A stretch of DNA of 64,000 bases from an uncultured Oscillospiraceae bacterium (GTDB taxonomy: Bacteria > Bacillota > Clostridia > Oscillospirales > Oscillospiraceae), in assembly GCA_947632005.1 (NCBI GenBank), contig CANRNU010000003.1, positions 27,773-91,772 on the forward strand, read 5' to 3'. Shown in pieces: positions 1 through 64,000 of the stretch (position 1 is the first letter of the stretch; the number at the start of each line of letters is the position of its first letter). Below the pieces are notes generated by a model. That model made no database searches, had not been told where the DNA came from, and saw nothing but the letters and a program-made list of their open reading frames with translations. The position numbers and the translations under genes were made by a program.

Positions 1-2743
<2,743 letters not shown>

Positions 2744-2754
<11 letters not shown>

Positions 2755-3514
2755 TGGCCGCACCGATGATGTCCGCGAATTCCATCTTCAGGCTGGCGCC
2801 GCCGATGAGGCCGCCGTCGATGTCCGGCTGGGCCAGGAGCTCAGCGGCGTTCTTGCCGTTCATGCTGCCGCCGTACAGGACCTGCACGCCCTTCGCCAGC
2901 TCCTCGCCATACAGGCCGGCCAGGACCTTGCGGATGTGGCCGCAGACCTCCTGGGCCTGCTCCGCGGTGGCGGTGCGGCCGGTGCCGATGGCCCAGATGG
3001 GCTCATAGGCGATGACGACCTTCTTCATCTGCTCGGGCGTGATGTCCTTCAGGCCGCCCTTGATCTGGCTCTCCACAAAGGTCAGGGTCACGCCCGCGTC
3101 CCGCTGCTCCAGGCTCTCGCCGCAGCACATGATGGGGGTGATGCCCGCGCCCAGCAGGGCCTTCAGCTTGGCGTTCACCAGCTCGTCGCTCTCGGCGTGA
3201 TAGGCCCGGCGCTCGGAGTGGCCGATGATGCAGTAGTCGACCCCCAGGTCGGCCAGCATGGCGGCGGACACCTCGCCGGTGTACGCGCCCTTGTCATGGG
3301 CGGACACGTCCTGAGCGCCCACCTTCACCTGGCTGCCGGCCAGGGCCGCCTTCATGGCGGGGATCAGGGGGAACGGCACGCACAGCGCGCTCTGCACGCC
3401 CGCGGCCAGGGCCGCCTTGGGCTCCAGCTCCGCCCAGAAGCCGGGGACCTCGGAGGCCAGCTTGTTCATCTTCCAGTTGCCCGCGATCAGGGCATTACGA
3501 TACTTCTTCTCCAT
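2744..3514 (-). CDS. tpiA: Triosephosphate isomerase
   Basis: MEKKYRNALIAGNWKMNK...IIGHSERR...AYEPIWAIGTG...YGGS. Start moved to ATG 3514 behind GGGGGAG; the track ORF extends spuriously to 3553. Confidence 0.95.
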
Positions 3515-3534
3515 GATATGCTCTCCCCCTCTGC

Positions 3535-4803
3535 TCACGCGTCCTGCAGGCACACCACACCGGGCAGGGCCTTGCCTTCCAGGAACTCCAGGGAGGCGCC
3601 GCCGCCGGTGGAGATGTGGGTGATCTTGTCGGCGAAGCCCAGCTGCTCCACCGCCGCCGCGGAATCACCGCCGCCGATGATGCTCACGGCGCCGGAGTTG
3701 GCCACGGCCCGCGCCACGGCCCGGGTGCCCTCGGCGAACTTATCGAACTCAAACACGCCCATGGGGCCGTTCCACACCACGGTGCCAGCGCCCTCCAGGG
3801 CCTTGGCGAACAGTTCCCGGGTCTTCTCACCGATGTCCAGGCCCTGCCAGCCGGCGGGGATCTCACTGGAGGGAACGGTCTTGCTCTCGGCGTTGGCGTC
3901 GAACTCCTTGGCCACGACCGTATCCACGGGCAGCAGCAGCTCCACGCCCTTGGTCTTGGCGGTCTCGATCATCTCCTTGGCGAACTCGACACGGTCGGCC
4001 TCCAGCAGGCTGTCGCCCACCTCATAGCCCTGGGCCTTGATGAAGGTATAGGCCATGCCTCCGCCAATGATGATCTTGTCGGCCTTGGTCAGCAGGTTCT
4101 CGATGACGGGGATCTTATCGGAGACCTTGGCGCCGCCCAGGATGGCCACGAAGGGGCGGGCGGGGTCGTCCAGGGCCTTGCCCATGACGGACAGCTCCTT
4201 GCCGATCAGGAAGCCGGACACGGCGGGCAGATAGGCCGCCACACCGGCGGTGGTGGCATGGGCGCGATGCACGGTGCCGAAGGCGTCGGACACGAACAGC
4301 TCCGCCATGTCGGCCAGTTCCTTGGCAAAGGCGGGGTCGTTCTTGGTCTCGCCCTTCTCAAAGCGGGTGTTCTGCAGCAGCATGATCTCGCCGGGCTTCA
4401 GCGCCGCGGCCTTGGCATGGGCGTCGGGGCCGGCCACGTCGTCGGCCAGAATGACGGGTTTGCCCAGCAGCTCGCTCAGGCGCTGCGCAACAGGCTCCAT
4501 GCGCAGCTCTTCCAGAGACTTTTTCCACTTGTCTTCGGTGAGAGAGGCAGGGTCCTTGCCCTTCTCAGCCTGCTTCTTTGCCCATTTAGAAAAGTCGGGC
4601 TCGGGCTTGCCCAGATGGGAACAGGCGATCACGGCGGCCCCATTGTCCAGCAGATACTGGATGGTGGGCAGAGCGGCGCGGATGCGCTTGTCGTCCGTGA
4701 TGGCGTTGGTCTTCTTGTCCCGGGGAACGTTGAAGTCGCAGCGCAGAAGGACCTTCTTGCCCTTGACATCGACCTGGGTCACGTTTTTCTTGTTGTAGTT
4801 CAT
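3535..4803 (-). CDS. pgk: Phosphoglycerate kinase
   Basis: [27 protein letters not shown]...; 422 aa; GGAGGAAA RBS upstream; gene order pgk-tpiA-gpmI-eno. Confidence 0.97.
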
Positions 4804-4830
4804 CGCGTATTTCCTCCATCAATAATGGTT

Positions 4831-5334
4831 TTAAACTTCTTCCATATCCTCCGCCACCGCCATGATGCCGGTCTGCATCAGGCCGGGGAACCCCTGCCGG
4901 CGCAGGACCTCATACAGGATGATGGACGCGGAGCTGGCCAGATTCAGGCTCCTGGCCCGGGGCTTCATGGGGATGCGCAGACAGCGGTCCCGGTAGCGCT
5001 CCATGAGCGGTTCCGGCAGGCCCGAGGTCTCCCGGCCGAACATCAGGGCCACATCCTCCCCAAAGTCCGCCTCCGCATAGCTTCTGGGGGCCTTGGTAGA
5101 CAGCAGCCACAGGGTCTCATCCCCGTTTTCTGCCAGGTACTCCTCCACATTTTCATACACATGTACATCCACCAGATGCCAGTAGTCCAGCCCCGCCCGC
5201 TTCACGGCGGCGTCGGAGATGTCAAAGCCCAGGGGCTTGATCAGATGCAGGCTGGCGCCGGTGGCGGCACAGGTCCGGGCAATGGCCCCCGTGTTCTGGG
5301 GTATCTCCGGGGCGTACAGAACGATCCTGTTCAT
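4831..5334 (-). CDS. trmL: tRNA (cytidine/uridine-2'-O)-methyltransferase, SpoU/TrmL type
   Basis: MNRIVLYAPEIPQNTGAIARTCAATGASLHLIKPLGF...SLNLASSASIILYE; 167 aa, the small SPOUT (YibK/CspR/TrmL) pattern. Confidence 0.85.
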   Translation of the reverse strand: MNRIVLYAPEIPQNTGAIARTCAATGASLHLIKPLGFDISDAAVKRAGLDYWHLVDVHVYENVEEYLAENGDETLWLLSTKAPRSYAEADFGEDVALMFGRETSGLPEPLMERYRDRCLRIPMKPRARSLNLASSASIILYEVLRRQGFPGLMQTGIMAVAEDMEEV

Positions 5335-5429
5335 ACAATATAAAACCGCCTACTTCTCCACTTTGCGGGTATCATTATATACTATCGCCGTTTTTTTGCA
5401 AGGGCAACTTCTCCAATTTTTTATTGTGG

Positions 5430-5458
5430 TTGAAAAATTTGGACAGACTGTCTATAAT
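5430..5458 (+). promoter_or_regulatory. Sigma-A-like promoter for the GT2 pair
   Basis: TTGAAA (5430-5435), 17-nt spacer, TATAAT (5453-5458), 17 nt before the GGGAGGTGA RBS/ATG at 5476. Confidence 0.55.
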
Positions 5459-5475
5459 GTCCGGGAGGTGATCTC

Positions 5476-6228
5476 ATGGAAACGCTGTACATCGTCGTTC
5501 CCTGCTACAACGAAGAGGAGTGTCTGCCCCAGACCGCGCCGGTGTTCCGGCAGGAGCTGGCGGACCTGGCCGAAGCCGGTCTCATCGGCCCGGACAGCCG
5601 GGTGCTGCTGGTGGACGACGGTTCCGCCGACAGGACCTGGGAGATCATCCGCTCCCTGCACGAGAGCGACCCGGCCTTCCTCGGTCTGCGCCTGTCCCCC
5701 AACCGGGGCCACCAGAACGCCGTCATGGCCGGCCTCATGGAGGCCCGCGAACGGGCCGACGTGACCATCAGCATCGACGCGGACCTCCAGGACGATATCC
5801 ATGCCATGGAGGACATGATGCGCCAGCACCGGCAGGGCTCTCCCATCGTCTGCGGCGTCCGCTCCAGCCGGGAGACAGATACCTTTTTGAAGCGCTTTAC
5901 CGCCCAGGGATATTACGCTCTCATGAACCTTTTCGGTGCCAAGCTCGTATACAACCACGCGGATTTCCGGCTCATGGACCGGGCCGCGCTGGACAAGCTG
6001 GCCCTGTACCACGAGGAAGACCCCTTCCTCCGGGGCCTGACCACCAGGCTGGGCCTTCCCATCGCCACCGTGGAATACAAAAGGACCCCCCGGGTGGCCG
6101 GGGAGAGCAAGTATACCCTGAAGAAGATGGTCAAGCTGGCCGTCCGTGGCTTCACCTGCGGCCGCTGCAAGCCCAAAGACACCCCCAGGCCCCCCGACCC
6201 GCACATCGCCGAGCGGCTTTTTTCGTGA
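5476..6228 (+). CDS. Family 2 glycosyltransferase (GtrB/DPM1-like), copy 1; lacks the usual C-terminal membrane anchor
   Basis: METLYIVVPCYNEEECL...LLVDDGSADRT...ISIDADLQDD...: GT2 DxD fold signature. 250 aa, ending ...PDPHIAERLFS. Confidence 0.85.
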   Translation: METLYIVVPCYNEEECLPQTAPVFRQELADLAEAGLIGPDSRVLLVDDGSADRTWEIIRSLHESDPAFLGLRLSPNRGHQNAVMAGLMEARERADVTISIDADLQDDIHAMEDMMRQHRQGSPIVCGVRSSRETDTFLKRFTAQGYYALMNLFGAKLVYNHADFRLMDRAALDKLALYHEEDPFLRGLTTRLGLPIATVEYKRTPRVAGESKYTLKKMVKLAVRGFTCGRCKPKDTPRPPDPHIAERLFS

Positions 6229-6308
6229 AGTTTTCGGTACCCTTTTCTCCATGGCGTCATCGCTCAGCATGGTTTCAAATCAATTTGTTAAAGAGGTAAA
6301 ATAATCGC

Positions 6309-7085
6309 ATGGTTAGAACCACCACTAAGTACATAGAAACACTATATATCGTCGTTCCATGCTACAACGAGGAGGAGTGCCTTCCCAAGACTGCGCCGGT
6401 GTTCCGGCAGGAGTTGGCGGACCTGACCGAAGCCGGCCTCATCGGCCCGGACAGCCGGGTGCTGCTGGTGGACGACGGTTCCGCCGACAGGACCTGGGAG
6501 ATCATCCGCTCCCTGCATGAGAGCGACCCCGCTTATATCGGCCTGCGCCTTGCCCCCAACCGGGGCCACCAGAACGCCGTCATGACCGGTCTCATGGAGG
6601 CCAGAAGCCTAGCGGATATAACGATCAGTATGGATGCCGATCTCCAGGATGACATCCATACCATGGAGGACATGATGCATCAGCATCAAAAGGGATTTCA
6701 TATTGTCTGCGGTGTAAAAACCGATAGGACAGTCGATAACATTCTGAAGCGCTTCACGGCCCAGAGCTATTACATCTTCATGAATCTTCTCGGCATCAAG
6801 CTCATCATCAACCACGCTGACTTCCGGCTCATGGACCGCACAGCACTGGACCGGCTGGCCTTGTATCGCAGAGAAAACCCTTTTCTCCGCGGCCTCATCA
6901 CCCAGTTAGGGCTCCCCATCGCCAAGGTGTATTATCCACTGAACGCCAGGACCGCCGGCAAGAGCAAGTACACCCTGAAAAAGATGATCAAGCTGGCCCT
7001 GCAGGGCCTCGCCTGTGGGCACAGCAAACAAAATAATACCCCCCCCGAGCCCGACCCGCACATCGCCGAGCGGCTTTTTTCGTGA
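6309..7085 (+). CDS. Family 2 glycosyltransferase (GtrB/DPM1-like), copy 2 (tandem paralogue)
   Basis: Same motifs as copy 1 (IVVPCYNEEECL, VDDGSADRT, MDADLQDD). AAAGAGGTAAA RBS. Same ...PDPHIAERLFS tail. Confidence 0.85.
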   Translation: MVRTTTKYIETLYIVVPCYNEEECLPKTAPVFRQELADLTEAGLIGPDSRVLLVDDGSADRTWEIIRSLHESDPAYIGLRLAPNRGHQNAVMTGLMEARSLADITISMDADLQDDIHTMEDMMHQHQKGFHIVCGVKTDRTVDNILKRFTAQSYYIFMNLLGIKLIINHADFRLMDRTALDRLALYRRENPFLRGLITQLGLPIAKVYYPLNARTAGKSKYTLKKMIKLALQGLACGHSKQNNTPPEPDPHIAERLFS

Positions 7086-7093
7086 AGTTTTAT

Positions 7094-7125
7094 CCCCTCT
7101 CCCTCGGGAGAGGGGTTCGTTTTTG
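7094..7125 (+). terminator. Rho-independent terminator after GT2 copy 2
   Basis: CCCCTCTCC / GGAGAGGGG stem (7094-7102 / 7107-7115) followed by TTCGTTTTT. Confidence 0.75.
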
Positions 7126-7271
7126 TATATATTGCAAGAAAATACGCTAATATTCATTTTTTCCTGAATAAGCTATTGTTTATTCACAAAAGTCGGAATA
7201 TAATTCACCCAACAGCCGAAACACGGCAATCCAAACACCTGATCGGAAATATCGAAAGGACGGATCACAAA

Positions 7272-8138
7272 ATGAAGAAGATCATTGCTATGCTGCTGGC
7301 TCTCGTCATGGTACTGTCTCTTGGCGCCATGGCCTTTGCCGCCGAGGAAGAGGAAGCCGCCGAGTCCGAGACCCCCGAGGTCCCCGATTATCTGCTGGAC
7401 CTGGATCTGGGCGAGTTCACCACCATTGAGGACGGCAAGCTCATCATGAGCACCAACGCCCAGTTCCCTCCCTATGAGATGGTCGCCGACGGCGATGGCT
7501 TTGCCGGCACCGGCTTCGAGGGCATCGACGTAGAGATCGCCTGGTATCTGGCCCAGGCCACCGGCCTGGAACTGGTCATCGACAACATGGAGTTCCCCTC
7601 CGCCCTGATCGCTGTGCAGGAGAACAAGAGCGACATGATGCTGGCCGGCCTGACCTACAACGAAGAGCGTGACGAGGTCATGGACTTCTCCACCAGCTAC
7701 GCCACCGGCGTGCAGGTGGTCATCGTCCCCGAGGACTCCGAGATCGAGACCGTTGACGACCTGGCCAACGCCGAGATGATCGGCACCCAGAGCGGCACCA
7801 CCGGCTACATCTACTGCTCCGACACCCCCGAGAACGGCGGCTACGGCGAGGACCATGTCACCGCCTATGACAACGGTGCCACCGCTGTCCAGGCCCTGCT
7901 CAACGGCCAGATCGACGCCGTGGTCATCGACGACGGCCCCGCCAAGGAGTATGTGGCTGCCAACCCCGGCCTGAAGATCCTGGACACTGAGTACGTGACC
8001 GAGGATTACTGCCTGGCCGTGGATCAGGACAACACCGACCTGCTGAACGCCCTGAACACCGTCATCGAGAAGATGATCGACGAGGGCCTGGTAGCCGAGA
8101 TCGTCTCCCACTACGTCAGCGCCGAAGAGGCTGAGTAA
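7272..8138 (+). CDS. Amino-acid ABC transporter substrate-binding protein (family 3 SBP)
   Basis: Start moved to MKKIIAMLLALVMVLSLGAMAFA (signal peptide) behind GAAAGGA. The mature part has the SBP_bac_3 pattern (FPPYEM..., LAGLTYNEER, GTQSGTTGY). It is followed by a permease and an ATPase. Confidence 0.9.
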   Translation: MKKIIAMLLALVMVLSLGAMAFAAEEEEAAESETPEVPDYLLDLDLGEFTTIEDGKLIMSTNAQFPPYEMVADGDGFAGTGFEGIDVEIAWYLAQATGLELVIDNMEFPSALIAVQENKSDMMLAGLTYNEERDEVMDFSTSYATGVQVVIVPEDSEIETVDDLANAEMIGTQSGTTGYIYCSDTPENGGYGEDHVTAYDNGATAVQALLNGQIDAVVIDDGPAKEYVAANPGLKILDTEYVTEDYCLAVDQDNTDLLNALNTVIEKMIDEGLVAEIVSHYVSAEEAE

Positions 8139-8153
8139 GCACCCGCTTTCAAA

Positions 8154-8182
8154 AGGGCGGCCATAACAGGCCGCCCTTTTTC
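8154..8182 (+). terminator. Intra-operon hairpin/partial terminator between SBP and permease genes
   Basis: AGGGCGGCC-ATAACA-GGCCGCCCT followed by TTTTT. Confidence 0.6.
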
Positions 8183-8221
8183 CCTATATCACCATATCAC
8201 CGAGAAGAGAGGTAAGCGCAT

Positions 8222-8989
8222 ATGGATATCGCCGGTCTGTACGAGACACTTTCGGCTATCCCGGCGGCCGAGCTGAGCGGCTGGCAGAGCTTCTTCGTCA
8301 GGTTCTACCGGGCCTGGTTCATGAATGGCCGCTGGATGCAGTACTTTGAGGGCCTGCTGTCCACCATTGAGGTGACGGTCATCGCCCTGGCCATCGGCGT
8401 GGTGCTGGGCGTGGTGGTCGCCATCGTCCGCACGGCCTACGCCCAGCGCCGCCCGGGCACCAACAATCCCATCCTGGCCGCCGCGGACTTTATCTTCAAG
8501 ATTTATGTGACCGTCATCCGGGGCACACCCATGATGGTGCAGCTGCTGATCATGGGCTTTGTGGTCTTCTCCTCCAGCCGGAACTACACCTTTGTGGGCG
8601 CCCTGACCCTGGGCATCAACTCCGGCGCCTACGTGTCCGAGATCATCCGGGGCGGGCTCATGAGCCTGGACCCGGGCCAGGCGGAGGCGGGACGCTCCCT
8701 GGGGCTGAGCTACATCAAGACCATGTGGTTCATCGTCATCCCCCAGGCATTCAAGACCATCCTCCCCTCCCTGGGCAACGAGTTCATCGTCCTTTTGAAG
8801 GACACCTCCCTCATCAGCGTCATCGGCGGCAAGGAGGTCGTCTACTTCGCCCAGGCCATCGTGGCCCGGACCTACGAGGCCATGTTCCCCTACATCATCA
8901 CCGCGATCATGTATCTCATCATGGTGATGGGCTTCAGCTACTTACAGAGCATCCTGGAAAGGAGGCTGCGTGCCAGTGATAGACGTTAA
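8222..8989 (+). CDS. Amino-acid ABC transporter permease (His/Glu/Gln/Arg/opine family)
   Basis: 255 aa, multi-TM, with the EAA-like loop (...[21 protein letters not shown]...). Confidence 0.9.
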
Positions 8990-9701
8990 GGGCCTGACAA
9001 AGGCATTCGGGGACCACGTGGTCCTCGACGGCATCGACGAACACATCTACCCCGGAGAAAAGGTGGTCATCATCGGCCCCTCCGGCGGCGGCAAGAGCAC
9101 CTTCCTCCGCTGCCTGAACATGCTGGAGATCCCCACGAAGGGCACCATCACCTTCAAGGGCGTGGACATCACCGACCCCAAGAGCGACATCAACAAGCAC
9201 CGCCAGAAGATGGGCATGGTGTTCCAGCACTTCAATTTGTTCCCCCACATGACCATCCTGCGCAACCTGACCTTGGCTCCCACCCAGATCCTGCACAAGT
9301 CCAAGGCGGAGGCGGAGGCCAAGGCCATGGAGCTGCTGGAGCGGGTGGGTCTGGGAGACCGGGCGGGGTCCTACCCCAGCCAGCTCTCCGGCGGCCAGAA
9401 GCAGCGGGTGGCCATCGTCCGGGCTCTGTGCATGGAGCCGGAGGTCATGCTCTTCGACGAGCCCACCTCCGCCCTGGACCCGGAGATGGTGGGCGAGGTG
9501 CTGGACGTGATGAAGTCCCTGGCCGACGACGGCATGACCATGGTGGTGGTCACCCATGAGATGGGTTTCGCCAAGGAGGTGGGCGACCGCATCCTCTTCA
9601 TGGACGGCGGCGTCATCGCCGAGCAGAACACCCCGGAGGAATTTTTCGCCAACCCCCAGACCGACCGGGCCCAGGCGTTTTTGGCAAAAGTGCTCATGTA
9701 A
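8970..9701 (+). CDS. Amino-acid ABC transporter ATP-binding protein (GlnQ-like)
   Basis: GTG start behind GAAAGGAGG. Walker [10 protein letters not shown], signature LSGGQKQR, Walker [12 protein letters not shown]. Confidence 0.95.
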
Positions 9702-9838
9702 AGACCGCTCCCGGGAGAATTTTTCCATGGCCGCCTGTCTTCGTCTTCCATGCCGATTCTCCGTTCGTTTAATTTACTAAAAAGAAAAAGCGCTGACCGG
9801 GTCAATCCTTGTCATTCCTACAAACTTTTTTCGGCACA

Positions 9839-9867
9839 TTGACTTTTGATTTTAAAGACACTATATT
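9839..9867 (+). promoter_or_regulatory. Sigma-A-like promoter for the liv operon
   Basis: TTGACT (9839-9844), 17 nt, TATATT (9862-9867). The 5'UTR contains the hairpin CTGGGAC-ACGCC-GTCCCAG (9890-9908). Confidence 0.5.
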
Positions 9868-9940
9868 TATTTTAATCTTATGTTTTCATCTGGGACACGC
9901 CGTCCCAGTGGAATAAAATACTTGGAAAGAGGTAACAAGA

Positions 9941-11092
9941 ATGAAACGCACTACCAAGAAGCTGCTCTCCTTCGTCATGGTCATGGCCATGATGATGAGC
10001 CTGTGCTCCGTCTTTGCTCTGGCCGATGAGGGCGAGGCCTTCAAGATCGGCGGCACCGGCCCCCTGACCGGCGGCGCTGCCATTTACGGCAACGCGGCCA
10101 TGAACGGCGCTCAGATCGCCGTGGACGAGATCAACGAAGAGGGTGGCATCCAGTTCGAGCTCCGCTACGAGGACGACGCCCACGACGCCGAGAAGGCCGT
10201 CAACGCCTACAACACCCTGAAGGACTGGGGCATGCAGATCTCCCTGGGCTCCGTCACCTCCAAGCCCTGCGAGGCCACTTCCGCGGAGACCTTCAATGAC
10301 CGCATCTTCGCCCTGACCCCCTCCGCCTCCTCCACCGCTACCACCGAGGGCAAGGACAACCAGTTCCAGATGTGCTTCATGGACCCCAACCAGGGCTCCG
10401 CTTCCGCTCAGTACATCGCCGATAAGGCTCTGGGCACCAAGATCGCCATCATCTGGAAGAGCGACGACGTCTACTCCAAGGGCATCCGTGACACCTTCGT
10501 GGCCAAGGCTGAGGAGCTGAATCTGGAGATCGTCTCCGAGACCCAGTTCGCCGACGGCAACGACACCGACTTCTCCGTGCAGATCAGCGACGCTCAGACC
10601 AATGAGGCTGACCTGGTGTTCCTGCCCATGTACTATCAGCCCGCTTCCCTGATCCTGGCCCAGGCGGCCGGCGTCGGCTACGCTCCCAAGTGGTTCGGCG
10701 TGGACGGCATGGACGGCATCCTGACCATGGAAGGCTTTGATCCCACCCTGGCCGAGGGCGTCATGCTGCTGACCCCCTTCAACGCCGACTCCGAGGACGA
10801 GAAGACCGTGGCCTTCGTGCAGAAGTATCAGGAGCTCTATGGTGAGATCCCCAACCAGTTCGCCGCCGACGCTTATGACTGCGTCTATGCCTACAAGCAG
10901 GCCCTGGAGGCCGCTGAGGCTACCCCCGATATGTCCGCCGAGGAACTGTGCGGCCTGATGATCGAGCAGTTCACCTCCATGACCTTCGACGGCCTGACCG
11001 GCGAGGGCATGACCTGGGACGAGACCGGTGCGGTCTCCAAGAGCCCCAAGGGCATGGTCATTGAGGACGGCGCTTACGTTGGTCTTGACTGA
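9941..11092 (+). CDS. livJ: Branched-chain amino-acid ABC transporter substrate-binding protein (LivJ/K-like)
   Basis: 383 aa. Signal peptide MKRTTKKLLSFVMVMAMMMSLCSVFALA, then KIGGTGPLTGGAAIYG..., typical of the Peripla_BP_6 family. Followed by livHMGF. Confidence 0.9.
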   Translation: MKRTTKKLLSFVMVMAMMMSLCSVFALADEGEAFKIGGTGPLTGGAAIYGNAAMNGAQIAVDEINEEGGIQFELRYEDDAHDAEKAVNAYNTLKDWGMQISLGSVTSKPCEATSAETFNDRIFALTPSASSTATTEGKDNQFQMCFMDPNQGSASAQYIADKALGTKIAIIWKSDDVYSKGIRDTFVAKAEELNLEIVSETQFADGNDTDFSVQISDAQTNEADLVFLPMYYQPASLILAQAAGVGYAPKWFGVDGMDGILTMEGFDPTLAEGVMLLTPFNADSEDEKTVAFVQKYQELYGEIPNQFAADAYDCVYAYKQALEAAEATPDMSAEELCGLMIEQFTSMTFDGLTGEGMTWDETGAVSKSPKGMVIEDGAYVGLD

Positions 11093-11104
11093 TCTGACCT
11101 GATC

Positions 11105-11166
11105 CCGGCAATGAGGCCGGAGCAGTGGTCCGCTGGGCTCCTGCTCCGGCCTTGCCGGATTTTTTC
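11105..11166 (+). terminator. Intra-operon hairpin/partial terminator after the SBP gene
   Basis: Composite stem CCGGCAA...GGCCGGAGCAG / CTGCTCCGGCC...TTGCCGG followed by ATTTTTT. Confidence 0.6.
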
Positions 11167-11210
11167 GCATCTCCCCCATCCCTCCAAATGACCTGTAAGG
11201 AGGCTGAACT

Positions 11211-12092
11211 ATGGCCTTTTTGAACTTCCTCATCAGCGGGATCAGCCTGGGCAGCATCTACGCCATCATCGCCCTGGGCTACACCATGGTCTACGGCATC
11301 GCCAAGATGCTGAACTTCGCCCACGGCGACGTGATCATGGTGGGCGCGTACATATGCTTTTACGCCATCTCCCGCTTCTCTCTCCCGCCCCTGGTAGGCG
11401 TCCTGGCCGCCATGGCGGTGTGCACCGTGCTGGGCATCGTGGTAGAGCGGCTGGCCTACAAGCCCCTGCGGGCGGCCCCCTCTCTGGCCGTGCTCATCAC
11501 AGCCATCGGCGTGAGCTATTTCCTGCAAAACGGCGCGCTGCTGCTCTGGTCTTCCAACCCGAAGGTCTTCCCCTCCATCACCGGCATGGGAAAGATCTCC
11601 CTGTTCGGCGGACAGCTCACGGTCTCTCTGGTGACGGTCGTCACCATCATCACCTGCATCATCATCATGATCGTGCTGACCTGGTTCACAGGCAACACCA
11701 AAATGGGCAAGGCCATGCGGGCCTGCTCCGAGGATAAGGGCGCGGCCCAGCTCATGGGCATCAACGTCAACTCCACCATTTCCCTGACCTTCGCCATCGG
11801 CTCGGGTCTGGCCGCCATCGCCGGCGTACTGCTTTGCTCGGCCTACCCCACCCTGGTCCCCACCACGGGCTCCATGCCGGGCATCAAGGCCTTCACCGCC
11901 GCCGTGTTCGGCGGCATCGGCTCCATCCCCGGGGCCATGCTGGGCGGCATCCTCCTGGGCGTCATCGAGATCTTCGCCAAGGCGTACATCTCCACCCAGG
12001 TGTCCGACGCCATCGTCTTCGCCGTGCTGATCGTGGTCCTTCTTGTCAAGCCCACCGGCCTTCTGGGCAAGCAGGTCAGCGAGAAAGTCTGA
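11211..12092 (+). CDS. livH: Branched-chain amino-acid ABC transporter permease LivH
   Basis: MAFLNFLISGISLGSIYAIIALGYTMVYGI...; 293 aa, polytopic. Confidence 0.93.
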   Translation: MAFLNFLISGISLGSIYAIIALGYTMVYGIAKMLNFAHGDVIMVGAYICFYAISRFSLPPLVGVLAAMAVCTVLGIVVERLAYKPLRAAPSLAVLITAIGVSYFLQNGALLLWSSNPKVFPSITGMGKISLFGGQLTVSLVTVVTIITCIIIMIVLTWFTGNTKMGKAMRACSEDKGAAQLMGINVNSTISLTFAIGSGLAAIAGVLLCSAYPTLVPTTGSMPGIKAFTAAVFGGIGSIPGAMLGGILLGVIEIFAKAYISTQVSDAIVFAVLIVVLLVKPTGLLGKQVSEKV

Positions 12093-12101
12093 GGTGAGAA
12101 T

Positions 12102-13188
12102 ATGAAGACGAAAACCAAGACGCTGAATAAAACCTCCCGTATGAACTTCATCACGTACGGGGTCGTCATAGTGGCCTACGCCATTTTGCAGACCATGGTG
12201 TCCACCGGCTCCATCTCCTCCACCCTGAAGGGCATGCTGGTCCCCATCTGCGCCTATGTGGTCATGGCCGTGTCCCTGAACCTGACGGTGGGCGTGCTGG
12301 GCGAGCTGAGCCTGGGCCACGCCGGCTTCATGAGTGTGGGCGCCTTCTCCGGCGTCACCGCTGCCATCGCCCTGCAGAACGTCATCCCCTCCGATGCCCT
12401 GCGGCTGTGCATCGGCATGGTCGTCGGCGCCGTCTTCGCCGCCATCGCCGGCGTGCTCATCGGCATCCCGGTCCTGCGGCTCAAGGGCGACTATCTGGCC
12501 ATCGTCACCCTGGCCTTCGGAGAGATCATCAAGAGCATCATCAATAACCTCTACGTGGGCGTGGACGCCAAGGGCATGCAGTTCAGCTTCCTCAGCGACA
12601 AGACGAGTCTTGCCGAGGGCGGAAAGCTCATCATTGCCGGTCCCATGGGCATCGGCGGCATCACGAAGCTGTCCACCTTCACCGCAGGCTTTCTGCTGGT
12701 GATGCTCACGCTGGTGATCGTGTTCAACCTGGTGAACAGCCGGTCCGGACGGGCCATCAAGGCCATCCGGGACAACCGCATCGCGGCAGAGAGCGTGGGC
12801 GTGAACATCGTCAAATACCGGCTCATGGCCTTTGTCACCTCTGCGGCCCTGGCGGGCGCCTCCGGCACTCTGTTCGCCATGAACTACTCCACCATCGTCG
12901 CCAACAAGTTCGACTTCAACACCTCCATCCTGGTGCTGGTGTTCGTGGTCCTGGGCGGTCTGGGCAACATGCTGGGCTCCATCATCGCCGCAGCCGCGCT
13001 GACCATCCTGCCGGAGGCCCTGCGTCAGTTCGCAGACTACCGGATGCTCATTTACGCCATCGTGCTGATCCTGGTCATGCTCATCACCAATAACCCCATC
13101 TTGAAGGGCTACCTGGACATGGCCAAGGGGAAGCTCACCGGCGCGGGAAAGAAACAGGCCGCGCAGACAACGGAAGGAGGCGCCGGAC

Positions 13189-13196
<8 letters not shown>
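12102..13196 (+). CDS. livM: Branched-chain amino-acid ABC transporter permease LivM
   Basis: 364 aa, polytopic, ...NLTVGVLGELSLGHAGFMSVGAF... Confidence 0.93.
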
Positions 13197-14034
<838 letters not shown>

Positions 14035-14035
14035 A

Positions 14036-14737
14036 ATGATGCTGTCCGTTGAAAACATCGACGTCTTTTACGGCGCCATCCATGCCATCAAAGGCATCTC
14101 CTTCCATGTGAACGAGGGCGAAGTGGTGGCCCTGATCGGCGCCAACGGCGCCGGTAAATCCACCACGCTGAAGACTGTCTCCGGCATCATGCATCCCCGC
14201 AACGGCAAGATCACCTTCCTGGACGAGGACATCACCCATACCGACGGCTACAAGCTCCCCGCCAAGGGCCTGGCCCAGGTGCCGGAGGGCCGCCGTATCT
14301 TCCTGCAGATGACCGTCATGGAAAACCTGGAAATGGGCGCGTTCATCCAGAAGAAGGTCCCCCCCGAGGACTATGAGAACGTCTTTACCCACTTCCCCCG
14401 GCTCAAAGAACGCCGCAGCCAGATCGCCGGTACCCTGTCCGGCGGCGAGCAGCAGATGCTGGCCATGGGCCGTGCGCTCATGAGCCATCCCAAGCTGCTG
14501 ATGCTGGATGAGCCCTCCATGGGCTTGGCGCCCATCCTGGTGGAGGAGATCTTCAACATCATCCGGGAATTTCATGCCTCCGGCACCACCATCCTGCTGG
14601 TGGAACAGAACGCCGAGATGGCCCTGCAGATCGCCGATCGGGCCTATGTGCTGGAATCCGGCAAGATCGCCCTGTCCGGCACCGGCAAGGAGCTGGCCGA
14701 GAGCGACGAGATCAAAAAGGCATATCTCGGAGGTTGA
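14036..14737 (+). CDS. livF: Branched-chain amino-acid ABC transporter ATP-binding protein LivF
   Basis: Walker A GANGAGKST, LSGGEQQMLA, Walker B LMLDEPSMGLAP. Confidence 0.95.
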   Translation: MMLSVENIDVFYGAIHAIKGISFHVNEGEVVALIGANGAGKSTTLKTVSGIMHPRNGKITFLDEDITHTDGYKLPAKGLAQVPEGRRIFLQMTVMENLEMGAFIQKKVPPEDYENVFTHFPRLKERRSQIAGTLSGGEQQMLAMGRALMSHPKLLMLDEPSMGLAPILVEEIFNIIREFHASGTTILLVEQNAEMALQIADRAYVLESGKIALSGTGKELAESDEIKKAYLGG

Positions 14738-14780
14738 AAAACAGCATGACCATTTGGTCATGCTGTTTTTCTTTATTTTT
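14737..14780 (+). terminator. Rho-independent terminator of the liv operon
   Basis: AAAAACAGCATGACC / GGTCATGCTGTTTTT stem followed by CTTTATTTTT. Confidence 0.85.
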
Positions 14781-14848
14781 GTTTTGTCGTATGGTAAAAT
14801 GTCCCTACGAATACGGAAAACACGACAGAATTCAAGGAGGGATCAAAC

Positions 14849-15157
14849 ATGGAAGAACTGAAGAAACTGATCGAGCAGCACCCTGAGCTGAAGGAGGCCT
14901 TTGACAAGCTGGTGGAGCTCAAGGGCAAGCTCTCCAAGGCAGATATCGAGGCGTTCCTGAAGGAGCACGGCCTGTCCCTGGACGGCATCACGGAGCTGAC
15001 GGACGACATGCTGGACGACATCAGCGGCGGCATCAGCATGAGAGAATTTGTCAATAAGGCGAAAGACACCGCTGAAAAGGCCATAAAAGCCTCGTCGCCT
15101 CTGATGGGCAGCAAGGCCAGCGCTCTGGGTTCCTTTTTGAACAAGGAGCAGAAATAA
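14849..15157 (+). CDS. Nif11-like leader / double-glycine peptide precursor (putative bacteriocin or RiPP precursor)
   Basis: 102 aa. Has its own extended -10 (TGgTAAAAT, 14792-14800), a strong RBS AAGGAGG (14834-14840) and a terminator. The 61-aa leader is helical and ends ...LTDDMLDDISGG, followed by a 41-aa Lys-rich, Cys-free core. Confidence 0.7.
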   Translation: MEELKKLIEQHPELKEAFDKLVELKGKLSKADIEAFLKEHGLSLDGITELTDDMLDDISGGISMREFVNKAKDTAEKAIKASSPLMGSKASALGSFLNKEQK

Positions 15158-15173
15158 GGACTTCCCGCCCGCC

Positions 15174-15216
15174 AAAAAGGACGCATGGAAAATTCCATGC
15201 GTCCTTTTTGGTTTTT
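15174..15216. terminator. Bidirectional rho-independent terminator between convergent genes
   Basis: AAAAAGGACGCATGGA-AAAT-TCCATGCGTCCTTTTT, with an A-run on one side and a T-run on the other. Confidence 0.85.
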
Positions 15217-15220
15217 GCAG

Positions 15221-16015
15221 TTATGCCAGCAGGACCTTATCGCTCTGGATAGAACTGCCGGATATCTCTGCGAACTTATCCAGCAGGTCCTTCATGGTCA
15301 GGTGCTTTTTCTCCTCCCCTGCCACGTCAAAGATGATCTTTCCCTCATTCATCATGATGAGCCGGTTGCCGTGGGCAATGGCGTCTTTCATATTGTGGGT
15401 CACCATGAACGCAGTCAGGTGATTCTCCCGGATGATGGTGTCGGTGGTATTGAGCACCTTTTCCGCCGTCTTGGGGTCCAGCGCCGCTGTGTGCTCGTCC
15501 AGAAGCAGCAGCTTGGGCTTCTGGAGCGTAGCCATCAGAAGCGTCAGGGCCTGCCGCTGGCCGCCGGAGAGCAGGCCCACCTTGGCCGTCATCCGGTCCT
15601 CCAAACCCAGATCAAGAGTCCTGAGCTGTTCCCTGTACTCATCCTGCTCCTTTTTCGTGATGCCGATGCGCAGCGTGCGGCGGGCACCCCGGCGCTTGGC
15701 CAGGGCCAGATTCTCCTGGATCTCCATGGTAGCGGCGGTGCCGGTCATGGGGTCCTGGAACACCCGGCCCAGGTACTTGGCCCGCTTATACTCCGGCAGA
15801 CCGGTCACATCCTGGCCGTCAATGAGGATGGAGCCGGAGTCGATGGGCCAGACGCCGGCGATGGCGTTCAGGACCGTGGACTTGCCCGCGCCGTTTGAGC
15901 CGATGACCGTAACAAAATCGCCCTCGTTCAGGTGCAGGCTGATGCCGTTCAGGGCGTGCTTCTCGTTCACCGTGCCGGGATTGAAGGTCTTGTAGATGTT
16001 GTTCAGATCAAGCAT
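15221..16015 (-). CDS. ABC transporter ATP-binding protein (COG1101 type, partner of a PF04392 SBP)
   Basis: Walker A GSNGAGKST, LSGGQRQAL, Walker B LLLDEHTAALDP. Sits in an operon with the permease and SBP below. Confidence 0.9.
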   Translation of the reverse strand: MLDLNNIYKTFNPGTVNEKHALNGISLHLNEGDFVTVIGSNGAGKSTVLNAIAGVWPIDSGSILIDGQDVTGLPEYKRAKYLGRVFQDPMTGTAATMEIQENLALAKRRGARRTLRIGITKKEQDEYREQLRTLDLGLEDRMTAKVGLLSGGQRQALTLLMATLQKPKLLLLDEHTAALDPKTAEKVLNTTDTIIRENHLTAFMVTHNMKDAIAHGNRLIMMNEGKIIFDVAGEEKKHLTMKDLLDKFAEISGSSIQSDKVLLA

Positions 16016-16973
16016 CCGTCTTGACCTCCTTTTTCGTCTTGGTGAAGTACTTCTCCTTCCAGTACGGCACCGACAGGAACACCGCCACCACCAGAGCCGT
16101 GAGCAGCTTCAGATCGGTCGCTTCAAGGCCCATGCGCAGCACCAGTGTGATGACCACATAATATATGATGGCGCCGATGACGGAGGACAGTAGCTTCAGC
16201 GCGAAATTACGGAACAGCTTATCCAGCAGCACCTCGCCGATGATGACAGCCGCAAGGCCGATGACGATGGCACCGCGCCCCATGTCGATGGTGGCACTGC
16301 CGGAATATTGGGCAAGAAGCGCTCCGGACATAGCCACCAGGCCGTTGGAGACCACCAGGCCCAGCACCTTATTCATATCCGTGTTGATGCCCTGGGCCCG
16401 GCTCATGTTCTGGTTGGCACCGGTGGCGCGAATGGAGCAGCCCAGCTCCGTGCCGAAAAACCAGTACATCAACGCGATGACGACCGCCACGATGATGGCC
16501 AGCACCAGCAGGGGATTTCTGGCAGCGATCTCCCGCACATAGCGCGAAGACACCACAAGAGGGTTTCTGTCCACATTCAGCGCCAGCGTGGCCTTGGTCT
16601 TGGCTGCGGCGTCCCCCAGCGTGAGCACGTCCCCAAGCGCCATGATCCGCAGGTTCAGGGAATACAGCGCCAGCTGTGTCAGGATACCGGCCAGGATAGC
16701 CGGAATGCCGCACGCCGTGTGTAGCAATCCCGTGGCAAGGCCAGCCAGCATACCGGCCACTACCGCGGCCAGCATCGCCAGCCAGGGGTTCCACCCCAGG
16801 GTAATAAGCACCGCGCAGACTGCCCCGCCGGTGGCCAGGGAGCCATCTACCGTCAGATCGGCCAGGTCCAATATCTTATATGTGAGATATACGCCGATGG
16901 CCATCAGACCCCAGGCCAGCCCCTGCCCAAACGCGCCGGGCAGGGATTTTACAAAGGAGAGCAGGAAATTCAT
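16008..16973 (-). CDS. ABC transporter permease (COG4120 type)
   Basis: 321 aa, polytopic. Overlaps the ATPase start by 8 nt. Confidence 0.88.
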   Translation of the reverse strand: MNFLLSFVKSLPGAFGQGLAWGLMAIGVYLTYKILDLADLTVDGSLATGGAVCAVLITLGWNPWLAMLAAVVAGMLAGLATGLLHTACGIPAILAGILTQLALYSLNLRIMALGDVLTLGDAAAKTKATLALNVDRNPLVVSSRYVREIAARNPLLVLAIIVAVVIALMYWFFGTELGCSIRATGANQNMSRAQGINTDMNKVLGLVVSNGLVAMSGALLAQYSGSATIDMGRGAIVIGLAAVIIGEVLLDKLFRNFALKLLSSVIGAIIYYVVITLVLRMGLEATDLKLLTALVVAVFLSVPYWKEKYFTKTKKEVKTDA

Positions 16974-17088
16974 ATGGTATCTTTCCTCCGATGAAAGGGA
17001 TTATGCGACGTCTTTCAAAGCAAAACGCAGCGGAAAAGGAAAGACCTTTTCCGCTGTTATTTGCGGGTTTGCCGTGATGGATCGCCAG

Positions 17089-18138
17089 TTATTCGGCAGC
17101 GTCTTCCGCGGGCTCTTCCTCCGCGTCAGCCTCGTCGGCAGCCTCTCCCTCGTCAGAGGCTTCCTCTTCGGCCCCGATCGCCACATAGTCGTCGGGCAGC
17201 TCGATACCAAGGGCTTTGCAGTTGTCGGCATTGTACTCCTTGGTGACCTCGGGCGCATACTGAATGGCCATCTCTTCCACATTCGCCTCGCCCTTGAGGA
17301 TCTGCACGGCCATCTCGCCGGTGGCATAGCCCAAATCATAGTAGCTGATGGACAGCGTCACGCAGCCGCAGCCGGAGCAGATGCCCTCCTCACCGGCAAC
17401 CACAGGCACGCCGGCGGCCAGGACTACGTTGGCAATGGCCTCGGTGTTGGCGGCAGCGGTATTGTCGGTGGGTACATAGATCACGTCAGAGCCGTCGCAG
17501 GCGCTCTGCACCACGCTGGGCAGATCGTTCACGTCGTTGAAGGGGAACGCCTCACAGGTGTAACCAGCATCTTCCAAATAACCCTGGATGGTGGTGATCT
17601 GGTAGATGGAGTTGGCCTCGGCGGAGCAGTAGAGCAGACCCACGGTCTCTGCATCGGGGAAAAGCTCCGCCAGCATGGCTGCCTGCTCGTCCAGAGGGGC
17701 CAGGTCGGAGGTACCGGAGATGTTGTTGCCCACAGTGCCGGTCCAGTCTTCACCGTTGATGCCCAGAGCAGTGGCATAGTCGGTGATGGAGGTGCCCAGG
17801 ATGGGGATGGTATCGGTGGCAGCGGCCGCCTTCTGCAGAGGAGAAGTGGCGTTGGCCAGGATCAGGTCCACATCGTTGGCGACGAAGCCGTCGATGATGG
17901 TGCCCACAGCGGAGTCCTCGCCGCCGGCGTTCTGCACGTCGATGTTATCCTCGAAATCCTCACCGAACGCGTCGACGAGAGCGTCCACGAAGCCCTGGGT
18001 GGCGGCGTCCAGCGCCACATGGGGAGCCAGCTGGCACACGCCAACCTGGAAGTCGGCTGCCTCGTCGTCAGCAAAAGCCACGGCGCTCAGAGACAGGACC
18101 ATGGTCAGCGCCAGTACGATCGCAAGTACCTTTTTCAT
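17089..18138 (-). CDS. ABC transporter substrate-binding protein (ABC_sub_bind / PF04392-like)
   Basis: Signal peptide MKKVLAIVLALTMVLSLSAVAFA, then ...FQVGVCQLAPHVALDAATQGF..., typical of this family. Acidic C-terminal tail EEEASDEGEAADEADAEEEPAEDAAE. Confidence 0.85.
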   Translation of the reverse strand: MKKVLAIVLALTMVLSLSAVAFADDEAADFQVGVCQLAPHVALDAATQGFVDALVDAFGEDFEDNIDVQNAGGEDSAVGTIIDGFVANDVDLILANATSPLQKAAAATDTIPILGTSITDYATALGINGEDWTGTVGNNISGTSDLAPLDEQAAMLAELFPDAETVGLLYCSAEANSIYQITTIQGYLEDAGYTCEAFPFNDVNDLPSVVQSACDGSDVIYVPTDNTAAANTEAIANVVLAAGVPVVAGEEGICSGCGCVTLSISYYDLGYATGEMAVQILKGEANVEEMAIQYAPEVTKEYNADNCKALGIELPDDYVAIGAEEEASDEGEAADEADAEEEPAEDAAE

Positions 18139-18200
18139 CTTGTTCTGTTTCCTTTCGATACTGATTTTGGGCGCGATTGCGCACTTTTATATACATCGGT

Positions 18201-18263
18201 ATTCTAATGCTTTAAATGGCTGATGTCAATGTGCAGTTTCCCCAAAAACCACACATTGACATC
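18201..18263 (-). promoter_or_regulatory. Sigma-A-like promoter overlapped by a 12-bp perfect inverted repeat
   Basis: Minus strand: TTGACA (18229-18224), 17 nt, TAGAAT (18206-18201). The -35 lies inside one arm of GATGTCAATGTG-N18-CACATTGACATC (18222-18263). Confidence 0.45.
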
Positions 18264-18299
18264 ATTTTTGTTGATGCAATATCTCCTACCTGTGGCCGC

Positions 18300-19526
18300 T
18301 TATTTCAGCACCACTTTCCGGTAGTTCTTTTTGCCCCGCCGGAGCAGCACGCCCTCCCGGAGCTTTTCCGCCGGGACCGCCAGGAACAGGTCGGTCACCT
18401 TTTCCCCGTCCAGGGTCACGCCGCCCTGGGAGATGTTCTGCCGGGCCTCGGAGTTGGACTTCACCAGCCCCGCCTTCACCAGCAGCACCTTCACGTCCAT
18501 CGCCCCGTCGGTGAGATCGGCTTCGGTCAGCTCCGTCACAGGCATCTCCTCCCCGGAGCCCGCCCCGAACAGGGCCCGGGCGGCGGTCTGGGCCTTCCGG
18601 GCCTCCTCCTCGCCGTGGACCATCTTGGTCAGCTCATAAGCCAGGATCTCCTTGGCCTCGTTGATCTTCTGGTCCTTCCAATGGTCCATCTCCTCGATCT
18701 GGTCCATGGGCAGGAAGGTGAGCATGCGGATGCACTTCATCACGTCGTCGTCGCCCACGTTCCGCCAGTACTGGTAGAAGTCGTAGGGGCTGGTCTTGTT
18801 GGGGTCCAGCCACACGGCGTTGCCGGCGGTCTTGCCCATCTTGTTCCCGTTGGAGTCGGTGAGGAGCGTCACCGTCATGGCATAGGCGTCTTTGCCCAGT
18901 TTCCGGCGGATGAGCTCCGTGCCGCCCAGCATATTGCTCCACTGGTCGTTGCCGCCGAACTGCATGTTGCAGCCCAGGGTCTGGAACATATGGTAGAAGT
19001 CATAGGACTGCATGATCATGTAGTTGAACTCCAGGAAGCTGAGGCCCTTCTCCATCCGCTGCTTATAGCACTCGGCCCGAAGCATGTTGTTCACGGAAAA
19101 GCAGGCGCCCACCTCCCGCAGCAGGTCCACGTAATTGAGCTGCAGCAGCCAGTCGGCGTTGTTGGCCATCATCGCCTGGCCGGGCCCCTCGCCGAAGTCG
19201 ATAAAGCTGGCCATCTGGCGCTTGAAGCACTCGGCGTTATGGTCGATGGCCTCCCTGGTGAGCATCTTGCGCATATCCGAGCGGCCGGAGGGGTCTCCGA
19301 TCATGGTGGTGCCGCCGCCGATGAGGGCAATGGGCTTGTTGCCGGCCTGCTGCAGCCGCTTCATGAACGTCAGCGTCACGAAGTGCCCGGCGGTCAGGCT
19401 GTCCGCCGTGCAGTCGAAGCCGATGTAAAAGGTGGCTTTGCCTTCGTTGATAAGGTCCTTGATTTTGTCCTCGTCCGTCACCTGGGCGATGAGCCCGCGG
19501 GCGACCAGTTCATCATACAGGGTCAT
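18300..19526 (-). CDS. tyrS: Tyrosine--tRNA ligase
   Basis: MTLYDELVARGLIAQVTD...FYIGFDCTADSLTAGHF..., a KMGKT (KMSKS-type) motif, and a C-terminal S4-like domain. Confidence 0.97.
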   Translation of the reverse strand: MTLYDELVARGLIAQVTDEDKIKDLINEGKATFYIGFDCTADSLTAGHFVTLTFMKRLQQAGNKPIALIGGGTTMIGDPSGRSDMRKMLTREAIDHNAECFKRQMASFIDFGEGPGQAMMANNADWLLQLNYVDLLREVGACFSVNNMLRAECYKQRMEKGLSFLEFNYMIMQSYDFYHMFQTLGCNMQFGGNDQWSNMLGGTELIRRKLGKDAYAMTVTLLTDSNGNKMGKTAGNAVWLDPNKTSPYDFYQYWRNVGDDDVMKCIRMLTFLPMDQIEEMDHWKDQKINEAKEILAYELTKMVHGEEEARKAQTAARALFGAGSGEEMPVTELTEADLTDGAMDVKVLLVKAGLVKSNSEARQNISQGGVTLDGEKVTDLFLAVPAEKLREGVLLRRGKKNYRKVVLK

Positions 19527-19538
19527 GTCTCGTTCTCC

Positions 19539-21227
19539 TCAAACCAATTTTAGTTTCCACGCATCTGCCGCAGCAAGCTGTTCCTCCGCGGAGGCAGTCG
19601 TCGTCTCGGTGATGTTGTCGCCGCCGGCAAGGCGGGCGATCTCCCGCCGCCGGCCGGCCCGGTCCAGCTCATCCACCGTGGTGTAGGTCCGGCCGCCCCG
19701 TTCCAGCTTCTCGATGAGGTACTGGGCGTCGGCCATGGCGGCGATCTGGGGCAGGTGGCTGACGCACAGCACCTGCCGGTGGCGACCGGTAAGGGCCAGC
19801 TTCTCCCCAACCCGGCTGGCCGCCACGCCGGACACGCCGGTGTCGATCTCGTCAAACACCGCCGTGGGCACCGGGTCGTTCTGGCCGAACACGATCTTCA
19901 GGGCCAGCATGATGCGGCTGAGTTCGCCGCCGGAAGCGGCCCTAGCGATGGAGCGTGGGTCCTCGCCGGTGTTGGCGCTCATGAGAAACTGCACTCTGTC
20001 CGCACCCTTGGGGCCGAATCCCGGCTCGCCGCCTAAGGGGGCAAATGCCGTCTCGAACCGGGCGGAGGGCATGCTCAGCTCCTTCAGTTCCCGTTCCACC
20101 CGCCTGGCGAGGGTCTCACCCGCCTTTTTCCGGGCTTTTGTCAGCGCCGCCGCCGCCGTGACGCAGCCCTTTTTCAAGCTCTCCCGTTTCTGATAGAGCT
20201 TTTCCAGGGCCTCGCCGCTGTACTGGATCTCCTCCAGCCGGGCTGCGGACTCCTCATAGATCGTGACCAGCGCCGCCTCATCCAGGGCGCCGAATTTTTT
20301 CTCCAGCCGCCGCAGCTGGGCCAGCCGCCCCTCCACCCGGTCGAATTCCTCCGGGGAGAAGTCCAGGCTGTCCCCCACGTCCCGGATGCGCTCGGCGGCG
20401 TCCTGCAAAAGGCCCACCGCTTCGGCCAGGGCGTCGTCCGCCGCGGCCAACTCCTCGCTCCAGCCCCGGGCCCGGCTGAGCCAGCCCCGGGCCTGTCCGG
20501 CCAGCTCCACGGCAGAGCTCTCATCCCCGTACAGGGCGGTATAGGCCCCTTCCGCGGCCTCACGGAGCTTTTCACCGTTTCTGAGGAGGGCCGAGCGGCT
20601 CTCCAGCTCCGCCTCCTCCCCGGCTTTCAGCTCCGCCTTCTCCAGCTCCTGGACCCGGTATTCCAGGCTCTCCGCCAGCCGCCGGCGGGTCTCGTCGTCC
20701 AGGGAAAGGCGCTCGATCTCCCGCTCGTTGGCCTGATACGCCTCATAGGCAGCCCGGTAGGCGGACAGCTCCTCCTCCGCGCCGGCAAAGGCGTCCAGGT
20801 AGTCGATGTGGCGGCTCTCATCCAGCAGCTGCCGGCCATCGTTCTGGCCGTGGATGTCCACCAGCAGGGCCCCCAGGGCCCGAAGCTGGGACACGGTGAC
20901 GGGCACCCCGTTGACCCGGCAGGCGCCCTTGCCGCCGGCAGACACGCTCCGCTGGACGATCAGGGTCCCATCCTCCGGCTCCACGCCGTTTTCCTCGCAC
21001 CAGGCGGCAGCCGGGTCCGCGTCGAACACCGCCGCGGCCAGGCACCGGTCCGCCCCGGTCCGCACCAGTTCCCGGCTGGTCCGCCCGCCGGTGACGGCGT
21101 ACAGCGCGTCGATGACGATCGATTTTCCCGCGCCGGTCTCGCCGGTCAGCACGTTCAGCCCTTCCCGGAACTGGACGTCAGCCCGCTCCACCACCGCGAT
21201 ATTCTCGATGTGGAGGCTCCTGAGCAT
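19539..21227 (-). CDS. recN: DNA repair protein RecN
   Basis: MLRSLHIENIAVVERADVQFREGLNVLTGETGAGKSI...; long coiled-coil region; C-terminal ...ASGGELSRIMLAL...VFDEIDTGVSG. Confidence 0.96.
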   Translation of the reverse strand: MLRSLHIENIAVVERADVQFREGLNVLTGETGAGKSIVIDALYAVTGGRTSRELVRTGADRCLAAAVFDADPAAAWCEENGVEPEDGTLIVQRSVSAGGKGACRVNGVPVTVSQLRALGALLVDIHGQNDGRQLLDESRHIDYLDAFAGAEEELSAYRAAYEAYQANEREIERLSLDDETRRRLAESLEYRVQELEKAELKAGEEAELESRSALLRNGEKLREAAEGAYTALYGDESSAVELAGQARGWLSRARGWSEELAAADDALAEAVGLLQDAAERIRDVGDSLDFSPEEFDRVEGRLAQLRRLEKKFGALDEAALVTIYEESAARLEEIQYSGEALEKLYQKRESLKKGCVTAAAALTKARKKAGETLARRVERELKELSMPSARFETAFAPLGGEPGFGPKGADRVQFLMSANTGEDPRSIARAASGGELSRIMLALKIVFGQNDPVPTAVFDEIDTGVSGVAASRVGEKLALTGRHRQVLCVSHLPQIAAMADAQYLIEKLERGGRTYTTVDELDRAGRRREIARLAGGDNITETTTASAEEQLAAADAWKLKLV

Positions 21228-21233
21228 ACGCCT

Positions 21234-21689
21234 TTACCTCTTGTAGGCCCGCCGCAGCTGCGCGCACAGCCGTTCCGCCGCCGCGGCGTTGCGCAGCACG
21301 ATGATGGCCGTGTCGTCTCCGGCCACGGAGCCCAGGATGGAATCCTCCCCCATGGCGTCGATGGAGGCGCAGACGGCGCTGGCAAGGCCCGGCAGGGTCT
21401 TGACCACCACGGTGTGCAGCGCGTGGTCAAAGCCGATGCAGCCCTCCCGGAAGATCTCCTCCAGGCGGCGGGCAGCCTCTCCGGCCTCGTCCTGACCGGC
21501 CTGGACATAGCGGTAGCGTCCGTCGGGGCCGATCTCCTTCACCAGGCGCAGCTCCTTGATATCCCGGGAAACAGTGGCCTGGGTACTCTTCACGCCCCGG
21601 GCCAGCAGGGCCTCCAGAAGCTGTCCCTGCGTCTCGATGCTCTCCTGGCCGATCACGTCCAGGATCACGCTCTGTCTGGATGTCTTCAT
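21234..21689 (-). CDS. argR: Arginine repressor
   Basis: MKTSRQSVILDVIGQESIETQGQLLEALLARGVKSTQATVSRDIKELRLVK...GDDT; 151 aa. Confidence 0.93.
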   Translation of the reverse strand: MKTSRQSVILDVIGQESIETQGQLLEALLARGVKSTQATVSRDIKELRLVKEIGPDGRYRYVQAGQDEAGEAARRLEEIFREGCIGFDHALHTVVVKTLPGLASAVCASIDAMGEDSILGSVAGDDTAIIVLRNAAAAERLCAQLRRAYKR

Positions 21690-22540
21690 GCTCTCCCTCC
21701 CAATTTCTCAAAAGCCGTCTCATAGAAGCTTTTTGTTCCAAGATCCGCCATCAGCAGCCGGTACCCGGACTTGGTCACCACCACCCGGTCTCCGTCTGCC
21801 AGGTCCGTCATGCCCCGGCCATCCACGCTCAGCACGCACCGCCGGCCCTCGCCCACGTCCGCCGGCAGCACGGTGATCGTGCGCTCCGGGCTGAGGACAA
21901 AGGATCGGGCCGCCAGCATATGGGCGCAAATGGGGGTCAGGACGATGGCCTCCGCTCCCGGCTCCACCAGCGGGCCGCCGGCTGCCATGGAATAGGCCGT
22001 GGAGCCGGTGGGCGAGGACAGGATCAGGCCGTCGCCGGAAAACGCCAGGATCTGCTGCTCATCCCCCAGGGCCGTGAGGTGCACGTTCTGCACGATGCCG
22101 GAGATGACCGCGTCGTTGAGGGCCGTGTCGAAGAATATCCGCTCTCCGCCGCGGCATATCTCCACGTCCAGCATCATCCGGGGCACCGGCCGGAACCTGC
22201 CCGCTGCCGCGTCCTTCAGGAGGACGGCGCTGTCCCGGTCCAGTTCCGTGAGAAACCCCACATGCCCCAGATTCACCCCCACCAGGGGCACGTCGTGGCG
22301 CATCACCTGGGGCGCGATGCGCAGGATGGTCCCGTCGCCCCCCAGGGTCACCAGCAGGTCCGCCCCGGCCAGGGCCTCGTCCAGGTCCGTCACAGGAAAG
22401 GGCGGCGCCGTCTCCGGCTCTCCGCACACAGGGCTCACGATCACCCTGTGGCCTTCCGTCTCCAGCATGGTCCGGATGCGGGCCGTGTAGGACAGGTCCC
22501 CATCCCGCTGGACATTGGGACAAAGAACTACCGTACTCAT
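21686..22540 (-). CDS. nadK: NAD+ kinase
   Basis: GGDGTILR motif, ...NLGHVGFL...; 284 aa; ATGA-type overlap with argR. Confidence 0.93.
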   Translation of the reverse strand: MSTVVLCPNVQRDGDLSYTARIRTMLETEGHRVIVSPVCGEPETAPPFPVTDLDEALAGADLLVTLGGDGTILRIAPQVMRHDVPLVGVNLGHVGFLTELDRDSAVLLKDAAAGRFRPVPRMMLDVEICRGGERIFFDTALNDAVISGIVQNVHLTALGDEQQILAFSGDGLILSSPTGSTAYSMAAGGPLVEPGAEAIVLTPICAHMLAARSFVLSPERTITVLPADVGEGRRCVLSVDGRGMTDLADGDRVVVTKSGYRLLMADLGTKSFYETAFEKLGGRA

Positions 22541-23352
22541 CCCGTACCTCCTCTCCCCGCATCCAGCACCTCATGGGACCGGCGCACGATCTCCGCGCAG
22601 TCCACCGGGTCCGCCGCCCCGGAAAGCCCCAGCCAGGCCAGATACTCGATGTTCCCCTCCGGGCCCCGCACCGGCGAAAAGGTCATCCCCCGCAGCACAA
22701 AGCCCATCTCCTCCGCGTCGGCCGCGAACCGCTCCAGCACCTCCCGGTGCACCGCAGGGTCCCGGACCACGCCCTTCTTGCCCACCTTCTCCCGGCCAGC
22801 CTCGAACTGAGGCTTCACCAGGCATACCACCTGGCCGGACGGCTTCAACAGGCTCTTTACCGCCGGCAGCACCAGCCGCAGGGAGATGAAGGACATATCC
22901 ATCACCGCCATATCCATGGGGCCCGGGAACATATCCGGGGCCAGGTTCCTGGCGTTGGTGCGCTCCATGACCGTGACCCGCCCGTCGTTCCGCAGGCTCC
23001 AGGCCAGCTGTCCGTAGCCCACATCCACCGCGTACACATGGGCCGCGCCCCGCTGCAGCAGGCAGTCTGTGAACCCCCCTGTGGAGGCGCCGCAGTCCAC
23101 GCAGACTGCCCCCGCCGGGTCGATATGAAACGTGTCCAGTGCCTTTTCCAGCTTCAGCCCGCCCCGGCTCACATAGGGCATCTGGGCGCCCCGGACCTCC
23201 ACGGCGGCGCTCTCGTCCACCGTCACGCCGGGCCGTGTCACCTTTTCCCCGTTCACATACACGTCGCCCGCCAGGATCAGGACCTTGGCCCGCTCCCGGC
23301 TGGGGGCATGGCCCAGGTCGAATACCCGCTGGTCAAGCCGTATCTTTCCCAT
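22537..23352 (-). CDS. tlyA: TlyA-family rRNA (cytidine-2'-O)-methyltransferase
   Basis: N-terminal S4 domain (MGKIRLDQRVFDLGHAPSRERAKVLILAGDVYVNGEK) followed by the FtsJ-like motif DCGASTGGFTDCLL. Confidence 0.92.
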   Translation of the reverse strand: MGKIRLDQRVFDLGHAPSRERAKVLILAGDVYVNGEKVTRPGVTVDESAAVEVRGAQMPYVSRGGLKLEKALDTFHIDPAGAVCVDCGASTGGFTDCLLQRGAAHVYAVDVGYGQLAWSLRNDGRVTVMERTNARNLAPDMFPGPMDMAVMDMSFISLRLVLPAVKSLLKPSGQVVCLVKPQFEAGREKVGKKGVVRDPAVHREVLERFAADAEEMGFVLRGMTFSPVRGPEGNIEYLAWLGLSGAADPVDCAEIVRRSHEVLDAGRGGTG

Positions 23353-25186
23353 GCTCCATCTCCAAAACGGCGTCGGCGATGCCGCCAGCGTCCAATCCCT
23401 TTTTGCGCCGCAGGGCGTCCGGCGACCCGTGCTCCAGGATGCCGTCTGCCAGATCCAGGCGCTTTCCGTACCGCAGAGGCAGGCCGCTCTCTGCGGCGGC
23501 AGCCAAAAGTCTCTCTCCCACGCTGCCCTCCCGGCACGCCTCCTCCGGCACCACCAGCGCCCCGGTCTTTTTCACCGACGCCAGCACCGTGTCCGCATCC
23601 AGGGGGCTGAGGACGTTCAGCTTGACCACTTCCGCGCTGACATTCTGCCTGGCCAGCAGCTTTGCCGCCGCCAGGACCTCGTTGAGCTCGACGCCGTAGG
23701 CAGCGATGGTCACGCCGGAACCCGGCCTCACCACGGCGGCAGGCCGGTCCGAGGTGTCTCCCTTGAACGCGCCCTCCCCGCCCCGGGGATAGCGCACGGC
23801 CACCGGTCCCGTATCCTCCGCCAGCGCCTTTTTCAGCATGCTCCGGAGCTCCCGGAAGCTGGCCGGGGCGTATATCTTCATCCCCGGCACGGTGGCAAGG
23901 TAGGCCACGTCAAAAAGCCCCTGGTGGGTCTCGCCGTCCTTGCCCACGATGCCGGCCCGGTCCACACCGAACACCACGTGCAGCCCCATCAGGGCCACAT
24001 CGTGGATGAGCATGTCATAGCCCCTCTGCAAAAAGGTGGAGTACACCGCGAATACCGGCTTCAGTCCCTGGGACGCCATGCCCGCGGCCATGGCGGCGGC
24101 GTGCTCCTCGGCAATGCCCACGTCGAAAAACCGGTCCGGATACGCCTCCTGAAAACCGATCAGGCCCGTCCCCTCTTTCATGGCAGCCGTGATGGCCACC
24201 ACGGTCTTGTCCTGGCCCGCGATCTCCGTCAGCGCCCTGCCGAACACCGAGGAGAAATCCTCGCCGGTATATCTGGGGATACCGCTTTTCGCGTCAAAGG
24301 CGCCCACTCCATGGAATGCCTCCGGGGCCTTTTCCGCGGGGGGATATCCCTTGCCCTTTTTCGTGATCACATGTACCAGCACCGGCGCCCGGTATTCCTT
24401 CGCCCAGCGGATGGCGTTCTCCACCTTCCGGATGTTGTGGCCGTCGATGGGGCCGATGTACTCATAGCCGAAATCGTCGAAGATATTCTCCGGGATGATC
24501 CGCTCCTTGAGCCAGCGCTTCATGCCGCTCAGCAGGGACGAGATCACCGGGATACGGGGGATGATGGTGGTCCGGTACCACTTTTTGAACCGGATGTACT
24601 CCACCCGGGTACGCATCCGGCTCAGCATGGATGCCAGGCCGCCCACGCCCTCGTTGATGCTCATGCCGTTGTCGTTGAGGATGATCACCAGCGGCTCTCC
24701 GCTGCGGCCGGCGTCCGACAGCCCCTCAAAGGCCATGCCGCCGTTGAGCGCGCCGTCTCCGATGAGGGCCGCCACATCGTAATCCGCCCCCAGGGCCGTC
24801 CGGGCCCGGGCCATGCCCAGCGCCACTGAGACGGAATTGGAGGCGTGGCCGGCAATGAACGCATCGTGGACGCTCTCATAGGGTCTGGGGAAGCCCGCCA
24901 GTCCACCCATCTCCCGAAGGGTGGAGAAATCCTTCCGGCCTGTGAGCAGCTTGTGGGTATAGCACTGATGGCCCACGTCAAAGACGAGCCGGTCCCGGCT
25001 CGTATCGTAGACCCGGTGCAGCGCCACCGTCAGTTCCACGCTCCCCAGATTGGAGGCCAGATGGCCCCCGTGCCGGGACAGCGAAGAGATCAGATATTCC
25101 CGTATCTCCTGACACAGCTCATCCAGCGCTTCCGGCGGAAGCGCCCGCACATCCTCCGGGCTGTGTATGTTATCCAAAAGTCCCAT
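23333..25186 (-). CDS. dxs: 1-deoxy-D-xylulose-5-phosphate synthase
   Basis: ...GGHLASNLGSVELTVALH...GDGALNGGMAFE... (TPP-binding). About 617 aa. Start uncertain: ATG 25186 or TTG 25198. Confidence 0.95.
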   Translation of the reverse strand: MGLLDNIHSPEDVRALPPEALDELCQEIREYLISSLSRHGGHLASNLGSVELTVALHRVYDTSRDRLVFDVGHQCYTHKLLTGRKDFSTLREMGGLAGFPRPYESVHDAFIAGHASNSVSVALGMARARTALGADYDVAALIGDGALNGGMAFEGLSDAGRSGEPLVIILNDNGMSINEGVGGLASMLSRMRTRVEYIRFKKWYRTTIIPRIPVISSLLSGMKRWLKERIIPENIFDDFGYEYIGPIDGHNIRKVENAIRWAKEYRAPVLVHVITKKGKGYPPAEKAPEAFHGVGAFDAKSGIPRYTGEDFSSVFGRALTEIAGQDKTVVAITAAMKEGTGLIGFQEAYPDRFFDVGIAEEHAAAMAAGMASQGLKPVFAVYSTFLQRGYDMLIHDVALMGLHVVFGVDRAGIVGKDGETHQGLFDVAYLATVPGMKIYAPASFRELRSMLKKALAEDTGPVAVRYPRGGEGAFKGDTSDRPAAVVRPGSGVTIAAYGVELNEVLAAAKLLARQNVSAEVVKLNVLSPLDADTVLASVKKTGALVVPEEACREGSVGERLLAAAAESGLPLRYGKRLDLADGILEHGSPDALRRKKGLDAGGIADAVLEMEHGKDTA

Positions 25187-25245
25187 ATCGTCTACCAAGC
25201 ATCTGTCGTCAAGTCATGCGTGTTTTCCCGCAGGAAAATTATAAT

Positions 25246-25280
25246 AACAAAATACGCCCCGGAATTCAAGGCGTATTTTG
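25246..25280 (-). terminator. Hairpin terminator after ispA, followed by a likely dxs promoter
   Basis: AAATACGCC...GGCGTATTT flanked by A/T runs. On the minus strand it is followed by TTTTGTTAT and a TATAAT box (25240-25245, minus). Confidence 0.6.
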
Positions 25281-25312
25281 CATATTTTCATTACAAAATG
25301 AATACTCGGTCT

Positions 25313-26119
25313 TCAGCTCTCCCGGCCCGCCAGCATTTCCGTCAGTTCCCGGAGAAATCCCGTATCGCCGAAGGCGTCCAGCAGCCGGTAGGCGTCGGCG
25401 GTATATCCCTCCGTCATCTCCTGGCACTTTTCCGGGCCCAGCATGGCGCAAAAGCCGTCCCCGTCCAAAAGGTCGTCCCGGCACTGGAAGGCCATCCCCA
25501 GGGCCCCGCCGAAATCCCGGGCGGCGCTCACAGTCTGCTCCGGCGCCCCGGCCGCGGCGGCGCCCATGGCGCAGGCCGCGGCGATGAGCGCGGCTGTCTT
25601 GGCCCTGTCGGTGGCCGTCAGGCCCTCCGACGTATGGGAGAAGTCCCCCAGGTCCATGAATTGACCGCCGCAGATGCCCGCCACGCCGGCTGCGGCGCTG
25701 AGGATGCGGCAGCAGCGGGACCGGTCCGCCTCCGGGATGGGCGCGGCGCATACGGCGGCGAAGGCCTCCGCCTGCAGGCAGTCCCCCGCCAGCACGGCGG
25801 TGGATTCCCCGAATTTTATGTGATTGGACGGCCTGCCCCGGCGCATATCGTCGTCGTCCATGCAAGGCAGGTCGTCGTGGATGAGGCTGTAGGAGTGCAG
25901 CAGCTCCACCGCGCAGGCGACAGGCAGCGCGTCCTCCGGCTCCAGGCCGCAGATGCGGGCAAACTCCAGGCACAGGATAGGCCGGACCCGCTTGCCGCCG
26001 GCCTCCAGGGTATAGCGCATGGCCTCCCGCAGTCCGTCCGCCCCGTCTCCCACCGGGACGAACCGGCCCGCCAGCCAGGACTCCACCATGGACTGATACC
26101 GCTCATATCTCTCCAGCAT
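25313..26119 (-). CDS. ispA: Polyprenyl (farnesyl/geranylgeranyl) diphosphate synthase
   Basis: First DDxxD block LIHDDLPCMDDDDMRRGRP and second block FQCRDDLLD. Confidence 0.92.
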   Translation of the reverse strand: MLERYERYQSMVESWLAGRFVPVGDGADGLREAMRYTLEAGGKRVRPILCLEFARICGLEPEDALPVACAVELLHSYSLIHDDLPCMDDDDMRRGRPSNHIKFGESTAVLAGDCLQAEAFAAVCAAPIPEADRSRCCRILSAAAGVAGICGGQFMDLGDFSHTSEGLTATDRAKTAALIAAACAMGAAAAGAPEQTVSAARDFGGALGMAFQCRDDLLDGDGFCAMLGPEKCQEMTEGYTADAYRLLDAFGDTGFLRELTEMLAGRES

Positions 26120-26136
26120 GTCTATCGTCCGTCCTC

Positions 26137-26361
26137 CTATTCAAAGGGCAGCTCTTCAGGCTCCCCGTCCGGTCCCTTGCGGAGCTGGACCACTTTCTGT
26201 TCCGCCTCGTCCAGCAGCTTGCCGCAGGAGCGGAGCAGGCCCGCACCCTCCTCGAAAAGTCCCAGGCTCTCCGCCAGGGGCGCGTCGCCCTTTTCCAGCA
26301 GCTTCACGATCTCCTCCAGCCGGGCCAGGGATTCCTCAAAGGTCTTTTCCTTTTTCGCCAT
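26137..26361 (-). CDS. xseB: Exodeoxyribonuclease VII small subunit
   Basis: MAKKEKTFEESLARLEEIVKLLEKGDAPLAESLGLFEEG...; start set at ATG 26361 behind GGAGGAGG. Confidence 0.92.
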   Translation of the reverse strand: MAKKEKTFEESLARLEEIVKLLEKGDAPLAESLGLFEEGAGLLRSCGKLLDEAEQKVVQLRKGPDGEPEELPFE

Positions 26362-27556
26362 CGTGTACCTCCTCCACCACACAGTCCAGGCTTCCCCCGG
26401 ACAGTCTCACATTGATCGTATCGCCCTTTGCCGCATCCGCCGCGGAGCGAAGCGCTGCGCCGTTCTTCTCCGCGATGGCATAGCCGCGGCCCAGCACTTT
26501 CAAGGGGCTCAGTGCGTCCAGCTTGGCCGCCAGGGCCACATAGGCCCGGCGCTTCTCCCCGGTCTGCTTCTCCCCCGCCGCGGCCAGGCCGCTCCGGGCG
26601 TAATCCAGGGCCATGCGCTTGGCCCCCAGATAGACCTCCGGGTCCGTCAGGGCTGGCCGGGCGGCAAGCTCTTCCAGCCGCCGGGACAGCATGTTCAGCT
26701 TCTTGCCCACGGCCTGTCCCAGGCGGATGTTGGTCTGGGCAATCCAGGCCGCCACCTCCTCCGCGTCCGGTCCCGCGATCTCCGCGGCGTTGGAGGGTGT
26801 GGCCGCCCGCCGGTCCGCCACATAGTCGGCGATGGTGACGTCCGGCTCATGGCCCACGGCAGAGATGACGGGTATCTCCGAATCATAGATGGCCCGGGCC
26901 ACCCGCTCGTCGTTGAAGGCCCACAGGTCCTCCATGGACCCGCCGCCCCGGCCTGTGATGATCAGGTCCGCCACCCGATACCGGTTGGCGTAGCGGATGG
27001 CGCCCACGATCTCCGGCGGTGCCTCCGTCCCCTGGACCCGGACCGGCAGGACCAGTATCTTTGCCAGGGGCCAGCGCCGGCCCAGGACACGGATGATATC
27101 GTGCACCGCCGCGCCTGCGCCGCTGGTGATCACCGCCACCCGCCGGGGAAATGCCGGCAGCGGCTTTTTGTGGGCGGGCTCGAAAAGGCCCTCGGCGGCC
27201 AGCTTCGCCTTGAGCTGCTCAAAGGCCACCTGCAGGTCGCCGGCGCCCTCGGGCATCAGGTCCGAGACATACAGCTGATAGGCCCCGTCCCGGGGAAACA
27301 CGCTGACCCGCCCGGTGGCCGTGACGGACATGCCGCTCTCCGGCCGGAACCGGAGCTTCGCCGCGCTGGAGCGGAACATGACGCACCGCAGGCTGCTCTG
27401 GGCGTCCTTCAGGGTGAAGTAGTGGTGGCCGGAGGGATAGACCTTGTAGTTGGAAAGCTCCCCCTTCACCATCACCCGGCTCAGGAGCGGGTCCTCCTCC
27501 AGGAGCGCCTTCACATGCTCGTTGAGGGCCGTGACGGTAAAGACCGCTTCATGCAT
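26336..27556 (-). CDS. xseA: Exodeoxyribonuclease VII large subunit
   Basis: MHEAVFTVTALNEHVKALLEEDPLLSRVMVKGELSNYKVYPSGHHYFTLKD...; 406 aa. Confidence 0.95.
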   Translation of the reverse strand: MHEAVFTVTALNEHVKALLEEDPLLSRVMVKGELSNYKVYPSGHHYFTLKDAQSSLRCVMFRSSAAKLRFRPESGMSVTATGRVSVFPRDGAYQLYVSDLMPEGAGDLQVAFEQLKAKLAAEGLFEPAHKKPLPAFPRRVAVITSGAGAAVHDIIRVLGRRWPLAKILVLPVRVQGTEAPPEIVGAIRYANRYRVADLIITGRGGGSMEDLWAFNDERVARAIYDSEIPVISAVGHEPDVTIADYVADRRAATPSNAAEIAGPDAEEVAAWIAQTNIRLGQAVGKKLNMLSRRLEELAARPALTDPEVYLGAKRMALDYARSGLAAAGEKQTGEKRRAYVALAAKLDALSPLKVLGRGYAIAEKNGAALRSAADAAKGDTINVRLSGGSLDCVVEEVHDGEKGKDL

Positions 27557-28016
27557 CGGGCTTGTCCTCTTTTTGCACCTCTCCCCGGTAGAAGCCCCCC
27601 AGCACGCCGTTGATGAAGGCCACTACGTCGGCGTCCTCGTAGCCCTTGGCGAGTTCCACCGCCTCATCCATGGCCGCCGCGTCCGGCACGTCGGGCATGT
27701 ACAGGACCTCAAAAATGGCCTGGCGCAGGATGGCCGCGGCGCTGCGGGATATGCGCTCCGGGCGCCATCCCTTGGCGTACTTGCCGATGAGCCTGTCCAG
27801 CTCCTCCCGGTGCTCCGCCACGCCGGATACGCTCCGGCGGATGAAATCCAGCTCTCTCTCCGCGGGAGCGCCGGCATAGAGCTCCCCCTCGGCGGCCAGG
27901 GTGGCATAGTGCTCCGGTTCGAAGAACTCCTCCACCGCCCGCTGTGGGTCCAGGCCCGTACTGGCCACGGAAAAGCCCAGCTGGATGGCAATCTCTCTTG
28001 CTGCTGTTCTGGTCAT
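27549..28016 (-). CDS. nusB: Transcription antitermination factor NusB
   Basis: MTRTAAREIAIQLGF...AILRQAIFEVLYMPDVP...DEAVELAK...FINGVLG. Confidence 0.93.
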   Translation of the reverse strand: MTRTAAREIAIQLGFSVASTGLDPQRAVEEFFEPEHYATLAAEGELYAGAPAERELDFIRRSVSGVAEHREELDRLIGKYAKGWRPERISRSAAAILRQAIFEVLYMPDVPDAAAMDEAVELAKGYEDADVVAFINGVLGGFYRGEVQKEDKPDA

Positions 28017-28077
28017 GCTGCCTCCATATACAATGAGGAGCCCCGGACGGGGCTCCGATAATCAGTGTGACACAGGA

Positions 28078-28440
28078 TCATTTCTTGTCGAAGGAAACGC
28101 CCGTCACATGGACGTTCACCACCGTATCCATACCGGTGACGGATTCCACCTCGCTGCACACCGCGTCCTGGACCCGGACAGCCGTATCGGTGATACTGCC
28201 GGAGGCGCGGACGACGATGAGCACGTCGATGGTGATCTTCTCATCGACAAAACGGATCTTCAGGCCCTTCACGGGATTCTTCCGTCCGAACAGGTCCACC
28301 AGGTCCGGCGTATTCGGGCTGCCAAGTCCGGCGACGCCCTCCACCTCGGTCACGACCGCCCCCACCATGACGGCGATCACATCCTCCGAGATGTTGACGG
28401 TGCCCTTTTCTTCCTGCTTGGTGATGTAATTCTCAGCCAT
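28078..28440 (-). CDS. Asp23/Gls24-family envelope stress (alkaline shock) protein
   Basis: ...GTVNISEDVIAVMVGAVVTEVEGVAGL...VNVHVTGV; 120 aa. Same position after spoIIIAH as yqhY in Bacillus. Confidence 0.9.
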   Translation of the reverse strand: MAENYITKQEEKGTVNISEDVIAVMVGAVVTEVEGVAGLGSPNTPDLVDLFGRKNPVKGLKIRFVDEKITIDVLIVVRASGSITDTAVRVQDAVCSEVESVTGMDTVVNVHVTGVSFDKK

Positions 28441-28508
28441 CGCCCATGACCTCCCAAAAATCGGTTATGGGTATTATAACACACCGTCCCCAAAAAGAAA
28501 AGGGGCAT

Positions 28509-29069
28509 TTACTCTGTTACTTCAATGATGTTCAGCGCCTGGGCGGTATAATCCGTATTGGACACCACCGTCTCGGTGATCTGGGCCACCTGGGTATCGG
28601 TCAGCCCCTCCACCGGCGCGGGGACCGCCACGGTCACGCCCTCGTCGGAGACGAACACCACGCAGTCGGTGAACTGCTTGGCGAGCAGCTGGTTCTCCAG
28701 CAGGCTCTCCTGCATGTTCCAGCTGGCCATGGCGTTGATCTGCCGCATGGACTCATCCACCACCTCCTGGCTGGTCTCCTCCCCGGCGCACGCCTGCTCC
28801 AGCAGCTGCAGCGCCTCGTCCCGGGAGGACTGACGGGTGAGCCGGGCCTCATCGAAATACGCGGAGACCGCCACGCTGGGCGCCTCTGTCTCCGCCTCAG
28901 CCGCCGTATACTCCTCCTCTGCCGCCGTCATGGCCGCGTCCTCCGCCGCCACCATGGCCGAATCCGCTGTGCCCCAGCGGCTGTTGTAGGACCAGTTCAG
29001 ATACACCGCCGCCCCCACGAACACCAGCACGGCAATGACAACGATATTGCGTTTCAAATTCCTCTTCAA
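28509..29069 (-). CDS. spoIIIAH: Stage III sporulation protein AH
   Basis: N-terminal membrane anchor MKRNLKRNIVVIAVLVFVGAAVYLNW, an acidic linker, and a YscJ/FliF-like C-terminal part. Last gene of the spoIIIA operon. Confidence 0.8.
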   Translation of the reverse strand: MKRNLKRNIVVIAVLVFVGAAVYLNWSYNSRWGTADSAMVAAEDAAMTAAEEEYTAAEAETEAPSVAVSAYFDEARLTRQSSRDEALQLLEQACAGEETSQEVVDESMRQINAMASWNMQESLLENQLLAKQFTDCVVFVSDEGVTVAVPAPVEGLTDTQVAQITETVVSNTDYTAQALNIIEVTE

Positions 29070-29419
29070 GATTCGTCCCTCCAGTTTTCATTCATTTTAT
29101 AAATCGCGATCTTATCTGCGCCCAGCCCGGTATAACACCGCATCGCCTCCGTGATATCCAGCCGCACGGAGACGCTGTCCGCTCCCTGGCATACCACTGC
29201 CGCGCCGTTTTCTGAAAGCAGTACCTCTGAGCGCCCCACCCCTTCCATTGCCGAGAGCAGCTGTTCCAGTCTCGCCTCCTCCGTGACCTCCGGGGCCGTA
29301 TCGGGCCCCTGGGCCCCGCCCGACGGCCAGAGCAGCAGGACCAGGCCCACCGCCGCCACCAGAAGCACATACTTCCAGCGGCCCAACCGCTCCCTGAGCG
29401 CAGCGCCCGCCTCAGTCAT
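29066..29419 (-). CDS. spoIIIAG: Stage III sporulation protein AG (short form)
   Basis: Single TM (WKYVLLVAAVGLVLLLW) plus ...LEQLLSAMEGVGRSEVLL...AVVCQGA...; assigned by position between AF and AH. Confidence 0.65.
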   Translation of the reverse strand: MTEAGAALRERLGRWKYVLLVAAVGLVLLLWPSGGAQGPDTAPEVTEEARLEQLLSAMEGVGRSEVLLSENGAAVVCQGADSVSVRLDITEAMRCYTGLGADKIAIYKMNENWRDES

Positions 29420-29882
29420 CGCTCCTCCACGCCTGCCGTTCGGCAGGGATGCCCAGCTCCGCCTCGATGACGCCCGCCAGCCGGCCGCTGTACGGCGCGT
29501 CCACCGTCACTGCCCAGGGATACCAGAGCAGATCCTCCTCGTCCCACCGGGCCGACAGAGAAACACCCTTTACGTCAAGTCCCGCCTCGGCCGCTTTGGC
29601 TAATATATATGCCTCGCATTTGTCCTCTATGTATGTCCGATCCAGCATTTTTGCCTCCTCCTCTGCCTGCTCTGTGATGACCTCTGCCTGCTGCTCATAC
29701 TGGGCGATGGACGACGCCAGCGTCCCGAAATCCAACCTTACCACAGGCCCCGCCACCGCCAGCGCGCACATGAGCCCACAGGCGAGGCGCAGCACCTGTT
29801 TCACCCTGCCCGGCGGCGTCAGCGCCATGGCGACGGCGGCCAGCAGCGACGCCGCCGTGATGGACAAGACCCACTGCCTCAT
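29412..29882 (-). CDS. spoIIIAF: Stage III sporulation protein AF
   Basis: Two N-terminal TM segments, a conserved C-terminal domain, and operon position. Confidence 0.7.
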   Translation of the reverse strand: MRQWVLSITAASLLAAVAMALTPPGRVKQVLRLACGLMCALAVAGPVVRLDFGTLASSIAQYEQQAEVITEQAEEEAKMLDRTYIEDKCEAYILAKAAEAGLDVKGVSLSARWDEEDLLWYPWAVTVDAPYSGRLAGVIEAELGIPAERQAWRSDD

Positions 29883-30943
29883 CCCGCCAGCATCTCCGCC
29901 GAGAGCACAACGCTCACGAACAGCATGATCCCCGCGCTGCCCACCAGGCCCAGCGCCATGCCGTAGGCCGTGCCGATGTTGCCGACGAGCCCCGCCAGCC
30001 TGCCCTCCGCAAAGGGCTCCGCGATGCAGGCAGCCGCCTTGAACATGAGATAGTGCAGGCCCAGACCCAGCAACGGTCCCACGCAGACGCTCACCACTGC
30101 CGCCAGGCCGAACACCCCCACCGCCCCCCGGACCAGCGCCGCTCCGGCCACATAGGTATCCGCCGCGTCCGCCAGGATGGAGCCCACCACAGGCAGCGCC
30201 GCAGAGATGGCGGATTTGGTAAGGCTCCCCGCCACCTTGTCAGCGTTCCCGGCCACCGCTCCTGTCACCGTAAGGGCAAGGGTGAACACGCTGGTCAGCC
30301 CTGCCAGGAGCGTGGTGCACACCCACCCGATCAGCTTGACCGGCCCGTTCAGCGCCCCGCTAGGCAGCGCCGCGTTGGCGGCGCTGGCGGCGGCATAGGC
30401 GTAGATCACCGGCAGCACGACTTGGGTCCCAGCCGCCATCAGGATGTCCAGGAACATGGCCGAGGCCGCGTACCGGGCGGCTGCCGCCGCGCCGTGTCCT
30501 CCGGCTGCCGCCGCCGCCGTGATGGTCGGCAGGAGCGCCCGGGAGAAATCGGACAGCTCCAGCAGGGCCGTTCTGGCCTGCCCCAGGAAGGAATGCATAT
30601 CCCCCGCGCAGGCGCTCATGACCGCCAGGGCGCCCCCCAGGATCACATATTCCGACGCCTTTCCCTTCTCGCTGAGGGCACTGGCCAGCGAGCACAAAAG
30701 CGTCACCGCCAGCGCCACCGAGGCGCTTCTCGCCGCGGCGGACACCTGCCCGGACAGGACGGACAGGACCCAGGACCAGATCCGCTGCCACAGGCCGCTT
30801 CCGGCGGCGTCGGCCACCGTGGCGCCCCCCAGAATGGCCCGGGCAGACTCCGGCAGTGCCTCCTCCACGCCCTCCGTCTCCGCCGCGAACGCGGGCACGG
30901 GCAGGAGGAGGCAGAAGATCAGCATGACCGCAAGTATCTTCAT
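29879..30943 (-). CDS. spoIIIAE: Stage III sporulation protein AE
   Basis: Start moved to MKILAVMLIFCLLLPVPAFA (ATG 30943, AGGAGAA RBS); polytopic. The 138-codon upstream extension of the track ORF overlaps spoIIIAD/AC and is spurious. Confidence 0.88.
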   Translation of the reverse strand: MKILAVMLIFCLLLPVPAFAAETEGVEEALPESARAILGGATVADAAGSGLWQRIWSWVLSVLSGQVSAAARSASVALAVTLLCSLASALSEKGKASEYVILGGALAVMSACAGDMHSFLGQARTALLELSDFSRALLPTITAAAAAGGHGAAAAARYAASAMFLDILMAAGTQVVLPVIYAYAAASAANAALPSGALNGPVKLIGWVCTTLLAGLTSVFTLALTVTGAVAGNADKVAGSLTKSAISAALPVVGSILADAADTYVAGAALVRGAVGVFGLAAVVSVCVGPLLGLGLHYLMFKAAACIAEPFAEGRLAGLVGNIGTAYGMALGLVGSAGIMLFVSVVLSAEMLAG

Positions 30944-31326
30944 GTCAGTTCTCCTATCATCTGTAAGAGGGAGCGGATGAGAGGGAGCGCCGTCACGATG
31001 GCGCAGGCCGCGCCGCACAGCTCCACCGCCGACGCCACTGCCCCCTGTCCCGCGTCCTTGCAAAGATCCGCGGCCAGGCGCGTCACCACGCCCAGACCCA
31101 CGCATTTGAGCACGGGGCTGACGATGGCCGGGCTCAGGCCCGTCTGCTCCCGGGCCAGGTCGATCACATCCTTGACCTGGACGAACAGCTCCAGTGCCAG
31201 TCCCGCGCCGAAAAGGCAGACCGCCAGGCTCAGCGCCAGCGCCAGCTCCGGCGCGTTTTTCTTCAGCAGCAGCGAGATCAGGGCCCCGGCCAGACCCAGC
31301 GCCGCCGCCTGGACCAGTACCGTCAT
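30940..31326 (-). CDS. spoIIIAD: Stage III sporulation protein AD
   Basis: MTVLVQAAALGLAGALISLLLKK...; 128 aa; ATGA overlap with AE. Confidence 0.9.
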   Translation of the reverse strand: MTVLVQAAALGLAGALISLLLKKNAPELALALSLAVCLFGAGLALELFVQVKDVIDLAREQTGLSPAIVSPVLKCVGLGVVTRLAADLCKDAGQGAVASAVELCGAACAIVTALPLIRSLLQMIGELT

Positions 31327-31520
31327 CCCAGTTCAAACAGACGGCGGATGAGGTCAAACAGCTCCGCGATGCGCTGGACCAATATCACCAGCACCACCAC
31401 CAGTCCCGCGATGGTGGTCATCAGCGCCTGCTCATCCCGGCCGGACCGGGTCAGGAGCAGGTTCAGCACCGCCACCAGGATGCCCACCGCCGCGATTTTG
31501 AATATCAGATCAACATCCAT
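31323..31520 (-). CDS. spoIIIAC: Stage III sporulation protein AC
   Basis: MDVDLIFKIAAVGILVAVLNLLL...; 65 aa, colinear with B. subtilis SpoIIIAC (MGVDVNVIFQIAGVGIVVAF...). Start at ATG 31520 behind GGGGATGGGG. Confidence 0.88.
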   Translation of the reverse strand: MDVDLIFKIAAVGILVAVLNLLLTRSGRDEQALMTTIAGLVVVLVILVQRIAELFDLIRRLFELG

Positions 31521-31544
31521 TGCCCCATCCCCTGTCATCCTTGG

Positions 31545-32042
31545 TCACAAAAGCAGCACCGCCAGCGCCGCCGCCCCGGCGGCGGATATCCCCACCGCCA
31601 TCCGTCCCCGCTCCCGCAGGGCCGTTCGCGCCTCATCCCGGGCCCGCTCCGCCTGCTCCCGGCAGGCGGCCAGGGCGGCGAGCTGCTCCTCTGCCCCATA
31701 CTGGCCCAGCACCTGTCCCAGGGGCGTCAGAAGCTGCCGCTCGGCAGCCGGAAACGCCTTCAGCGCCTCGGACCATATCTCCTCAAAGGGCCGCCGACCC
31801 AGCAGCTCCAGCCCCTCGCTCACCCGGCGGCAAAGGGCGCCGGCCTGGCAGTTCAGCTGTCCCGCCAGCTTCCCGAAGAGCGCCGGCAGAGGCGTGCGGA
31901 ACCGGCCCATCTCAAATTCCATCAGCCCCAGCATCCGGCACAGCTCCTCCCGCAGCGCCGCCCGCTCTCTCAGGCTCCCCGCCGCGCACAGCCCGGCCAG
32001 AACGCCCGCCGCCGTGACCAGGGCCGCTCCCGCTAGGCGCAT
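31545..32042 (-). CDS. spoIIIAB: Stage III sporulation protein AB
   Basis: MRLAGAALVTAAGVLAGL... and a C-terminal TM; start set at ATG 32042, overlapping the end of spoIIIAA. Confidence 0.8.
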   Translation of the reverse strand: MRLAGAALVTAAGVLAGLCAAGSLRERAALREELCRMLGLMEFEMGRFRTPLPALFGKLAGQLNCQAGALCRRVSEGLELLGRRPFEEIWSEALKAFPAAERQLLTPLGQVLGQYGAEEQLAALAACREQAERARDEARTALRERGRMAVGISAAGAAALAVLLL

Positions 32043-32911
32043 GGGAGCTCCTCCACTCCATACCGGCGGACGCCGTTTCGGTTTTCCACCCATATCCGTT
32101 TTTGGAACGCCCCCGCCGCCAGAAGCCTCCGACAGACCGCCCCCGGCGGCTCGTCCCGGCTCCCGTGGGCGGTGGCCAGCAGCCGCACTCCGCCGGCCGC
32201 CGCCTCCAGAAGGGCTGCCGCCTCTTCCTCGCTCCCCACCTCGTCCACCGCCAGGACCTGGGGATTCATGGCCCGCAGCAGCAGCCCCAGCGCCTGGGCC
32301 TTGGGCGCGCCGGTGAGCACGTCCGTGCAGGGCCCCACGTCAAAGGAGGGCGTCCCGGACCATGCGTCCGCGATCTCCCCCCGCTCGTCCGCCGCCGCCA
32401 CCCGCAGCCCGTCCTGACTCAGCCGCCGGACGATCTCCCGCAGGAGCGTGGTCTTGCCGGCCCCCGGCGGGGAGACGATCAGCGCGGAGCGAAAGCCTCC
32501 GGCGGTCAGCGCCGGCCATATGCCGTCGGCGCAGCCTGGCACAGCCCGGGGGATGCGGACGGCGAGAGAGGATATCTCCCGGACGGACTCCATGCCGGTC
32601 TGGGTCCACACCGCCGTGCCGCAGACCCCCACCCGGACGCCCCCGGGAGCGGAGAGAAATCCTCGGCGGAGCTGCTGGCCCGCCGTATGGAGGCTGGCCC
32701 CTGTGGCCGCCTCCAGCACCGCCCGCAGGTCCCGTTCCGTCACTGGCCCGGTCCCCAGGCCGTACTCCCGGCCCGCCAGCAGGGCCGCCGCCTCCCGGCC
32801 CCGGCGCAGCCGAAGTTCCTCGCAAATGCTCCTGCTGTCCCCGTCCAGGGCCAGCAGGCCCCGGCGCAGCCCGTCCGGCAGCAGAGCCGCCGCCGCCAAA
32901 AAACCGTCCAT
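32033..32911 (-). CDS. spoIIIAA: Stage III sporulation protein AA (AAA+ ATPase)
   Basis: Walker A SPPGAGKTTLLRE and Walker B-like LAVDEVG. Start set at ATG 32911 behind GAGGTGAG; the upstream part of the track ORF is AT-richer promoter DNA. Confidence 0.9.
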   Translation of the reverse strand: MDGFLAAAALLPDGLRRGLLALDGDSRSICEELRLRRGREAAALLAGREYGLGTGPVTERDLRAVLEAATGASLHTAGQQLRRGFLSAPGGVRVGVCGTAVWTQTGMESVREISSLAVRIPRAVPGCADGIWPALTAGGFRSALIVSPPGAGKTTLLREIVRRLSQDGLRVAAADERGEIADAWSGTPSFDVGPCTDVLTGAPKAQALGLLLRAMNPQVLAVDEVGSEEEAAALLEAAAGGVRLLATAHGSRDEPPGAVCRRLLAAGAFQKRIWVENRNGVRRYGVEELPCA

Positions 32912-32995
32912 GCTCTCACCTCGGGACAAGTCTATGCGGCCTGTCCCCCGGTCTATGACTGCTCCACTATTCACATACTGTTCACACACAATATG

Positions 32996-33024
32996 TTGAC
33001 ATTGCCCCTGGGATTTGGTAACAT
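32996..33024 (+). promoter_or_regulatory. Sigma-A-like extended -10 promoter for the 33070 gene (divergent from spoIIIA)
   Basis: TTGACA (32996-33001), 17 nt, TGgTAACAT (33016-33024). RBS AAAGGAG at 33055-33061. Confidence 0.5.
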
Positions 33025-33069
33025 ATTTCAGATTATATAGTAGTTTACAGTGAGAAAGGAGCGTGTCCC

Positions 33070-34170
33070 ATGCACCGCACACGCCTCATCGCCTTTCTGG
33101 CCGCGCTGGTCCTCATCCTCTCCCTCACCGTCCCCGCCCTGGCTGACGGGGAGCCGGCGAAAGAAGCTGCCACGTCTGTCTCCTATCAACTGGACGATGC
33201 CCCCAGCGGCTGGATATGCCGTACCGGCGACAAGATTTTTTATATGGACTACCAGCGCGACGGGGATGAAGTGCGGTATTATCTGACCGTGATGGAACCT
33301 GCCCTGGGCGGCTACCGTACCACGCAACTTTTCGAGATGCCCCAGACTACCATTGCGTCATTTCAGGGCCAGATATACCTCTGCTCCTGGAACGGTGACC
33401 GCCAGTGTATCCTCTCTGTCGACCCGGAGACATACCAGCAGACAGAGGTTATTTCCGCCGCGGACGGGGTGCATATCTCCCGCGTCCTGGGCGTGATAGA
33501 CGATAAGCTGTATATCTCCGCTTATGACGAGGGGCAGCCGGACTCCAGTCTTTACATCTATCACATCAACAGCGACAGCACTGTCCAACAGGACGTCTAT
33601 CTGGACGAACAGGGTCTGGAGCAGCTGTTTATGACAGTCCCCTCATTTCTCCCGCACAGACTGAGTCCCGGCTGCGACGGACTGTATGCGCTGACAGACG
33701 AAGGTACACTGCTCCATCTGACCACCTCCTTGGAGTATTTGGATGAGTACATCCTCCCGGATACAACGTTCATTTCCTCTGGCGTATATCTGACCGGTGA
33801 TACGCTGTACGGCCTCTCGCAAGACGGATTCGTCCGCATGAAAGTGGGCGGCTCGGACTATGAGCCCGTCACCCAGCGCATCCAGGAGCAGGGCGTCAGT
33901 GTTTTTGCCATCGACATGGACCAGGACTACCTCTATTTCTGCAATCTGTCGGAGGATGGTTCCGCTATGCTCTATCGGGCAGACGCCGGGACGCTGCAGG
34001 TCCAGCTGATGACCGAGCTGCCACTGGACATCTCCCTGTTCACCGACAACGGCATAGACGCCAGTTCCGTGAAAGCTTACTCCTACAAGCTGGACGAGAG
34101 CCACTTCATGCTCTGGCTGACCAACGCGCAGTTTAATCAGTGGCAGCTGGTCACCCTCCCCTCCCTCTGA
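33070..34170 (+). CDS. Secreted hypothetical protein with repeated hydrophobic-aromatic beta-strand motifs (possible beta-propeller, DUF5050-like)
   Basis: Signal peptide MHRTRLIAFLAALVLILSLTVPALA. Recurring (I/L)(F/Y)(Y/L)...D(G/E) motifs (IFYMDY, IYLCSW, LYISAY, LYALTDEG, LYGLSQDG, LYFCNLSEDG). No catalytic motif recognised. Confidence 0.7.
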   Translation: MHRTRLIAFLAALVLILSLTVPALADGEPAKEAATSVSYQLDDAPSGWICRTGDKIFYMDYQRDGDEVRYYLTVMEPALGGYRTTQLFEMPQTTIASFQGQIYLCSWNGDRQCILSVDPETYQQTEVISAADGVHISRVLGVIDDKLYISAYDEGQPDSSLYIYHINSDSTVQQDVYLDEQGLEQLFMTVPSFLPHRLSPGCDGLYALTDEGTLLHLTTSLEYLDEYILPDTTFISSGVYLTGDTLYGLSQDGFVRMKVGGSDYEPVTQRIQEQGVSVFAIDMDQDYLYFCNLSEDGSAMLYRADAGTLQVQLMTELPLDISLFTDNGIDASSVKAYSYKLDESHFMLWLTNAQFNQWQLVTLPSL

Positions 34171-34242
34171 TACCCATCGGGCCTCATGCGGTCCCCCGAC
34201 AATGACCGCAAATCCACAGCGTAAGGAGCACAGACCCATCCC

Positions 34243-35988
34243 ATGCGTAAGATCCTCACAGGCTATTGGGGGGAGTACAAAAATTCCCTCATCCTGACCC
34301 CCATCTTCGTGCTGCTGGAGACGGTGGTCACCCTGGCCCTGCCCACCCTGATGAGCAACATCGTGGACCAGGGCGTGGCCAACGGTGACCGGCAGTACAT
34401 CATCGTCTGCGGCCTTCTCATGACGGCCCTGGCCATCCTGAGCGTGGTCTCCGGCTATATCAGCACCTGGAACGCCTCCCGGGCGGCCAACGGCTTCGGC
34501 TCCAACCTGCGCCAGGCCATGTACCGGCACATCCAGGAGTTCTCCTTCGCAGACATCGACCGGTTCTCCACCGCCAGCCTCATCACCCGCACCACCAGCG
34601 ACGTGCGCCAGCTGCAGATGGCCGTGCAGATGATGCTGCGCACCTTTATCCAGGCCCCCTTCCAGCTGCTGGTTGCCATGACCATCGTCATCACCTACTC
34701 CTGGCGCCTGGCCCTCATCTACATGGTGGCGGTGCCGGTGCTGTTCATCGGCGTCGTCACAGTGATGACCCTGGTGGATAAGCTCTTCCTCATCGTCCAG
34801 CAGAAGCTGGACGCCATGAACGCGGACATCCAGGAGAATCTGATCGCCATCCGGGTGGTGAAGGCCTTCGTCCGCCAGCGTTACGAGCGGCAGAAGTTCA
34901 AAAAGGCCAACGACGAGCTGACGCGGGCCAACCTGAAGGCGGTGGGCGTGATCATCGCCATGAGCCCCCTGGCCACCATCGTGCTCAACGCGGTCACCCT
35001 GTGCATCTACTGGTTCGGCGGCCGGATGGTGGCCACGGGCCACATCGAATCCGGCCAGCTGCTGGCGGTCATCAGCTATCTGAACCAGATCATGATGAGC
35101 GTGATGATGTTCTCCATGGTGCTCATGCAGTACACCCGCTCCCGGGCCTGCGGCAAGCGCATCGCCGAGGTGCTGGACACGGTGCCGGACATCCAGGACG
35201 GACCGGACGCTCCGGCCCGCACCGTCGCCCCGGACCGCGGGAGCGTGGAGTTCCGGGACGTGTCCTTCCGCTACAAGCGCACCGGCAACGGCGAGGACGT
35301 GCTGAAAAACATCACCTTCTCCGCCGCCCCCGGCGAGACGGTAGCCATCGTGGGCGGCACCGGCTCCGGCAAGTCCAGCCTGGTGAACCTCATCCCCCGG
35401 TTCTACGACGTGACCGCCGGGCAGGTGCTGGTGGACGGCGTGGACGTGCGGGACTACCGCATCGAGGACCTGCGGGCCGCCATCGGCATGGTGCTGCAAA
35501 ATAACGTCCTGTTCTCCGGCACCATCCGGGAGAACATGGCCTGGGGCAATGAGCACGCCACCGACGAGGACATCATCGCCGCGCTGAAAAGTGCCCAGGC
35601 CTGGGATTTCGTCTCCCAGATGCCCGACGGGCTGGACACCTATATCCAGCAGGGCGGTACCAACGTCTCCGGCGGGCAGAAACAGCGGCTGTGCATCGCC
35701 CGGGCCATGCTGAAAAAGCCGGCCATCCTCATTCTGGACGACAGCACCAGCGCCGTGGACTCCGACACGGAAAGCCGCATCCGGGCCAGCTTCTCCCGGG
35801 AACTGAAAGACACCACCGTCTTCATCATCGCCCAGCGCATCTCCTCCGTGGTGAGCGCGGACAAGATCGTAGTCCTGGACGAGGGCCGCGTGGAGAGCGT
35901 AGGCACCCACGCCCAGCTCATGGAGCAGAGCCCCATCTACCGGGACATCTACACTTCACAGGTGGAGGAGGCGCTGTCCAATGGCTGA
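34243..35988 (+). CDS. ABC exporter, fused permease/ATPase, subunit with a degenerate catalytic site
   Basis: 6-TM domain plus NBD: Walker [10 protein letters not shown], signature VSGGQKQR, Walker [13 protein letters not shown] (Asp replaces the catalytic Glu, codons at 35737-35742). Confidence 0.92.
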
Positions 35989-37966
35989 GAAAAAGAGCAT
36001 CTGGGCCCAGCTCAAAGAGCGTCTGGCCGTGGACAATGTGGACGTCAACGACGAGAAGATCTACAAGGACGTGCGCGGCGGCCCCGGCGGCGGTCGGGAC
36101 TTCCGCAGGCCCAAGGACGCCAAGGGCACCCTCATCCGCATCCTGGGCTATGCAGGCCGGCGCAAAGGACTTTTCGTGCTGGTGCTGGTCACCATGCTGA
36201 TCTCCACCGTGTGCACCCTGGCGGCCAGCTATTACCTGCGGCCTCTCATCGACGACTATATCGTCCCCCTCATCACCAGTCCCGAAAAGAACTTCTCCGC
36301 CCTGGCAGGGCAGCTGGGCATTCTGGCGGGCATCTACCTGGCCAGCGCCGTGGCCACGTATTTCACCTCCCGGACCTGCATGACCCTGGCCCAGTGGGCC
36401 ACCAACACCCTGCGCCGGGACCTGTTCTCCGCCCTGCAGGAGCTCCCCATCACCTTCTTTGACGAACACACCCACGGCGAGCTCATGAGCCGGTTCTCCA
36501 ACGACGCAGACAACGTGCAGATGTGCCTGGAACAGGGCATCGTCCAATTCCTGTCCGGCATCATCACCTTTGTGGGCACGGTGGGTCTGATGATCAGCCT
36601 GAGCTGGAAGCTCTTCCTCATCACCCTTCTCACCATCGGTCTTTCCTTCGCCCTGGTGAAGGGGATCGGCCGGTATTCCCGCATCCTGTTCAAAAAGCAG
36701 CAGTCCTCCCTGGGCGCGCTGAACGGCTACATCGAGGAGATGCTGGACGGGCTGAAGGTGGTCAAGGCCTTCAACTACGAGGACCGGGCCAAGCGGGGCT
36801 TTGAGGCGCGCAACGACGAGTACCGGGAAAACGCCATCTTCGCCAACTTCCTGGGCAGCATCATCTTCCCCACCATGAACGCCGTCATGAACATCTGCTA
36901 CGCGGTCACCGCCGTGCTGGGCGGCTTCATGACCGTGGCCGGCTCCTTCACCATCGGCTCTCTGGGGGTGTACCTCAATTACATCCGGCAGGTGACCATG
37001 CCCATCAACATGATGTCGAACCAGGCCATCAACCTGTTCTCCGCCATCGCCGGCGCCGAGCGCATCTTCGCCATCATCGACCATGAGCCGGAGCCGGACG
37101 ACGGCACGGTCAGTCTGGTGACTGTGGACCGGTCTCCGGACGGCACCCTCACCGAGACCGGCCACGGGGAACGCACCGGCTTCTGGGCCTGGAAGATCCC
37201 CCAGGACGACGGGACATATCAGTTCAAGGAGGTCATGGGCAGCGTGCGGCTGGAGAACGTGAACTTCTCCTATGTGCCCGGAAAACCCGTGCTGCGGGAC
37301 TTCACCGTCTGGGCGGACCCGGGGCAGAAGATCGCCTTCGTTGGCTCCACCGGCGCGGGCAAGACCACGGTCACCAACCTCATCAACCGGTTCTACGAGA
37401 TCGACGGCGGCCGTATCCTCTTTGACGGCATCGACGTGAAGGACATCCAGAAGGCCGGCCTGCGCCGGAGCCTGGGCATCGTGCTGCAGGACACCAACCT
37501 CTTCACCGGCACGGTGATGGACAACATCCGCTACGGCAAACTGGACGCCACGGACGAGGAGTGCATCGCCGCGGCCAAGTCCGCCAACGCCCACGGCTTC
37601 ATCACCCGCCTTCCGGACGGATACGATACCATGATTACCGGCAACGGCCAGAATCTGTCCCAGGGCCAGCGGCAGCTGCTGGCCATCGCCCGCACCGCCG
37701 TGGCAAAGCACCCGGTGATGATCCTGGACGAGGCCACCAGCTCCATCGACACCCGCACGGAAAAGCTCATCGACCGGGGCATGGACGCGCTCATGGAGGG
37801 ACGGACGGTGTTTGTCATCGCCCACCGGCTGAGCACGGTCCGCAACGCCCGGGCCATTGTGGTCATCGAGCACGGCCAGATCGTGGAGCGGGGCAGCCAC
37901 GAGGAGCTGTTGGAACAAAAGGGCCGGTATTACATGCTCTATACCGGCCAGAGCGAGCTGGACTGA
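35981..37966 (+). CDS. ABC exporter, fused permease/ATPase, consensus-site subunit
   Basis: Walker [10 protein letters not shown], Walker [12 protein letters not shown], degenerate signature LSQGQ (37655-37669). Overlaps the partner gene by 8 nt. Confidence 0.92.
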
Positions 37967-37967
37967 T

Positions 37968-38546
37968 ATGGATTTTTTCAAGGAAAACGTCAATGACACC
38001 TGGGAAGCCCTGCGGGCGGACTGCGCAAACTGCATGCGCTGCGAGCTGGGCCGGACCCGCCATAACCTAGTCTTCGGCGTAGGGAACGAACACGCGGACG
38101 TGATGTTCATCGGCGAGGGCCCCGGAGAGCAGGAGGACCTGCAGGGAGAGCCCTTCGTGGGCCCGGCGGGAAAGCTGCTGGACACCATGCTGGAGATCAT
38201 CGACCTGGACCGCACCATGGTCTACATCGCCAACATCGTCAAGTGCCGCCCGCCCCGGAACCGGGACCCCCTGCCCGACGAGCAGGCAGCCTGCATCGGC
38301 TGGCTGCACCGGCAGATCAGCCTGGTGGACCCAAAGATCATGGTCTTCCTGGGCCGCATCGCCGCCATGGCCTTCATCAAGCCCGATTTCCGCATCACCC
38401 GGGAACACGGCCAGTGGTTCGACGTGAACGGCCGCCGGGCCATGGCCATTTACCACCCCTCCGCTCTGCTCCGGGACCCCTCCAAGCGCCCCGAGACCTT
38501 TGTGGACCTGAAAACACTGCAACGGGAGATAAGAGACCTGTCATGA
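37968..38546 (+). CDS. Uracil-DNA glycosylase, family 4 (Fe-S type)
   Basis: MDFFKEN...CANCMRCEL...[36 protein letters not shown]...[13 protein letters not shown]. Starts 1 nt after the ABC stop. Confidence 0.9.
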
Positions 38547-39445
38547 TCGAACTGCATCCGGTCACCCTGGCCGACAAACCCTGGATCGACGCGCTGGCGC
38601 TGGCGGAAAATTCCCCCAGCGCGGACTACAACTTCGGCAATATCTTTCTCTGGGACGAGACGTACCATCAGCAGGTGGGCAAACTGGATGGCCGGATGGT
38701 CTCCATGCCCTGCTATGAGGACACGCCCTTTTTTGCCTGGCCCATCGGCAGCGGCGACATCGTCCCCGTGCTGGACGAGATGCGCGCCCTGGCGGCGGGA
38801 CAGGGCTTCCCCTTCGTCCTGCGGGGCGTGACGGAAGACCACCTGCCCATGGTGAAGAGCCTCTGGGGCGACGCCTGCACCGTCACGGAGGAGCGGGACC
38901 TGTGGGATTATCTTTACGCCGCTGAGAAGCTGGACACCCTCTCCGGCAAGCACCTGCACGGCAAGCGCAATCACATCCACCGCTTCGAGCAGGAAAACGA
39001 CTGGTACTTCTCCCCCATCACCGCCGATGACATCCCCGCCTGCCGCCGGATGCTGGACCGCTGGATGGAGACCTGCGGTGAGGACGAGCGGGACGGCATC
39101 AACGACGAGTACGCGGCCATCCAGCGGGCGTTCCAATGCTATGACGCGCTGGGCCTGGACGGAGGTATGCTCTGGTCCGGCTCCCGGCTGGTGGCCTTCT
39201 CCATCGGGGAGATGGCCGCGGCGAATACCTTTGACGCCCATTTTGAGAAGGCGTACGCGGACATCAACGGGGCCTATACCATGATAAACCGGGAGTTCGT
39301 CCGCTATATCCGCTCTGTCCACCCTCAGGTGGAGTGGATTAACCGGGAAGACGACACGGGCCGCCCCAGTCTCCGGCAGTCCAAACTCAGCTATCATCCC
39401 GACCGGATGGTGGAAAAATACAAGGTGGTGCTGCATCATGGATAA
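38543..39445 (+). CDS. DUF2156 (MprF C-terminal / LPG_synthase_C-like) domain protein
   Basis: [18 protein letters not shown]...LSGKHLHGKRNHIHRFEQEN...: pattern of stand-alone PF09924-type proteins. ATGA overlap with the UDG gene. Confidence 0.75.
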   Translation: MIELHPVTLADKPWIDALALAENSPSADYNFGNIFLWDETYHQQVGKLDGRMVSMPCYEDTPFFAWPIGSGDIVPVLDEMRALAAGQGFPFVLRGVTEDHLPMVKSLWGDACTVTEERDLWDYLYAAEKLDTLSGKHLHGKRNHIHRFEQENDWYFSPITADDIPACRRMLDRWMETCGEDERDGINDEYAAIQRAFQCYDALGLDGGMLWSGSRLVAFSIGEMAAANTFDAHFEKAYADINGAYTMINREFVRYIRSVHPQVEWINREDDTGRPSLRQSKLSYHPDRMVEKYKVVLHHG

Positions 39446-40292
39446 CGTGACCATCCGCTCCTGGCGAAAGGAAGACCTGCCCCGGCTCGTCACCCTCTGG
39501 CAGGAGGGCTTTGGCGACGACAAAGCCTACATCGACGCATACCACTCCATCTATTTGAAGTCCGGCAGCTGCCTGGTAGCGGAGGCGGACGGCGAGGTGG
39601 TCTCCGCCATGTACATCATGAACGGCCCGCTGCTGTTCCCCCCTTCTGGCCGCTCCCTCTCCACGGCATACACATATGCCCTGACCACGGACAGAGCCTG
39701 GCGGGGCCGGGGCATCGGCGCGGCCGTATACAAGGCGTGTACGGCGGCTGCCCTGCAGTGGGCAGACGCCGCCTGTGTCCTGCCGTCGGAGCCCGGGCTG
39801 TACCCCTTTTATGAGAAGGCCACCGGCTGCATCCCCGTGAGCCGCATCCGGGAGGCCCGCATCTCCCTGGAGGACATCCCCGGCACCGCGAGAGACAACA
39901 TCGCGTCCATCTCCTCCGGGGAATACTATCTGCGCAGGAAGGCGCTGCTCCGGGGCCTTCCCTACGCCGTCATGACCCCCACGCTCCTCACCCTGGAAAC
40001 CCTCCATATGCGCCGCTTCGGCGGCGGCATGCTGGACCTGGACGGGGATATCGCTGCGGTGGAGATGGACGGGGACACCTGCCGTGTCCTGGAGCTGCTG
40101 GCCCCGGAGGGGGATTGGGCGGACGTGCTGGCCACGGTGGCCTATTGCTTCCCCGCCAAGCAGTACGATGTCCGCACGCCCCTGTTCTTCCCCGGTCCCG
40201 GCGAGGAACGGCCCTTCGTCCTGGCAGCCCTGGGCCCGGAGATCCGGGTGCCCCTGCCGGACGACCTGTGGTGGGGCTTCGCCTTTGACTGA
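39438..40292 (+). CDS. GNAT-family acetyltransferase with a C-terminal extension
   Basis: ...TTDRAWRGRGIGAAVYKA... (acetyl-CoA-binding R/Q-x-x-G-x-G/A motif). 284 aa. Overlaps the DUF2156 gene by 8 nt. Confidence 0.8.
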   Translation: MDNVTIRSWRKEDLPRLVTLWQEGFGDDKAYIDAYHSIYLKSGSCLVAEADGEVVSAMYIMNGPLLFPPSGRSLSTAYTYALTTDRAWRGRGIGAAVYKACTAAALQWADAACVLPSEPGLYPFYEKATGCIPVSRIREARISLEDIPGTARDNIASISSGEYYLRRKALLRGLPYAVMTPTLLTLETLHMRRFGGGMLDLDGDIAAVEMDGDTCRVLELLAPEGDWADVLATVAYCFPAKQYDVRTPLFFPGPGEERPFVLAALGPEIRVPLPDDLWWGFAFD

Positions 40293-40454
40293 GACACGGC
40301 CCGACGCCGGTCTCCCCTTGAAAATTTCCTGTTTTTTCAAAATTTAATACTTCTGTAATGTCCTCTCACTTGCTTTTGTAACATCCGGCCGGTAGACTGA
40401 TACTTGCAAGAGTCAGTTTCATCTTTTTCATTTTGTCCTCAATCCATAACGGAG

Positions 40455-40496
40455 ATCGCCGGAACACGAAAAGTTCCGGCGATTTTCTTTCATTTT
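40455..40496 (+). terminator. Strong intrinsic terminator 14 nt upstream of the GTPase-NYN start codon (operon terminator or leader attenuator)
   Basis: ATCGCCGGAAC-ACGAAAA-GTTCCGGCGAT (11-bp stem) followed by TTTCTTTCATTTT. RBS CAGGAG and ATG 40510 follow immediately. Confidence 0.75.
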
Positions 40497-40509
40497 CAGG
40501 AGTTCACGC

Positions 40510-43068
40510 ATGAAGAATATCACCATCGGCGTCCTGGCCCATGTGGACGCCGGGAAGACCACGCTCTCGGAGGGAATGCTGTTCCTGACGGGAAAGATCA
40601 AAAAACTGGGGCGGGTGGACCACCGGGACACGTATCTGGATACCTACGACCTGGAGCGGGCCCGGGGCATCACCATCTTCTCCAAGCAGGCCATCCTGAC
40701 TGCGGGAGAGACCGAGATCACCCTGCTGGACACCCCCGGCCATGTGGACTTCTCCCCGGAGGCGGAGCGGGTGCTGCAGGTCCTGGACTACGCCGTCCTG
40801 GTCATCAGCGGCACGGACGGCGTCCAGGCCCACACCCAGACGCTCTGGCCGCTGCTGGAGCGGTATCACGTCCCCGCCTTCCTGTTCGTCACAAAAATGG
40901 ATGTATCCGGCACGGATGAACGCGCCCTCATGGAGGACATCCAGCGCCGCCTGGGGGAGAGATGTGTGGACTTCTCCGGGGACGCCGCCGCCCGGGACGA
41001 GTCGGTGGCCATGCTGGACGAAGCCGTACTGGACCGATATATGGAGACGGGGGCCGTACCCGACGGGGACATGGTCCGGCTCATCCGCCAGCGGAAGCTG
41101 TTCCCCTGCTATTTCGGTTCGGGGCTGAAACTGGACGGCGTGGAGGAATTTCTCGCCGGGCTGGAGCGATATACGCGCCCCCCTGTCTGCCCCGCCGCTC
41201 CCTTCGCCGCCCGGGTCTACAAGATCGGCCGGGACGGCCAGGGAAACCGCCTGACCTGGCTGAAGGTCACCGGCGGCGAGCTCTCCGTACGCATGCCGGT
41301 GCGGTATCTGCCCCTGAACGACCGGTCCCCTGTGGAGGAAAAGATCAGTCAGATACGGCTATACTCCGGCGTGAAATACGACACCGCGGACCGGCTCCCG
41401 GCGGGCCGGGTCTGCGCCGTCACAGGACTTTCCGGCACCTGGCCGGGTCAGGGCCTGGGGGCGGAGACAGACGGGGACGCGCCCTTTCTTGCTCCCGCCA
41501 TGGGATATCGCATCGTGCTGCCCAAGGGCTGTGACCCCCGGGTGATGCTGCCCAAGCTGAAGCAGCTGGAGGAGGAAGAGCCTCAGCTGCACATCCTGTG
41601 GCAGGAGCCGCTGGGAGAGATCCACGTCCAGCTCATGGGCGCGGTACAGATCGAGGTCCTGAAGAGCCTCATCCGGGAGCGGTTCAACGTGGACGTGGAC
41701 ATCGGCGCCGGGCGGGTCCTGTACCGGGAGACCATCGAGGACACAGTGGAGGGCGTGGGCCATTTCGAGCCCCTGCGCCATTATGCGGAGGTCCACCTGC
41801 TCCTGGAGCCCGGCGAGCCCGGCAGCGGCATCCAGCTGGACACGGTGTGTCCGGAGGACGTGCTGGACAGGAACTGGCAGCGGCTGATCCTGACCCACCT
41901 GGAGGAAAAACAGCATGTGGGCGTGCTCACCGGCTCCCCCCTCACCGATGTGAAGATCACGCTCCTGGCCGGGCGGGCCCATCTGAAGCACACCGAGGGC
42001 GGCGATTTCCGCCAGGCCACCTACCGGGCGGTCCGCCAGGGGCTCATGCAGGCCCGGAGCGTGCTCCTGGAGCCCTGCTATGCCTTCCGGCTGGAGGTCC
42101 CTGCGGCCCAGATCGGCCGGGCCATCACCGACATCCGTGTTATGGGCGGCAGCCATGAGAGCCCTGTCCCAGCCGGAGAGATGACGGTGCTGGAGGGCCT
42201 TGCCCCCGTATCCGCCATGGGAGATTACGCCGCCCAGGTGGCGGCCTATACCGGCGGCCGGGGCCGCTTTTCCTGCCATGTGGCGGGGTATCGCCCCTGC
42301 CACGACGCCGAGTCCGTCATCGCGGCCAGCGGCTATGACCCGGAGGCGGACCTGGAGAACACCCCGGACAGCGTCTTCTGCGCCCATGGCGGCGGCTTCA
42401 CGGTGAAGTGGAACAAGGTCCCCGAGTATATGCACCTGGAGAGCGGTCTCAAGCGTTCCGACCCCTCCCCTGTCCTGGACGCCGCGCCCCAGGTCCGGCG
42501 GCAGAATCTGGACATCGACGAGAAGGAGCTGGAGGCCATCATGCTCCGGGAATTCGGCCCCATCCGCCGCAGGCAATATGCCGCCCCGCAGCTCAACAGC
42601 GCCCTCGGCGTGCAGATGCAGGCCAGGAAGACAAAAGAGCACATCATCGTGGACGGCTACAACGTGATCTTTGCCTGGGACAGCTTGAAGCTCCTGGCCG
42701 GACAGGGGCTGGACCTGGCCCGGGAGAAGCTTTTGGATATGCTGGCCAACTATCAGGGATACACGAAAAATGACCTGGTGGTGGTCTTCGACGCCTACAA
42801 GGTCCCCGGCGGCTCCGGCAGCCGGGACAGCCGCGGCAATATCCATGTTGCCTATACCAAAGAGGGCGAGACGGCGGATATGTACATCGAGCGGCTGGTG
42901 AACGACATCGGCAAAAATGAGACCGTTCGGGTGGTCACCTCCGACAGGCTGGTCCAGCTGGGGGCCTTCCGGTCCGGGGTGCTGCGCACCTCCTCCGGGG
43001 AGTTCAAGGCCGAGGTGGACTGGGTCCTGGAGCAGATCGCCCAGGCGGTGAAGCGGACGCAGATGTGA
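40510..43068 (+). CDS. Translational GTPase (EF-G/Tet(M)-like) fused to a C-terminal Rae1/YacP-type NYN ribonuclease domain
   Basis: G1 AHVDAGKT, G2 RGITI, G3 DTPGH, G4 TKMD; EF-G domain IV/V-like blocks. Residues ~709-852 read IVDGYNVIFAW...VVVFDA...ETADMYIE...VVTSD and are colinear with B. subtilis Rae1/YacP. Confidence 0.85.
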   Translation: MKNITIGVLAHVDAGKTTLSEGMLFLTGKIKKLGRVDHRDTYLDTYDLERARGITIFSKQAILTAGETEITLLDTPGHVDFSPEAERVLQVLDYAVLVISGTDGVQAHTQTLWPLLERYHVPAFLFVTKMDVSGTDERALMEDIQRRLGERCVDFSGDAAARDESVAMLDEAVLDRYMETGAVPDGDMVRLIRQRKLFPCYFGSGLKLDGVEEFLAGLERYTRPPVCPAAPFAARVYKIGRDGQGNRLTWLKVTGGELSVRMPVRYLPLNDRSPVEEKISQIRLYSGVKYDTADRLPAGRVCAVTGLSGTWPGQGLGAETDGDAPFLAPAMGYRIVLPKGCDPRVMLPKLKQLEEEEPQLHILWQEPLGEIHVQLMGAVQIEVLKSLIRERFNVDVDIGAGRVLYRETIEDTVEGVGHFEPLRHYAEVHLLLEPGEPGSGIQLDTVCPEDVLDRNWQRLILTHLEEKQHVGVLTGSPLTDVKITLLAGRAHLKHTEGGDFRQATYRAVRQGLMQARSVLLEPCYAFRLEVPAAQIGRAITDIRVMGGSHESPVPAGEMTVLEGLAPVSAMGDYAAQVAAYTGGRGRFSCHVAGYRPCHDAESVIAASGYDPEADLENTPDSVFCAHGGGFTVKWNKVPEYMHLESGLKRSDPSPVLDAAPQVRRQNLDIDEKELEAIMLREFGPIRRRQYAAPQLNSALGVQMQARKTKEHIIVDGYNVIFAWDSLKLLAGQGLDLAREKLLDMLANYQGYTKNDLVVVFDAYKVPGGSGSRDSRGNIHVAYTKEGETADMYIERLVNDIGKNETVRVVTSDRLVQLGAFRSGVLRTSSGEFKAEVDWVLEQIAQAVKRTQM

Positions 43069-43079
43069 GCTGATCCCCA

Positions 43080-43860
43080 CGTGAGATATACCGCGCTGAT
43101 AAGAGAACGATAGATCGGGATTTGCCTATTTAATATCCTCTACCGATTTCAGTAATTCCGTCTACTACGATTTTATTATCTAAAAAATCAACATCTTTTA
43201 CCAACAGCCTCATTTCCTTTCATCCCTTTGCAATTTGCCAACAAAAACGTATCTAAAATCTTTTTTGCTTCATCGTATTGAACTGTGTTGCTACAACAAA
43301 AATATATTCTCTCTAAATTTTCTTCCAAACTTCGAATTTCACTTTCTAAATTTCTATCATTTTCAAAATACAATGTAGATAGGCTATTCATTAACTCTAC
43401 GATATCAATTTTATGGTTCAGAAAACCATGAATTAAAACTTCTATTCTCTTAATGTGAATCACCTTCTTTTAAAATGGTTTTGGTTTATTTAAGAAATCT
43501 GCCCACATAGTATTACCCATTAACCGATCCACCATATGATGTCTGTCCCAAGCTGCTACTATTTGCTTTTCTTAAATTTATCAAACAGTCCCATACTAAA
43601 GTCCCTTTCATAAATTAAGCATGATTGTTTAACCGCAGTCTGTCCGATGCTTATTATTATACACCCGAATTGTGAAGAAATCTACCGAATACAGCAGTTT
43701 TCCCAGTAATACTACCAGCTGTTTATCATGGGGGCTGTTGTGTTTAGTGTATTATTTTTCAAAAAAGTAAAACATAGAAAACTGTATATTATCGGAATTG
43801 CATTAAGCAGTTTAGTGTTCTATTTTATTTTTCCATGGTAGCGTATCTTCAAAAATTCCC
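43080..43860. other. AT-rich islet (about one third G+C on hand-counted lines, versus ~60-65% in the flanks)
   Basis: Abrupt composition change right after the stop at 43068. Contains one weak 91-codon ORF and several short ORF fragments. No integrase or direct repeats seen. Confidence 0.7.
43188..43463 (-). CDS. Hypothetical small helical protein (possible orphan immunity-type protein)
   Basis: 91 codons, GTG start, AT-rich codon usage unlike the host. A 33-codon ORF fragment ends 6 nt upstream (stop at 43470-43472). No family recognised with certainty. Confidence 0.35.
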   Translation of the reverse strand: MIHIKRIEVLIHGFLNHKIDIVELMNSLSTLYFENDRNLESEIRSLEENLERIYFCCSNTVQYDEAKKILDTFLLANCKGMKGNEAVGKRC

Positions 43861-43867
43861 ATTTGCC

Positions 43868-43998
43868 GCGCCGAAGGCGCACATTATTGACGGCTCCCTT
43901 GTGCAAAGGGAGCTGGCAGCGCGAAGCGCTGACTGAGGGATTGTAACAACCCCTCCGAGCGCCGCAAGCGGCGCCCACCTCCCCTTGCACAGGGGAGG
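43868..43998. repeat. Array of six consecutive short GC-rich hairpins (candidate REP/MITE-like element or structured leader)
   Basis: Hairpins at 43868-43880 (GCGCC-GAA-GGCGC), 43891-43915, 43917-43931 (CAGCGC-GAA-GCGCTG), 43935-43955, 43959-43974 (GCGCCG-CAAG-CGGCGC) and 43978-43998 (CCTCCCCT-TGCAC-AGGGGAGG). Confidence 0.6.
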
Positions 43999-44052
43999 CT
44001 TTGAACTGGCGATGACTTCCCTGTCAGAGCGGTGTTAAGAGAGAAAAGCAAG

Positions 44053-44799
44053 ATGGATAAAGAGCTTGAAAAGCGTATAGAAGAACTGGCCGCCCGGTGC
44101 GAGAAAAACAGCCTCGTCACCGCCACCGGTTTTCTCACCATGGCAGAACAGCTGGAGGTCTCCGCCTGGGCCAGGCATCTGGACGGGGTGACGCTGCATC
44201 TGGACGGCGGGAACGCCGCCTGTGAACGCAAGTGCGCCTTCTTCCTGCCCTATTACCTGGATGAGGGGGATTTTGACCCGTCGGAATATATCTGTGCCCT
44301 CCGGGTGACTGCCTATTTCGGCCAGCCCTCCCACCGGGACTATATGGGTGCGGCCCTGGGGCTGGGTATCCGGCGGGAGTGGATCGGGGATTTCTGGGTA
44401 GACGCGGACACGGCCTATATCTTCTGCCTGCCCACGGTGGAGAGGCTTCTTCTCGACGAGCTCAAACAGGTCGGTCGCTGTACGGTCAGGAGCGCCTCCA
44501 TCCCCCTTCCCGACGTGCCCGCGCCGGTGCGGAAGGTGAAAAAGGTCACCTTCACCGTCAAGAGCCCGCGGCTGGATGCGGCGGCAGGCGGCATGTTCGG
44601 TATCTCCCGGACCGCCGCGGCGGAACTCATCCGGGCGGGCGCGGTGCACCTCAACTATGTCCAATGCCTGCGCACGGACGCGCCGGTGGCGGTGGGAGAC
44701 GTGATCTCCGTCCGGGGCAAGGGAAAGGGCGCGGTCACCTCCCTCGGCGGACGCTCCCGAAAGGACCGGACCTTCCTGGAGGCGGAGATCTATCTCTGA
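44053..44799 (+). CDS. ylmH: YlmH-family S4-domain RNA-binding protein
   Basis: Colinear with B. subtilis YlmH: FL.M.EQ..., ERK.AFFLPYY, HRDYMGAALGLGIRREWIGD, SPRLDA..., and a C-terminal S4 (SR..A.ELI..G.V.LN.......V..GD.ISVRG.GK). Start at ATG 44053. Confidence 0.85.
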   Translation: MDKELEKRIEELAARCEKNSLVTATGFLTMAEQLEVSAWARHLDGVTLHLDGGNAACERKCAFFLPYYLDEGDFDPSEYICALRVTAYFGQPSHRDYMGAALGLGIRREWIGDFWVDADTAYIFCLPTVERLLLDELKQVGRCTVRSASIPLPDVPAPVRKVKKVTFTVKSPRLDAAAGGMFGISRTAAAELIRAGAVHLNYVQCLRTDAPVAVGDVISVRGKGKGAVTSLGGRSRKDRTFLEAEIYL

Positions 44800-44875
44800 T
44801 CACGAAAAAAGCGTCCCCTGGCCTTGTTGGCCGGGGGACGCTTTGCGTGCGTGTATCAGACGCCATGGACAGGCG

Positions 44876-47800
44876 TTAGGAGGCGAGCCGGGCGTTCACT
44901 TCCGCCGCGATCTTTCCCATGCGCTCATAGAGATATGTGCCGGGGCAGGATTTGTTGGCGTAGTCCCGGTGCACGGTCATATTGCAGCCGTTCAGATGGT
45001 TGACCCGCTCGTTCTTGCTGGTTGACCACACCAGCTTCTCAATGCCGTTTCGCTGGCAGATATCGGTCACGAGGTCGATCATGACAGCGTACACCTCATC
45101 CGTTACCGCATAGGGCTCCGAGGTACCGCTCGCCACCTCGATGGTGATGGCTCGGTTATCATTGTCCCGGTTGGAGGAGCACCAGGAGCAGTCCTTCTCC
45201 TCCACGAACATCCCTACACGGCCATCCGTGCCGATGCCGTAATTGGAAGAGGCCTTCCGGGAGACGGGCGAAAAGCTCTCTCCCAGCTTTTCTACGCTCC
45301 ACAACTCGGCGGTGCAGTGGATCGTGATGGTATCGATGACATTTTTCCGGTCCTTGTCCCGGTTCGGGCTGATCCTGGTATAGGCCACCAGCGGGCTGTT
45401 GGTAAACACCATCGTCTTCCAGGTGTTGGAGCGCACGCTCGCCGTCCCGGTCTGCGAGACAGCCTGGACCGCAAAGGCGTATTTCGCCTTGCTGTCGGCT
45501 CCCGTCATGGTATAGCTGGTCTGCCCGGTCTCCGCCAGCTGCGACCACGCGCCGGAATCCATCTGGTAATAGATCCGGTACTTGGCCGCGCCGCCCACTG
45601 CGCTCCATGTCAGCTTGAATCCTCCGGACACATTGGCCACCTTGGTCAGCGTCGGCGCGGCGACGTAGCAGAAGCGCACGCCGGTTTGGTCGTAGGCGCT
45701 GGTAAAGCTCTTTCCGTCACTGCTGACGCACCGGACTGTGAAGGTATACTCCGTGCCGCTCTTGGCCCCGGACCAGGTATAACTGGTCTTGGTGGTATCG
45801 GCGATCTTGGTCCAGCCGCTTCCGCTCTTATAAAACAGCCGGTACTTGACCGCGCCGGAGACCTTCCCCCACTTCACCGTCACGCCGGAGGAGGCCGCCT
45901 CCACACCGCTGATGGCCGGCTGCTCCACAAAGGTGATCGTCTTGCCGGCAGTATTGTATCCGCTGGTGTAGTTCCCGGCAGCATCGATGCACCGCACCGT
46001 GAAGGTGTAGCTCTTGCCGCTGGCGGCGGCCATGGTATAGCTGGTGCCGCTCACATCGGCCAGGGTCTCCCAGCCCTTCGATGTCTTCAGAAAGACCCGG
46101 TACTTCACCGCGCCGCTCACCGCCCCCCAGCTCACCGTGACGCTGTCCGTTCCGTGGGCCACAGAGACAGCCGGCGTCGCCAGGAGCTTATAGCTCACCC
46201 CCACCAGGTCATAGTTGCTGGTGTAGCTCTTGCCGCTCTTGGAGATGCAACGCACCGTGTAGGTGTACTCCGTGCCGGCCTTAGCCTTCGTCCAGGTGTA
46301 GCTGGTCTTGGTGGTATCGGCGATCTTCTTCCAGCCGCCGTCGCCGATCTTGTAAAATACCCGGTACTTCACCGCCCCGGGCACCTTCCCCCACGTCACT
46401 GTGACGCCGGTCGCGGCAGGACTGACGCCACTGAGCACCGGCGTGCTGATATAGGCGATGCTCTTGCCCTTGGTGTTGTATCCGCTGGCGTAGTCCCCGG
46501 TCTCATCCAGGCACCGCACCGTGAAGGTGTAGCTCTTGCCGCTGGCAGCGGCCATGGTATAGCTGGTCTCCGTCACATCGGCCAGGGTCTCCCAGCCCTT
46601 CGAGGTCTTCAAAAACACCCGGTACTTCGCCGCGCCGCTCACCGCGCCCCAGCTCACTGTCACCTTGTCCACACCACCGGTCACCGTGACGGAGGGCATC
46701 GCCAGGAGTTTATAGCTCACCCCCACCGGGTCATAGTTGCTGGTGTAGCTCTTGCCGGTCTTGGAGACGCATCGTACTGTGTAGGTGTACTCTGTGCCGG
46801 CCTTGGCCTTCGTCCAGGTGTAGCTCGTCTTAGTAGTGTCGGCAATCTTCTTCCACCCGCCGTTGCCGATCTTGTAAAATACCCGGTACTTCACCGCCCC
46901 GGGCACCTTCCCCCACGTCACTGTGACGCCGGTCGCGGCAGAGCTGACGCCGCTGAGCACCGGCGTGCTGATATAGGCGATGCTCTTGCCCTTGGTGTTG
47001 TATCCGCTGGCATAGTCCCCGGTCTCATCCAAACACCGCACCGTGAAGGTGTAGCTCTTACCGCTGGCGGCAGCCATGGTATAGCTGGTCTCCGCCACAT
47101 CGGCCAAGGTCTCCCAGTTCTTCCCGTTTTTCAAAAACACCCGGTACTTCGCCGCGCCGCTCACCGTGCCCCAGCTCACTGTCACCTTGTCCACACCGCC
47201 GGTCACCGTGACGGAAGGCGTCGCCAGGAGTTTATAGCTCACCCCCACCGGGTCAAAATTGCTGGTATAGCTCTTGCCGCTCTTGGAGACGCACCGCACC
47301 GTGAAGGTGTACTCCGTACCGGCCTTGGCCTTCGTCCAGGTGTAGCTGGTCTTGGTGGTGTCGGCGATCTTGGTCCAGCCGCCGTCGCCGATCTTGTAAA
47401 ACACCCGGTACTTCACCGCCCCCGGGAAGCTGTTCCAGCTGATGGTCACACCGGTGGCAGCACTGGTCACGCCGATCAATTCCGGTGCGTCCGGCACGGG
47501 AAGCGCCTGCGCATCCGGCACAGACGCCGCATCCGTCTCGGACGCCGCCGCTGCCTCGACCCCGGCGTCAGAAGCGGCGCCGTCGTCCTCCGGCGCAGGC
47601 ACAGCATCTGTTCCGGTCGACGCCTCCGGCGCAGGCGCAGTCCCGCTCTTGTCAGGCGACGCCACGGTTCCCGGGATCGCTGCAAATTGATATCCATATG
47701 CCAGCGCATAGGACTGCACGGCGGAGCCCGCGCAGCCGTGGATGATCGTGACACCGGGGCGTCCCAGGGAAGAGGCGTCCCCCCGGATCGCACAGGCGGC

Positions 47801-48349
47801 ATTGGCGACAACGATATCCCGCAGGCCCGTGTCGCGGAAGACCCCCTCGCTGACCCTTACGACGCTGTCCGGCAGTTCGACGCTCGTCAGCGCGGCACAG
47901 CCGCTGAAAGCATAGGCGCCGACAGCCGTCACACCGCTGTCGATGACCACGTTTCTGATCCGGGCCCTGTACACATACCAGGGCTGGCCGCTGCCCTCGG
48001 GAGCGGAGTCGGGGCGGTATTCTGCCATCGCCCCATGCCCGGAGATACGCAGGGTCCCGTCGGAAAAGGACCAGGCTACATCGCCCGTCGTGCCCGATGT
48101 TCCGGCGTCCGTCCCAGACCCCGGCATGGCGCTGCCGGACCCGGTCTCCTCCGCCGGCTCCACCAGCTGCTCTGCATCGCTGGACACCGCCGTCACAGCA
48201 GCCGGCGCCTCTTCAGCGGGCGCAGCCGCCTCCACGGACTGACTCGCTTCGGCGGGCACTTCCGGGCCGTCGTCAGCCGCAAACACCGGGACCAACAGCG
48301 AAAGCACTGTCAATACCGCCAGCAGCAAGCTCAAACACCGCTTCTCCAT
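44876..48349 (-). CDS. Secreted multidomain cell-wall hydrolase: signal peptide, BspA-type leucine-rich repeats, 8 Ig/FN3-like repeats, C-terminal N-acetylmuramoyl-L-alanine amidase (Amidase_2)
   Basis: MEKRCLSLLLAVLTVLSLLVPVFA; LRR-like AFSGCAALTSVELPDSVVRVSEGVFRDTGL; eight ~87-aa repeats (..GV(T/K)V.W..V.GA.KYR(V/L)F(Y/L)K...); C-terminal ...ITIHCTAE...ITIEVA...HRDYANKSCPG. Confidence 0.88.
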   Translation of the reverse strand: MEKRCLSLLLAVLTVLSLLVPVFAADDGPEVPAEASQSVEAAAPAEEAPAAVTAVSSDAEQLVEPAEETGSGSAMPGSGTDAGTSGTTGDVAWSFSDGTLRISGHGAMAEYRPDSAPEGSGQPWYVYRARIRNVVIDSGVTAVGAYAFSGCAALTSVELPDSVVRVSEGVFRDTGLRDIVVANAACAIRGDASSLGRPGVTIIHGCAGSAVQSYALAYGYQFAAIPGTVASPDKSGTAPAPEASTGTDAVPAPEDDGAASDAGVEAAAASETDAASVPDAQALPVPDAPELIGVTSAATGVTISWNSFPGAVKYRVFYKIGDGGWTKIADTTKTSYTWTKAKAGTEYTFTVRCVSKSGKSYTSNFDPVGVSYKLLATPSVTVTGGVDKVTVSWGTVSGAAKYRVFLKNGKNWETLADVAETSYTMAAASGKSYTFTVRCLDETGDYASGYNTKGKSIAYISTPVLSGVSSAATGVTVTWGKVPGAVKYRVFYKIGNGGWKKIADTTKTSYTWTKAKAGTEYTYTVRCVSKTGKSYTSNYDPVGVSYKLLAMPSVTVTGGVDKVTVSWGAVSGAAKYRVFLKTSKGWETLADVTETSYTMAAASGKSYTFTVRCLDETGDYASGYNTKGKSIAYISTPVLSGVSPAATGVTVTWGKVPGAVKYRVFYKIGDGGWKKIADTTKTSYTWTKAKAGTEYTYTVRCISKSGKSYTSNYDLVGVSYKLLATPAVSVAHGTDSVTVSWGAVSGAVKYRVFLKTSKGWETLADVSGTSYTMAAASGKSYTFTVRCIDAAGNYTSGYNTAGKTITFVEQPAISGVEAASSGVTVKWGKVSGAVKYRLFYKSGSGWTKIADTTKTSYTWSGAKSGTEYTFTVRCVSSDGKSFTSAYDQTGVRFCYVAAPTLTKVANVSGGFKLTWSAVGGAAKYRIYYQMDSGAWSQLAETGQTSYTMTGADSKAKYAFAVQAVSQTGTASVRSNTWKTMVFTNSPLVAYTRISPNRDKDRKNVIDTITIHCTAELWSVEKLGESFSPVSRKASSNYGIGTDGRVGMFVEEKDCSWCSSNRDNDNRAITIEVASGTSEPYAVTDEVYAVMIDLVTDICQRNGIEKLVWSTSKNERVNHLNGCNMTVHRDYANKSCPGTYLYERMGKIAAEVNARLAS
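45405..47480 (-). repeat. Coding tandem repeat, 522-bp unit (two ~87-aa domains) x ~4
   Basis: 46219-46598 versus 46741-47120 aligned by eye: 27 mismatches in 380 nt, with an exact run of more than 70 nt. The outer units are more diverged. Confidence 0.9.
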
Positions 48350-48523
48350 AGCTTTTTCCTTCCCTTGGCAACCAAGATGGCATGTTTTAATATTTACATA
48401 TTAGTTCTCTATGGCCTTTTTGTCAACAACATAACGATCATCCCCCGCTGCATCGCCTGGCCGGCGGAGGATTTTTTCTGCGCTGGCCGTATCATTTTCA
48501 GGTCCTGTGCACAAACTAGCCCC

Positions 48524-49543
48524 ATGGAAACGAAACGTATGGGAAAACAGACCGTCCACCTGACCATGCAGCCCGGCGTGGCCGCGGCGGCGTGTGTGGG
48601 CGGCAAAAAAGAGGGCGAAGGCCCTCTCAGACGGTATTTTGACTACCTGAGCGAGGACTCCCGTTTTGGGGCCAAGAGCTGGGAGAAGGCGGAGAGCGCC
48701 ATGCTGAAAATGTGCTACGCCATCGCCTGTGACAAGGCCAAGACTCCGCCGGGGGACGTGGAGTATGTCTTCTCCGGGGACCTTTTGAACCAATGCGCCG
48801 GGTCGGCCTACGCCATGCGGGAGTGCGGCGTGCCCTATTTCGGCCTGTACGGGGCCTGTTCCACCATGGCGGAGGGACTGTCTCTGGCCGCCATGCTGAT
48901 CGACGGGGGCTTTTGCACCACTGCCGCCGCGGCCACCAGCAGTCACTTCTGCTCGGCGGAGCGGCAGTACCGCTTCCCTCTCCAGTACGGCAATCAGCGG
49001 CCCCCTACGTCCCAGTGGACGGTCACCGGCGCGGGAGCGCTCATCCTCAAGGCGGACGGCCCCGCCCCCTATGTGACCCACATCACCACCGGCGTCATCA
49101 CCGACGCGGGGGTGACGGACATGAACAACATGGGCGCGGCCATGGCGCCGGCGGCCTATGAGACCTTGAAAGCTCACTTTGCGGACACAGGCCGGGGACC
49201 GGATTATTACGACGCCATCGTCACCGGGGACCTGGGGGTGGTGGGCTCCCACATCCTGGCGGACCTCTTTCTGCGGGACGGCGTCGACCTGGGCGTGCGG
49301 TATATGGACTGTGGCCGGCTCATCTATGCCGTGAATGGCCAGGACGCCCATGCCGGCGGCTCCGGGTGCGGCTGCTCGGCGTCGGTGCTGTGCGGCCACC
49401 TGCTGCACGGTATGCTGGAACACAACTGGGACCGGCTGCTGTTCGCGGCCACCGGGGCCATGATGAGTCCCACCACCAACCAGCAGGGCGAGAGCATTCC
49501 CGCCATCTGCCACGCGGTAGCGCTGGAAAACGCAAGATGTTAA
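48524..49543 (+). CDS. spoVAD: Stage V sporulation protein AD
   Basis: ...GKQTVHLTMQPGVAAAACVGGKKEGEGPL...SWEKAES.ML...: thiolase-like SpoVAD pattern. This is the last ~340 codons of the 1408-aa track ORF. Start is ATG 48524 or 48539; the RBS is weak. Confidence 0.88.
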   Translation: METKRMGKQTVHLTMQPGVAAAACVGGKKEGEGPLRRYFDYLSEDSRFGAKSWEKAESAMLKMCYAIACDKAKTPPGDVEYVFSGDLLNQCAGSAYAMRECGVPYFGLYGACSTMAEGLSLAAMLIDGGFCTTAAAATSSHFCSAERQYRFPLQYGNQRPPTSQWTVTGAGALILKADGPAPYVTHITTGVITDAGVTDMNNMGAAMAPAAYETLKAHFADTGRGPDYYDAIVTGDLGVVGSHILADLFLRDGVDLGVRYMDCGRLIYAVNGQDAHAGGSGCGCSASVLCGHLLHGMLEHNWDRLLFAATGAMMSPTTNQQGESIPAICHAVALENARC

Positions 49544-49558
49544 AGGCAGGGTGCAGAC

Positions 49559-49930
49559 ATGAACGAGACAGTCATGACATTTCTGAAAACCTTTCTGGTG
49601 GGCGGGGCGCTGTGTCTGGTGGGCCAGCTGCTCATCGACCTGACCCGGCTGACGCCGGCCCGCATCCTGACCGCCTATGTGGTGGCGGGGGTCCTGTTGG
49701 GGGCCGTCGGGCTCTACCAGCCCCTGGCGGACTGGGCCGGGGCCGGGGCCACGGTCCCGCTGACCGGCTTTGGGAATCTGCTGGCCAGGGGCGTGAAGGA
49801 GGCCGTGGCACAGCGAGGCGTCATCGGCGCCTTCACCGGGGGCTTCACCTCCGCCGCAGGGGGGATCTGTGCCGCCATTTTCTTTGGCATCCTGGCGGCC
49901 TCACTCTTCAAGAGCCGGGAAAAATACTGA
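49559..49930 (+). CDS. spoVAE: Stage V sporulation protein AE (SpoVAEb/SpoVAC family small membrane protein)
   Basis: 123 aa, 4 TM, ...FLVGGALCLVGQLLID...VPLTGFGN.L..G... Confidence 0.85.
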   Translation: MNETVMTFLKTFLVGGALCLVGQLLIDLTRLTPARILTAYVVAGVLLGAVGLYQPLADWAGAGATVPLTGFGNLLARGVKEAVAQRGVIGAFTGGFTSAAGGICAAIFFGILAASLFKSREKY

Positions 49931-49936
49931 TAAAAA

Positions 49937-49980
49937 GCCTGACAGGGCGGGTCCTCCCCCCTGTCAGGCTCATTTTGTTT
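49937..49980 (+). terminator. Rho-independent terminator after spoVAE
   Basis: AGCCTGACAGG / CCTGTCAGGCT stem followed by CATTTTGTTT. Confidence 0.8.
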
Positions 49981-49989
49981 GATGCGCCG

Positions 49990-50418
49990 TCAAGCGCGCA
50001 TGAGCGCGGCGGCCCGGTCCACGGCCCGGGCGAGATAATCCTCCAGCCGAAGCTCCTCCGTGCCCGCCACATATACGCCGCAGGTAGAGGTGGGGATCAG
50101 CACCTTCACCGCCTTCGACCCGGAGACTGCCGCCGCCATGGCCGGGGACACTTCCCCCAGGATGCCGTTGGCCAGCATGACCCCGATCGGGCCCAGGATA
50201 AGGTCCGCCCGGGCGGCGTTATAGATAAGGGCATTCTCCCCCGTAGCCCCCTGGGACGCCCCGGCCCGGAGCATGGCCGCCGTGGCCGTCACGTTGGTCC
50301 CCACGGCGAGCATCTCCCAGCCATCCGGCAGCTCTTTTGCCATCATCCGGGCAAGCTGGGCGCCGATACCGCCGCCCTGGCCGTCCAGGATCAGGACTCT
50401 CTTCCTCTCGTCAGCCAT
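49990..50418 (-). CDS. DUF3842-family protein
   Basis: MADERKRVLILDGQGGGIGAQL...: the N-terminal (V/I)(L/I)DGQGGGIG motif is characteristic of this Clostridia-wide family. Confidence 0.75.
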   Translation of the reverse strand: MADERKRVLILDGQGGGIGAQLARMMAKELPDGWEMLAVGTNVTATAAMLRAGASQGATGENALIYNAARADLILGPIGVMLANGILGEVSPAMAAAVSGSKAVKVLIPTSTCGVYVAGTEELRLEDYLARAVDRAAALMRA

Positions 50419-50441
50419 CCATTACCTCCGCCGCGTCTGCC

Positions 50442-51401
50442 TCATCCCGCGGCCAGACGCGCCATGACCTGTTCATAGTCCGGCACGCTGGAGATGCCGC
50501 CGTACTGCGTGGTAGACAGCCCCGCGCTGACACAGGCGAACCGGGCAGTCTCCTCCATCTCCGCCGCCGTCAGGCTCCGCACATCCTTCCCGATCTGCAG
50601 CAGCTTCCACAGCGCGCTTCCGCCAAAGATATCGCCCGCACCGGTGGTATCCACCACGGAGAGCCCGGAAAGCCCCGGTACACGTCCCTCCGCGGCGGGG
50701 TTTTTGAATATGCACCCGTCCGGGCCGCAGGTGACGAACACCAGCCCCACGCCATAGGCATCAAGGATATGCCGTGCCCCCTCTTCCGGCGTCATGCCGA
50801 ACAGAAATTCCACTTCCTCGTCGCTGATCTTCACGACGTCCGCCTGGCCCAGGCCCCAGAGCATCAGCTCCTTCGCCTCCTCCAGGCTGTTCCACAGTGG
50901 TTTGCGCAGATTGGGGTCAAAGGTGACGAGCTTGCCCCGCTGCCGGGCATGGGCCACGGCCCTGGCCGTCGCCCCCCGGGCCGGCTGGTCCGTCAGGGAC
51001 AGTGTGCCAAAGTGGAAGGCTCTCGTCTCGTCGATGAGGGAGAGGTCCAGCTCCTCATAGCGCAGGCAGGTGTCCGCTCCCGGCTTTCTCGCAAAGGAGA
51101 ACTCCCTGTCCCCGTGCTCATCCAATATGACAAAGGCCAGGGTCGTAAATACGCCCGGGTCCGTCACGATGCCCCGGGTCCCGATGCCCGCCTGATCCAG
51201 CGTGCCCACCAGCAGCTTTCCGAAGGCGTCATCCCCCACCTTTCCCAGCAGCGCGGTCTTCGCGCCGAACTTGGCCAGCGCGGCCAGGAAATTGGCCGGC
51301 GCTCCGCCGGGATGGGCAGCCATGGTGGGATACCCCTCCCCATCCGTGCTCTGTGTGGTAAAGTCTATGAGCAGTTCGCCCAGCGCCACTACATCGGTCA
51401 T
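50442..51401 (-). CDS. PfkB-family carbohydrate kinase (fructokinase-like)
   Basis: MTDVVALGELLIDF...GGAPANF...DPN.R..LW...VVDTTGAGD.F.G. Confidence 0.88.
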   Translation of the reverse strand: MTDVVALGELLIDFTTQSTDGEGYPTMAAHPGGAPANFLAALAKFGAKTALLGKVGDDAFGKLLVGTLDQAGIGTRGIVTDPGVFTTLAFVILDEHGDREFSFARKPGADTCLRYEELDLSLIDETRAFHFGTLSLTDQPARGATARAVAHARQRGKLVTFDPNLRKPLWNSLEEAKELMLWGLGQADVVKISDEEVEFLFGMTPEEGARHILDAYGVGLVFVTCGPDGCIFKNPAAEGRVPGLSGLSVVDTTGAGDIFGGSALWKLLQIGKDVRSLTAAEMEETARFACVSAGLSTTQYGGISSVPDYEQVMARLAAG

Positions 51402-51428
51402 ACCTGTCTCCTCCTGTCTGTTCGTTCT

Positions 51429-52049
51429 TCATTTCCCGGCGCCGTTTTCCAGATAGCCCTCTCTCCGGGCGACCTTTCCAATGGTGCGCCAAAATATCTT
51501 CCAGTCCATCAAAAAGCCGACATGCTCCAGATATGTCCGGTCCAGCGCGGCCTTGTCCGCATCCGACACCATATCCCGGCCATTGATCTGCGCCCAGCCG
51601 GTGATACCAGGCCTCAGCTGATACACGCCGTATGCCCGGCGCAGCACATGGACCGGCTTCTCCTGGGGTACCAGCGGTCTGGGGCCGATCAGGCTCATCT
51701 TCCCGCTCAGGACCTGGAACAGCTGGGGCAGCTCGTCAATGCTGGAGGCCCGCAGGAACCGGCCCAGGCGGGTCATATCCTCCGGTCTGCCCGGGGACGC
51801 ACAGGTCCTCATGGTGCGGAATTTCACCACCGTGAACAGTGCCTCTCCCCGTCCTACCCGCTGCTGGCAGAAGAACACCGGTTCCGAGGGGCTCGCCAGC
51901 TTTTGCGCCAACGCCACCAGGAGCATCGGCGCCCCCGTCAGGGCCAGCAGCACCAGCGACAGCACGATGTCCAGCACCCGCTTCAAACAGAGGTACCGCC
52001 GCTGCCCCGGCGTCAGGACATATTGGGTTCTTTCCCTGTCAAAAACCAA
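51429..52049 (-). CDS. Polyprenyl-phosphate sugar-phosphate transferase (bacterial sugar transferase, EpsL/WbaP C-terminal type)
   Basis: ...KRVLDIVLSLVLLAL...VVKFRTM...DELPQLFQVLSGKMSLIGPRP...PGITGWAQING. Confidence 0.9.
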   Translation of the reverse strand: MVFDRERTQYVLTPGQRRYLCLKRVLDIVLSLVLLALTGAPMLLVALAQKLASPSEPVFFCQQRVGRGEALFTVVKFRTMRTCASPGRPEDMTRLGRFLRASSIDELPQLFQVLSGKMSLIGPRPLVPQEKPVHVLRRAYGVYQLRPGITGWAQINGRDMVSDADKAALDRTYLEHVGFLMDWKIFWRTIGKVARREGYLENGAGK

Positions 52050-52160
52050 TGACTGGACCCTCCAGAGCGGTCATTCCCTACGCGATATAGTATAAAATAA
52101 GCGGCTGTGGTTGTCAATGCCGCCTTGCCGCAGGCTCTCCGACCGGCCCGGTCAGCGGGA

Positions 52161-52198
52161 CAAAAAGCGCCGGAGCAGCTGATCTCTGCTCCGGCGCT
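52161..52198 (-). terminator. Rho-independent terminator after the deacetylase gene
   Basis: 13-bp stem AGCGCCGGAGCAG / CTGCTCCGGCGCT with a 7-nt loop, followed by a T-run on the minus strand. Confidence 0.85.
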
Positions 52199-52220
52199 GA
52201 ACAGCCCCTGCACACGCAGG

Positions 52221-53342
52221 TCAATATACCCGCAGCTGTTTGCCCCCCAGCTTGCTCTCGTCCACCAGGGACGTATAGGCTTGGGGCACCGTGACCGTAT
52301 TGGGGTCCCCGTCGCTCACATAGATCGGGTCCCGGGGATTTGCCAGCCACCACTCAAAATCACAGTCCTCTGCCATGAATCCGGTCCCCCTGATCCGGTG
52401 GATGCTGTAGGGATCATAGTCCGGATTGACCGGGGATATGGCCGGGTCCCACCCGACCTCAACGACTCCCAGGTTCCTGTACTCGACCCCCTCATAGGTG
52501 CCGCTCTTGATGTGCTCAAACAGCTCGGGAGACGTGATGCCAAAGGGAAGGGAAAAGCTGGTGAACGTATAGCCGTCTATCGCCTCATACATGGCGGCCT
52601 GGTTTTGCCCGACCTCCCGGATGATGGTATCCGCATCCGAGATGCTCGACAGGTTGCAGTGGGAATAGGTGTGGTTGCCGATCTCAAAGCCGAGGTCTAT
52701 CAGGTGCTGAAGCCTCTCCTGCACAGTCCCCGCCAGTTGGGGGCCGGATTCCCGCTCCTCATAAAACGGCGAGCCGCCAAGATTGATGTAAAACGTGCCC
52801 TCCAGCCCGAAGTCGGGATGCTCTTCATAAAAGTCCAGCATGACCGCCACCGCGCACTCAGGATTCACCACCAGCTCCCCGTTCTCCTCGATCAGGCTGA
52901 ACTGGCTGGCGGTACCGTCGTCAAATGTGAAGATGACGGGTTTATATCCGGCCTCCACCTCGATCGAGTTGTTCAGAAAGTCGTTCATGGAGGTCATTCT
53001 GTAGCCCATATCGTACAGGCGGCCCATGAGCTCTTTCAGGTACGAGAAGCTCTGGGTATAGCGCTTGAAATCGTCTGAATAGGACTCATTCGGGTCCAGT
53101 TCGTCTACGAACATATGAAACATCACGATCGGCACCTCACCGGCCTCGTTGGGCTTCGTGGCCTCCAGGTCGATCTCCGGCGTGGGCGCAGGCGTCTCGG
53201 TAGGGACTGCCGTGGGCTCGGGGGTCGCCGTGGCCGGCGGGGCGGACGCGCTCTCTCCGGTGAAATGGGTCATGAGCACCGCTTCCACCCCCACGATCAC
53301 CGCCAGCACCAGCAAAACGATCACCAACCGCTGCACTTTCAT
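52221..53342 (-). CDS. Polysaccharide deacetylase (NodB-type), membrane-anchored or secreted
   Basis: Start moved to MKVQRLVIVLLVLAVIVG behind GGGAGGGATGG. Pro/Thr linker; FTFDDG NodB motif; ...GNHTYSH. Confidence 0.88.
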   Translation of the reverse strand: MKVQRLVIVLLVLAVIVGVEAVLMTHFTGESASAPPATATPEPTAVPTETPAPTPEIDLEATKPNEAGEVPIVMFHMFVDELDPNESYSDDFKRYTQSFSYLKELMGRLYDMGYRMTSMNDFLNNSIEVEAGYKPVIFTFDDGTASQFSLIEENGELVVNPECAVAVMLDFYEEHPDFGLEGTFYINLGGSPFYEERESGPQLAGTVQERLQHLIDLGFEIGNHTYSHCNLSSISDADTIIREVGQNQAAMYEAIDGYTFTSFSLPFGITSPELFEHIKSGTYEGVEYRNLGVVEVGWDPAISPVNPDYDPYSIHRIRGTGFMAEDCDFEWWLANPRDPIYVSDGDPNTVTVPQAYTSLVDESKLGGKQLRVY

Positions 53343-53404
53343 ATATCCATCCCTCCCTGATCTTTCGCACGGCGACAAGATCAAATCCGTTCCTGTTCGC
53401 TATG

Positions 53405-53433
53405 ATTATACACGTTCCCACCCGCAAGCGCAA
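53405..53433 (-). promoter_or_regulatory. Sigma-A-like promoter for the deacetylase gene
   Basis: Minus strand: TTGCGC (53433-53428), 17 nt, TATAAT (53410-53405). Confidence 0.45.
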
Positions 53434-53603
53434 CCGTAAATCCTCCGCCGGATGGGCCTGTATAAGGGGAAAAATGTCCTATGACAGCGGAAAAGGGGCC
53501 GCCGCAGGATCAGCAGCAGCCCCTTCATACCGAAGGCTGAGGGAAAACGGTCTGGATATGTCAGCGCAGAGGAAAGCCCGCGCCTTTGCCCTTTTCTGAC
53601 CGC

Positions 53604-54986
53604 TCAATTCGTCACCAGGGCCTTTTTCCGCCAGACGCCCCGTCGGTAGGCGATGTAGGTCAGCAGCGCGCCCACGGCCCAGGAGATCAGCAGCGAGCCG
53701 AACAGCGCCTGGGGCTGGCCCTTGGGAAAGGCCTCCGTACGGGTGAGCCAGGCCATGCCGTAGGCGATGGGGACCCGCAGCACGATGGTGCTCACCATGG
53801 TGATCCACATGGGCGTGGCCGTATCGCCCGCGCCGCGCATCACGCCGCCCAGCACTTGGGTCACCGCCACGCAGATATAGCCCACGGCCAGGATGCGCAT
53901 CATGCGCACCGCCATATCCATCAGCTCCGGGGTGTCCGTGAACAGGCCGAACATGAACCGCCCGGCAAACAGCAGGATCGCCGTGATGGTCGCCGAAACA
54001 GCCAGCGCCATGACGCTGCCCTGCTTTGTCCCCTGCTCCACCCGGTCCAGTCTGCCAGCGCCAACGTTCTGGCCGGCGTAAACGCTCAAGGCCTGACCAA
54101 AGCTCATGTTGGGCATCATGGCAAAGCCGTCCACCCGCATGATGATCACGTTGCAGGCCATCACCATCTCCCCCATGCTGTTGGTCAGGGACTGTACCAC
54201 CAGCATGGCCACGGACATGATGCCCTGTGTGATGCCGGAGGGGACGCCCAGCTTGATGATACGCCAGGCCGTGTCCTTGCGCATGCGCAGGGTGTGCCAG
54301 TTCAGATCAAATACCTCCCGCATGTGCAGCAGCTTCACGAAGCACAGCGCCGCGGAGATGGCCTGGGCAATGATGGTAGCCAGGGCCACGCCGGGCACGC
54401 CCATGCCAAAGCTGGCCACGAACCACACGTCCAGGAAGATGTTCAGTATCGTTGCCAGCAGCAGAAAGCCCAGGGCGGAGAAGGAATCGCCCAGGCCCCG
54501 GAGGATGCCGGAGAGGATATTGTAATACGTGAACCCCGCCGCGCCCAGGAAGAATATCTTCAAATACTGGGCGCACCAGTCGAACACGGAGTCCGGCGTG
54601 CTCAAAAGCCGCAGCAGGGGCTCGGTGATGACCACGCCGATGAGCATGGTGGCCACGGAGGTGATGGCCGCCAGGGTGACGCAGTTGCCGATGGCCCGGG
54701 AGAGGCCCTCCCTGTCATCCGCGCCGAAGCGCTGGCTGATGACGATGCCCGCGCCCGTGGACACGCCCACGAACACGGCCAGCAGCAGGTTGAAGATGGG
54801 CATGCAGGTGCCCACCGCCGCCAGGGCGTTGTCCCCCACATATTTGCCCACCACGATGGAGTCCACCGTGTTGTACAGCTGCTGGGCCAGGTTGCCGATG
54901 AGCATGGGGACGGCAAACTCCATAATGCGCTTCCAGGGAGCGCCCTCCGTCATATCTCTGGCTGTAAAAAGCTCTCTGAGCTTCAT
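53604..54986 (-). CDS. MATE-family efflux transporter
   Basis: Start moved to MKLRELFTARDMTEGAPWKRIMEFAVPMLIGNLAQQLYNTVDSIVVG (typical MatE N-terminus) behind GGAAGGG. 12 TM. Confidence 0.92.
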   Translation of the reverse strand: MKLRELFTARDMTEGAPWKRIMEFAVPMLIGNLAQQLYNTVDSIVVGKYVGDNALAAVGTCMPIFNLLLAVFVGVSTGAGIVISQRFGADDREGLSRAIGNCVTLAAITSVATMLIGVVITEPLLRLLSTPDSVFDWCAQYLKIFFLGAAGFTYYNILSGILRGLGDSFSALGFLLLATILNIFLDVWFVASFGMGVPGVALATIIAQAISAALCFVKLLHMREVFDLNWHTLRMRKDTAWRIIKLGVPSGITQGIMSVAMLVVQSLTNSMGEMVMACNVIIMRVDGFAMMPNMSFGQALSVYAGQNVGAGRLDRVEQGTKQGSVMALAVSATITAILLFAGRFMFGLFTDTPELMDMAVRMMRILAVGYICVAVTQVLGGVMRGAGDTATPMWITMVSTIVLRVPIAYGMAWLTRTEAFPKGQPQALFGSLLISWAVGALLTYIAYRRGVWRKKALVTN

Positions 54987-55269
54987 GATACCCTTCCTTT
55001 CCCTCCAGGCTGACCATTCAAAAGAACGGGACCGAAAGGTCCCGCTTTCGTCCCTTATCCGCCGACGGAAAGCCCTCCATCGGTCGCTGACATCGCCGGC
55101 ACAGCCTCCACAGATCATTTATTATCTAAAGTATAACATATAGTATTTTCCTGCGCAACGGAGAAGGTCACAGATTTTCCAGTAAAAAGATAGGCTAAAT
55201 AGACAATTTGTTCAAGAGGGCCCGCATGTCCCGCCCCCGGAGAGAGCACGGCCCGGCCGTACCGCCGGC

Positions 55270-55298
55270 TTGCATGGCGGGACCGGCCCTGTTATAAT
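55270..55298 (+). promoter_or_regulatory. Sigma-A promoter for tex
   Basis: TTGCAT (55270-55275), 17 nt, TGtTATAAT (55290-55298). Confidence 0.6.
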
Positions 55299-55351
55299 GA
55301 TAACGACCATCACAAGGCGAAATAAGACCAAGATAAAAAGGAACACTGTAT

Positions 55352-57499
55352 ATGGATCTTGCAAAGACGATAGCGGCGGAATTCGCCCTGCGCCCCGGGC
55401 AGATACAGGCGGTCATCGACCTGCTGGACGGAGGCAACACCATCCCCTTCATCGCCCGGTACCGGAAGGAAGCCCACGGCTCCATCGACGACCAGACCCT
55501 GCGCCGGATCGCCGAGCGGCTGGCATACCTGCTGGGACTGGAAAAGCGCCGGGAGGAGCTTGAAAAGGCCCTGACGGAGCAGGGCGTTCTGACACAAGAG
55601 CTCCGGGAAAAGCTCCTGGCCGCCAGGACGCTGGCGGAGCTGGAGGACCTCTACCGTCCCTTCCGTCCCAAGCGCCGGACCCGGGCCACGGCGGCCAAAG
55701 AGCGGGGATTGGAGCCCCTGGCCCAATGGCTGCTCCTGAACCAGGGAACGGGCAGCCCCGCCCGGGAGGCCGCCCGGTATATCACCGGGGACGTGCCGGA
55801 CGAAGAGAGCGCTTTGGCCGGAGCCCGGGACATCATCGCTGAGATGGTCAGCGACGACGCGGCCCTCCGGAAGGACCTGCGGGCGGTGCTGCTGCGGGAG
55901 GGCGTCATCCATACCGCCGCGGCGAAGGACGAGGACAGCGTCTACCGGATGTACTATGACTATCAGGAGCCCGTGCCCCGCATGGCCGCCCATCGGGTGC
56001 TGGCTGTCAACCGGGGCGAACGGGAGGGGTACCTGAAGGTGACCCTCGACCTGCCGGATGACCGGGTCCTGGAACGGGTCCGGCGGCGCTTTGTCCGGGG
56101 CTGCGGCGAGACCGCCCAACAGGTAGCCGCGGCCTGTGAGGACGCCTGGACCCGGCTGCTGTTCCCCTCCCTGGAGCGGGAGCTGCGGGGAGAGCTGACG
56201 GACCGGGCCAACGAGTCCTCTATCCGGGTCTTTGCCCAAAACCTCCACCAGCTGCTGATGCAGCCGCCGGTGAAGGGCCGGGTCATCCTGGGGGTGGACC
56301 CCGGCTTTCGCACCGGCTGCAAGCTGGCCGTGGTGGACGAAAACGGCAAGGTGCTGGAGACGGGCGTGGGATACTTCACCCTGCCGGGCCAGACCCGCCA
56401 GAAGGAGCAGGCCGCAGCGCTCATCGAGGCCATGGTACGGCGGCACCATGTGACGGTCATCGCCATCGGCAACGGTACCGCCTCCCGGGAGAGCGAGCAG
56501 TTCATCGTCTCCCTCCTGCCCCGGCTCCCCGGCGCCGCCTATGCCATCGTCAGCGAGGCGGGCGCGTCCGTGTACTCCGCAAGCCCCCTGGCCGCCCAGG
56601 AATTCCCCGATTACGACGTGTCTCTGCGAAGCGCCGTGTCCATCGCCCGGCGGCTCCAGGACCCCTTGGCGGAGCTGGTGAAGATCGATCCCAAGGCCAT
56701 CGGCGTGGGTCAGTACCAGCACGACCTGAAGCAGAACGAGCTGTCCGCCGCCCTGGACGGAGTGGTGGAGCAGTGCGTCAACGACGTGGGCGTGGAGGTG
56801 AGCACCGCCTCGGCGGAGCTTCTCAGCCGGGTGGCGGGCATCGGCCCCGTCCTTGCCAGGAACATCGTGGCCTGGCGGGAGGAAAACGGGCCCATCCCCT
56901 CCCGGGCCGCCCTGAAAAAGGTCCCCAAGCTGGGTCCCAGGGCCTTTGAGCAGTGCGCCGGCTTCCTCCGGGTGGCGGACAGCGCCGACCCGCTGGACGC
57001 CACCGCCGTCCACCCGGAGAGTTATGGCAGCGCCAAAGCGCTTTTGAAGACCCTGGGCTTTTCCCTGGGAGACATCCGAAACGGCGGCGTGCCCCAGATC
57101 GGCCAGCGGGCAAAAGAATACGGCCTGGAACGGCTGGCCGTGGCGGTGGACCTGGGCCTTCCCACCCTGGAGGACATGCTCTCCGAGCTTGCAAAGCCCG
57201 GACGGGACCCCCGGGAGGAACTGCCGGCCCCGGCGCTGCGCACCGACGTGCTGGACATCCAGGACCTGAAGCCCGGCATGGAGCTGACCGGCACGGTGCG
57301 AAACGTCATCGACTTCGGCGCCTTCGTGGACATCGGCGTCCATCAGGACGGTCTGGTCCACATCTCCCGTATGGCGAACAAGTTCGTGAAGCACCCCTCG
57401 GACGTGGTGAAGGTGGGCGATGTGTTGAAGGTCTGGGTGGTGGATGCGGACCCGGTGAAAAAGCGCATCGCCCTGACCATGGTCAAAGACAAGACCTGA
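55352..57499 (+). CDS. tex: Tex-like transcription accessory protein (YqgF/HhH/S1 domains)
   Basis: MDLAKTIAAEFALRPGQIQAVIDLLDGGNTIPFIARYRKE...; C-terminal S1 domain (GTVRNVIDFGAFVDIGVHQDGLVHIS). Confidence 0.96.
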   Translation: MDLAKTIAAEFALRPGQIQAVIDLLDGGNTIPFIARYRKEAHGSIDDQTLRRIAERLAYLLGLEKRREELEKALTEQGVLTQELREKLLAARTLAELEDLYRPFRPKRRTRATAAKERGLEPLAQWLLLNQGTGSPAREAARYITGDVPDEESALAGARDIIAEMVSDDAALRKDLRAVLLREGVIHTAAAKDEDSVYRMYYDYQEPVPRMAAHRVLAVNRGEREGYLKVTLDLPDDRVLERVRRRFVRGCGETAQQVAAACEDAWTRLLFPSLERELRGELTDRANESSIRVFAQNLHQLLMQPPVKGRVILGVDPGFRTGCKLAVVDENGKVLETGVGYFTLPGQTRQKEQAAALIEAMVRRHHVTVIAIGNGTASRESEQFIVSLLPRLPGAAYAIVSEAGASVYSASPLAAQEFPDYDVSLRSAVSIARRLQDPLAELVKIDPKAIGVGQYQHDLKQNELSAALDGVVEQCVNDVGVEVSTASAELLSRVAGIGPVLARNIVAWREENGPIPSRAALKKVPKLGPRAFEQCAGFLRVADSADPLDATAVHPESYGSAKALLKTLGFSLGDIRNGGVPQIGQRAKEYGLERLAVAVDLGLPTLEDMLSELAKPGRDPREELPAPALRTDVLDIQDLKPGMELTGTVRNVIDFGAFVDIGVHQDGLVHISRMANKFVKHPSDVVKVGDVLKVWVVDADPVKKRIALTMVKDKT

Positions 57500-57552
57500 G
57501 ACCGGACCCCGGCTCCCGGTCACTGCCGTTCAAAACTCTGCCGGAAAGCACA

Positions 57553-57590
57553 AGCTCCGGGACAGGCCCCCCTGTCCCGGAGCTAATTTT
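57553..57590 (+). terminator. Rho-independent terminator after tex
   Basis: 14-bp stem AGCTCCGGGACAGG-CCCC-CCTGTCCCGGAGCT followed by AATTTTG. Confidence 0.85.
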
Positions 57591-57697
57591 GCCGGCAGGA
57601 CCCGGGCCGCGCCCGTGAATACTCTGTCAAAGCAGCGTTTCTCACAAAACAGTACCTTTATATCGCAAAATAAGTACGATTCTGCACAATTTCTCTC

Positions 57698-57726
57698 TTG
57701 CGCGCCCGGCATTTTTCTGTTATAAT
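57698..57726 (+). promoter_or_regulatory. Sigma-A-like promoter of the riboswitch-symporter transcript
   Basis: TTGCGC (57698-57703), 17 nt, TGtTATAAT (57718-57726). Confidence 0.55.
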
Positions 57727-57739
57727 TTAAATAAATACA

Positions 57740-57938
57740 TGATGTCGAGTGGCGTTCGGCGCCAGCGGGAGAACCAGTATTGGGGTGTGTCCGATCATTC
57801 GGAGGGAGGCCTCCTCCTAACCCGTCAGCTAATCTCGTCAGGCAGAGGAGATATGTAATGCACGATTTCTGAATCGCGTGATGTCTATCCTATTGGAACA
57901 GGTATTTCCTTTGCCGCCCGTCATCGGGTGGCATTTTT
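57740..57938 (+). promoter_or_regulatory. c-di-AMP riboswitch (ydaO/yuaA class) with terminator expression platform
   Basis: Conserved blocks GGGAGAACCA (57767-57776), GGGGTG (57782-57787) and CTAACCCGTCAGCTAATCTCGTCAGGC (57817-57843) match the remembered ydaO consensus (GGGGA.CCA / GGGGTGAATC / CCGAACCCGTCAGCTAACCTCGTAAGCG). Terminator TGCCGCCCG-TCAT-CGGGTGGCA plus TTTTT at 57912-57938. Confidence 0.7.
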
Positions 57939-57991
57939 CATATATTGAGAAAGCGTATGAGGACAAGCACCTACTGGAAAGGAGAAATGCA

Positions 57992-59410
57992 ATGAGTGAA
58001 GTTACTGTTCTGGACCTGGTCATCGTCGCGGCATACCTGGTGGTCATGCTGCTGATCGGCGTGCGCTTCATGAAGCGGGTGAAAAACCGCGAGGACTTCT
58101 ACGCCGCCGACCACTCCCTGGGGACCCCCGTGCTGCTGGCCACGGTCTGCGCCACCATCATCGGCGGCAGTTCCATGATGGGCCGGGCCGGTCTGGGCTA
58201 TACCAGCGGCATCGAGTGCCTGATGACCGCCCTGCCATACATGCTTGGCATGTTCCTCTTCTCCGCCTATGCCGGGCGCATCTACGACGTGGGAGAGAAG
58301 TACGGCGTCACCTCCATCCCCTCCCTGTTCGAGTTCCGCTTCGGCAAGGGGGCAAAGTACCTGATGGCCGTGCTGATCGCCTTTGCCATGATGGGCACCG
58401 TGGCCTCCCAGGTGACCGCCACAGCCACCATCATCAAGCTGCTGGGCACCAAGGTCGGCATCTCCTATGAGATGGGCGCGCTGATCGCCACCCTCATCTT
58501 CATCTTCTACACCGGCGCCTCCGGCCTGTTCGGTGTGGTCTATACGGACATCCTGCAGTTTTTCATGCTGGTGCTGTTCGTTTACATCATGGTGCCCATC
58601 TCCAGCATCTCCAGCATCGGCGGGCTGGGAAAGTTCCTCTCCAACATCGACACAAAGTACCTGATCCCCCATGTGGACGGGCGGCTGCTGGGAGATATCC
58701 TCAGCTACCTGGTGATCACCATGGCCGGGGCGGAGATGTGGCAGCGCGCCTTTGCGGCCAAGAGCCGGAAGGCGGCCAAGCGGGGGATGTTCCTGGGCAC
58801 GGCGGTGTATGCCGTGTGCGTGTGCATGATCCTGGTCATGGCCCTGGCCGCCCAGCAGCTGCTGCCGGACCTGATCGAGCAGTACGGCAACTCCGACGCG
58901 GTCATCCCCGCGCTGACCATCGTGAGCCTGCCGGCGGGTCTGACGGGCCTTTCCCTGGCCGGTATCTTCTCGGTGATGATGAGCACGGCGGACAGCTATC
59001 TGCTGGTGAGCATGCAGACGGTGGTGGACGACATCGTCAAGACCGCGAAGCCCGACCTCAGCGAGAAGAAGGAGCTGCTTCTGAGCCGGATCATGAGCGT
59101 GGTGCTGGCCTTCTCGGCCCTGGCCATCGCCCTGTATGTCCAGAGCGCGTATACCATCCTTACCACCATCTACAACTTCTACGCGGCGGCGGCGGGCATC
59201 CCGGCCCTGGCGGCGCTCTATTGGAAGAAGGCCACCAGCGCGGGCATCATCGCCTCGGTGAGCGGAGGTTTTATCACCTGCGCTTTGTGGAAGGCAGCCG
59301 GGTCCCCGCTGGGCCTGGGGCCCACCCTGCCCGGCGCGGCGGTGTGCCTGGTCCTTCTGGTGACGGTCAGCCTGGCGACCTATCAAAAGCACCCCAGCCG
59401 GGTGGCCTGA
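57992..59410 (+). CDS. Sodium:solute symporter (SSS) family transporter
   Basis: Start set at ATG 57992 behind GGAAAGGAG. 472 aa, ~13 TM. The N-terminal ...DFYAADHSLG... and ...GASGLFGVVYTDILQF... are typical SSS blocks. Confidence 0.9.
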   Translation: MSEVTVLDLVIVAAYLVVMLLIGVRFMKRVKNREDFYAADHSLGTPVLLATVCATIIGGSSMMGRAGLGYTSGIECLMTALPYMLGMFLFSAYAGRIYDVGEKYGVTSIPSLFEFRFGKGAKYLMAVLIAFAMMGTVASQVTATATIIKLLGTKVGISYEMGALIATLIFIFYTGASGLFGVVYTDILQFFMLVLFVYIMVPISSISSIGGLGKFLSNIDTKYLIPHVDGRLLGDILSYLVITMAGAEMWQRAFAAKSRKAAKRGMFLGTAVYAVCVCMILVMALAAQQLLPDLIEQYGNSDAVIPALTIVSLPAGLTGLSLAGIFSVMMSTADSYLLVSMQTVVDDIVKTAKPDLSEKKELLLSRIMSVVLAFSALAIALYVQSAYTILTTIYNFYAAAAGIPALAALYWKKATSAGIIASVSGGFITCALWKAAGSPLGLGPTLPGAAVCLVLLVTVSLATYQKHPSRVA

Positions 59411-59468
59411 CCGGAGCAGACGAAAAGGCCCCGCGCATCCCCAAACCAGCGCAGGACGGATACAGCAA

Positions 59469-59514
59469 GATCCCATCTGAACTCTCGCCGGAATTCAGAT
59501 GGGATCCCTTTTTG
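59469..59514 (+). terminator. Rho-independent terminator after the symporter gene
   Basis: 13-bp stem GATCCCATCTGAA / TTCAGATGGGATC followed by CCTTTTTG. Confidence 0.85.
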
Positions 59515-59543
59515 TCCTTCACGCCCGGGCAGGTCCGTTGGCC

Positions 59544-60335
59544 TCAAAGCGCCACCGTGGCGATGTATTCCGTGCCTTCCCCCGCGGGGATGCCCGGGTC
59601 GGAGAGGGACAGCGCGCCGCCCATGGCGTCCATGAAATGACACAGGGCGATGCCCATGTCGATCTTCTGCATATCCCAGCCAGCCTTGTCGGTGTATCCC
59701 TTGGTGTGCGCCAGGTAGAAGTGGAAGGCGCCTCCGGCCCGGACGATGCGCCAGGGCTGGGAGTTGGTGGCGGAGGGCGCCCACCGCACCATCTCCAGGG
59801 CGTCCCGGAGCTTTTCGTCCTCCGGGACCAGCGGTGTGGAAAAGTCCCGGTCAAAAAAGAGCTGTTCCGCGCTCTTTCGCTCGTCCGCCTTGACGGTCTT
59901 GCGCATGAAGCCCTCCCGGACGGACATCTTCTCCGCCGGATAGCCCAGAGGGCTGACGCAGAACATCCACTCCCTATCCTGTACGTCCGCCGCCCGCTCA
60001 AACTGCGACCGCTTCATGGTCCCCCCGATCCAGGTGGTCCCGATGCCCAGAGACCAGGCGTAAAGGACCAGCTTTTCAAAGGAATAGCCGTATGCCTCCT
60101 CGCTGTGAGGGACCTTGTCCACCTTCGCCGTCACATAGCAGCGCTCCCCCACGATCACCGGGCTGGAGAGCCCGTGCTCCTCTGCATCCAGCAGGAGAAA
60201 GCGCACCGGGATGCCGTAGGGATTCTCTATCGCCTGTATGTAGTCCCGGAGCTTGCTTTCGTCCTCCTTACGGAGCGGCCGCCCGTCAAAGGTCCGGACG
60301 CTCCTTCTCGTTTTGACCAGTTCCATCATGTCCAT
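59544..60335 (-). CDS. Nitroreductase-family protein
   Basis: MDMMELVKTRRSVRTFDGRPL... (the classic nitroreductase N-terminus) and ...APSATNSQPWR... Confidence 0.88.
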   Translation of the reverse strand: MDMMELVKTRRSVRTFDGRPLRKEDESKLRDYIQAIENPYGIPVRFLLLDAEEHGLSSPVIVGERCYVTAKVDKVPHSEEAYGYSFEKLVLYAWSLGIGTTWIGGTMKRSQFERAADVQDREWMFCVSPLGYPAEKMSVREGFMRKTVKADERKSAEQLFFDRDFSTPLVPEDEKLRDALEMVRWAPSATNSQPWRIVRAGGAFHFYLAHTKGYTDKAGWDMQKIDMGIALCHFMDAMGGALSLSDPGIPAGEGTEYIATVAL

Positions 60336-60397
60336 GTCACGTTCCCTCCCCGTCAGCCTTCCAATGTTCCTGCAAAGGGCGTCTCATCGGCGCAAAG

Positions 60398-62482
60398 CTA
60401 TGTCGCCGCGTTCCCCTTTGTCCTGATGATGATCGAGACCAGCGTCTCCGTCAGTTCAGCGATATCGACCGGCTTTGCCAGATGCCTGTTCATCCCCGCT
60501 TCAAGGGCCTTCTTCTTGTCCTCCTCAAAGGCGTTGGCCGTTAAGGCGACGATGGGAATGCCGGCCTTTTCGCTGTCTGTCATTTTTCTTATCGTCCGTG
60601 CCGCCTCGTAGCCATTCATATTCGGCATCTGGATGTCCATGATGACAAGATCGTAATATCCCGGTCCCGCCTTTTCCAGCATCTCAACGCAGACCGCGCC
60701 GTCCTCCGCCCTTTCCGACTGGATGCCCATGTCCTCCAGGATCGTCATCGTGATCTCGGCGTTCAGCTCGTTGTCCTCGGCAAGGAGGACCCGTTTTCCG
60801 ACCAGTATCGCAGCGTCGCTTTCCGTGCTCTGCTCCGGGCTCATCTGCTCCTCGGGACCCTCTGCGAGCTTTTGTGTCAGGCGGACGCGGAAGGTACTTC
60901 CCTGTCCCGGCCTGCTCTCGACTTCGATGGCGCCCCCCATCATATCCACCAGTTTCTTGACGATGGCCAGCCCCAGGCCGGTCCCGATGACCTGGCTCTC
61001 CGTGGTATTGCGCTCTCTGGAAAAGGACTCGAACATGTGCTTTTGAAACTCTTCGCTCATCCCTATCCCATTGTCGGAGACCGTGGTCTGGTAGGTGGCA
61101 TACCCGGCCTTTTCACAGGGCAGTTCTTTCAGCTCGACATGGATCTGTCCGCCTTCAGGCGTATATTTGACCGCGTTCCCGATCAGGTTGATATAGATCT
61201 GCCCGACCTTGGCCTGATCCATCATCACATATTGGTGCTCTATCTCAATGTTTTTCGTAAAGCGGATATTCTTCTTTTGGATCATCTCGGCAAACATATC
61301 CGTCAGCGCCATATCCGGATCGATGAAGTATGCCTCCTCATGGAGCGTTACTTCGCCCCTGTCCATCTGCGCCATATCCAGCATATTGTTCAGAATGGAC
61401 AGCAGGTGTTCGCCCGAATCCTCGATCTTATGAAGATAGCCGTCCCCGGCCTGCGTCAGTTCCTCTTCCTTTTCCAGCAGCCTGGTATACCCCAATATCG
61501 CATTCAGAGGCGTACGCAGGTCATGAGACATATTGCTCAAAAAATAGGTCTTTGCCACATTCGCCGCCTGCGCCGCGAGAAGCGCCTTCTCCAGCTGTTC
61601 GTGGTTCTTCGCCTGCTCCCGGTAGTCCCTTTGCACCAGCAAAACATGCTGGAATCCCGCGATCAGCAGCACGACCAACATGCCCAGTCCGAACAACAGC
61701 AGCAGATCCAGGCCGCTATACCAGCCGTCTGTGGGAGAGACCTCGAATTTCCACTGACTGTCCCCGACCTCAAACAAATACGATACGGCATCCGCCGCGA
61801 CCGTGCCGGAACCGGACACTTCCTCAAAAGTCATATCCCAGGGGGAGGCGGTCTTGGACAGCCGGTAATCATAGCCAAAGGCCGTCAGGGAGCTCACGAC
61901 CTCCGAATAGATATCCGGCACCCGGATGATCACGACCGTAAATCCCCAGAATACCTCGCTTCCGTCCTCCTGTTTCAAGTACACCGGGTTTCTGACCGCG
62001 ATGCCGTCGCCGCCTTGCTTCAGCGCAAAGGGCCCCTGGACGATCATCACATTGTTGTCCCGGGCGTATCGCGATATCTCTCCCCGATCCTCATCATGGA
62101 GCAGATCGATCTTGCCGGCCTCGTTTCCCTCTGCCGGATAGATCTCCGTCACCACACCATCCGGCGCGATCTGGATGCTCTGGATAACATCCGTCATCAA
62201 ATCCTCCGCCACGGTGGGGAAACGGTTGATATAGCCGTCATTGCTGATGATGATCTCCTCCAGCGCCTTTGTGACGCTGAGCCCATTGGCGATATCGGCC
62301 TTCATATGCTCCGCGGACGTCACCACATTCAGTTCCAGCTGCGAACGGGCCGTCGTCTCCTGATAGTGCTTATACATGGCCACCAACGAGACCGTAATGG
62401 CCGTCCCGATCAGGATCGTGAGCAGCGGGAAAACGATCTGCTTTTTTATGCTTTCCGGAGTAAATACGCCATGCCAATCCAT
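60398..62482 (-). CDS. Hybrid sensor histidine kinase/response regulator with an extracytoplasmic CHASE-like domain
   Basis: Start set at ATG 62482 behind GGGAGGGA. TM1, a ~220-aa sensor (..IQIAPDGVVTEIYPAEGNEAGKIDLLHDEDR..), TM2, HisKA SHDLRTPLNAILGY, HATPase (GTGLGLAI), and a receiver (LLAEDNELN...DLVIMDIQMPNMNG...ALTANAF). Confidence 0.9.
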   Translation of the reverse strand: MDWHGVFTPESIKKQIVFPLLTILIGTAITVSLVAMYKHYQETTARSQLELNVVTSAEHMKADIANGLSVTKALEEIIISNDGYINRFPTVAEDLMTDVIQSIQIAPDGVVTEIYPAEGNEAGKIDLLHDEDRGEISRYARDNNVMIVQGPFALKQGGDGIAVRNPVYLKQEDGSEVFWGFTVVIIRVPDIYSEVVSSLTAFGYDYRLSKTASPWDMTFEEVSGSGTVAADAVSYLFEVGDSQWKFEVSPTDGWYSGLDLLLLFGLGMLVVLLIAGFQHVLLVQRDYREQAKNHEQLEKALLAAQAANVAKTYFLSNMSHDLRTPLNAILGYTRLLEKEEELTQAGDGYLHKIEDSGEHLLSILNNMLDMAQMDRGEVTLHEEAYFIDPDMALTDMFAEMIQKKNIRFTKNIEIEHQYVMMDQAKVGQIYINLIGNAVKYTPEGGQIHVELKELPCEKAGYATYQTTVSDNGIGMSEEFQKHMFESFSRERNTTESQVIGTGLGLAIVKKLVDMMGGAIEVESRPGQGSTFRVRLTQKLAEGPEEQMSPEQSTESDAAILVGKRVLLAEDNELNAEITMTILEDMGIQSERAEDGAVCVEMLEKAGPGYYDLVIMDIQMPNMNGYEAARTIRKMTDSEKAGIPIVALTANAFEEDKKKALEAGMNRHLAKPVDIAELTETLVSIIIRTKGNAAT

Positions 62483-62896
62483 GTTCGATCCCTCCCGTCC
62501 AACGTTCATCCGGTCTGCCGACGCTGCCATTGACCGGCGCCACCGGCCTCATGGCCCACCGGCCTCCGGGCCGTTTCCCATCGCCCAAAGGCGGACCCGC
62601 TGTGCTGTCTTATCAGCACGATCCAAACGCGAAAAATATGTATTCCATAATAATTTGGAAAGATTCTCCTGTTCCCGCTATAACATATAGAACGCCGGAT
62701 TTCCATAGCGAGCCGACGATTTTCGGCGGAAACGCCGCGCGCACCAGGAATAGGCGGCCAGGCACTGGGCGGAAGTCTCGCCTCACAGTCAAAATGGCGG
62801 ACAAACGCCGACCGCGGCATAGGACCGCCATAGAGGGAAGTCATTCCCATACGGCAGGGCCTCCGGCGATGCCGGAGGTCCTGACTATATCCTTCC

Positions 62897-62933
62897 GCAA
62901 AAAATGACAGCCCCCTTACAGGAGGGCTGTCAT
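62897..62933 (-). terminator. Rho-independent terminator overlapping the GH31 stop codon
   Basis: Minus strand: ATGACAGCCC...GGGCTGTCAT followed by TTTTTTG. The TAA stop (62916-62918) lies in the loop. Confidence 0.8.
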
Positions 62934-64000
62934 CGGTTCTGTCACAGCGCCGTACAGGGCCGGCGGCAGGTCCATGGCCGTCAGGGCGGCCAGGGCGCGG
63001 GCCAGGTCCGGCGTCCGCTGCACCGTCTCGTAGACCTTCGCCTTCAGGTCATAGGATATCCGGGCCCGGTCCAGGACGTCGAAGACCTCCTGCTCCGGCT
63101 CCGGCCCGGCAGGGGCGGCGGAGAAGGCCGCGGAAAACCCCTCCCGACCGACCGTCAGCTCAAACCGGAGGTTGCGGGCGGGCCCGTCGTAGCTCCAGCC
63201 CTCCGCCGACACGAACGCCGGCATCTCCACCCCGGTCACCGTCACCTGGTACCGCCGCCCGGCGGGGATGCAGGCCGCATCCCCGGACACGGCTGCCGTG
63301 AGCCGGGCCGTCTCCCCCCAGACGAAGTCAAAATGGGTCACGGCGGGCTCCGCGCCGTACAAGCCGCTGTCCTCATACAGGTCAAAGCGCCCGTCCGCCC
63401 CTGGCCAGACGCGAAGCTCGATCAGCTCCGGATTCTCCGCGCCGTTGCTCTCTCCGTCCCCGTCCAGGGGAATAACGGCGCCCGCCGGGACCAGGACGGG
63501 GATGGTATCCAGCGCCCGGTACAACTGCAGCCGCCGGCCGCCCGTATACCGCCGGCCAGTGAAGAAGTCGTAATACTCCCCCGCCGGCAGCCAGCCGTCG
63601 AACCGGCCCATCCCCGTCTCCCGGTCGGCGGGGGCGGTGATGGGACAGACGATCATCTCCGTGCCGAACCGGTACTCGTTGGGGACCGCGTATGCCTCCG
63701 GGCAGTCGCTCTCGTAATACATGGGCCGCACCAGGGGCAGGCCCTCCCGGTGGGTCAGGTAATTCATGGAGTAGAGATAGGGTATGAGCCTCCGGCGCAG
63801 GCGCATGAACGCCGTCATGGCCCGCTCCGCCGCCGGCTCGTAATGCCATGGCTCCTTCCCGTTGAAGGCGTTGGAGGTGCTGTGCAGGCGCATGATAGGC
63901 GAGAATACGCCCAGCTGCACCCACCGGACGGCCAGCTCGTCGTCCCGGCAGCCGCCCTGATGACCGCCGATGTCGTGGCTCCACCAGGTGTAGCCCACGT
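62916..64000 (-). CDS. Glycoside hydrolase family 31 (alpha-glucosidase/alpha-xylosidase-like); 5' end outside the window
   Basis: ...YTWWSHDIGGH... (GH31 acid/base region), ...WVQLGVFSPIMRLH...EPW...; the reading frame stays open to 64000. Confidence 0.88.
   Translation of the reverse strand, partial: VGYTWWSHDIGGHQGGCRDDELAVRWVQLGVFSPIMRLHSTSNAFNGKEPWHYEPAAERAMTAFMRLRRRLIPYLYSMNYLTHREGLPLVRPMYYESDCPEAYAVPNEYRFGTEMIVCPITAPADRETGMGRFDGWLPAGEYYDFFTGRRYTGGRRLQLYRALDTIPVLVPAGAVIPLDGDGESNGAENPELIELRVWPGADGRFDLYEDSGLYGAEPAVTHFDFVWGETARLTAAVSGDAACIPAGRRYQVTVTGVEMPAFVSAEGWSYDGPARNLRFELTVGREGFSAAFSAAPAGPEPEQEVFDVLDRARISYDLKAKVYETVQRTPDLARALAALTAMDLPPALYGAVTEPMTALL

Follow-up and report, generated by a model that had tools for sequence, protein, structure and literature searches.

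Between two ABC importer operons of an uncultured Oscillospiraceae bacterium lies a gene of 102 codons whose product raises a simple question: is it the precursor of a peptide that is cut after a double glycine (GG) and exported, or does it act whole inside the cell? A sequence-only reading of the window (the entire stretch of 64,000 nucleotides analysed here) took it for an orphan double-glycine precursor with a Nif11-type leader, encoded in a transcription unit of its own.

The gene, its signals and its flanks

The features of the locus are collected in Table 1. The open reading frame with its translation, the RBS, the -10 sequence and the GG codons (15026-15031) were each found as the sequence-only reading had quoted them. 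The placement between two importers was likewise found, with a five-gene Liv-type ABC importer operon upstream and a convergent ABC importer with a PF04392 binding protein downstream. The codon-position GC content of the open reading frame (0.55/0.30/0.79) is similar to that of the adjoining genes, indicating native codon usage.

Table 1. Coordinates of features at the locus, numbered from the first nucleotide of the window.
Feature	Coordinates	Strand	Remarks
Intrinsic terminator of the Liv-type ABC importer operon	14736-14771	+	16-pair stem, then T-run
-35 element TTTATT, weak	14772-14777	+	
Putative extended -10 element TGgTAAAAT	14792-14800	+	from the sequence
RBS AAGGAGG	14834-14840	+	8 nt ahead of the ATG
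Coding sequence, 102 codons, 102 aa	14849-15157	+	ATG 14849, stop 15155-15157; read from the sequence
Residues 1-45, acidic N-terminal helical domain	14849-14983	+	most conserved part; HPELKEAxDKLVELKGKLSxxDIxAFLKEH
Residues 47-61, double-glycine-leader-like motif ITELTDDMLDDISGG	14987-15031	+	I47 (-15), L50 (-12), L55 (-7), I58 (-4), G60 (-2), G61 (-1)
Residues 62-102, tail of 41 aa	15032-15154	+	putative cargo; Cys-free, net charge +4, pI 9.9
Downstream hairpin	15171-15216	both	perfect 19-bp stem, A5/U5 at both stem ends, then U-run

The GGAGG of the RBS is common to all orthologues, and the -10 element is kept as tatggtaaaat in locus L017 and as tgtgttaaaat (TGtTAAAAT) in locus L012. A consensus promoter scan called no site at 14792-14800, a miss attributable to the weakness of the -35 element (TTTATT), and a promoter at this position is plausible from its sequence. 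The hairpin that terminates the Liv operon is also present in L017, and a strong hairpin lies 3' of the gene in all seven orthologous loci. In the window the latter (15171-15212) has a folding energy of -35 kcal/mol (z = -7.3), and none of 200 shuffled sequences was equally stable. This long stem had been described as a bidirectional terminator, and it is probably one, serving also the convergent ABC ATPase gene on the minus strand (15221-16015).

With terminators on both sides the gene has a monocistronic layout in the window genome, and to this extent the description of it as its own transcription unit stands. It does not stand as a trait of the family. A terminator and a promoter lie between livF and the gene in the window, L017 and L012, whereas in L014, L018 and L010 the gene follows livF after only 36-41 nt with no terminator between them, and co-transcription with livF is therefore likely in these three relatives.

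A small family under purifying selection

The gene belongs to a family of 14 members, eight of them long forms that include the window protein and six of them short or acidic forms, known only from a few uncultured rabbit-gut Oscillospiraceae and from MAGs alone. In a scan of a genome collection each locus had a single copy and each species-representative genome a single locus. A search for paralogous precursors, which had been proposed as a check, found none in the 64-kb window or in any fetched locus, and the gene is single-copy. The order Liv ABC operon, gene, second ABC importer, TyrRS, RecN is syntenic in at least five species, and this neighbourhood is a core-genome one.

Comparison with the relative P0002 gave a dN/dS of 0.134 at a dS of 0.585 for the whole gene, with 0.078 for residues 1-45 and 0.13 for the tail, and the open reading frame is intact in at least seven distinct lineages, each with the GGAGG RBS and the terminator. 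The 102-codon open reading frame is thus a real, conserved gene under purifying selection.

Conservation is unevenly spread along the protein. Mean identity among the long forms is 72% over residues 1-45, 62% over residues 46-61 and 34% from residue 62 to the end; over all 14 members the mean pairwise identity of residues 1-45 is 69%, and between long and short forms it is 64%. No Pfam or NCBIfam family matches this N-terminal domain. The AF2 model of the protein (mean pLDDT 59.7) places helices at residues 2-10, 12-25 and 30-39 of the domain with a pLDDT of 60-70, and a further helix of low confidence at residues 52-58.

The six short or acidic forms have no conserved GG, carrying NKGK, SGK or GEGK in its place, and lack the hydrophobic pattern at -12/-15, yet they too are conserved. 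Gly at -2 followed by Gly, Ala or Ser at -1 is not found in P0006, P0009 and P0010/L012, the last of which has an acidic tail (-3) with EGKEG-type repeats, and P0007, itself a short form, occupies the locus orthologous to that of the long forms. The C-terminal motif LGxFLxK (also given as LGxLFxK) is retained in GG and non-GG forms alike, which suggests that the N-terminal domain and the C-terminus act in one polypeptide.

Wider searches added little to this family. A Foldseek search of the PDB with the AF2 model returned nothing at E<=0.001 (best E 5.3), and a sequence-profile search of the PDB yielded nothing but noise at E>=0.005, EF-hand-like matches among it. A likeness of the stretch KGKLSKEDIEAFLKEHG to the exiting helix of an EF-hand was set aside, as it comes without the Ca-binding Asp ligands. 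Four proteins from a deep profile search (P0013-P0016; TPR-like and other repeat proteins of 447-1073 aa) were judged to be low-complexity helical noise rather than homologues. Rfam gave sub-threshold hairpin noise on the locus and no riboswitch or leader RNA, and literature searches found no papers for the sequence strings of the family and nothing on GG peptides of Oscillospiraceae.

The double-glycine stretch and known leaders

C39 peptidases recognise an amphipathic helix that carries hydrophobic residues at -4, -7, -12 and (-15) (PMC7018657, PMC6363468). Substrates of C39 peptidases and of the ABC exporters that carry them (PCATs) have Gly at -2 and Gly, Ala or Ser at -1, and recognition by PCATs normally needs none of the residues that lie over 18 positions away from the cut site (PMC7018657). 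Residues 47-61 of the window protein conform to these published rules at every position. All eight long forms, from at least five lineages, have GG at residues 60-61, I or V at -4 and L at both -7 and -12, and six of the eight are hydrophobic at -15. Residues 49-61 (E-L-T-D-D-M-L-D-D-I-S-G-G) show six of the seven features of a 13-position logo (PMC2887384), with acidic residues at positions 1 and 4, Leu at 2 and 7, Ser/Thr at 3, a Val/Leu-type residue at 10 and GG at 12-13; the seventh fails, position 6 being M54 and not acidic.

Three independent GG-leader models match this stretch, all of them below their curated cutoffs. TIGR01847 gave 14.2-14.3 bits on residues 48/49-61 of P0002, P0003 and P0004 against a cutoff of 15.7, the window protein itself not being reported; the E value of 0.05 over 18,950 models amounts to about 3e-6 per protein when this one model is taken as pre-specified. 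NF038167 (CTB bacteriocins) gave 17-19.3 bits and TIGR04495 (XyeA triceptide precursors) 13.8-16.8 bits against cutoffs of 32 or 33, the XyeA model matching residues 49-69 of the window protein at 13.8 bits. Residues ~47-67 align to the GG-leader portion of the CTB and XyeA precursors, but the scores lie far from the cutoffs and there is neither a Gly-rich core nor a radical-SAM partner, and the matches reflect the shared GG-leader motif only. A relaxed GG-leader pattern picked out this open reading frame alone among the 276 small six-frame open reading frames of the window, and no other real GG-leader-like small open reading frame was found there or in the fetched loci.

The tail that would be released is, as had been claimed, a cationic core of 41 residues without Cys, and Cys is absent from every member of the family. 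It contains an amphipathic helix (residues 64-81) with a hydrophobic moment of 0.60, a value reached by 17 of 2000 shuffled sequences, seven Ser/Thr and seven Lys, and the conserved C-terminal motif in the form LGSFLNK. Residues 1-61 have a net charge of -8, and among the long forms the N-terminal part ranges from -8 to -11 and the tail from +2 to +5. Cleavage after the GG is predicted to split the 11.2-kDa protein into fragments averaging 6825.7 Da (residues 1-61) and 4413.1 Da (62-102) in mass. The 102-aa protein has neither a Sec signal nor a transmembrane segment, and export would therefore need a dedicated transporter.

The layout invites comparison with substrates of GG-specific PCATs such as class II bacteriocins and peptide pheromones. 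Likeness extends to the GG in positions -2/-1 and the hydrophobic -4/-7/-12/-15, to the logo placement of acidic, Leu and Ser/Thr residues, to an acidic leader before a cationic amphipathic cargo of ~40 aa without a Sec signal, and to scores near the TIGR01847 threshold in close relatives. The differences are that a typical class II leader has 15-30 aa, whereas that of the window protein has 61 and includes a conserved extra domain of 45 aa; that class II loci differ in having adjacent PCAT, immunity or accessory genes, and this gene is a single core-genome copy; and that there are sister forms without GG and scores under the curated cutoff. The middle of the protein thus closely resembles a double-glycine export and cleavage signal, and on the strength of its sequence export is plausible. 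Of the claim of a double-glycine precursor, the invariant GG of the long forms and the fit to the recognition rules hold up, whereas TIGR01847 stays below cutoff and the short forms lack a conserved GG.

The assignment to Nif11 is not supported. Neither TIGR03798 nor PF07862 matched the window protein at E<=10 in Pfam and NCBIfam searches, an NCBIfam search with all 14 members of the family was equally without a hit to them, and a family profile search of 1.84 billion representatives recovered no Nif11 proteins. Alignment by hhalign of the family profile to 22 PF07862-annotated leaders of Prochlorococcus and Synechococcus, a narrow comparator, gave a probability of 2.6% and an E value of 0.018, with a colinear alignment of residues 30-63 to 27-66; a single pairwise BLASTP comparison with a Nif11 leader gave E 5e-4 and 32% identity over 47 aa. 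A cyanobacterial locus (L013) from the genome scan that appeared to provide a link was spurious, its EQHPELKE lying inside a sugar transferase of 486 aa. The product is not a recognisable Nif11 leader. It does resemble Nif11 precursors (ProcA, LahA1-9) in having a helical acidic leader of ~60 aa that ends ...EL(S/T)D(D/E)xL(D/E)x(V/I)xGG, a preceding 'xDI/VxAxxKxxGxSx' helix in register and an identity that falls after the GG, although a C-terminal motif is retained in the tail. Nif11 precursor genes can lie far from their enzymes and transporters, and they form paralogous families with Cys/Gly/Ser-rich cores (PMC2887384). The gene of the window differs from them in its Cys-free tail, which is not of low complexity, in its single copy without paralogous expansion, and in having no LanM, TOMM or dedicated transporter nearby.

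Export in trans or an intracellular protein

The genes that would process or export such a peptide were sought in the surroundings. Pfam annotation of 38 further window proteins revealed no C39, LanM/LanB/LanC, radical-SAM or YcaO domain, and the exporter pair at 34243-37966 consists of ABC_membrane and ABC_tran only, with no Peptidase_C39; the absence of PCAT, lanthipeptide, radical-SAM and immunity genes from the 64 kb and of C39 from this pair, both asserted from the sequence, is thus borne out. No C39-ABC, immunity or maturase gene was found in the window, nor in four further species whose contexts of 10-20 kb were examined, and LanM, cyclodehydratase and TIGR03794/6/7 transport genes were likewise missing from the window and the other contexts examined. 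Two ABC importers, TyrRS and RecN make up the neighbourhood, and there is no clustering of the class II bacteriocin kind, with neither a PCAT nor a small membrane immunity-like open reading frame adjoining the gene.

The reading that we tentatively prefer is nevertheless that of an orphan GG peptide precursor, cleaved and exported in trans, with a previously undescribed leader family outside Nif11. The product would be made in the cytoplasm, where its acidic residues 1-61 would mask the cationic amphipathic tail. The helix ITELTDDMLDDISGG would dock with I58, L55, L50 and I47 in a C39 peptidase domain's hydrophobic groove, the domain being part of a PCAT encoded elsewhere in the genome. The exporter would cut after G61 and release a linear, probably unmodified peptide of 41 aa (ISMREF...NKEQK, 4413 Da), which may act on membranes in the manner of a bacteriocin or serve as a signal. 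The PCAT, the cleavage, the export and an active tail are our inferences. The reading draws on the motif conserved in all eight long forms, with its logo and model matches and its singularity among the window's small open reading frames; on the halving of identity after the GG, with an acidic part before it and a basic amphipathic one behind; on the absence of a Sec signal or transmembrane segment; and on the precedent of orphan GG peptides and promiscuous PCATs (PMC7018657). Of the linear amphipathic bacteriocin or signal first proposed, the motif and the cationic tail are borne out, and the non-GG orthologue at the same locus and the lack of a nearby C39 gene count against it.

Further difficulties for export in trans are the sub-cutoff leader scores, the native codons and single copy at a core-genome site, unlike accessory bacteriocin loci or Nif11 expansions, the conservation of forms that have no conserved GG, with P0007 at the orthologous locus, and a C-terminal motif common to both kinds of form. 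Residues 1-45 are the part most conserved (dN/dS 0.08), though normally dispensable for PCAT recognition by the published rules (PMC7018657), and lie too far from the GG for C39 recognition to explain this. They would need a further partner, such as a modifying enzyme, a chaperone-like function or a regulator, which the model of GG export does not contain.

A close rival, and itself a possible reading, is an uncleaved intracellular small protein, in which an acidic three-helix N-terminal domain is joined by a flexible acidic linker, of which the GG of the long forms is a part, to a basic amphipathic C-terminal helix ending LGxFLxK. This helix may target the membrane or bind a partner, perhaps in the style of the C-terminal amphipathic helices of MinD or FtsA. 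The rival is a serious one because of the core synteny, the non-GG members, the conservation of residues 1-45 and the relatives that adjoin livF. It accommodates a GG that varies across the family while the N-terminal domain and the C-terminal motif do not, a short form that is a positional orthologue, native codon usage in a single copy, purifying selection on domain (0.08) and tail (0.13), the lack of export and processing genes in the contexts examined, and the P0010/L012 tail, which is unlike an antimicrobial cargo. However, it must put down to coincidence a match of 13-15 residues to GG leaders in all eight long forms (the ~3e-6 of TIGR01847), it leaves unexplained why identity is halved precisely at the GG and why the charge reverses there, and it finds no confident fold in the AF2 model and no homologous domain of known intracellular function.

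The two may be stages of one history, although we consider this unlikely: the birth of a leader peptide at one orthologous locus, where an ancestral intracellular small protein represented by the non-GG forms gained a C39-type GG helix and a cationic tail. The gain may have occurred within one Oscillospiraceae lineage, that of the long forms and the window, turning a core-genome protein into an exported peptide whose N-terminal domain may keep its original binding function. Nif11 and nitrile hydratase proteins have been exapted into N11P and NHLP leaders (PMC2887384), and the present case, if true, would be a small-scale, still-visible analogue.

More doubtful still is a RiPP precursor, in which residues 1-45 would be recognised by a distant, possibly new enzyme that modifies Ser, Thr, Lys, Asp or Glu of the tail before cleavage at the GG and export. 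A long conserved N-terminal part is typical of leaders read by maturases and not by PCATs alone (PMC2887384, PMC6363468), similarity falls after the GG, the tail contains the seven Ser/Thr and seven Lys, and the resemblance to the Nif11-leader layout is colinear and in register. Set against this are the lack of a maturase in the 64 kb or the four other contexts, the absence of Cys, a single copy with no paralogous expansion, a tail in the form of an ordinary amphipathic helix, its C-terminal motif conserved, and not of a hypervariable or low-complexity core, and no RiPP leader model at cutoff.

It is very improbable that the product serves as a small accessory or regulatory subunit in the adjacent ABC importer, which is of the Liv type for branched-chain amino acids. 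The gene lies directly 3' of livF on the same strand in six of the seven loci, and in three of them by the short terminator-free gap described above, but a terminator and promoter intervene in the other three named there, L005 keeps the gene though the Liv operon is missing upstream, and the adjacency may be plain inherited synteny; no Liv system is known to have such a subunit. A chance open reading frame without function, for which antisense open reading frames of 141 and 110 aa in the region might speak, as is usual for GC-rich DNA, is effectively refuted by the dN/dS of 0.13 (dS 0.59), the intact copies with RBS and terminator in at least seven lineages and a codon-position GC like that of real genes.

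The immediate impact of these findings is limited because the family is tiny and known solely from rabbit-gut MAGs. If the protein proves to be uncleaved, it would be a caution that a motif-perfect GG 'leader' can sit in an intracellular protein, which is relevant to genome-mining pipelines that call class II bacteriocins by leader motif alone. If the long form is cleaved and exported, it would define a new leader family for double-glycine peptides with the unusual traits of a conserved extra domain of 45 aa, a single core-genome copy and orthologues without the cleavage site. It would then bear on the assignment of 'orphan' GG peptides to transporters, a problem raised previously (PMC7018657), and on the origin of long leaders from standalone proteins (PMC2887384), and an uncultured gut clade would have yielded, in the Cys-free cationic amphipathic peptide of 41 aa, a candidate antimicrobial or signal.

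Coding evidence and genomic neighbourhood

The ORF proposed in the sequence-only reading is present, its translation identical to that quoted, and it is a gene. Comparison with the 85%-identical relative P0002 (locus L017) gave a dS of 0.585 and a dN/dS of 0.134, with 0.078 for residues 1-45 (the N-domain) and 0.130 for residues 62-102 (the tail, a putative cargo peptide). Codon-position GC (0.55/0.30/0.79) matches that of the adjoining genes, and the ORF is intact in seven distinct lineages, in each of which a GGAGG ribosome-binding site precedes it and a strong hairpin follows. The ribosome-binding site, extended -10 element and long-stem terminator described earlier were all seen at the locus; the hairpin (dG -35 kcal/mol, z = -7.3) was equalled in stability by 0/200 shuffles. 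A consensus promoter scan called no site here because the -35 is weak. With the -10 element kept in two other lineages, a promoter ahead of the gene is plausible, as judged from the sequence.

A 5-gene Liv-type ABC importer precedes the gene in the window and at the related loci L010, L012 and L014, and a convergent ABC importer followed by TyrRS and RecN lies after it in the window, L005 and L010, with ArgR after RecN in the window and L005. These shared flanks show that the gene is inherited vertically, in single copy, within one core neighbourhood. Transcription architecture differs between species. The suggestion that the gene is its own transcription unit holds for the window, where, as in L017 and L012, a terminator and putative promoter lie upstream (spacers of 111-152 nt across the three loci), but probably not for L014, L018 and L010, where it follows livF by 36-41 nt without a terminator and is probably operonic.

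Assigning Pfam domains to another 38 window proteins revealed a core-genome stretch of a spore-former, including iPGM/TIM/PGK, three ABC importers, TyrRS, RecN, ArgR, NAD kinase, DXS, XseA and NusB as well as SpoIIIAA, SpoIIIAH, SpoVAC and Tex. SpoIIIAH and SpoIIIAA indicate a spoIIIA operon, which together with SpoVAC marks the source organism as a spore-former. This annotation found no C39, LanM/LanB/LanC, radical-SAM or YcaO gene, bearing out the earlier statement that PCATs (ABC exporters with a C39 peptidase domain) and maturases are absent from the 64 kb. Among the other features, a sodium:solute symporter family gene is directly preceded by a c-di-AMP riboswitch (RF00379), which scored 60.7 bits (gathering score 38, E 1.3e-11). 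An 852-aa protein with the EF-G/TetM-like translational GTPase domains GTP_EFTU, EFG_III, EFG_IV and EFG_C carries a YacP-like NYN nuclease domain at its C-terminus (residues 712-851); this could be either an uncommon fusion or the product of an ORF call that ran two genes together.

Coordinates of features in the window and at related loci
Feature	Sequence	Position	Strand	Remark
Terminator ending upstream Liv-type operon	window	14736-14771		16-pair
Spacer before gene	window	14737-14849
-10 element TGgTAAAAT	window	14792-14800	+	read in sequence
Ribosome-binding site AAGGAGG	window	14834-14840	+	8 nt upstream of ATG
Small gene	window	14849-15157	+	102 aa
Hairpin downstream of gene	window	15171-15212		19-bp perfect stem, U-run
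livF-to-gene gap	L014	9959-10001
livF-to-gene gap	L018	91-128
livF-to-gene gap	L010	451-490
Acidic-tail variant	L012	5042-5359
spoIIIA operon	window	28512-33082	-
SpoIIIAH	window	28512-29069	-
ORFs	window	30053-32313	+	no Pfam match; probably antisense shadows of spoIIIA genes
SpoIIIAA	window	32036-33082	-
ABC pair	window	34243-37966		no C39 domain, as earlier stated
852-aa protein	window	40510-43065	+
963-nt tract	window	43069-44031		no convincing high-GC3 ORF in gene map; no Rfam match at gathering score
1157-aa predicted wall-associated protein	window	44879-48349	-	BspA-type LRR, five fn3, GH85 C-terminal and N-acetylmuramoyl-L-alanine amidase domains
370-aa ORF	window	48404-49513	-	no Pfam match
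717-nt tract	window	48607-49323		as for 963-nt tract
SpoVAC	window	49559-49927
RF00379 riboswitch	window	57733-57859	+
Symporter gene	window	57878-59407

Family anatomy and distribution

The family is tiny. Searching 5.8 billion clusters by word index yielded 10 proteins; 1.84 billion representatives, searched exhaustively with a profile, gave 3 clusters only, plus four repeat-protein matches judged spurious. Of 185,579 species-representative genomes, four carry it; these are uncultured Oscillospiraceae MAGs that stem from a single rabbit ('Lapin') project, and a fifth match was spurious. No source names the protein, and no family sequence string was found in the literature. The family is undescribed, and it is confined to uncultured MAGs.

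In the alignment of 14 members (A2) the most conserved part is residues 1-45 (HPELKEAxDKLVELKGKLSxxDIxAFLKEH), with a mean identity of 69% over all 14. The eight long forms (102-108 aa), which include the window protein, carry the motif E-L-[TAS]-[DE]-D-x-L-[DE]-x-[IV]-x-G-G at residues 49-61. Their double glycine (GG) is invariant, and their identity falls from 72% and 62% before it to 34% after; net charge is -8 to -11 in the N-part and +2 to +5 in the tail. The 41-aa, cationic, Cys-free tail described for the window protein was confirmed (net +4, pI 9.9). The six short or acidic forms (77-105 aa) have LLNKGK, LLGGK, LLGGGK, LLSGK or L(F/I)GEGK at this position and lack the hydrophobic register; in one type the tail is acidic and consists of EGKEG-like repeats. 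An LGxLFxK-like C-terminal motif is common to both forms. The variant at L012 (and P0010), with an acidic 45-aa tail of EGKEG(L/V)xK(L/V)-like amphipathic repeats and no GG, retains the N-domain and a C-terminal GLGKLFKK motif and weakly matches the sll1863 stress-protein model (E 0.02).

Comparison with leader peptides

Recognition by C39 peptidases is determined by GG/GA/GS and hydrophobic residues at -4, -7, -12 and -15, counted back from the cut site (PMC7018657), and in the published logo positions 1, 4 and 6 are acidic, 2 and 7 are Leu, 3 is Ser/Thr, 10 is Val/Leu and 12-13 are GG (PMC2887384). Apart from logo position 6, the window motif conforms throughout. Hydrophobic residues occupy -4/-7/-12 in 8/8 long forms and -15 in 6/8, and a relaxed motif pattern matched 1/276 small window ORFs, this one. 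The TIGR01847 leader model scored 14.2-14.3 bits on P0002, P0003 and P0004, ending exactly at GG, below its cutoff of 15.7 bits. NF038167 and TIGR04495 match this GG-leader segment alone, far under their cutoffs.

The claim of a Nif11-type leader fared less well, as neither TIGR03798 nor PF07862 matched any member at E<=10. Alignment of the family (hhalign) with a profile built from 22 genuine PF07862 leaders gave a probability of 2.6% (E 0.018) over the colinear stretch ADIEAFLKEHGLSL...ELTDDMLDDISGG (family) and ADVVAIAKAAGFSI...NLSDDELEGVAGG (PF07862 leaders), and pairwise BLASTP aligned 47 aa at 32% identity (E 5e-4 in a single comparison). The layout is Nif11-like, although family membership is not demonstrated.

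Competing interpretations

For a pre-specified hypothesis, the motif evidence for a GG leader is strong. Against it stand four independent facts: processing genes (PCAT, immunity, RiPP) were found in none of the five genomic contexts examined; the synteny is core-genome and single-copy; conserved relatives lack GG, one of them (the short form P0007) at the orthologous locus; and conservation is highest in residues 1-45, which lie over 18 positions away from the point of cleavage, where residues are normally irrelevant to PCATs (PMC7018657). Weighing the one against the other, we tentatively place first, at short of an even chance, an orphan GG peptide that would be cleaved and exported in trans. 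An uncleaved intracellular two-part protein follows closely as a serious possibility. A RiPP precursor for a distant maturase is quite unlikely and an accessory subunit of the neighbouring Liv importer very improbable, while a spurious ORF is virtually untenable. That leader exaptation has been caught at one locus is doubtful. Structure prediction could not help in this choice: the AF2 model was all-helical with a pLDDT of 59.7, Foldseek gave no match and a PDB profile search returned noise only.

If the small gene does encode an orphan GG peptide, the family would be an undescribed one of GG-leader peptides, unusual in its extra conserved domain, its core-genome location and its relatives without GG.

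Follow-up and report, generated by a model that had tools for sequence, protein, structure and literature searches.

Architecture of the fusion protein

The window analysed here, a 64,000-nucleotide stretch of DNA from an uncultured Oscillospiraceae bacterium, carries on its forward strand a single open reading frame (40510..43068) of 852 codons plus a stop, with an ATG start and no internal stops in its translation, in which a translational GTPase is joined to an NYN endoribonuclease. That one reading frame holds both enzymes had been claimed in an earlier note on this DNA, and every motif quoted there was recovered in place. A Shine-Dalgarno sequence, AGGAG (40498..40502, +), can be read 7 nt 5' of the ATG, and the 5' leader also contains a terminator-like hairpin (40451..40487, +), a 15-bp stem followed by a T-run, which ends 22 nt before the start codon. 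This hairpin could serve as an attenuator or could terminate the gene that lies upstream; no convincing candidate for a leader ORF or an antiterminator was found within the window, and an attenuator common to the whole family was rejected because a comparable hairpin abutting the start codon accompanies only about 16 of 72 relatives. The junction between the two enzymes (42400-42640), flagged earlier as a place where a stop or frameshift might hide, is not an assembly artefact, since the same in-frame fusion is carried by 86 of 86 loci (80 species-representative genomes and 6 other contigs), with GTPase, linker and NYN domain in one frame and zero stops, and the identical protein occurs on 3 contigs.

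The GTPase begins with a G domain (residues 1-225; 40510..41184, +; Pfam GTP_EFTU at 3-222, E 1e-44) whose motifs, on which the first assignment had leaned, are all present: G1 AHVDAGKT (10-17), G2 RGITI (52-56), G3 DTPGH (74-78) and G4 TKMD (128-131) are invariant or nearly so among 76 fusions, and the catalytic His78 is kept in 75 of them. Domains II and III (residues 226-400; 41185..41709, +) are supported by AF2 secondary structure and a Foldseek match to EF-G, and are followed by domain IV (401-516; 41710..42057, +; EFG_IV at 401-515, E 4e-17) and domain V (517-596; 42058..42297, +; EFG_C at 518-599, E 7.5e-15). The series of Pfam domains that had been predicted is thus found in part, in that GTP_EFTU, EFG_IV, EFG_C and NYN_YacP are all detected whereas the matches to EF-G_D2 and EFG_III are weak and fall under their cut-offs. 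With EFG_IV and EFG_C above their Pfam cut-offs the layout is that of a five-domain EF-G/EF2-like factor, and the AF2 model likewise contains a five-domain body for which EF-G is the top Foldseek match (E 5e-49). Scores with the EF-G equivalog models lie below cut-off (TIGR00484, 258.7 bits vs 659.4; NF009381, 293 vs 583), and the body is a member of a distinct EF-G/Tet-like subfamily of translational GTPases. The most conserved part of the protein is domain IV, with a mean conservation of 0.84 vs 0.62-0.68 in the remaining GTPase domains, a pattern which suggests that contact with the decoding centre matters. Within it are a loop I signature, EGVGHFEPLRHYAEVH, at 414-429, and loop III, GRAHLKHTEGGDFR (residues 488-501; 41971..42012, +), which aligns with Tet(M) G504-R517 and in which H491 and K493 are present in 76 of 76 fusions.

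The segment between the GTPase and the nuclease, first described as a linker of ~65 residues, is better divided into a conserved 47-residue extension of the GTPase and a flexible tether of ~68 residues. The extension (residues 597-643; 42298..42438, +) is specific to the subfamily, and conservation and the AF2 model outline a small alpha/beta module with elements H600-607, E621-625, E628-632 and H634-640, predicted at means of 56-78 over 10-residue blocks and at less than 50 for 625-628. Its invariant residues C597, C624, H626, W634 and H642 suggest a metal site. The tether (644-711; 42439..42642, +) consists of two variable stretches, predicted to be disordered, that flank a conserved helix, DEKELEAIMLREFGPIR (668-686; 42511..42567, +; AF2 helix at 671-682); the conservation of the three segments is 0.50, 0.80 and 0.37, and their lengths differ among relatives. 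Modelled pLDDT is below 50 at 649-670 and 683-707, and from this predicted disorder the nuclease would appear to be tethered rather than docked, its placement in the AF2 model being unreliable (pTM 0.49). The helix was considered as a displaced C-terminal tail of Rae1, to which it has no similarity.

The C-terminal domain (residues 712-852; 42643..43065, +) is of the Rae1/YacP type, as had been proposed. Pfam PF05991, NYN_YacP, matches at 712-851 with E 1e-42 and 146.5 bits against a cut-off of 24.6, covering profile positions 1-142 of 166, and the structure of B. subtilis YacP/Rae1 (PDB 5MQ8) is matched with E 2e-23. Identity to B. subtilis Rae1 is 41%, over an alignment that stops near Rae1 residue 141 of 170, such that the last ~26 residues of Rae1 have no counterpart in the fusion; AF2 pLDDT is about 86-89 across most of the domain. 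Five acidic residues, D715, D761, E787, D790 and D812, are conserved in 76 of 76 sequences, and the claim that the active site is intact is borne out by the alignment of D715 and D790 with Rae1 D7 and D81, the pair replaced in the published catalytic mutant D7N D81N (PMC10351889). Judged by these conserved motifs and residues, the GTPase and the nuclease both look active. The two nucleases share a fold and this acidic pair, and they differ in setting: B. subtilis Rae1 is a free, single-domain protein of 170 aa that binds ribosomes transiently, whereas the NYN domain of the fusion is covalently tethered to a GTPase of 643 residues, and the cysS-mrnC-rlmB-rae1 operon belongs to Rae1 while the fusion gene lies elsewhere. 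A search for close stand-alone relatives of the fused NYN domain returned short proteins that are truncated gene calls starting in the linker, along with one chimera.

Relatives, distribution and the ylmH neighbour

The same Pfam architecture recurs in more than 120 clusters at 62-85% identity, relatives of the linker and NYN domain are present in at least 590 species genomes, and 325 clusters at 50% identity are obtained at E<=1e-30. The fusion is carried by Clostridia of the gut and rumen, among them cultured species such as Agathobacter rectalis and Monoglobus pectinilyticus, and in the partial genome records of A. rectalis and Monoglobus the fused copy is the only Rae1-type copy present. 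The gene is chromosomal and vertically inherited, occurring in varied contexts with none that indicates a mobile element. The architecture itself is not new, having been noted before by Atkinson 2015 and Matelska 2017. The earlier note knew of no characterised protein built in this way, and a functional characterisation did not turn up in the searchable literature either.

Members of the same GTPase subfamily are encoded as unfused paralogs on the 2.3-3 Mb chromosomes of many Lactobacillaceae. These proteins are named 'translation factor GTPase family protein' and are about 50% identical to the fusion; one of them is WP_087449157.1 of L. salivarius, which has homologs in Companilactobacillus and Levilactobacillus. 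The loop I signature and the C-terminal extension, with C597, C624, H626 and H642, are identical in the two groups, but the unfused proteins end about 8 residues past the extension and have neither tether nor NYN domain. Loop III also separates them, H491, K493 and E496 being restricted to the fused proteins and replaced by S, V and V in 118 of 118 unfused paralogs. The subfamily thus exists without a nuclease in Lactobacillaceae and with a tethered Rae1-type NYN domain in Clostridia. The neighbours of the unfused genes are uninformative, three loci giving three different contexts.

Downstream of the fusion gene in the window is a ylmH homolog of 248 aa (44053..44799, +), recognized by Pfam, PDB and synteny as a partner conserved within one clade. 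Pfam YlmH_RBD (PF17774) scores 37 bits vs a cut-off of 23, the S4 match is weak, and relatives of this neighbour also carry YlmH_1st; residues 22-240 match PDB 8S1P chain V, B. subtilis YlmH on the 50S subunit, with E 8e-23. YlmH is a ribosome quality-control factor (PMC11317155) that binds 50S-peptidyl-tRNA complexes and supports alanine tailing. The gene lies directly downstream of the fusion on the same strand at 44 of the 86 loci (38 of the 80 species genomes), and in 31 of those 38 genomes the two genes overlap or all but touch, with tblastn offsets of -23 to +18 nt between the stop of the fusion gene and the start of ylmH. It is found in every full-length member of one monophyletic clade, and no other real neighbour family occurs in more than 10 loci. 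This tight two-gene unit in one large clade, to which the window belongs, is a new observation. The linkage traces to a single ancestral event, and half of the family, Monoglobus and Agathobacter rectalis among it, lacks the linkage, so that it could be inherited synteny.

In the window's genome the pair is interrupted by an AT-rich island (43100..43900), inserted in this genome only, with a GC content of 0.25-0.37 vs about 0.67 in its flanks. On the reverse strand the island holds a 91-aa ORF (43188..43463, -) with no Pfam or PADLOC match. The 985 nt that separate the fusion gene from ylmH were also considered as the site of an RNA gene, an idea that was rejected: this gap is an AT-rich insertion unique to the genome, and no Rfam and no tRNA match was found in it. 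Elsewhere in the surroundings are SpoVA genes, the host being a spore former. A. rectalis has a BrnT/CopG toxin-antitoxin pair immediately upstream of its fusion gene.

Alternative functions

Atkinson 2015 placed the family in the Tet subfamily and suggested a role in resistance, by which the protein would be a ribosomal protection protein of the tetracycline type that also bears a nuclease, and hence a resistance determinant with a novel mechanism. There are points of likeness to Tet(M) and Tet(O): these are also five-domain EF-G paralogs with a reduced G' region, the length of loop III and a DFR motif are common to Tet(M) and the fusion, and the best curated model, tet_protect (NF012153), matches from end to end. 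In NCBI annotation, moreover, the ortholog in A. rectalis appears as a TetM/W/O/S family protein, and IS elements flank the unfused gene of L. salivarius, which lies on a megaplasmid. The scores themselves nevertheless fall far short, with 375.5 bits for tet_protect vs a cut-off of 775, 219 vs 1100 for the Tet(M/W/O/S) model and 187 vs 1420 for the Tet(M) model, and the curated Tet cut-offs are likewise missed by the homologs from Monoglobus, A. rectalis and L. salivarius; the fusion is only 28% identical to Tet(M). The role of loop III in Tet(M) is described in PMC8161019 and PMC4750697, and Pro509 sits in the tetracycline site (PMC8161019). An ungapped alignment sets Tet(M) Y506-Y507-S508-P509-V510 against A490-H491-L492-K493-H494 of the fusion, by which Pro509 becomes the invariant Lys493 and Tyr506 and Tyr507 become Ala490 and His491. 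The C-terminal helix region of Tet(M), which is important for its function (PMC4750697), is replaced in the fusion by the unrelated 47-residue extension, which Tet(M) lacks and the unfused Lactobacillaceae paralogs have. Finally, Tet(M) and Tet(O) are transposon-borne, in contrast to a chromosomal, nuclease-bearing gene that is found in hundreds of species without mobile-element context. A true Tet ribosomal protection protein was rejected on three grounds, namely the model cut-offs, the residues of loop III and the genomic setting, and the derived form with an added nuclease is very improbable. Cutting of mRNA on stalled ribosomes is the most likely function when set against tetracycline resistance.

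The remaining alternatives concern what the nuclease would cut, and where. The earlier note took it as established that Rae1 cuts mRNA in the ribosomal A site, a premise which is outdated: the older model was based on docking and has been cited and withdrawn by the same laboratory (PMC12407103). Rae1 is an mRNA endonuclease that depends on the ribosome, works where ribosomes have stalled or collided, and feeds tmRNA (PMC12407103, PMC13622287). The current view puts its cut about 12 nt upstream, at the tail of such ribosomes, within a pathway of collision rescue (PMC13622287). A nuclease delivered into the A site by the GTPase, where it would cut the A-site codon in the manner of RelE, can draw on the withdrawn model and on the fact that EF-G/Tet-like factors reach the A site through domain IV, the most conserved region of the fusion. 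Yet domain IV itself occupies the A site in EF-G and Tet(M) complexes (PMC8161019), and because it would fill that site in the same factor, no room is left there for an NYN domain of 140 residues joined by a disordered linker to the far end of domain V; such delivery is very unlikely. Somewhat less so, though still unlikely, is a factor for ribosome biogenesis or turnover, whose GTPase would act on ribosomes or their precursors while the NYN domain cut rRNA or tRNA, either in maturation or in destroying damaged or hibernating ribosomes. YacP was formerly predicted to process rRNA or tRNA because rae1 lies in the cysS-mrnC-rlmB-rae1 operon (PMC5499597), an operon that was also seen directly here, and the binding site of the GTPase body is known to adjoin the sarcin-ricin loop as well as the decoding centre; that the host forms spores and has SpoVA genes near the locus also counts in favour. 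The experimentally known substrates of Rae1, however, are all mRNAs and are cleaved in a translation-dependent manner, the conserved partner YlmH acts on obstructed 50S subunits and is not a biogenesis enzyme, and rRNA-processing neighbours were not seen at the loci examined. Least probable of all is a toxin or abortive-infection effector, raised in the earlier note, that would shut off translation by cutting mRNA or rRNA on ribosomes. RelE-like ribosome-dependent RNases are indeed classic toxins, and the BrnT/CopG pair of A. rectalis is close at hand, but the fusion has no PADLOC match, viral contigs are without a copy, and neither a conserved partner resembling an antitoxin or immunity protein nor a defence-island context was found at the loci examined, where the neighbours are of a housekeeping kind. 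The gene is single-copy and its chromosomal surroundings vary across at least 590 species, which fits instead a housekeeping gene.

Proposed role: mRNA cleavage on stalled ribosomes

On balance the fusion is probably a GTPase-anchored mRNA nuclease that serves in the rescue of stalled ribosomes. In this proposed mechanism the GTP-bound five-domain body would dock at the factor-binding site of a ribosome unable to proceed, with domain IV reaching the decoding centre, and docking would keep the tethered nuclease near the mRNA of the bound ribosome. The likely cut site would be exposed mRNA at the ribosome edge, namely where it enters the channel of the bound ribosome; if two ribosomes have collided, this would be the segment immediately behind the stalled leading one, at which free Rae1 cuts. 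Ribosome dependence of the fused NYN domain is expected. The substrate could be rRNA or tRNA in place of mRNA. The factor would be released upon GTP hydrolysis, and cleavage would leave a truncated mRNA, so that tmRNA or ribosome-associated quality control could recycle the ribosomes.

There are precedents for parts of such a mechanism. Hbs1, of the Hbs1-Dom34 pair, is a translational GTPase that recognizes stalled ribosomes. The proposed logic is also that of SmrB in E. coli and Cue2/NONU-1 in eukaryotes, nucleases brought to stalled or collided ribosomes to cut mRNA for rescue (PMC13622287). Their SMR fold is unrelated to the NYN fold, and in all of these systems GTPase and nuclease are separate proteins, whereas the fusion unites them in one polypeptide. 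A more specific and distinctly more tentative version would make the protein a self-contained sensor and effector of stalling or collision, in which a ribosome unable to translocate or decode is engaged by the EF-G-like GTPase, and this engagement licenses the tethered Rae1-type nuclease to cut mRNA at the ribosome edge; in the one large clade where expression would be coupled to that of YlmH, mRNA cleavage would be coordinated with nascent-chain quality control on the 50S subunit. If this version is true, the fusion would be without precedent, across all domains of life, as a translational GTPase with a nuclease of its own, and Rosetta-stone logic would predict that free Rae1 cooperates with a GTPase of the factor-binding site in other Firmicutes.

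There is no ribosome-bound structure of Rae1 because its binding is transient (PMC13622287), and a natural version anchored by an EF-G-like body, which could be trapped with non-hydrolysable GTP, opens a direct way, by structure and biochemistry, to learn how Rae1 recognizes stalled or collided ribosomes. The presence of the fusion in hundreds of gut and rumen Clostridia probably represents a major and unstudied route of ribosome rescue in the microbiome. An uncharacterised GTPase subfamily is also now defined, with and without a nuclease and with a distinctive C-terminal extension. Some orthologs are publicly named 'TetM/TetW/TetO/TetS family tetracycline resistance ribosomal protection protein'; the evidence suggests that this is a false resistance call, which could inflate resistome surveys.

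The fusion gene and its carriers

It is clear that the gene at 40510..43068 (+) is a single open reading frame: the ORF listing and translation give 852 codons from an ATG start, and an AGGAG ribosome-binding site can be read 7 nt upstream. The sequence blocks from which an earlier note had recognized a translational GTPase fused to a Rae1/YacP-type nuclease were all found where it placed them in the translation, and Pfam bears the observation out with matches to GTP_EFTU (residues 3-222, E 1e-44), EFG_IV (residues 401-515, E 4e-17), EFG_C (residues 518-599, E 7.5e-15) and NYN_YacP (PF05991; residues 712-851, E 1e-42, 146.5 bits vs a gathering score of 24.6), EF-G domains II and III giving weak matches under their cut-offs. 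The junction is real and not an artefact, with GTPase, linker and NYN domain sharing one frame with zero stops in 86/86 homologous loci. An identical protein is present on three contigs, the same precomputed Pfam architecture occurs in over 120 clusters with identities of 62-85%, and, with one genome scanned per species, a relative of the linker and NYN region is encoded in at least 590 genomes. When 1.84 billion cluster representatives were searched without a profile, 325 clusters matched at E<=1e-30, the best 150 of which are mostly proteins of 830-1156 aa with a C-terminal match, or fragments of such proteins. Cultured carriers, identified as fusions by Pfam, are Monoglobus pectinilyticus (WP_320690501.1, 862 aa) and Agathobacter rectalis (WP_306784676.1, 933 aa). 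The fusions on contigs labelled 'uncultured Coriobacteriaceae' and 'Bacteroides faecis' (L042, L043) cluster tightly with those of Ruminococcus/Clostridia MAGs (L038, L040, L044), and these two taxon labels probably reflect mis-binning of the assemblies.

The architecture has been described before. TetM-NYN_YacP fusions were reported in some Clostridia with an unclear role (Matelska et al., 2017), and the earlier note's implicit claim of a new architecture therefore falls. No functional study of the fusion was found in the searchable literature.

A GTPase subfamily with a tethered nuclease

To evaluate conservation, Tet(M) and one unfused homolog were aligned with 76 complete fusions. Among the fusions there is essentially no variation in the GTPase motifs G1 (AHVDAGKT), G2 (RGITI), G3 (DTPGH) and G4 (TKMD), the catalytic histidine of the GTPase is kept in 75 of 76, and domain IV shows the highest conservation of any region (mean 0.84 vs 0.62-0.68 in the other GTPase domains). 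The best structural matches of the whole fusion model are EF-G structures (E 5e-49). The fusion has an EF-G-like body, in which constraint is strongest on the decoding-centre domain. Residues 597-643 (nt 42298-42438) form a conserved C-terminal extension of the GTPase subfamily that is absent from Tet(M) and EF-G; AF2 predicts a small alpha/beta module here with moderate confidence, and C597, C624, H626, W634 and H642 are invariant in the 76 fusions. The cysteines and histidines, invariant also when approximately 118 unfused subfamily members are included, may constitute a zinc-type site.

The nuclease hangs on a flexible tether of ~68 residues (644-711), consisting of two variable stretches predicted to be disordered (pLDDT <50 at 649-670 and 683-707) with a conserved helix, DEKELEAIMLREFGPIR, between them. 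The NYN domain (residues 712-852) is confidently predicted by AF2 (pLDDT ~86-89 over most of its length), aligns with the B. subtilis YacP/Rae1 structure 5MQ8 (E 2e-23) and shares 41% identity with B. subtilis Rae1, although the last ~26 residues of the stand-alone enzyme are absent and the Pfam match spans profile positions 1-142 of 166. The acidic active-site residues noted earlier are retained after alignment, with D715, D761, E787, D790 and D812 present in 76/76 fusions; D715 and D790 align with Rae1 D7 and D81, and D7N D81N is the published Rae1 catalytic mutant (PMC10351889). As judged from the alignment, both enzymes of the fusion keep their catalytic residues.

The best curated family for the fusion is tet_protect (NF012153), at 375 bits vs a cut-off of 775, and the EF-G curated models likewise leave it under their cut-offs. 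Tn916-type Tet(M) is 28% identical to the fusion, and loop III of its domain IV (G504-R517) aligns ungapped with fusion residues G488-R501 but differs at the tip, where Y506, Y507, S508, P509 and V510 correspond to A490, H491, L492, K493 and H494, with H491, K493 and H494 invariant among the 76 fusions. What matters for Tet(M) function is loop III together with the C-terminal helix (PMC4750697), and Pro509 packs against C1054 within the tetracycline site (PMC8161019); nothing in the fusion corresponds to the Tet(M) C-terminus. Assignment as a bona fide ribosomal protection protein was rejected, since score, loop III residues, C-terminal helix and genomic context all speak against it. Some orthologs, including that of A. 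rectalis (L088, WP_306784676.1) and the proteins P0114 and P0074, are publicly named 'TetM/TetW/TetO/TetS family tetracycline resistance ribosomal protection protein'; orthologs so named score ~260 bits vs a cut-off of 1100, and the naming is likely a false antibiotic-resistance call.

The fusion GTPase belongs instead to an EF-G/Tet-like subfamily of its own. A 639-aa protein of L. salivarius megaplasmids shares ~50% identity with it, and homologs of this megaplasmid protein (59-63% identity, 640-660 aa) are chromosomal in many Lactobacillaceae, where their annotations vary between 'translation factor GTPase family protein', 'elongation factor G' and 'GTP-binding protein'. The same loop I signature is found in the 76 fused and 118 unfused proteins, as is the entire extension, C597, C624, H626 and H642 included, and the unfused proteins stop ~8 residues past this extension. 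At the loop III tip the fused proteins carry H491 (76/76), K493 (76/76) and E496 (69/76), whereas the unfused proteins have S/V/V in 118/118. As the two sets are phylogenetically separate, this co-variation of loop III with the nuclease is a single contrast and not proof of coupling. No consistent neighbourhood was found among the unfused loci examined. Unlike the chromosomal homologs, the copy on an L. salivarius megaplasmid (L089) is flanked by IS1380 and other transposases, and may be mobile.

Linkage to ylmH and a possible role in ribosome rescue

The fusion gene is housekeeping-like and chromosomal. In the window it lies downstream of genes for UDG, an LPG-synthase-C protein and a GNAT acetyltransferase, and upstream of a YlmH-family gene (44053..44799 (+)), a large surface protein and SpoVA genes. 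The YlmH-family product matches Pfam YlmH_RBD above cut-off and the B. subtilis YlmH chain of the 50S complex 8S1P (E 8e-23), and by these matches is a genuine YlmH. Two relatives at 63-65% identity have wholly different neighbours save for ylmH immediately downstream, its start overlapping the fusion stop by 14 and 23 nt. A ylmH gene is directly downstream on the same strand in 38/80 species genomes, with a spacing of -23 to +18 nt in 31 of these 38 (tblastn offsets) and of 66-882 nt in the closest relatives of the window. In a neighbour-joining tree the linked loci make up exactly one clade, every full-length member of which has ylmH, and in this large clade the fusion is tightly coupled to the gene. 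The YlmH paper (PMC11317155) mentions no GTPase or NYN neighbour. No other real neighbour family occurs in more than 10 of the loci examined, the only other recurrent one being a ClpA/ClpC-like AAA+ ATPase (~769 aa, with an N-terminal CxxC..CxxC motif) just upstream in 10/80 species-genome loci, mostly of the clade without ylmH, and on the same strand in 9 of the 10 (e.g. L065:1846-4155). It is a further protein quality-control neighbour of the fusion.

The factor site is on the mRNA-entry side of the 30S subunit, and in a collided pair the entry channel of the trailing ribosome faces the exit of the leader. By our polymer estimate a random coil of ~68 residues has a typical end-to-end distance of ~60 Å and can extend well past 100 Å. 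Given this geometry and reach, a factor on a trailing or lone stalled ribosome would be well placed for mRNA truncation. The reading we favour, with moderate confidence, is that the GTPase would dock in the factor site of a ribosome unable to proceed and the tether would bring the NYN domain to mRNA exposed at the ribosome edge, the stretch between trailing entry channel and leader exit being where free Rae1 cuts; tmRNA, or RQC with YlmH, would then complete rescue. Rae1 makes tmRNA substrates on collided ribosomes (PMC13622287), and the lack of a ribosome-bound Rae1 structure is attributed to its transient association (preprint PMC13622287).

Several other roles were weighed. Processing of rRNA or tRNA, or ribosome turnover, is plausible for such a protein but has no direct support, and we regard it as unlikely. 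Cleavage within the A site, as the earlier note proposed, is very unlikely because domain IV already fills that site and the Rae1 model behind the idea has since been revised. Tetracycline protection would suit the tet_protect match, but the score under the cut-off, the loop III tip, the C-terminal helix and the context all count against this reading, making it highly improbable. The toxin or abortive-infection role, also raised earlier, is hardly credible, with PADLOC matches, viral copies and a partner gene all absent.

To the known fusion the analysis adds a membership test placing it outside the Tet ribosomal protection proteins, a delimitation of the parent GTPase subfamily in its nuclease-bearing and nuclease-free forms, the tether anatomy, the loop III residues that distinguish fused from unfused proteins, and the ylmH operon. 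Set beside the view of Rae1 biology as revised in 2025-2026, these findings yield a specific rescue hypothesis that is directly testable.

Elements flanking the fusion gene

An AT-rich island of ~800 bp (43100-43900; GC 0.25-0.37 vs ~0.67 in the flanks) separates the fusion from ylmH in the window's genome only, and contains a 91-aa ORF (43188-43463, minus strand) with no match in Pfam or PADLOC. In the nearest relatives this site holds unrelated spacers of 66-882 nt, which suggests an insertion hot spot. Upstream, a strong terminator-like hairpin (40451-40487 (+); 15-bp stem and T-run) finishes 22 nt ahead of the start codon and is immediately followed by the Shine-Dalgarno sequence. Transcription of the fusion gene must therefore read through the hairpin, suggesting attenuation; the leader in the window yielded no convincing leader ORF or antiterminator, and a similar layout occurs in only ~16/72 relatives. 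At seven related loci (L018, L024, L027, L047, L058, L049 and L079) a promoter-like pair, TTGAT..N17..TAGAAT/TAAAAT, ends 6-8 nt before the fusion ATG, which suggests that these relatives make leaderless fusion mRNAs. Elsewhere in the window, a c-di-AMP riboswitch (ydaO/yuaA leader) is located at 57733-57859 (+), scoring 60.7 bits vs a gathering score of 38.
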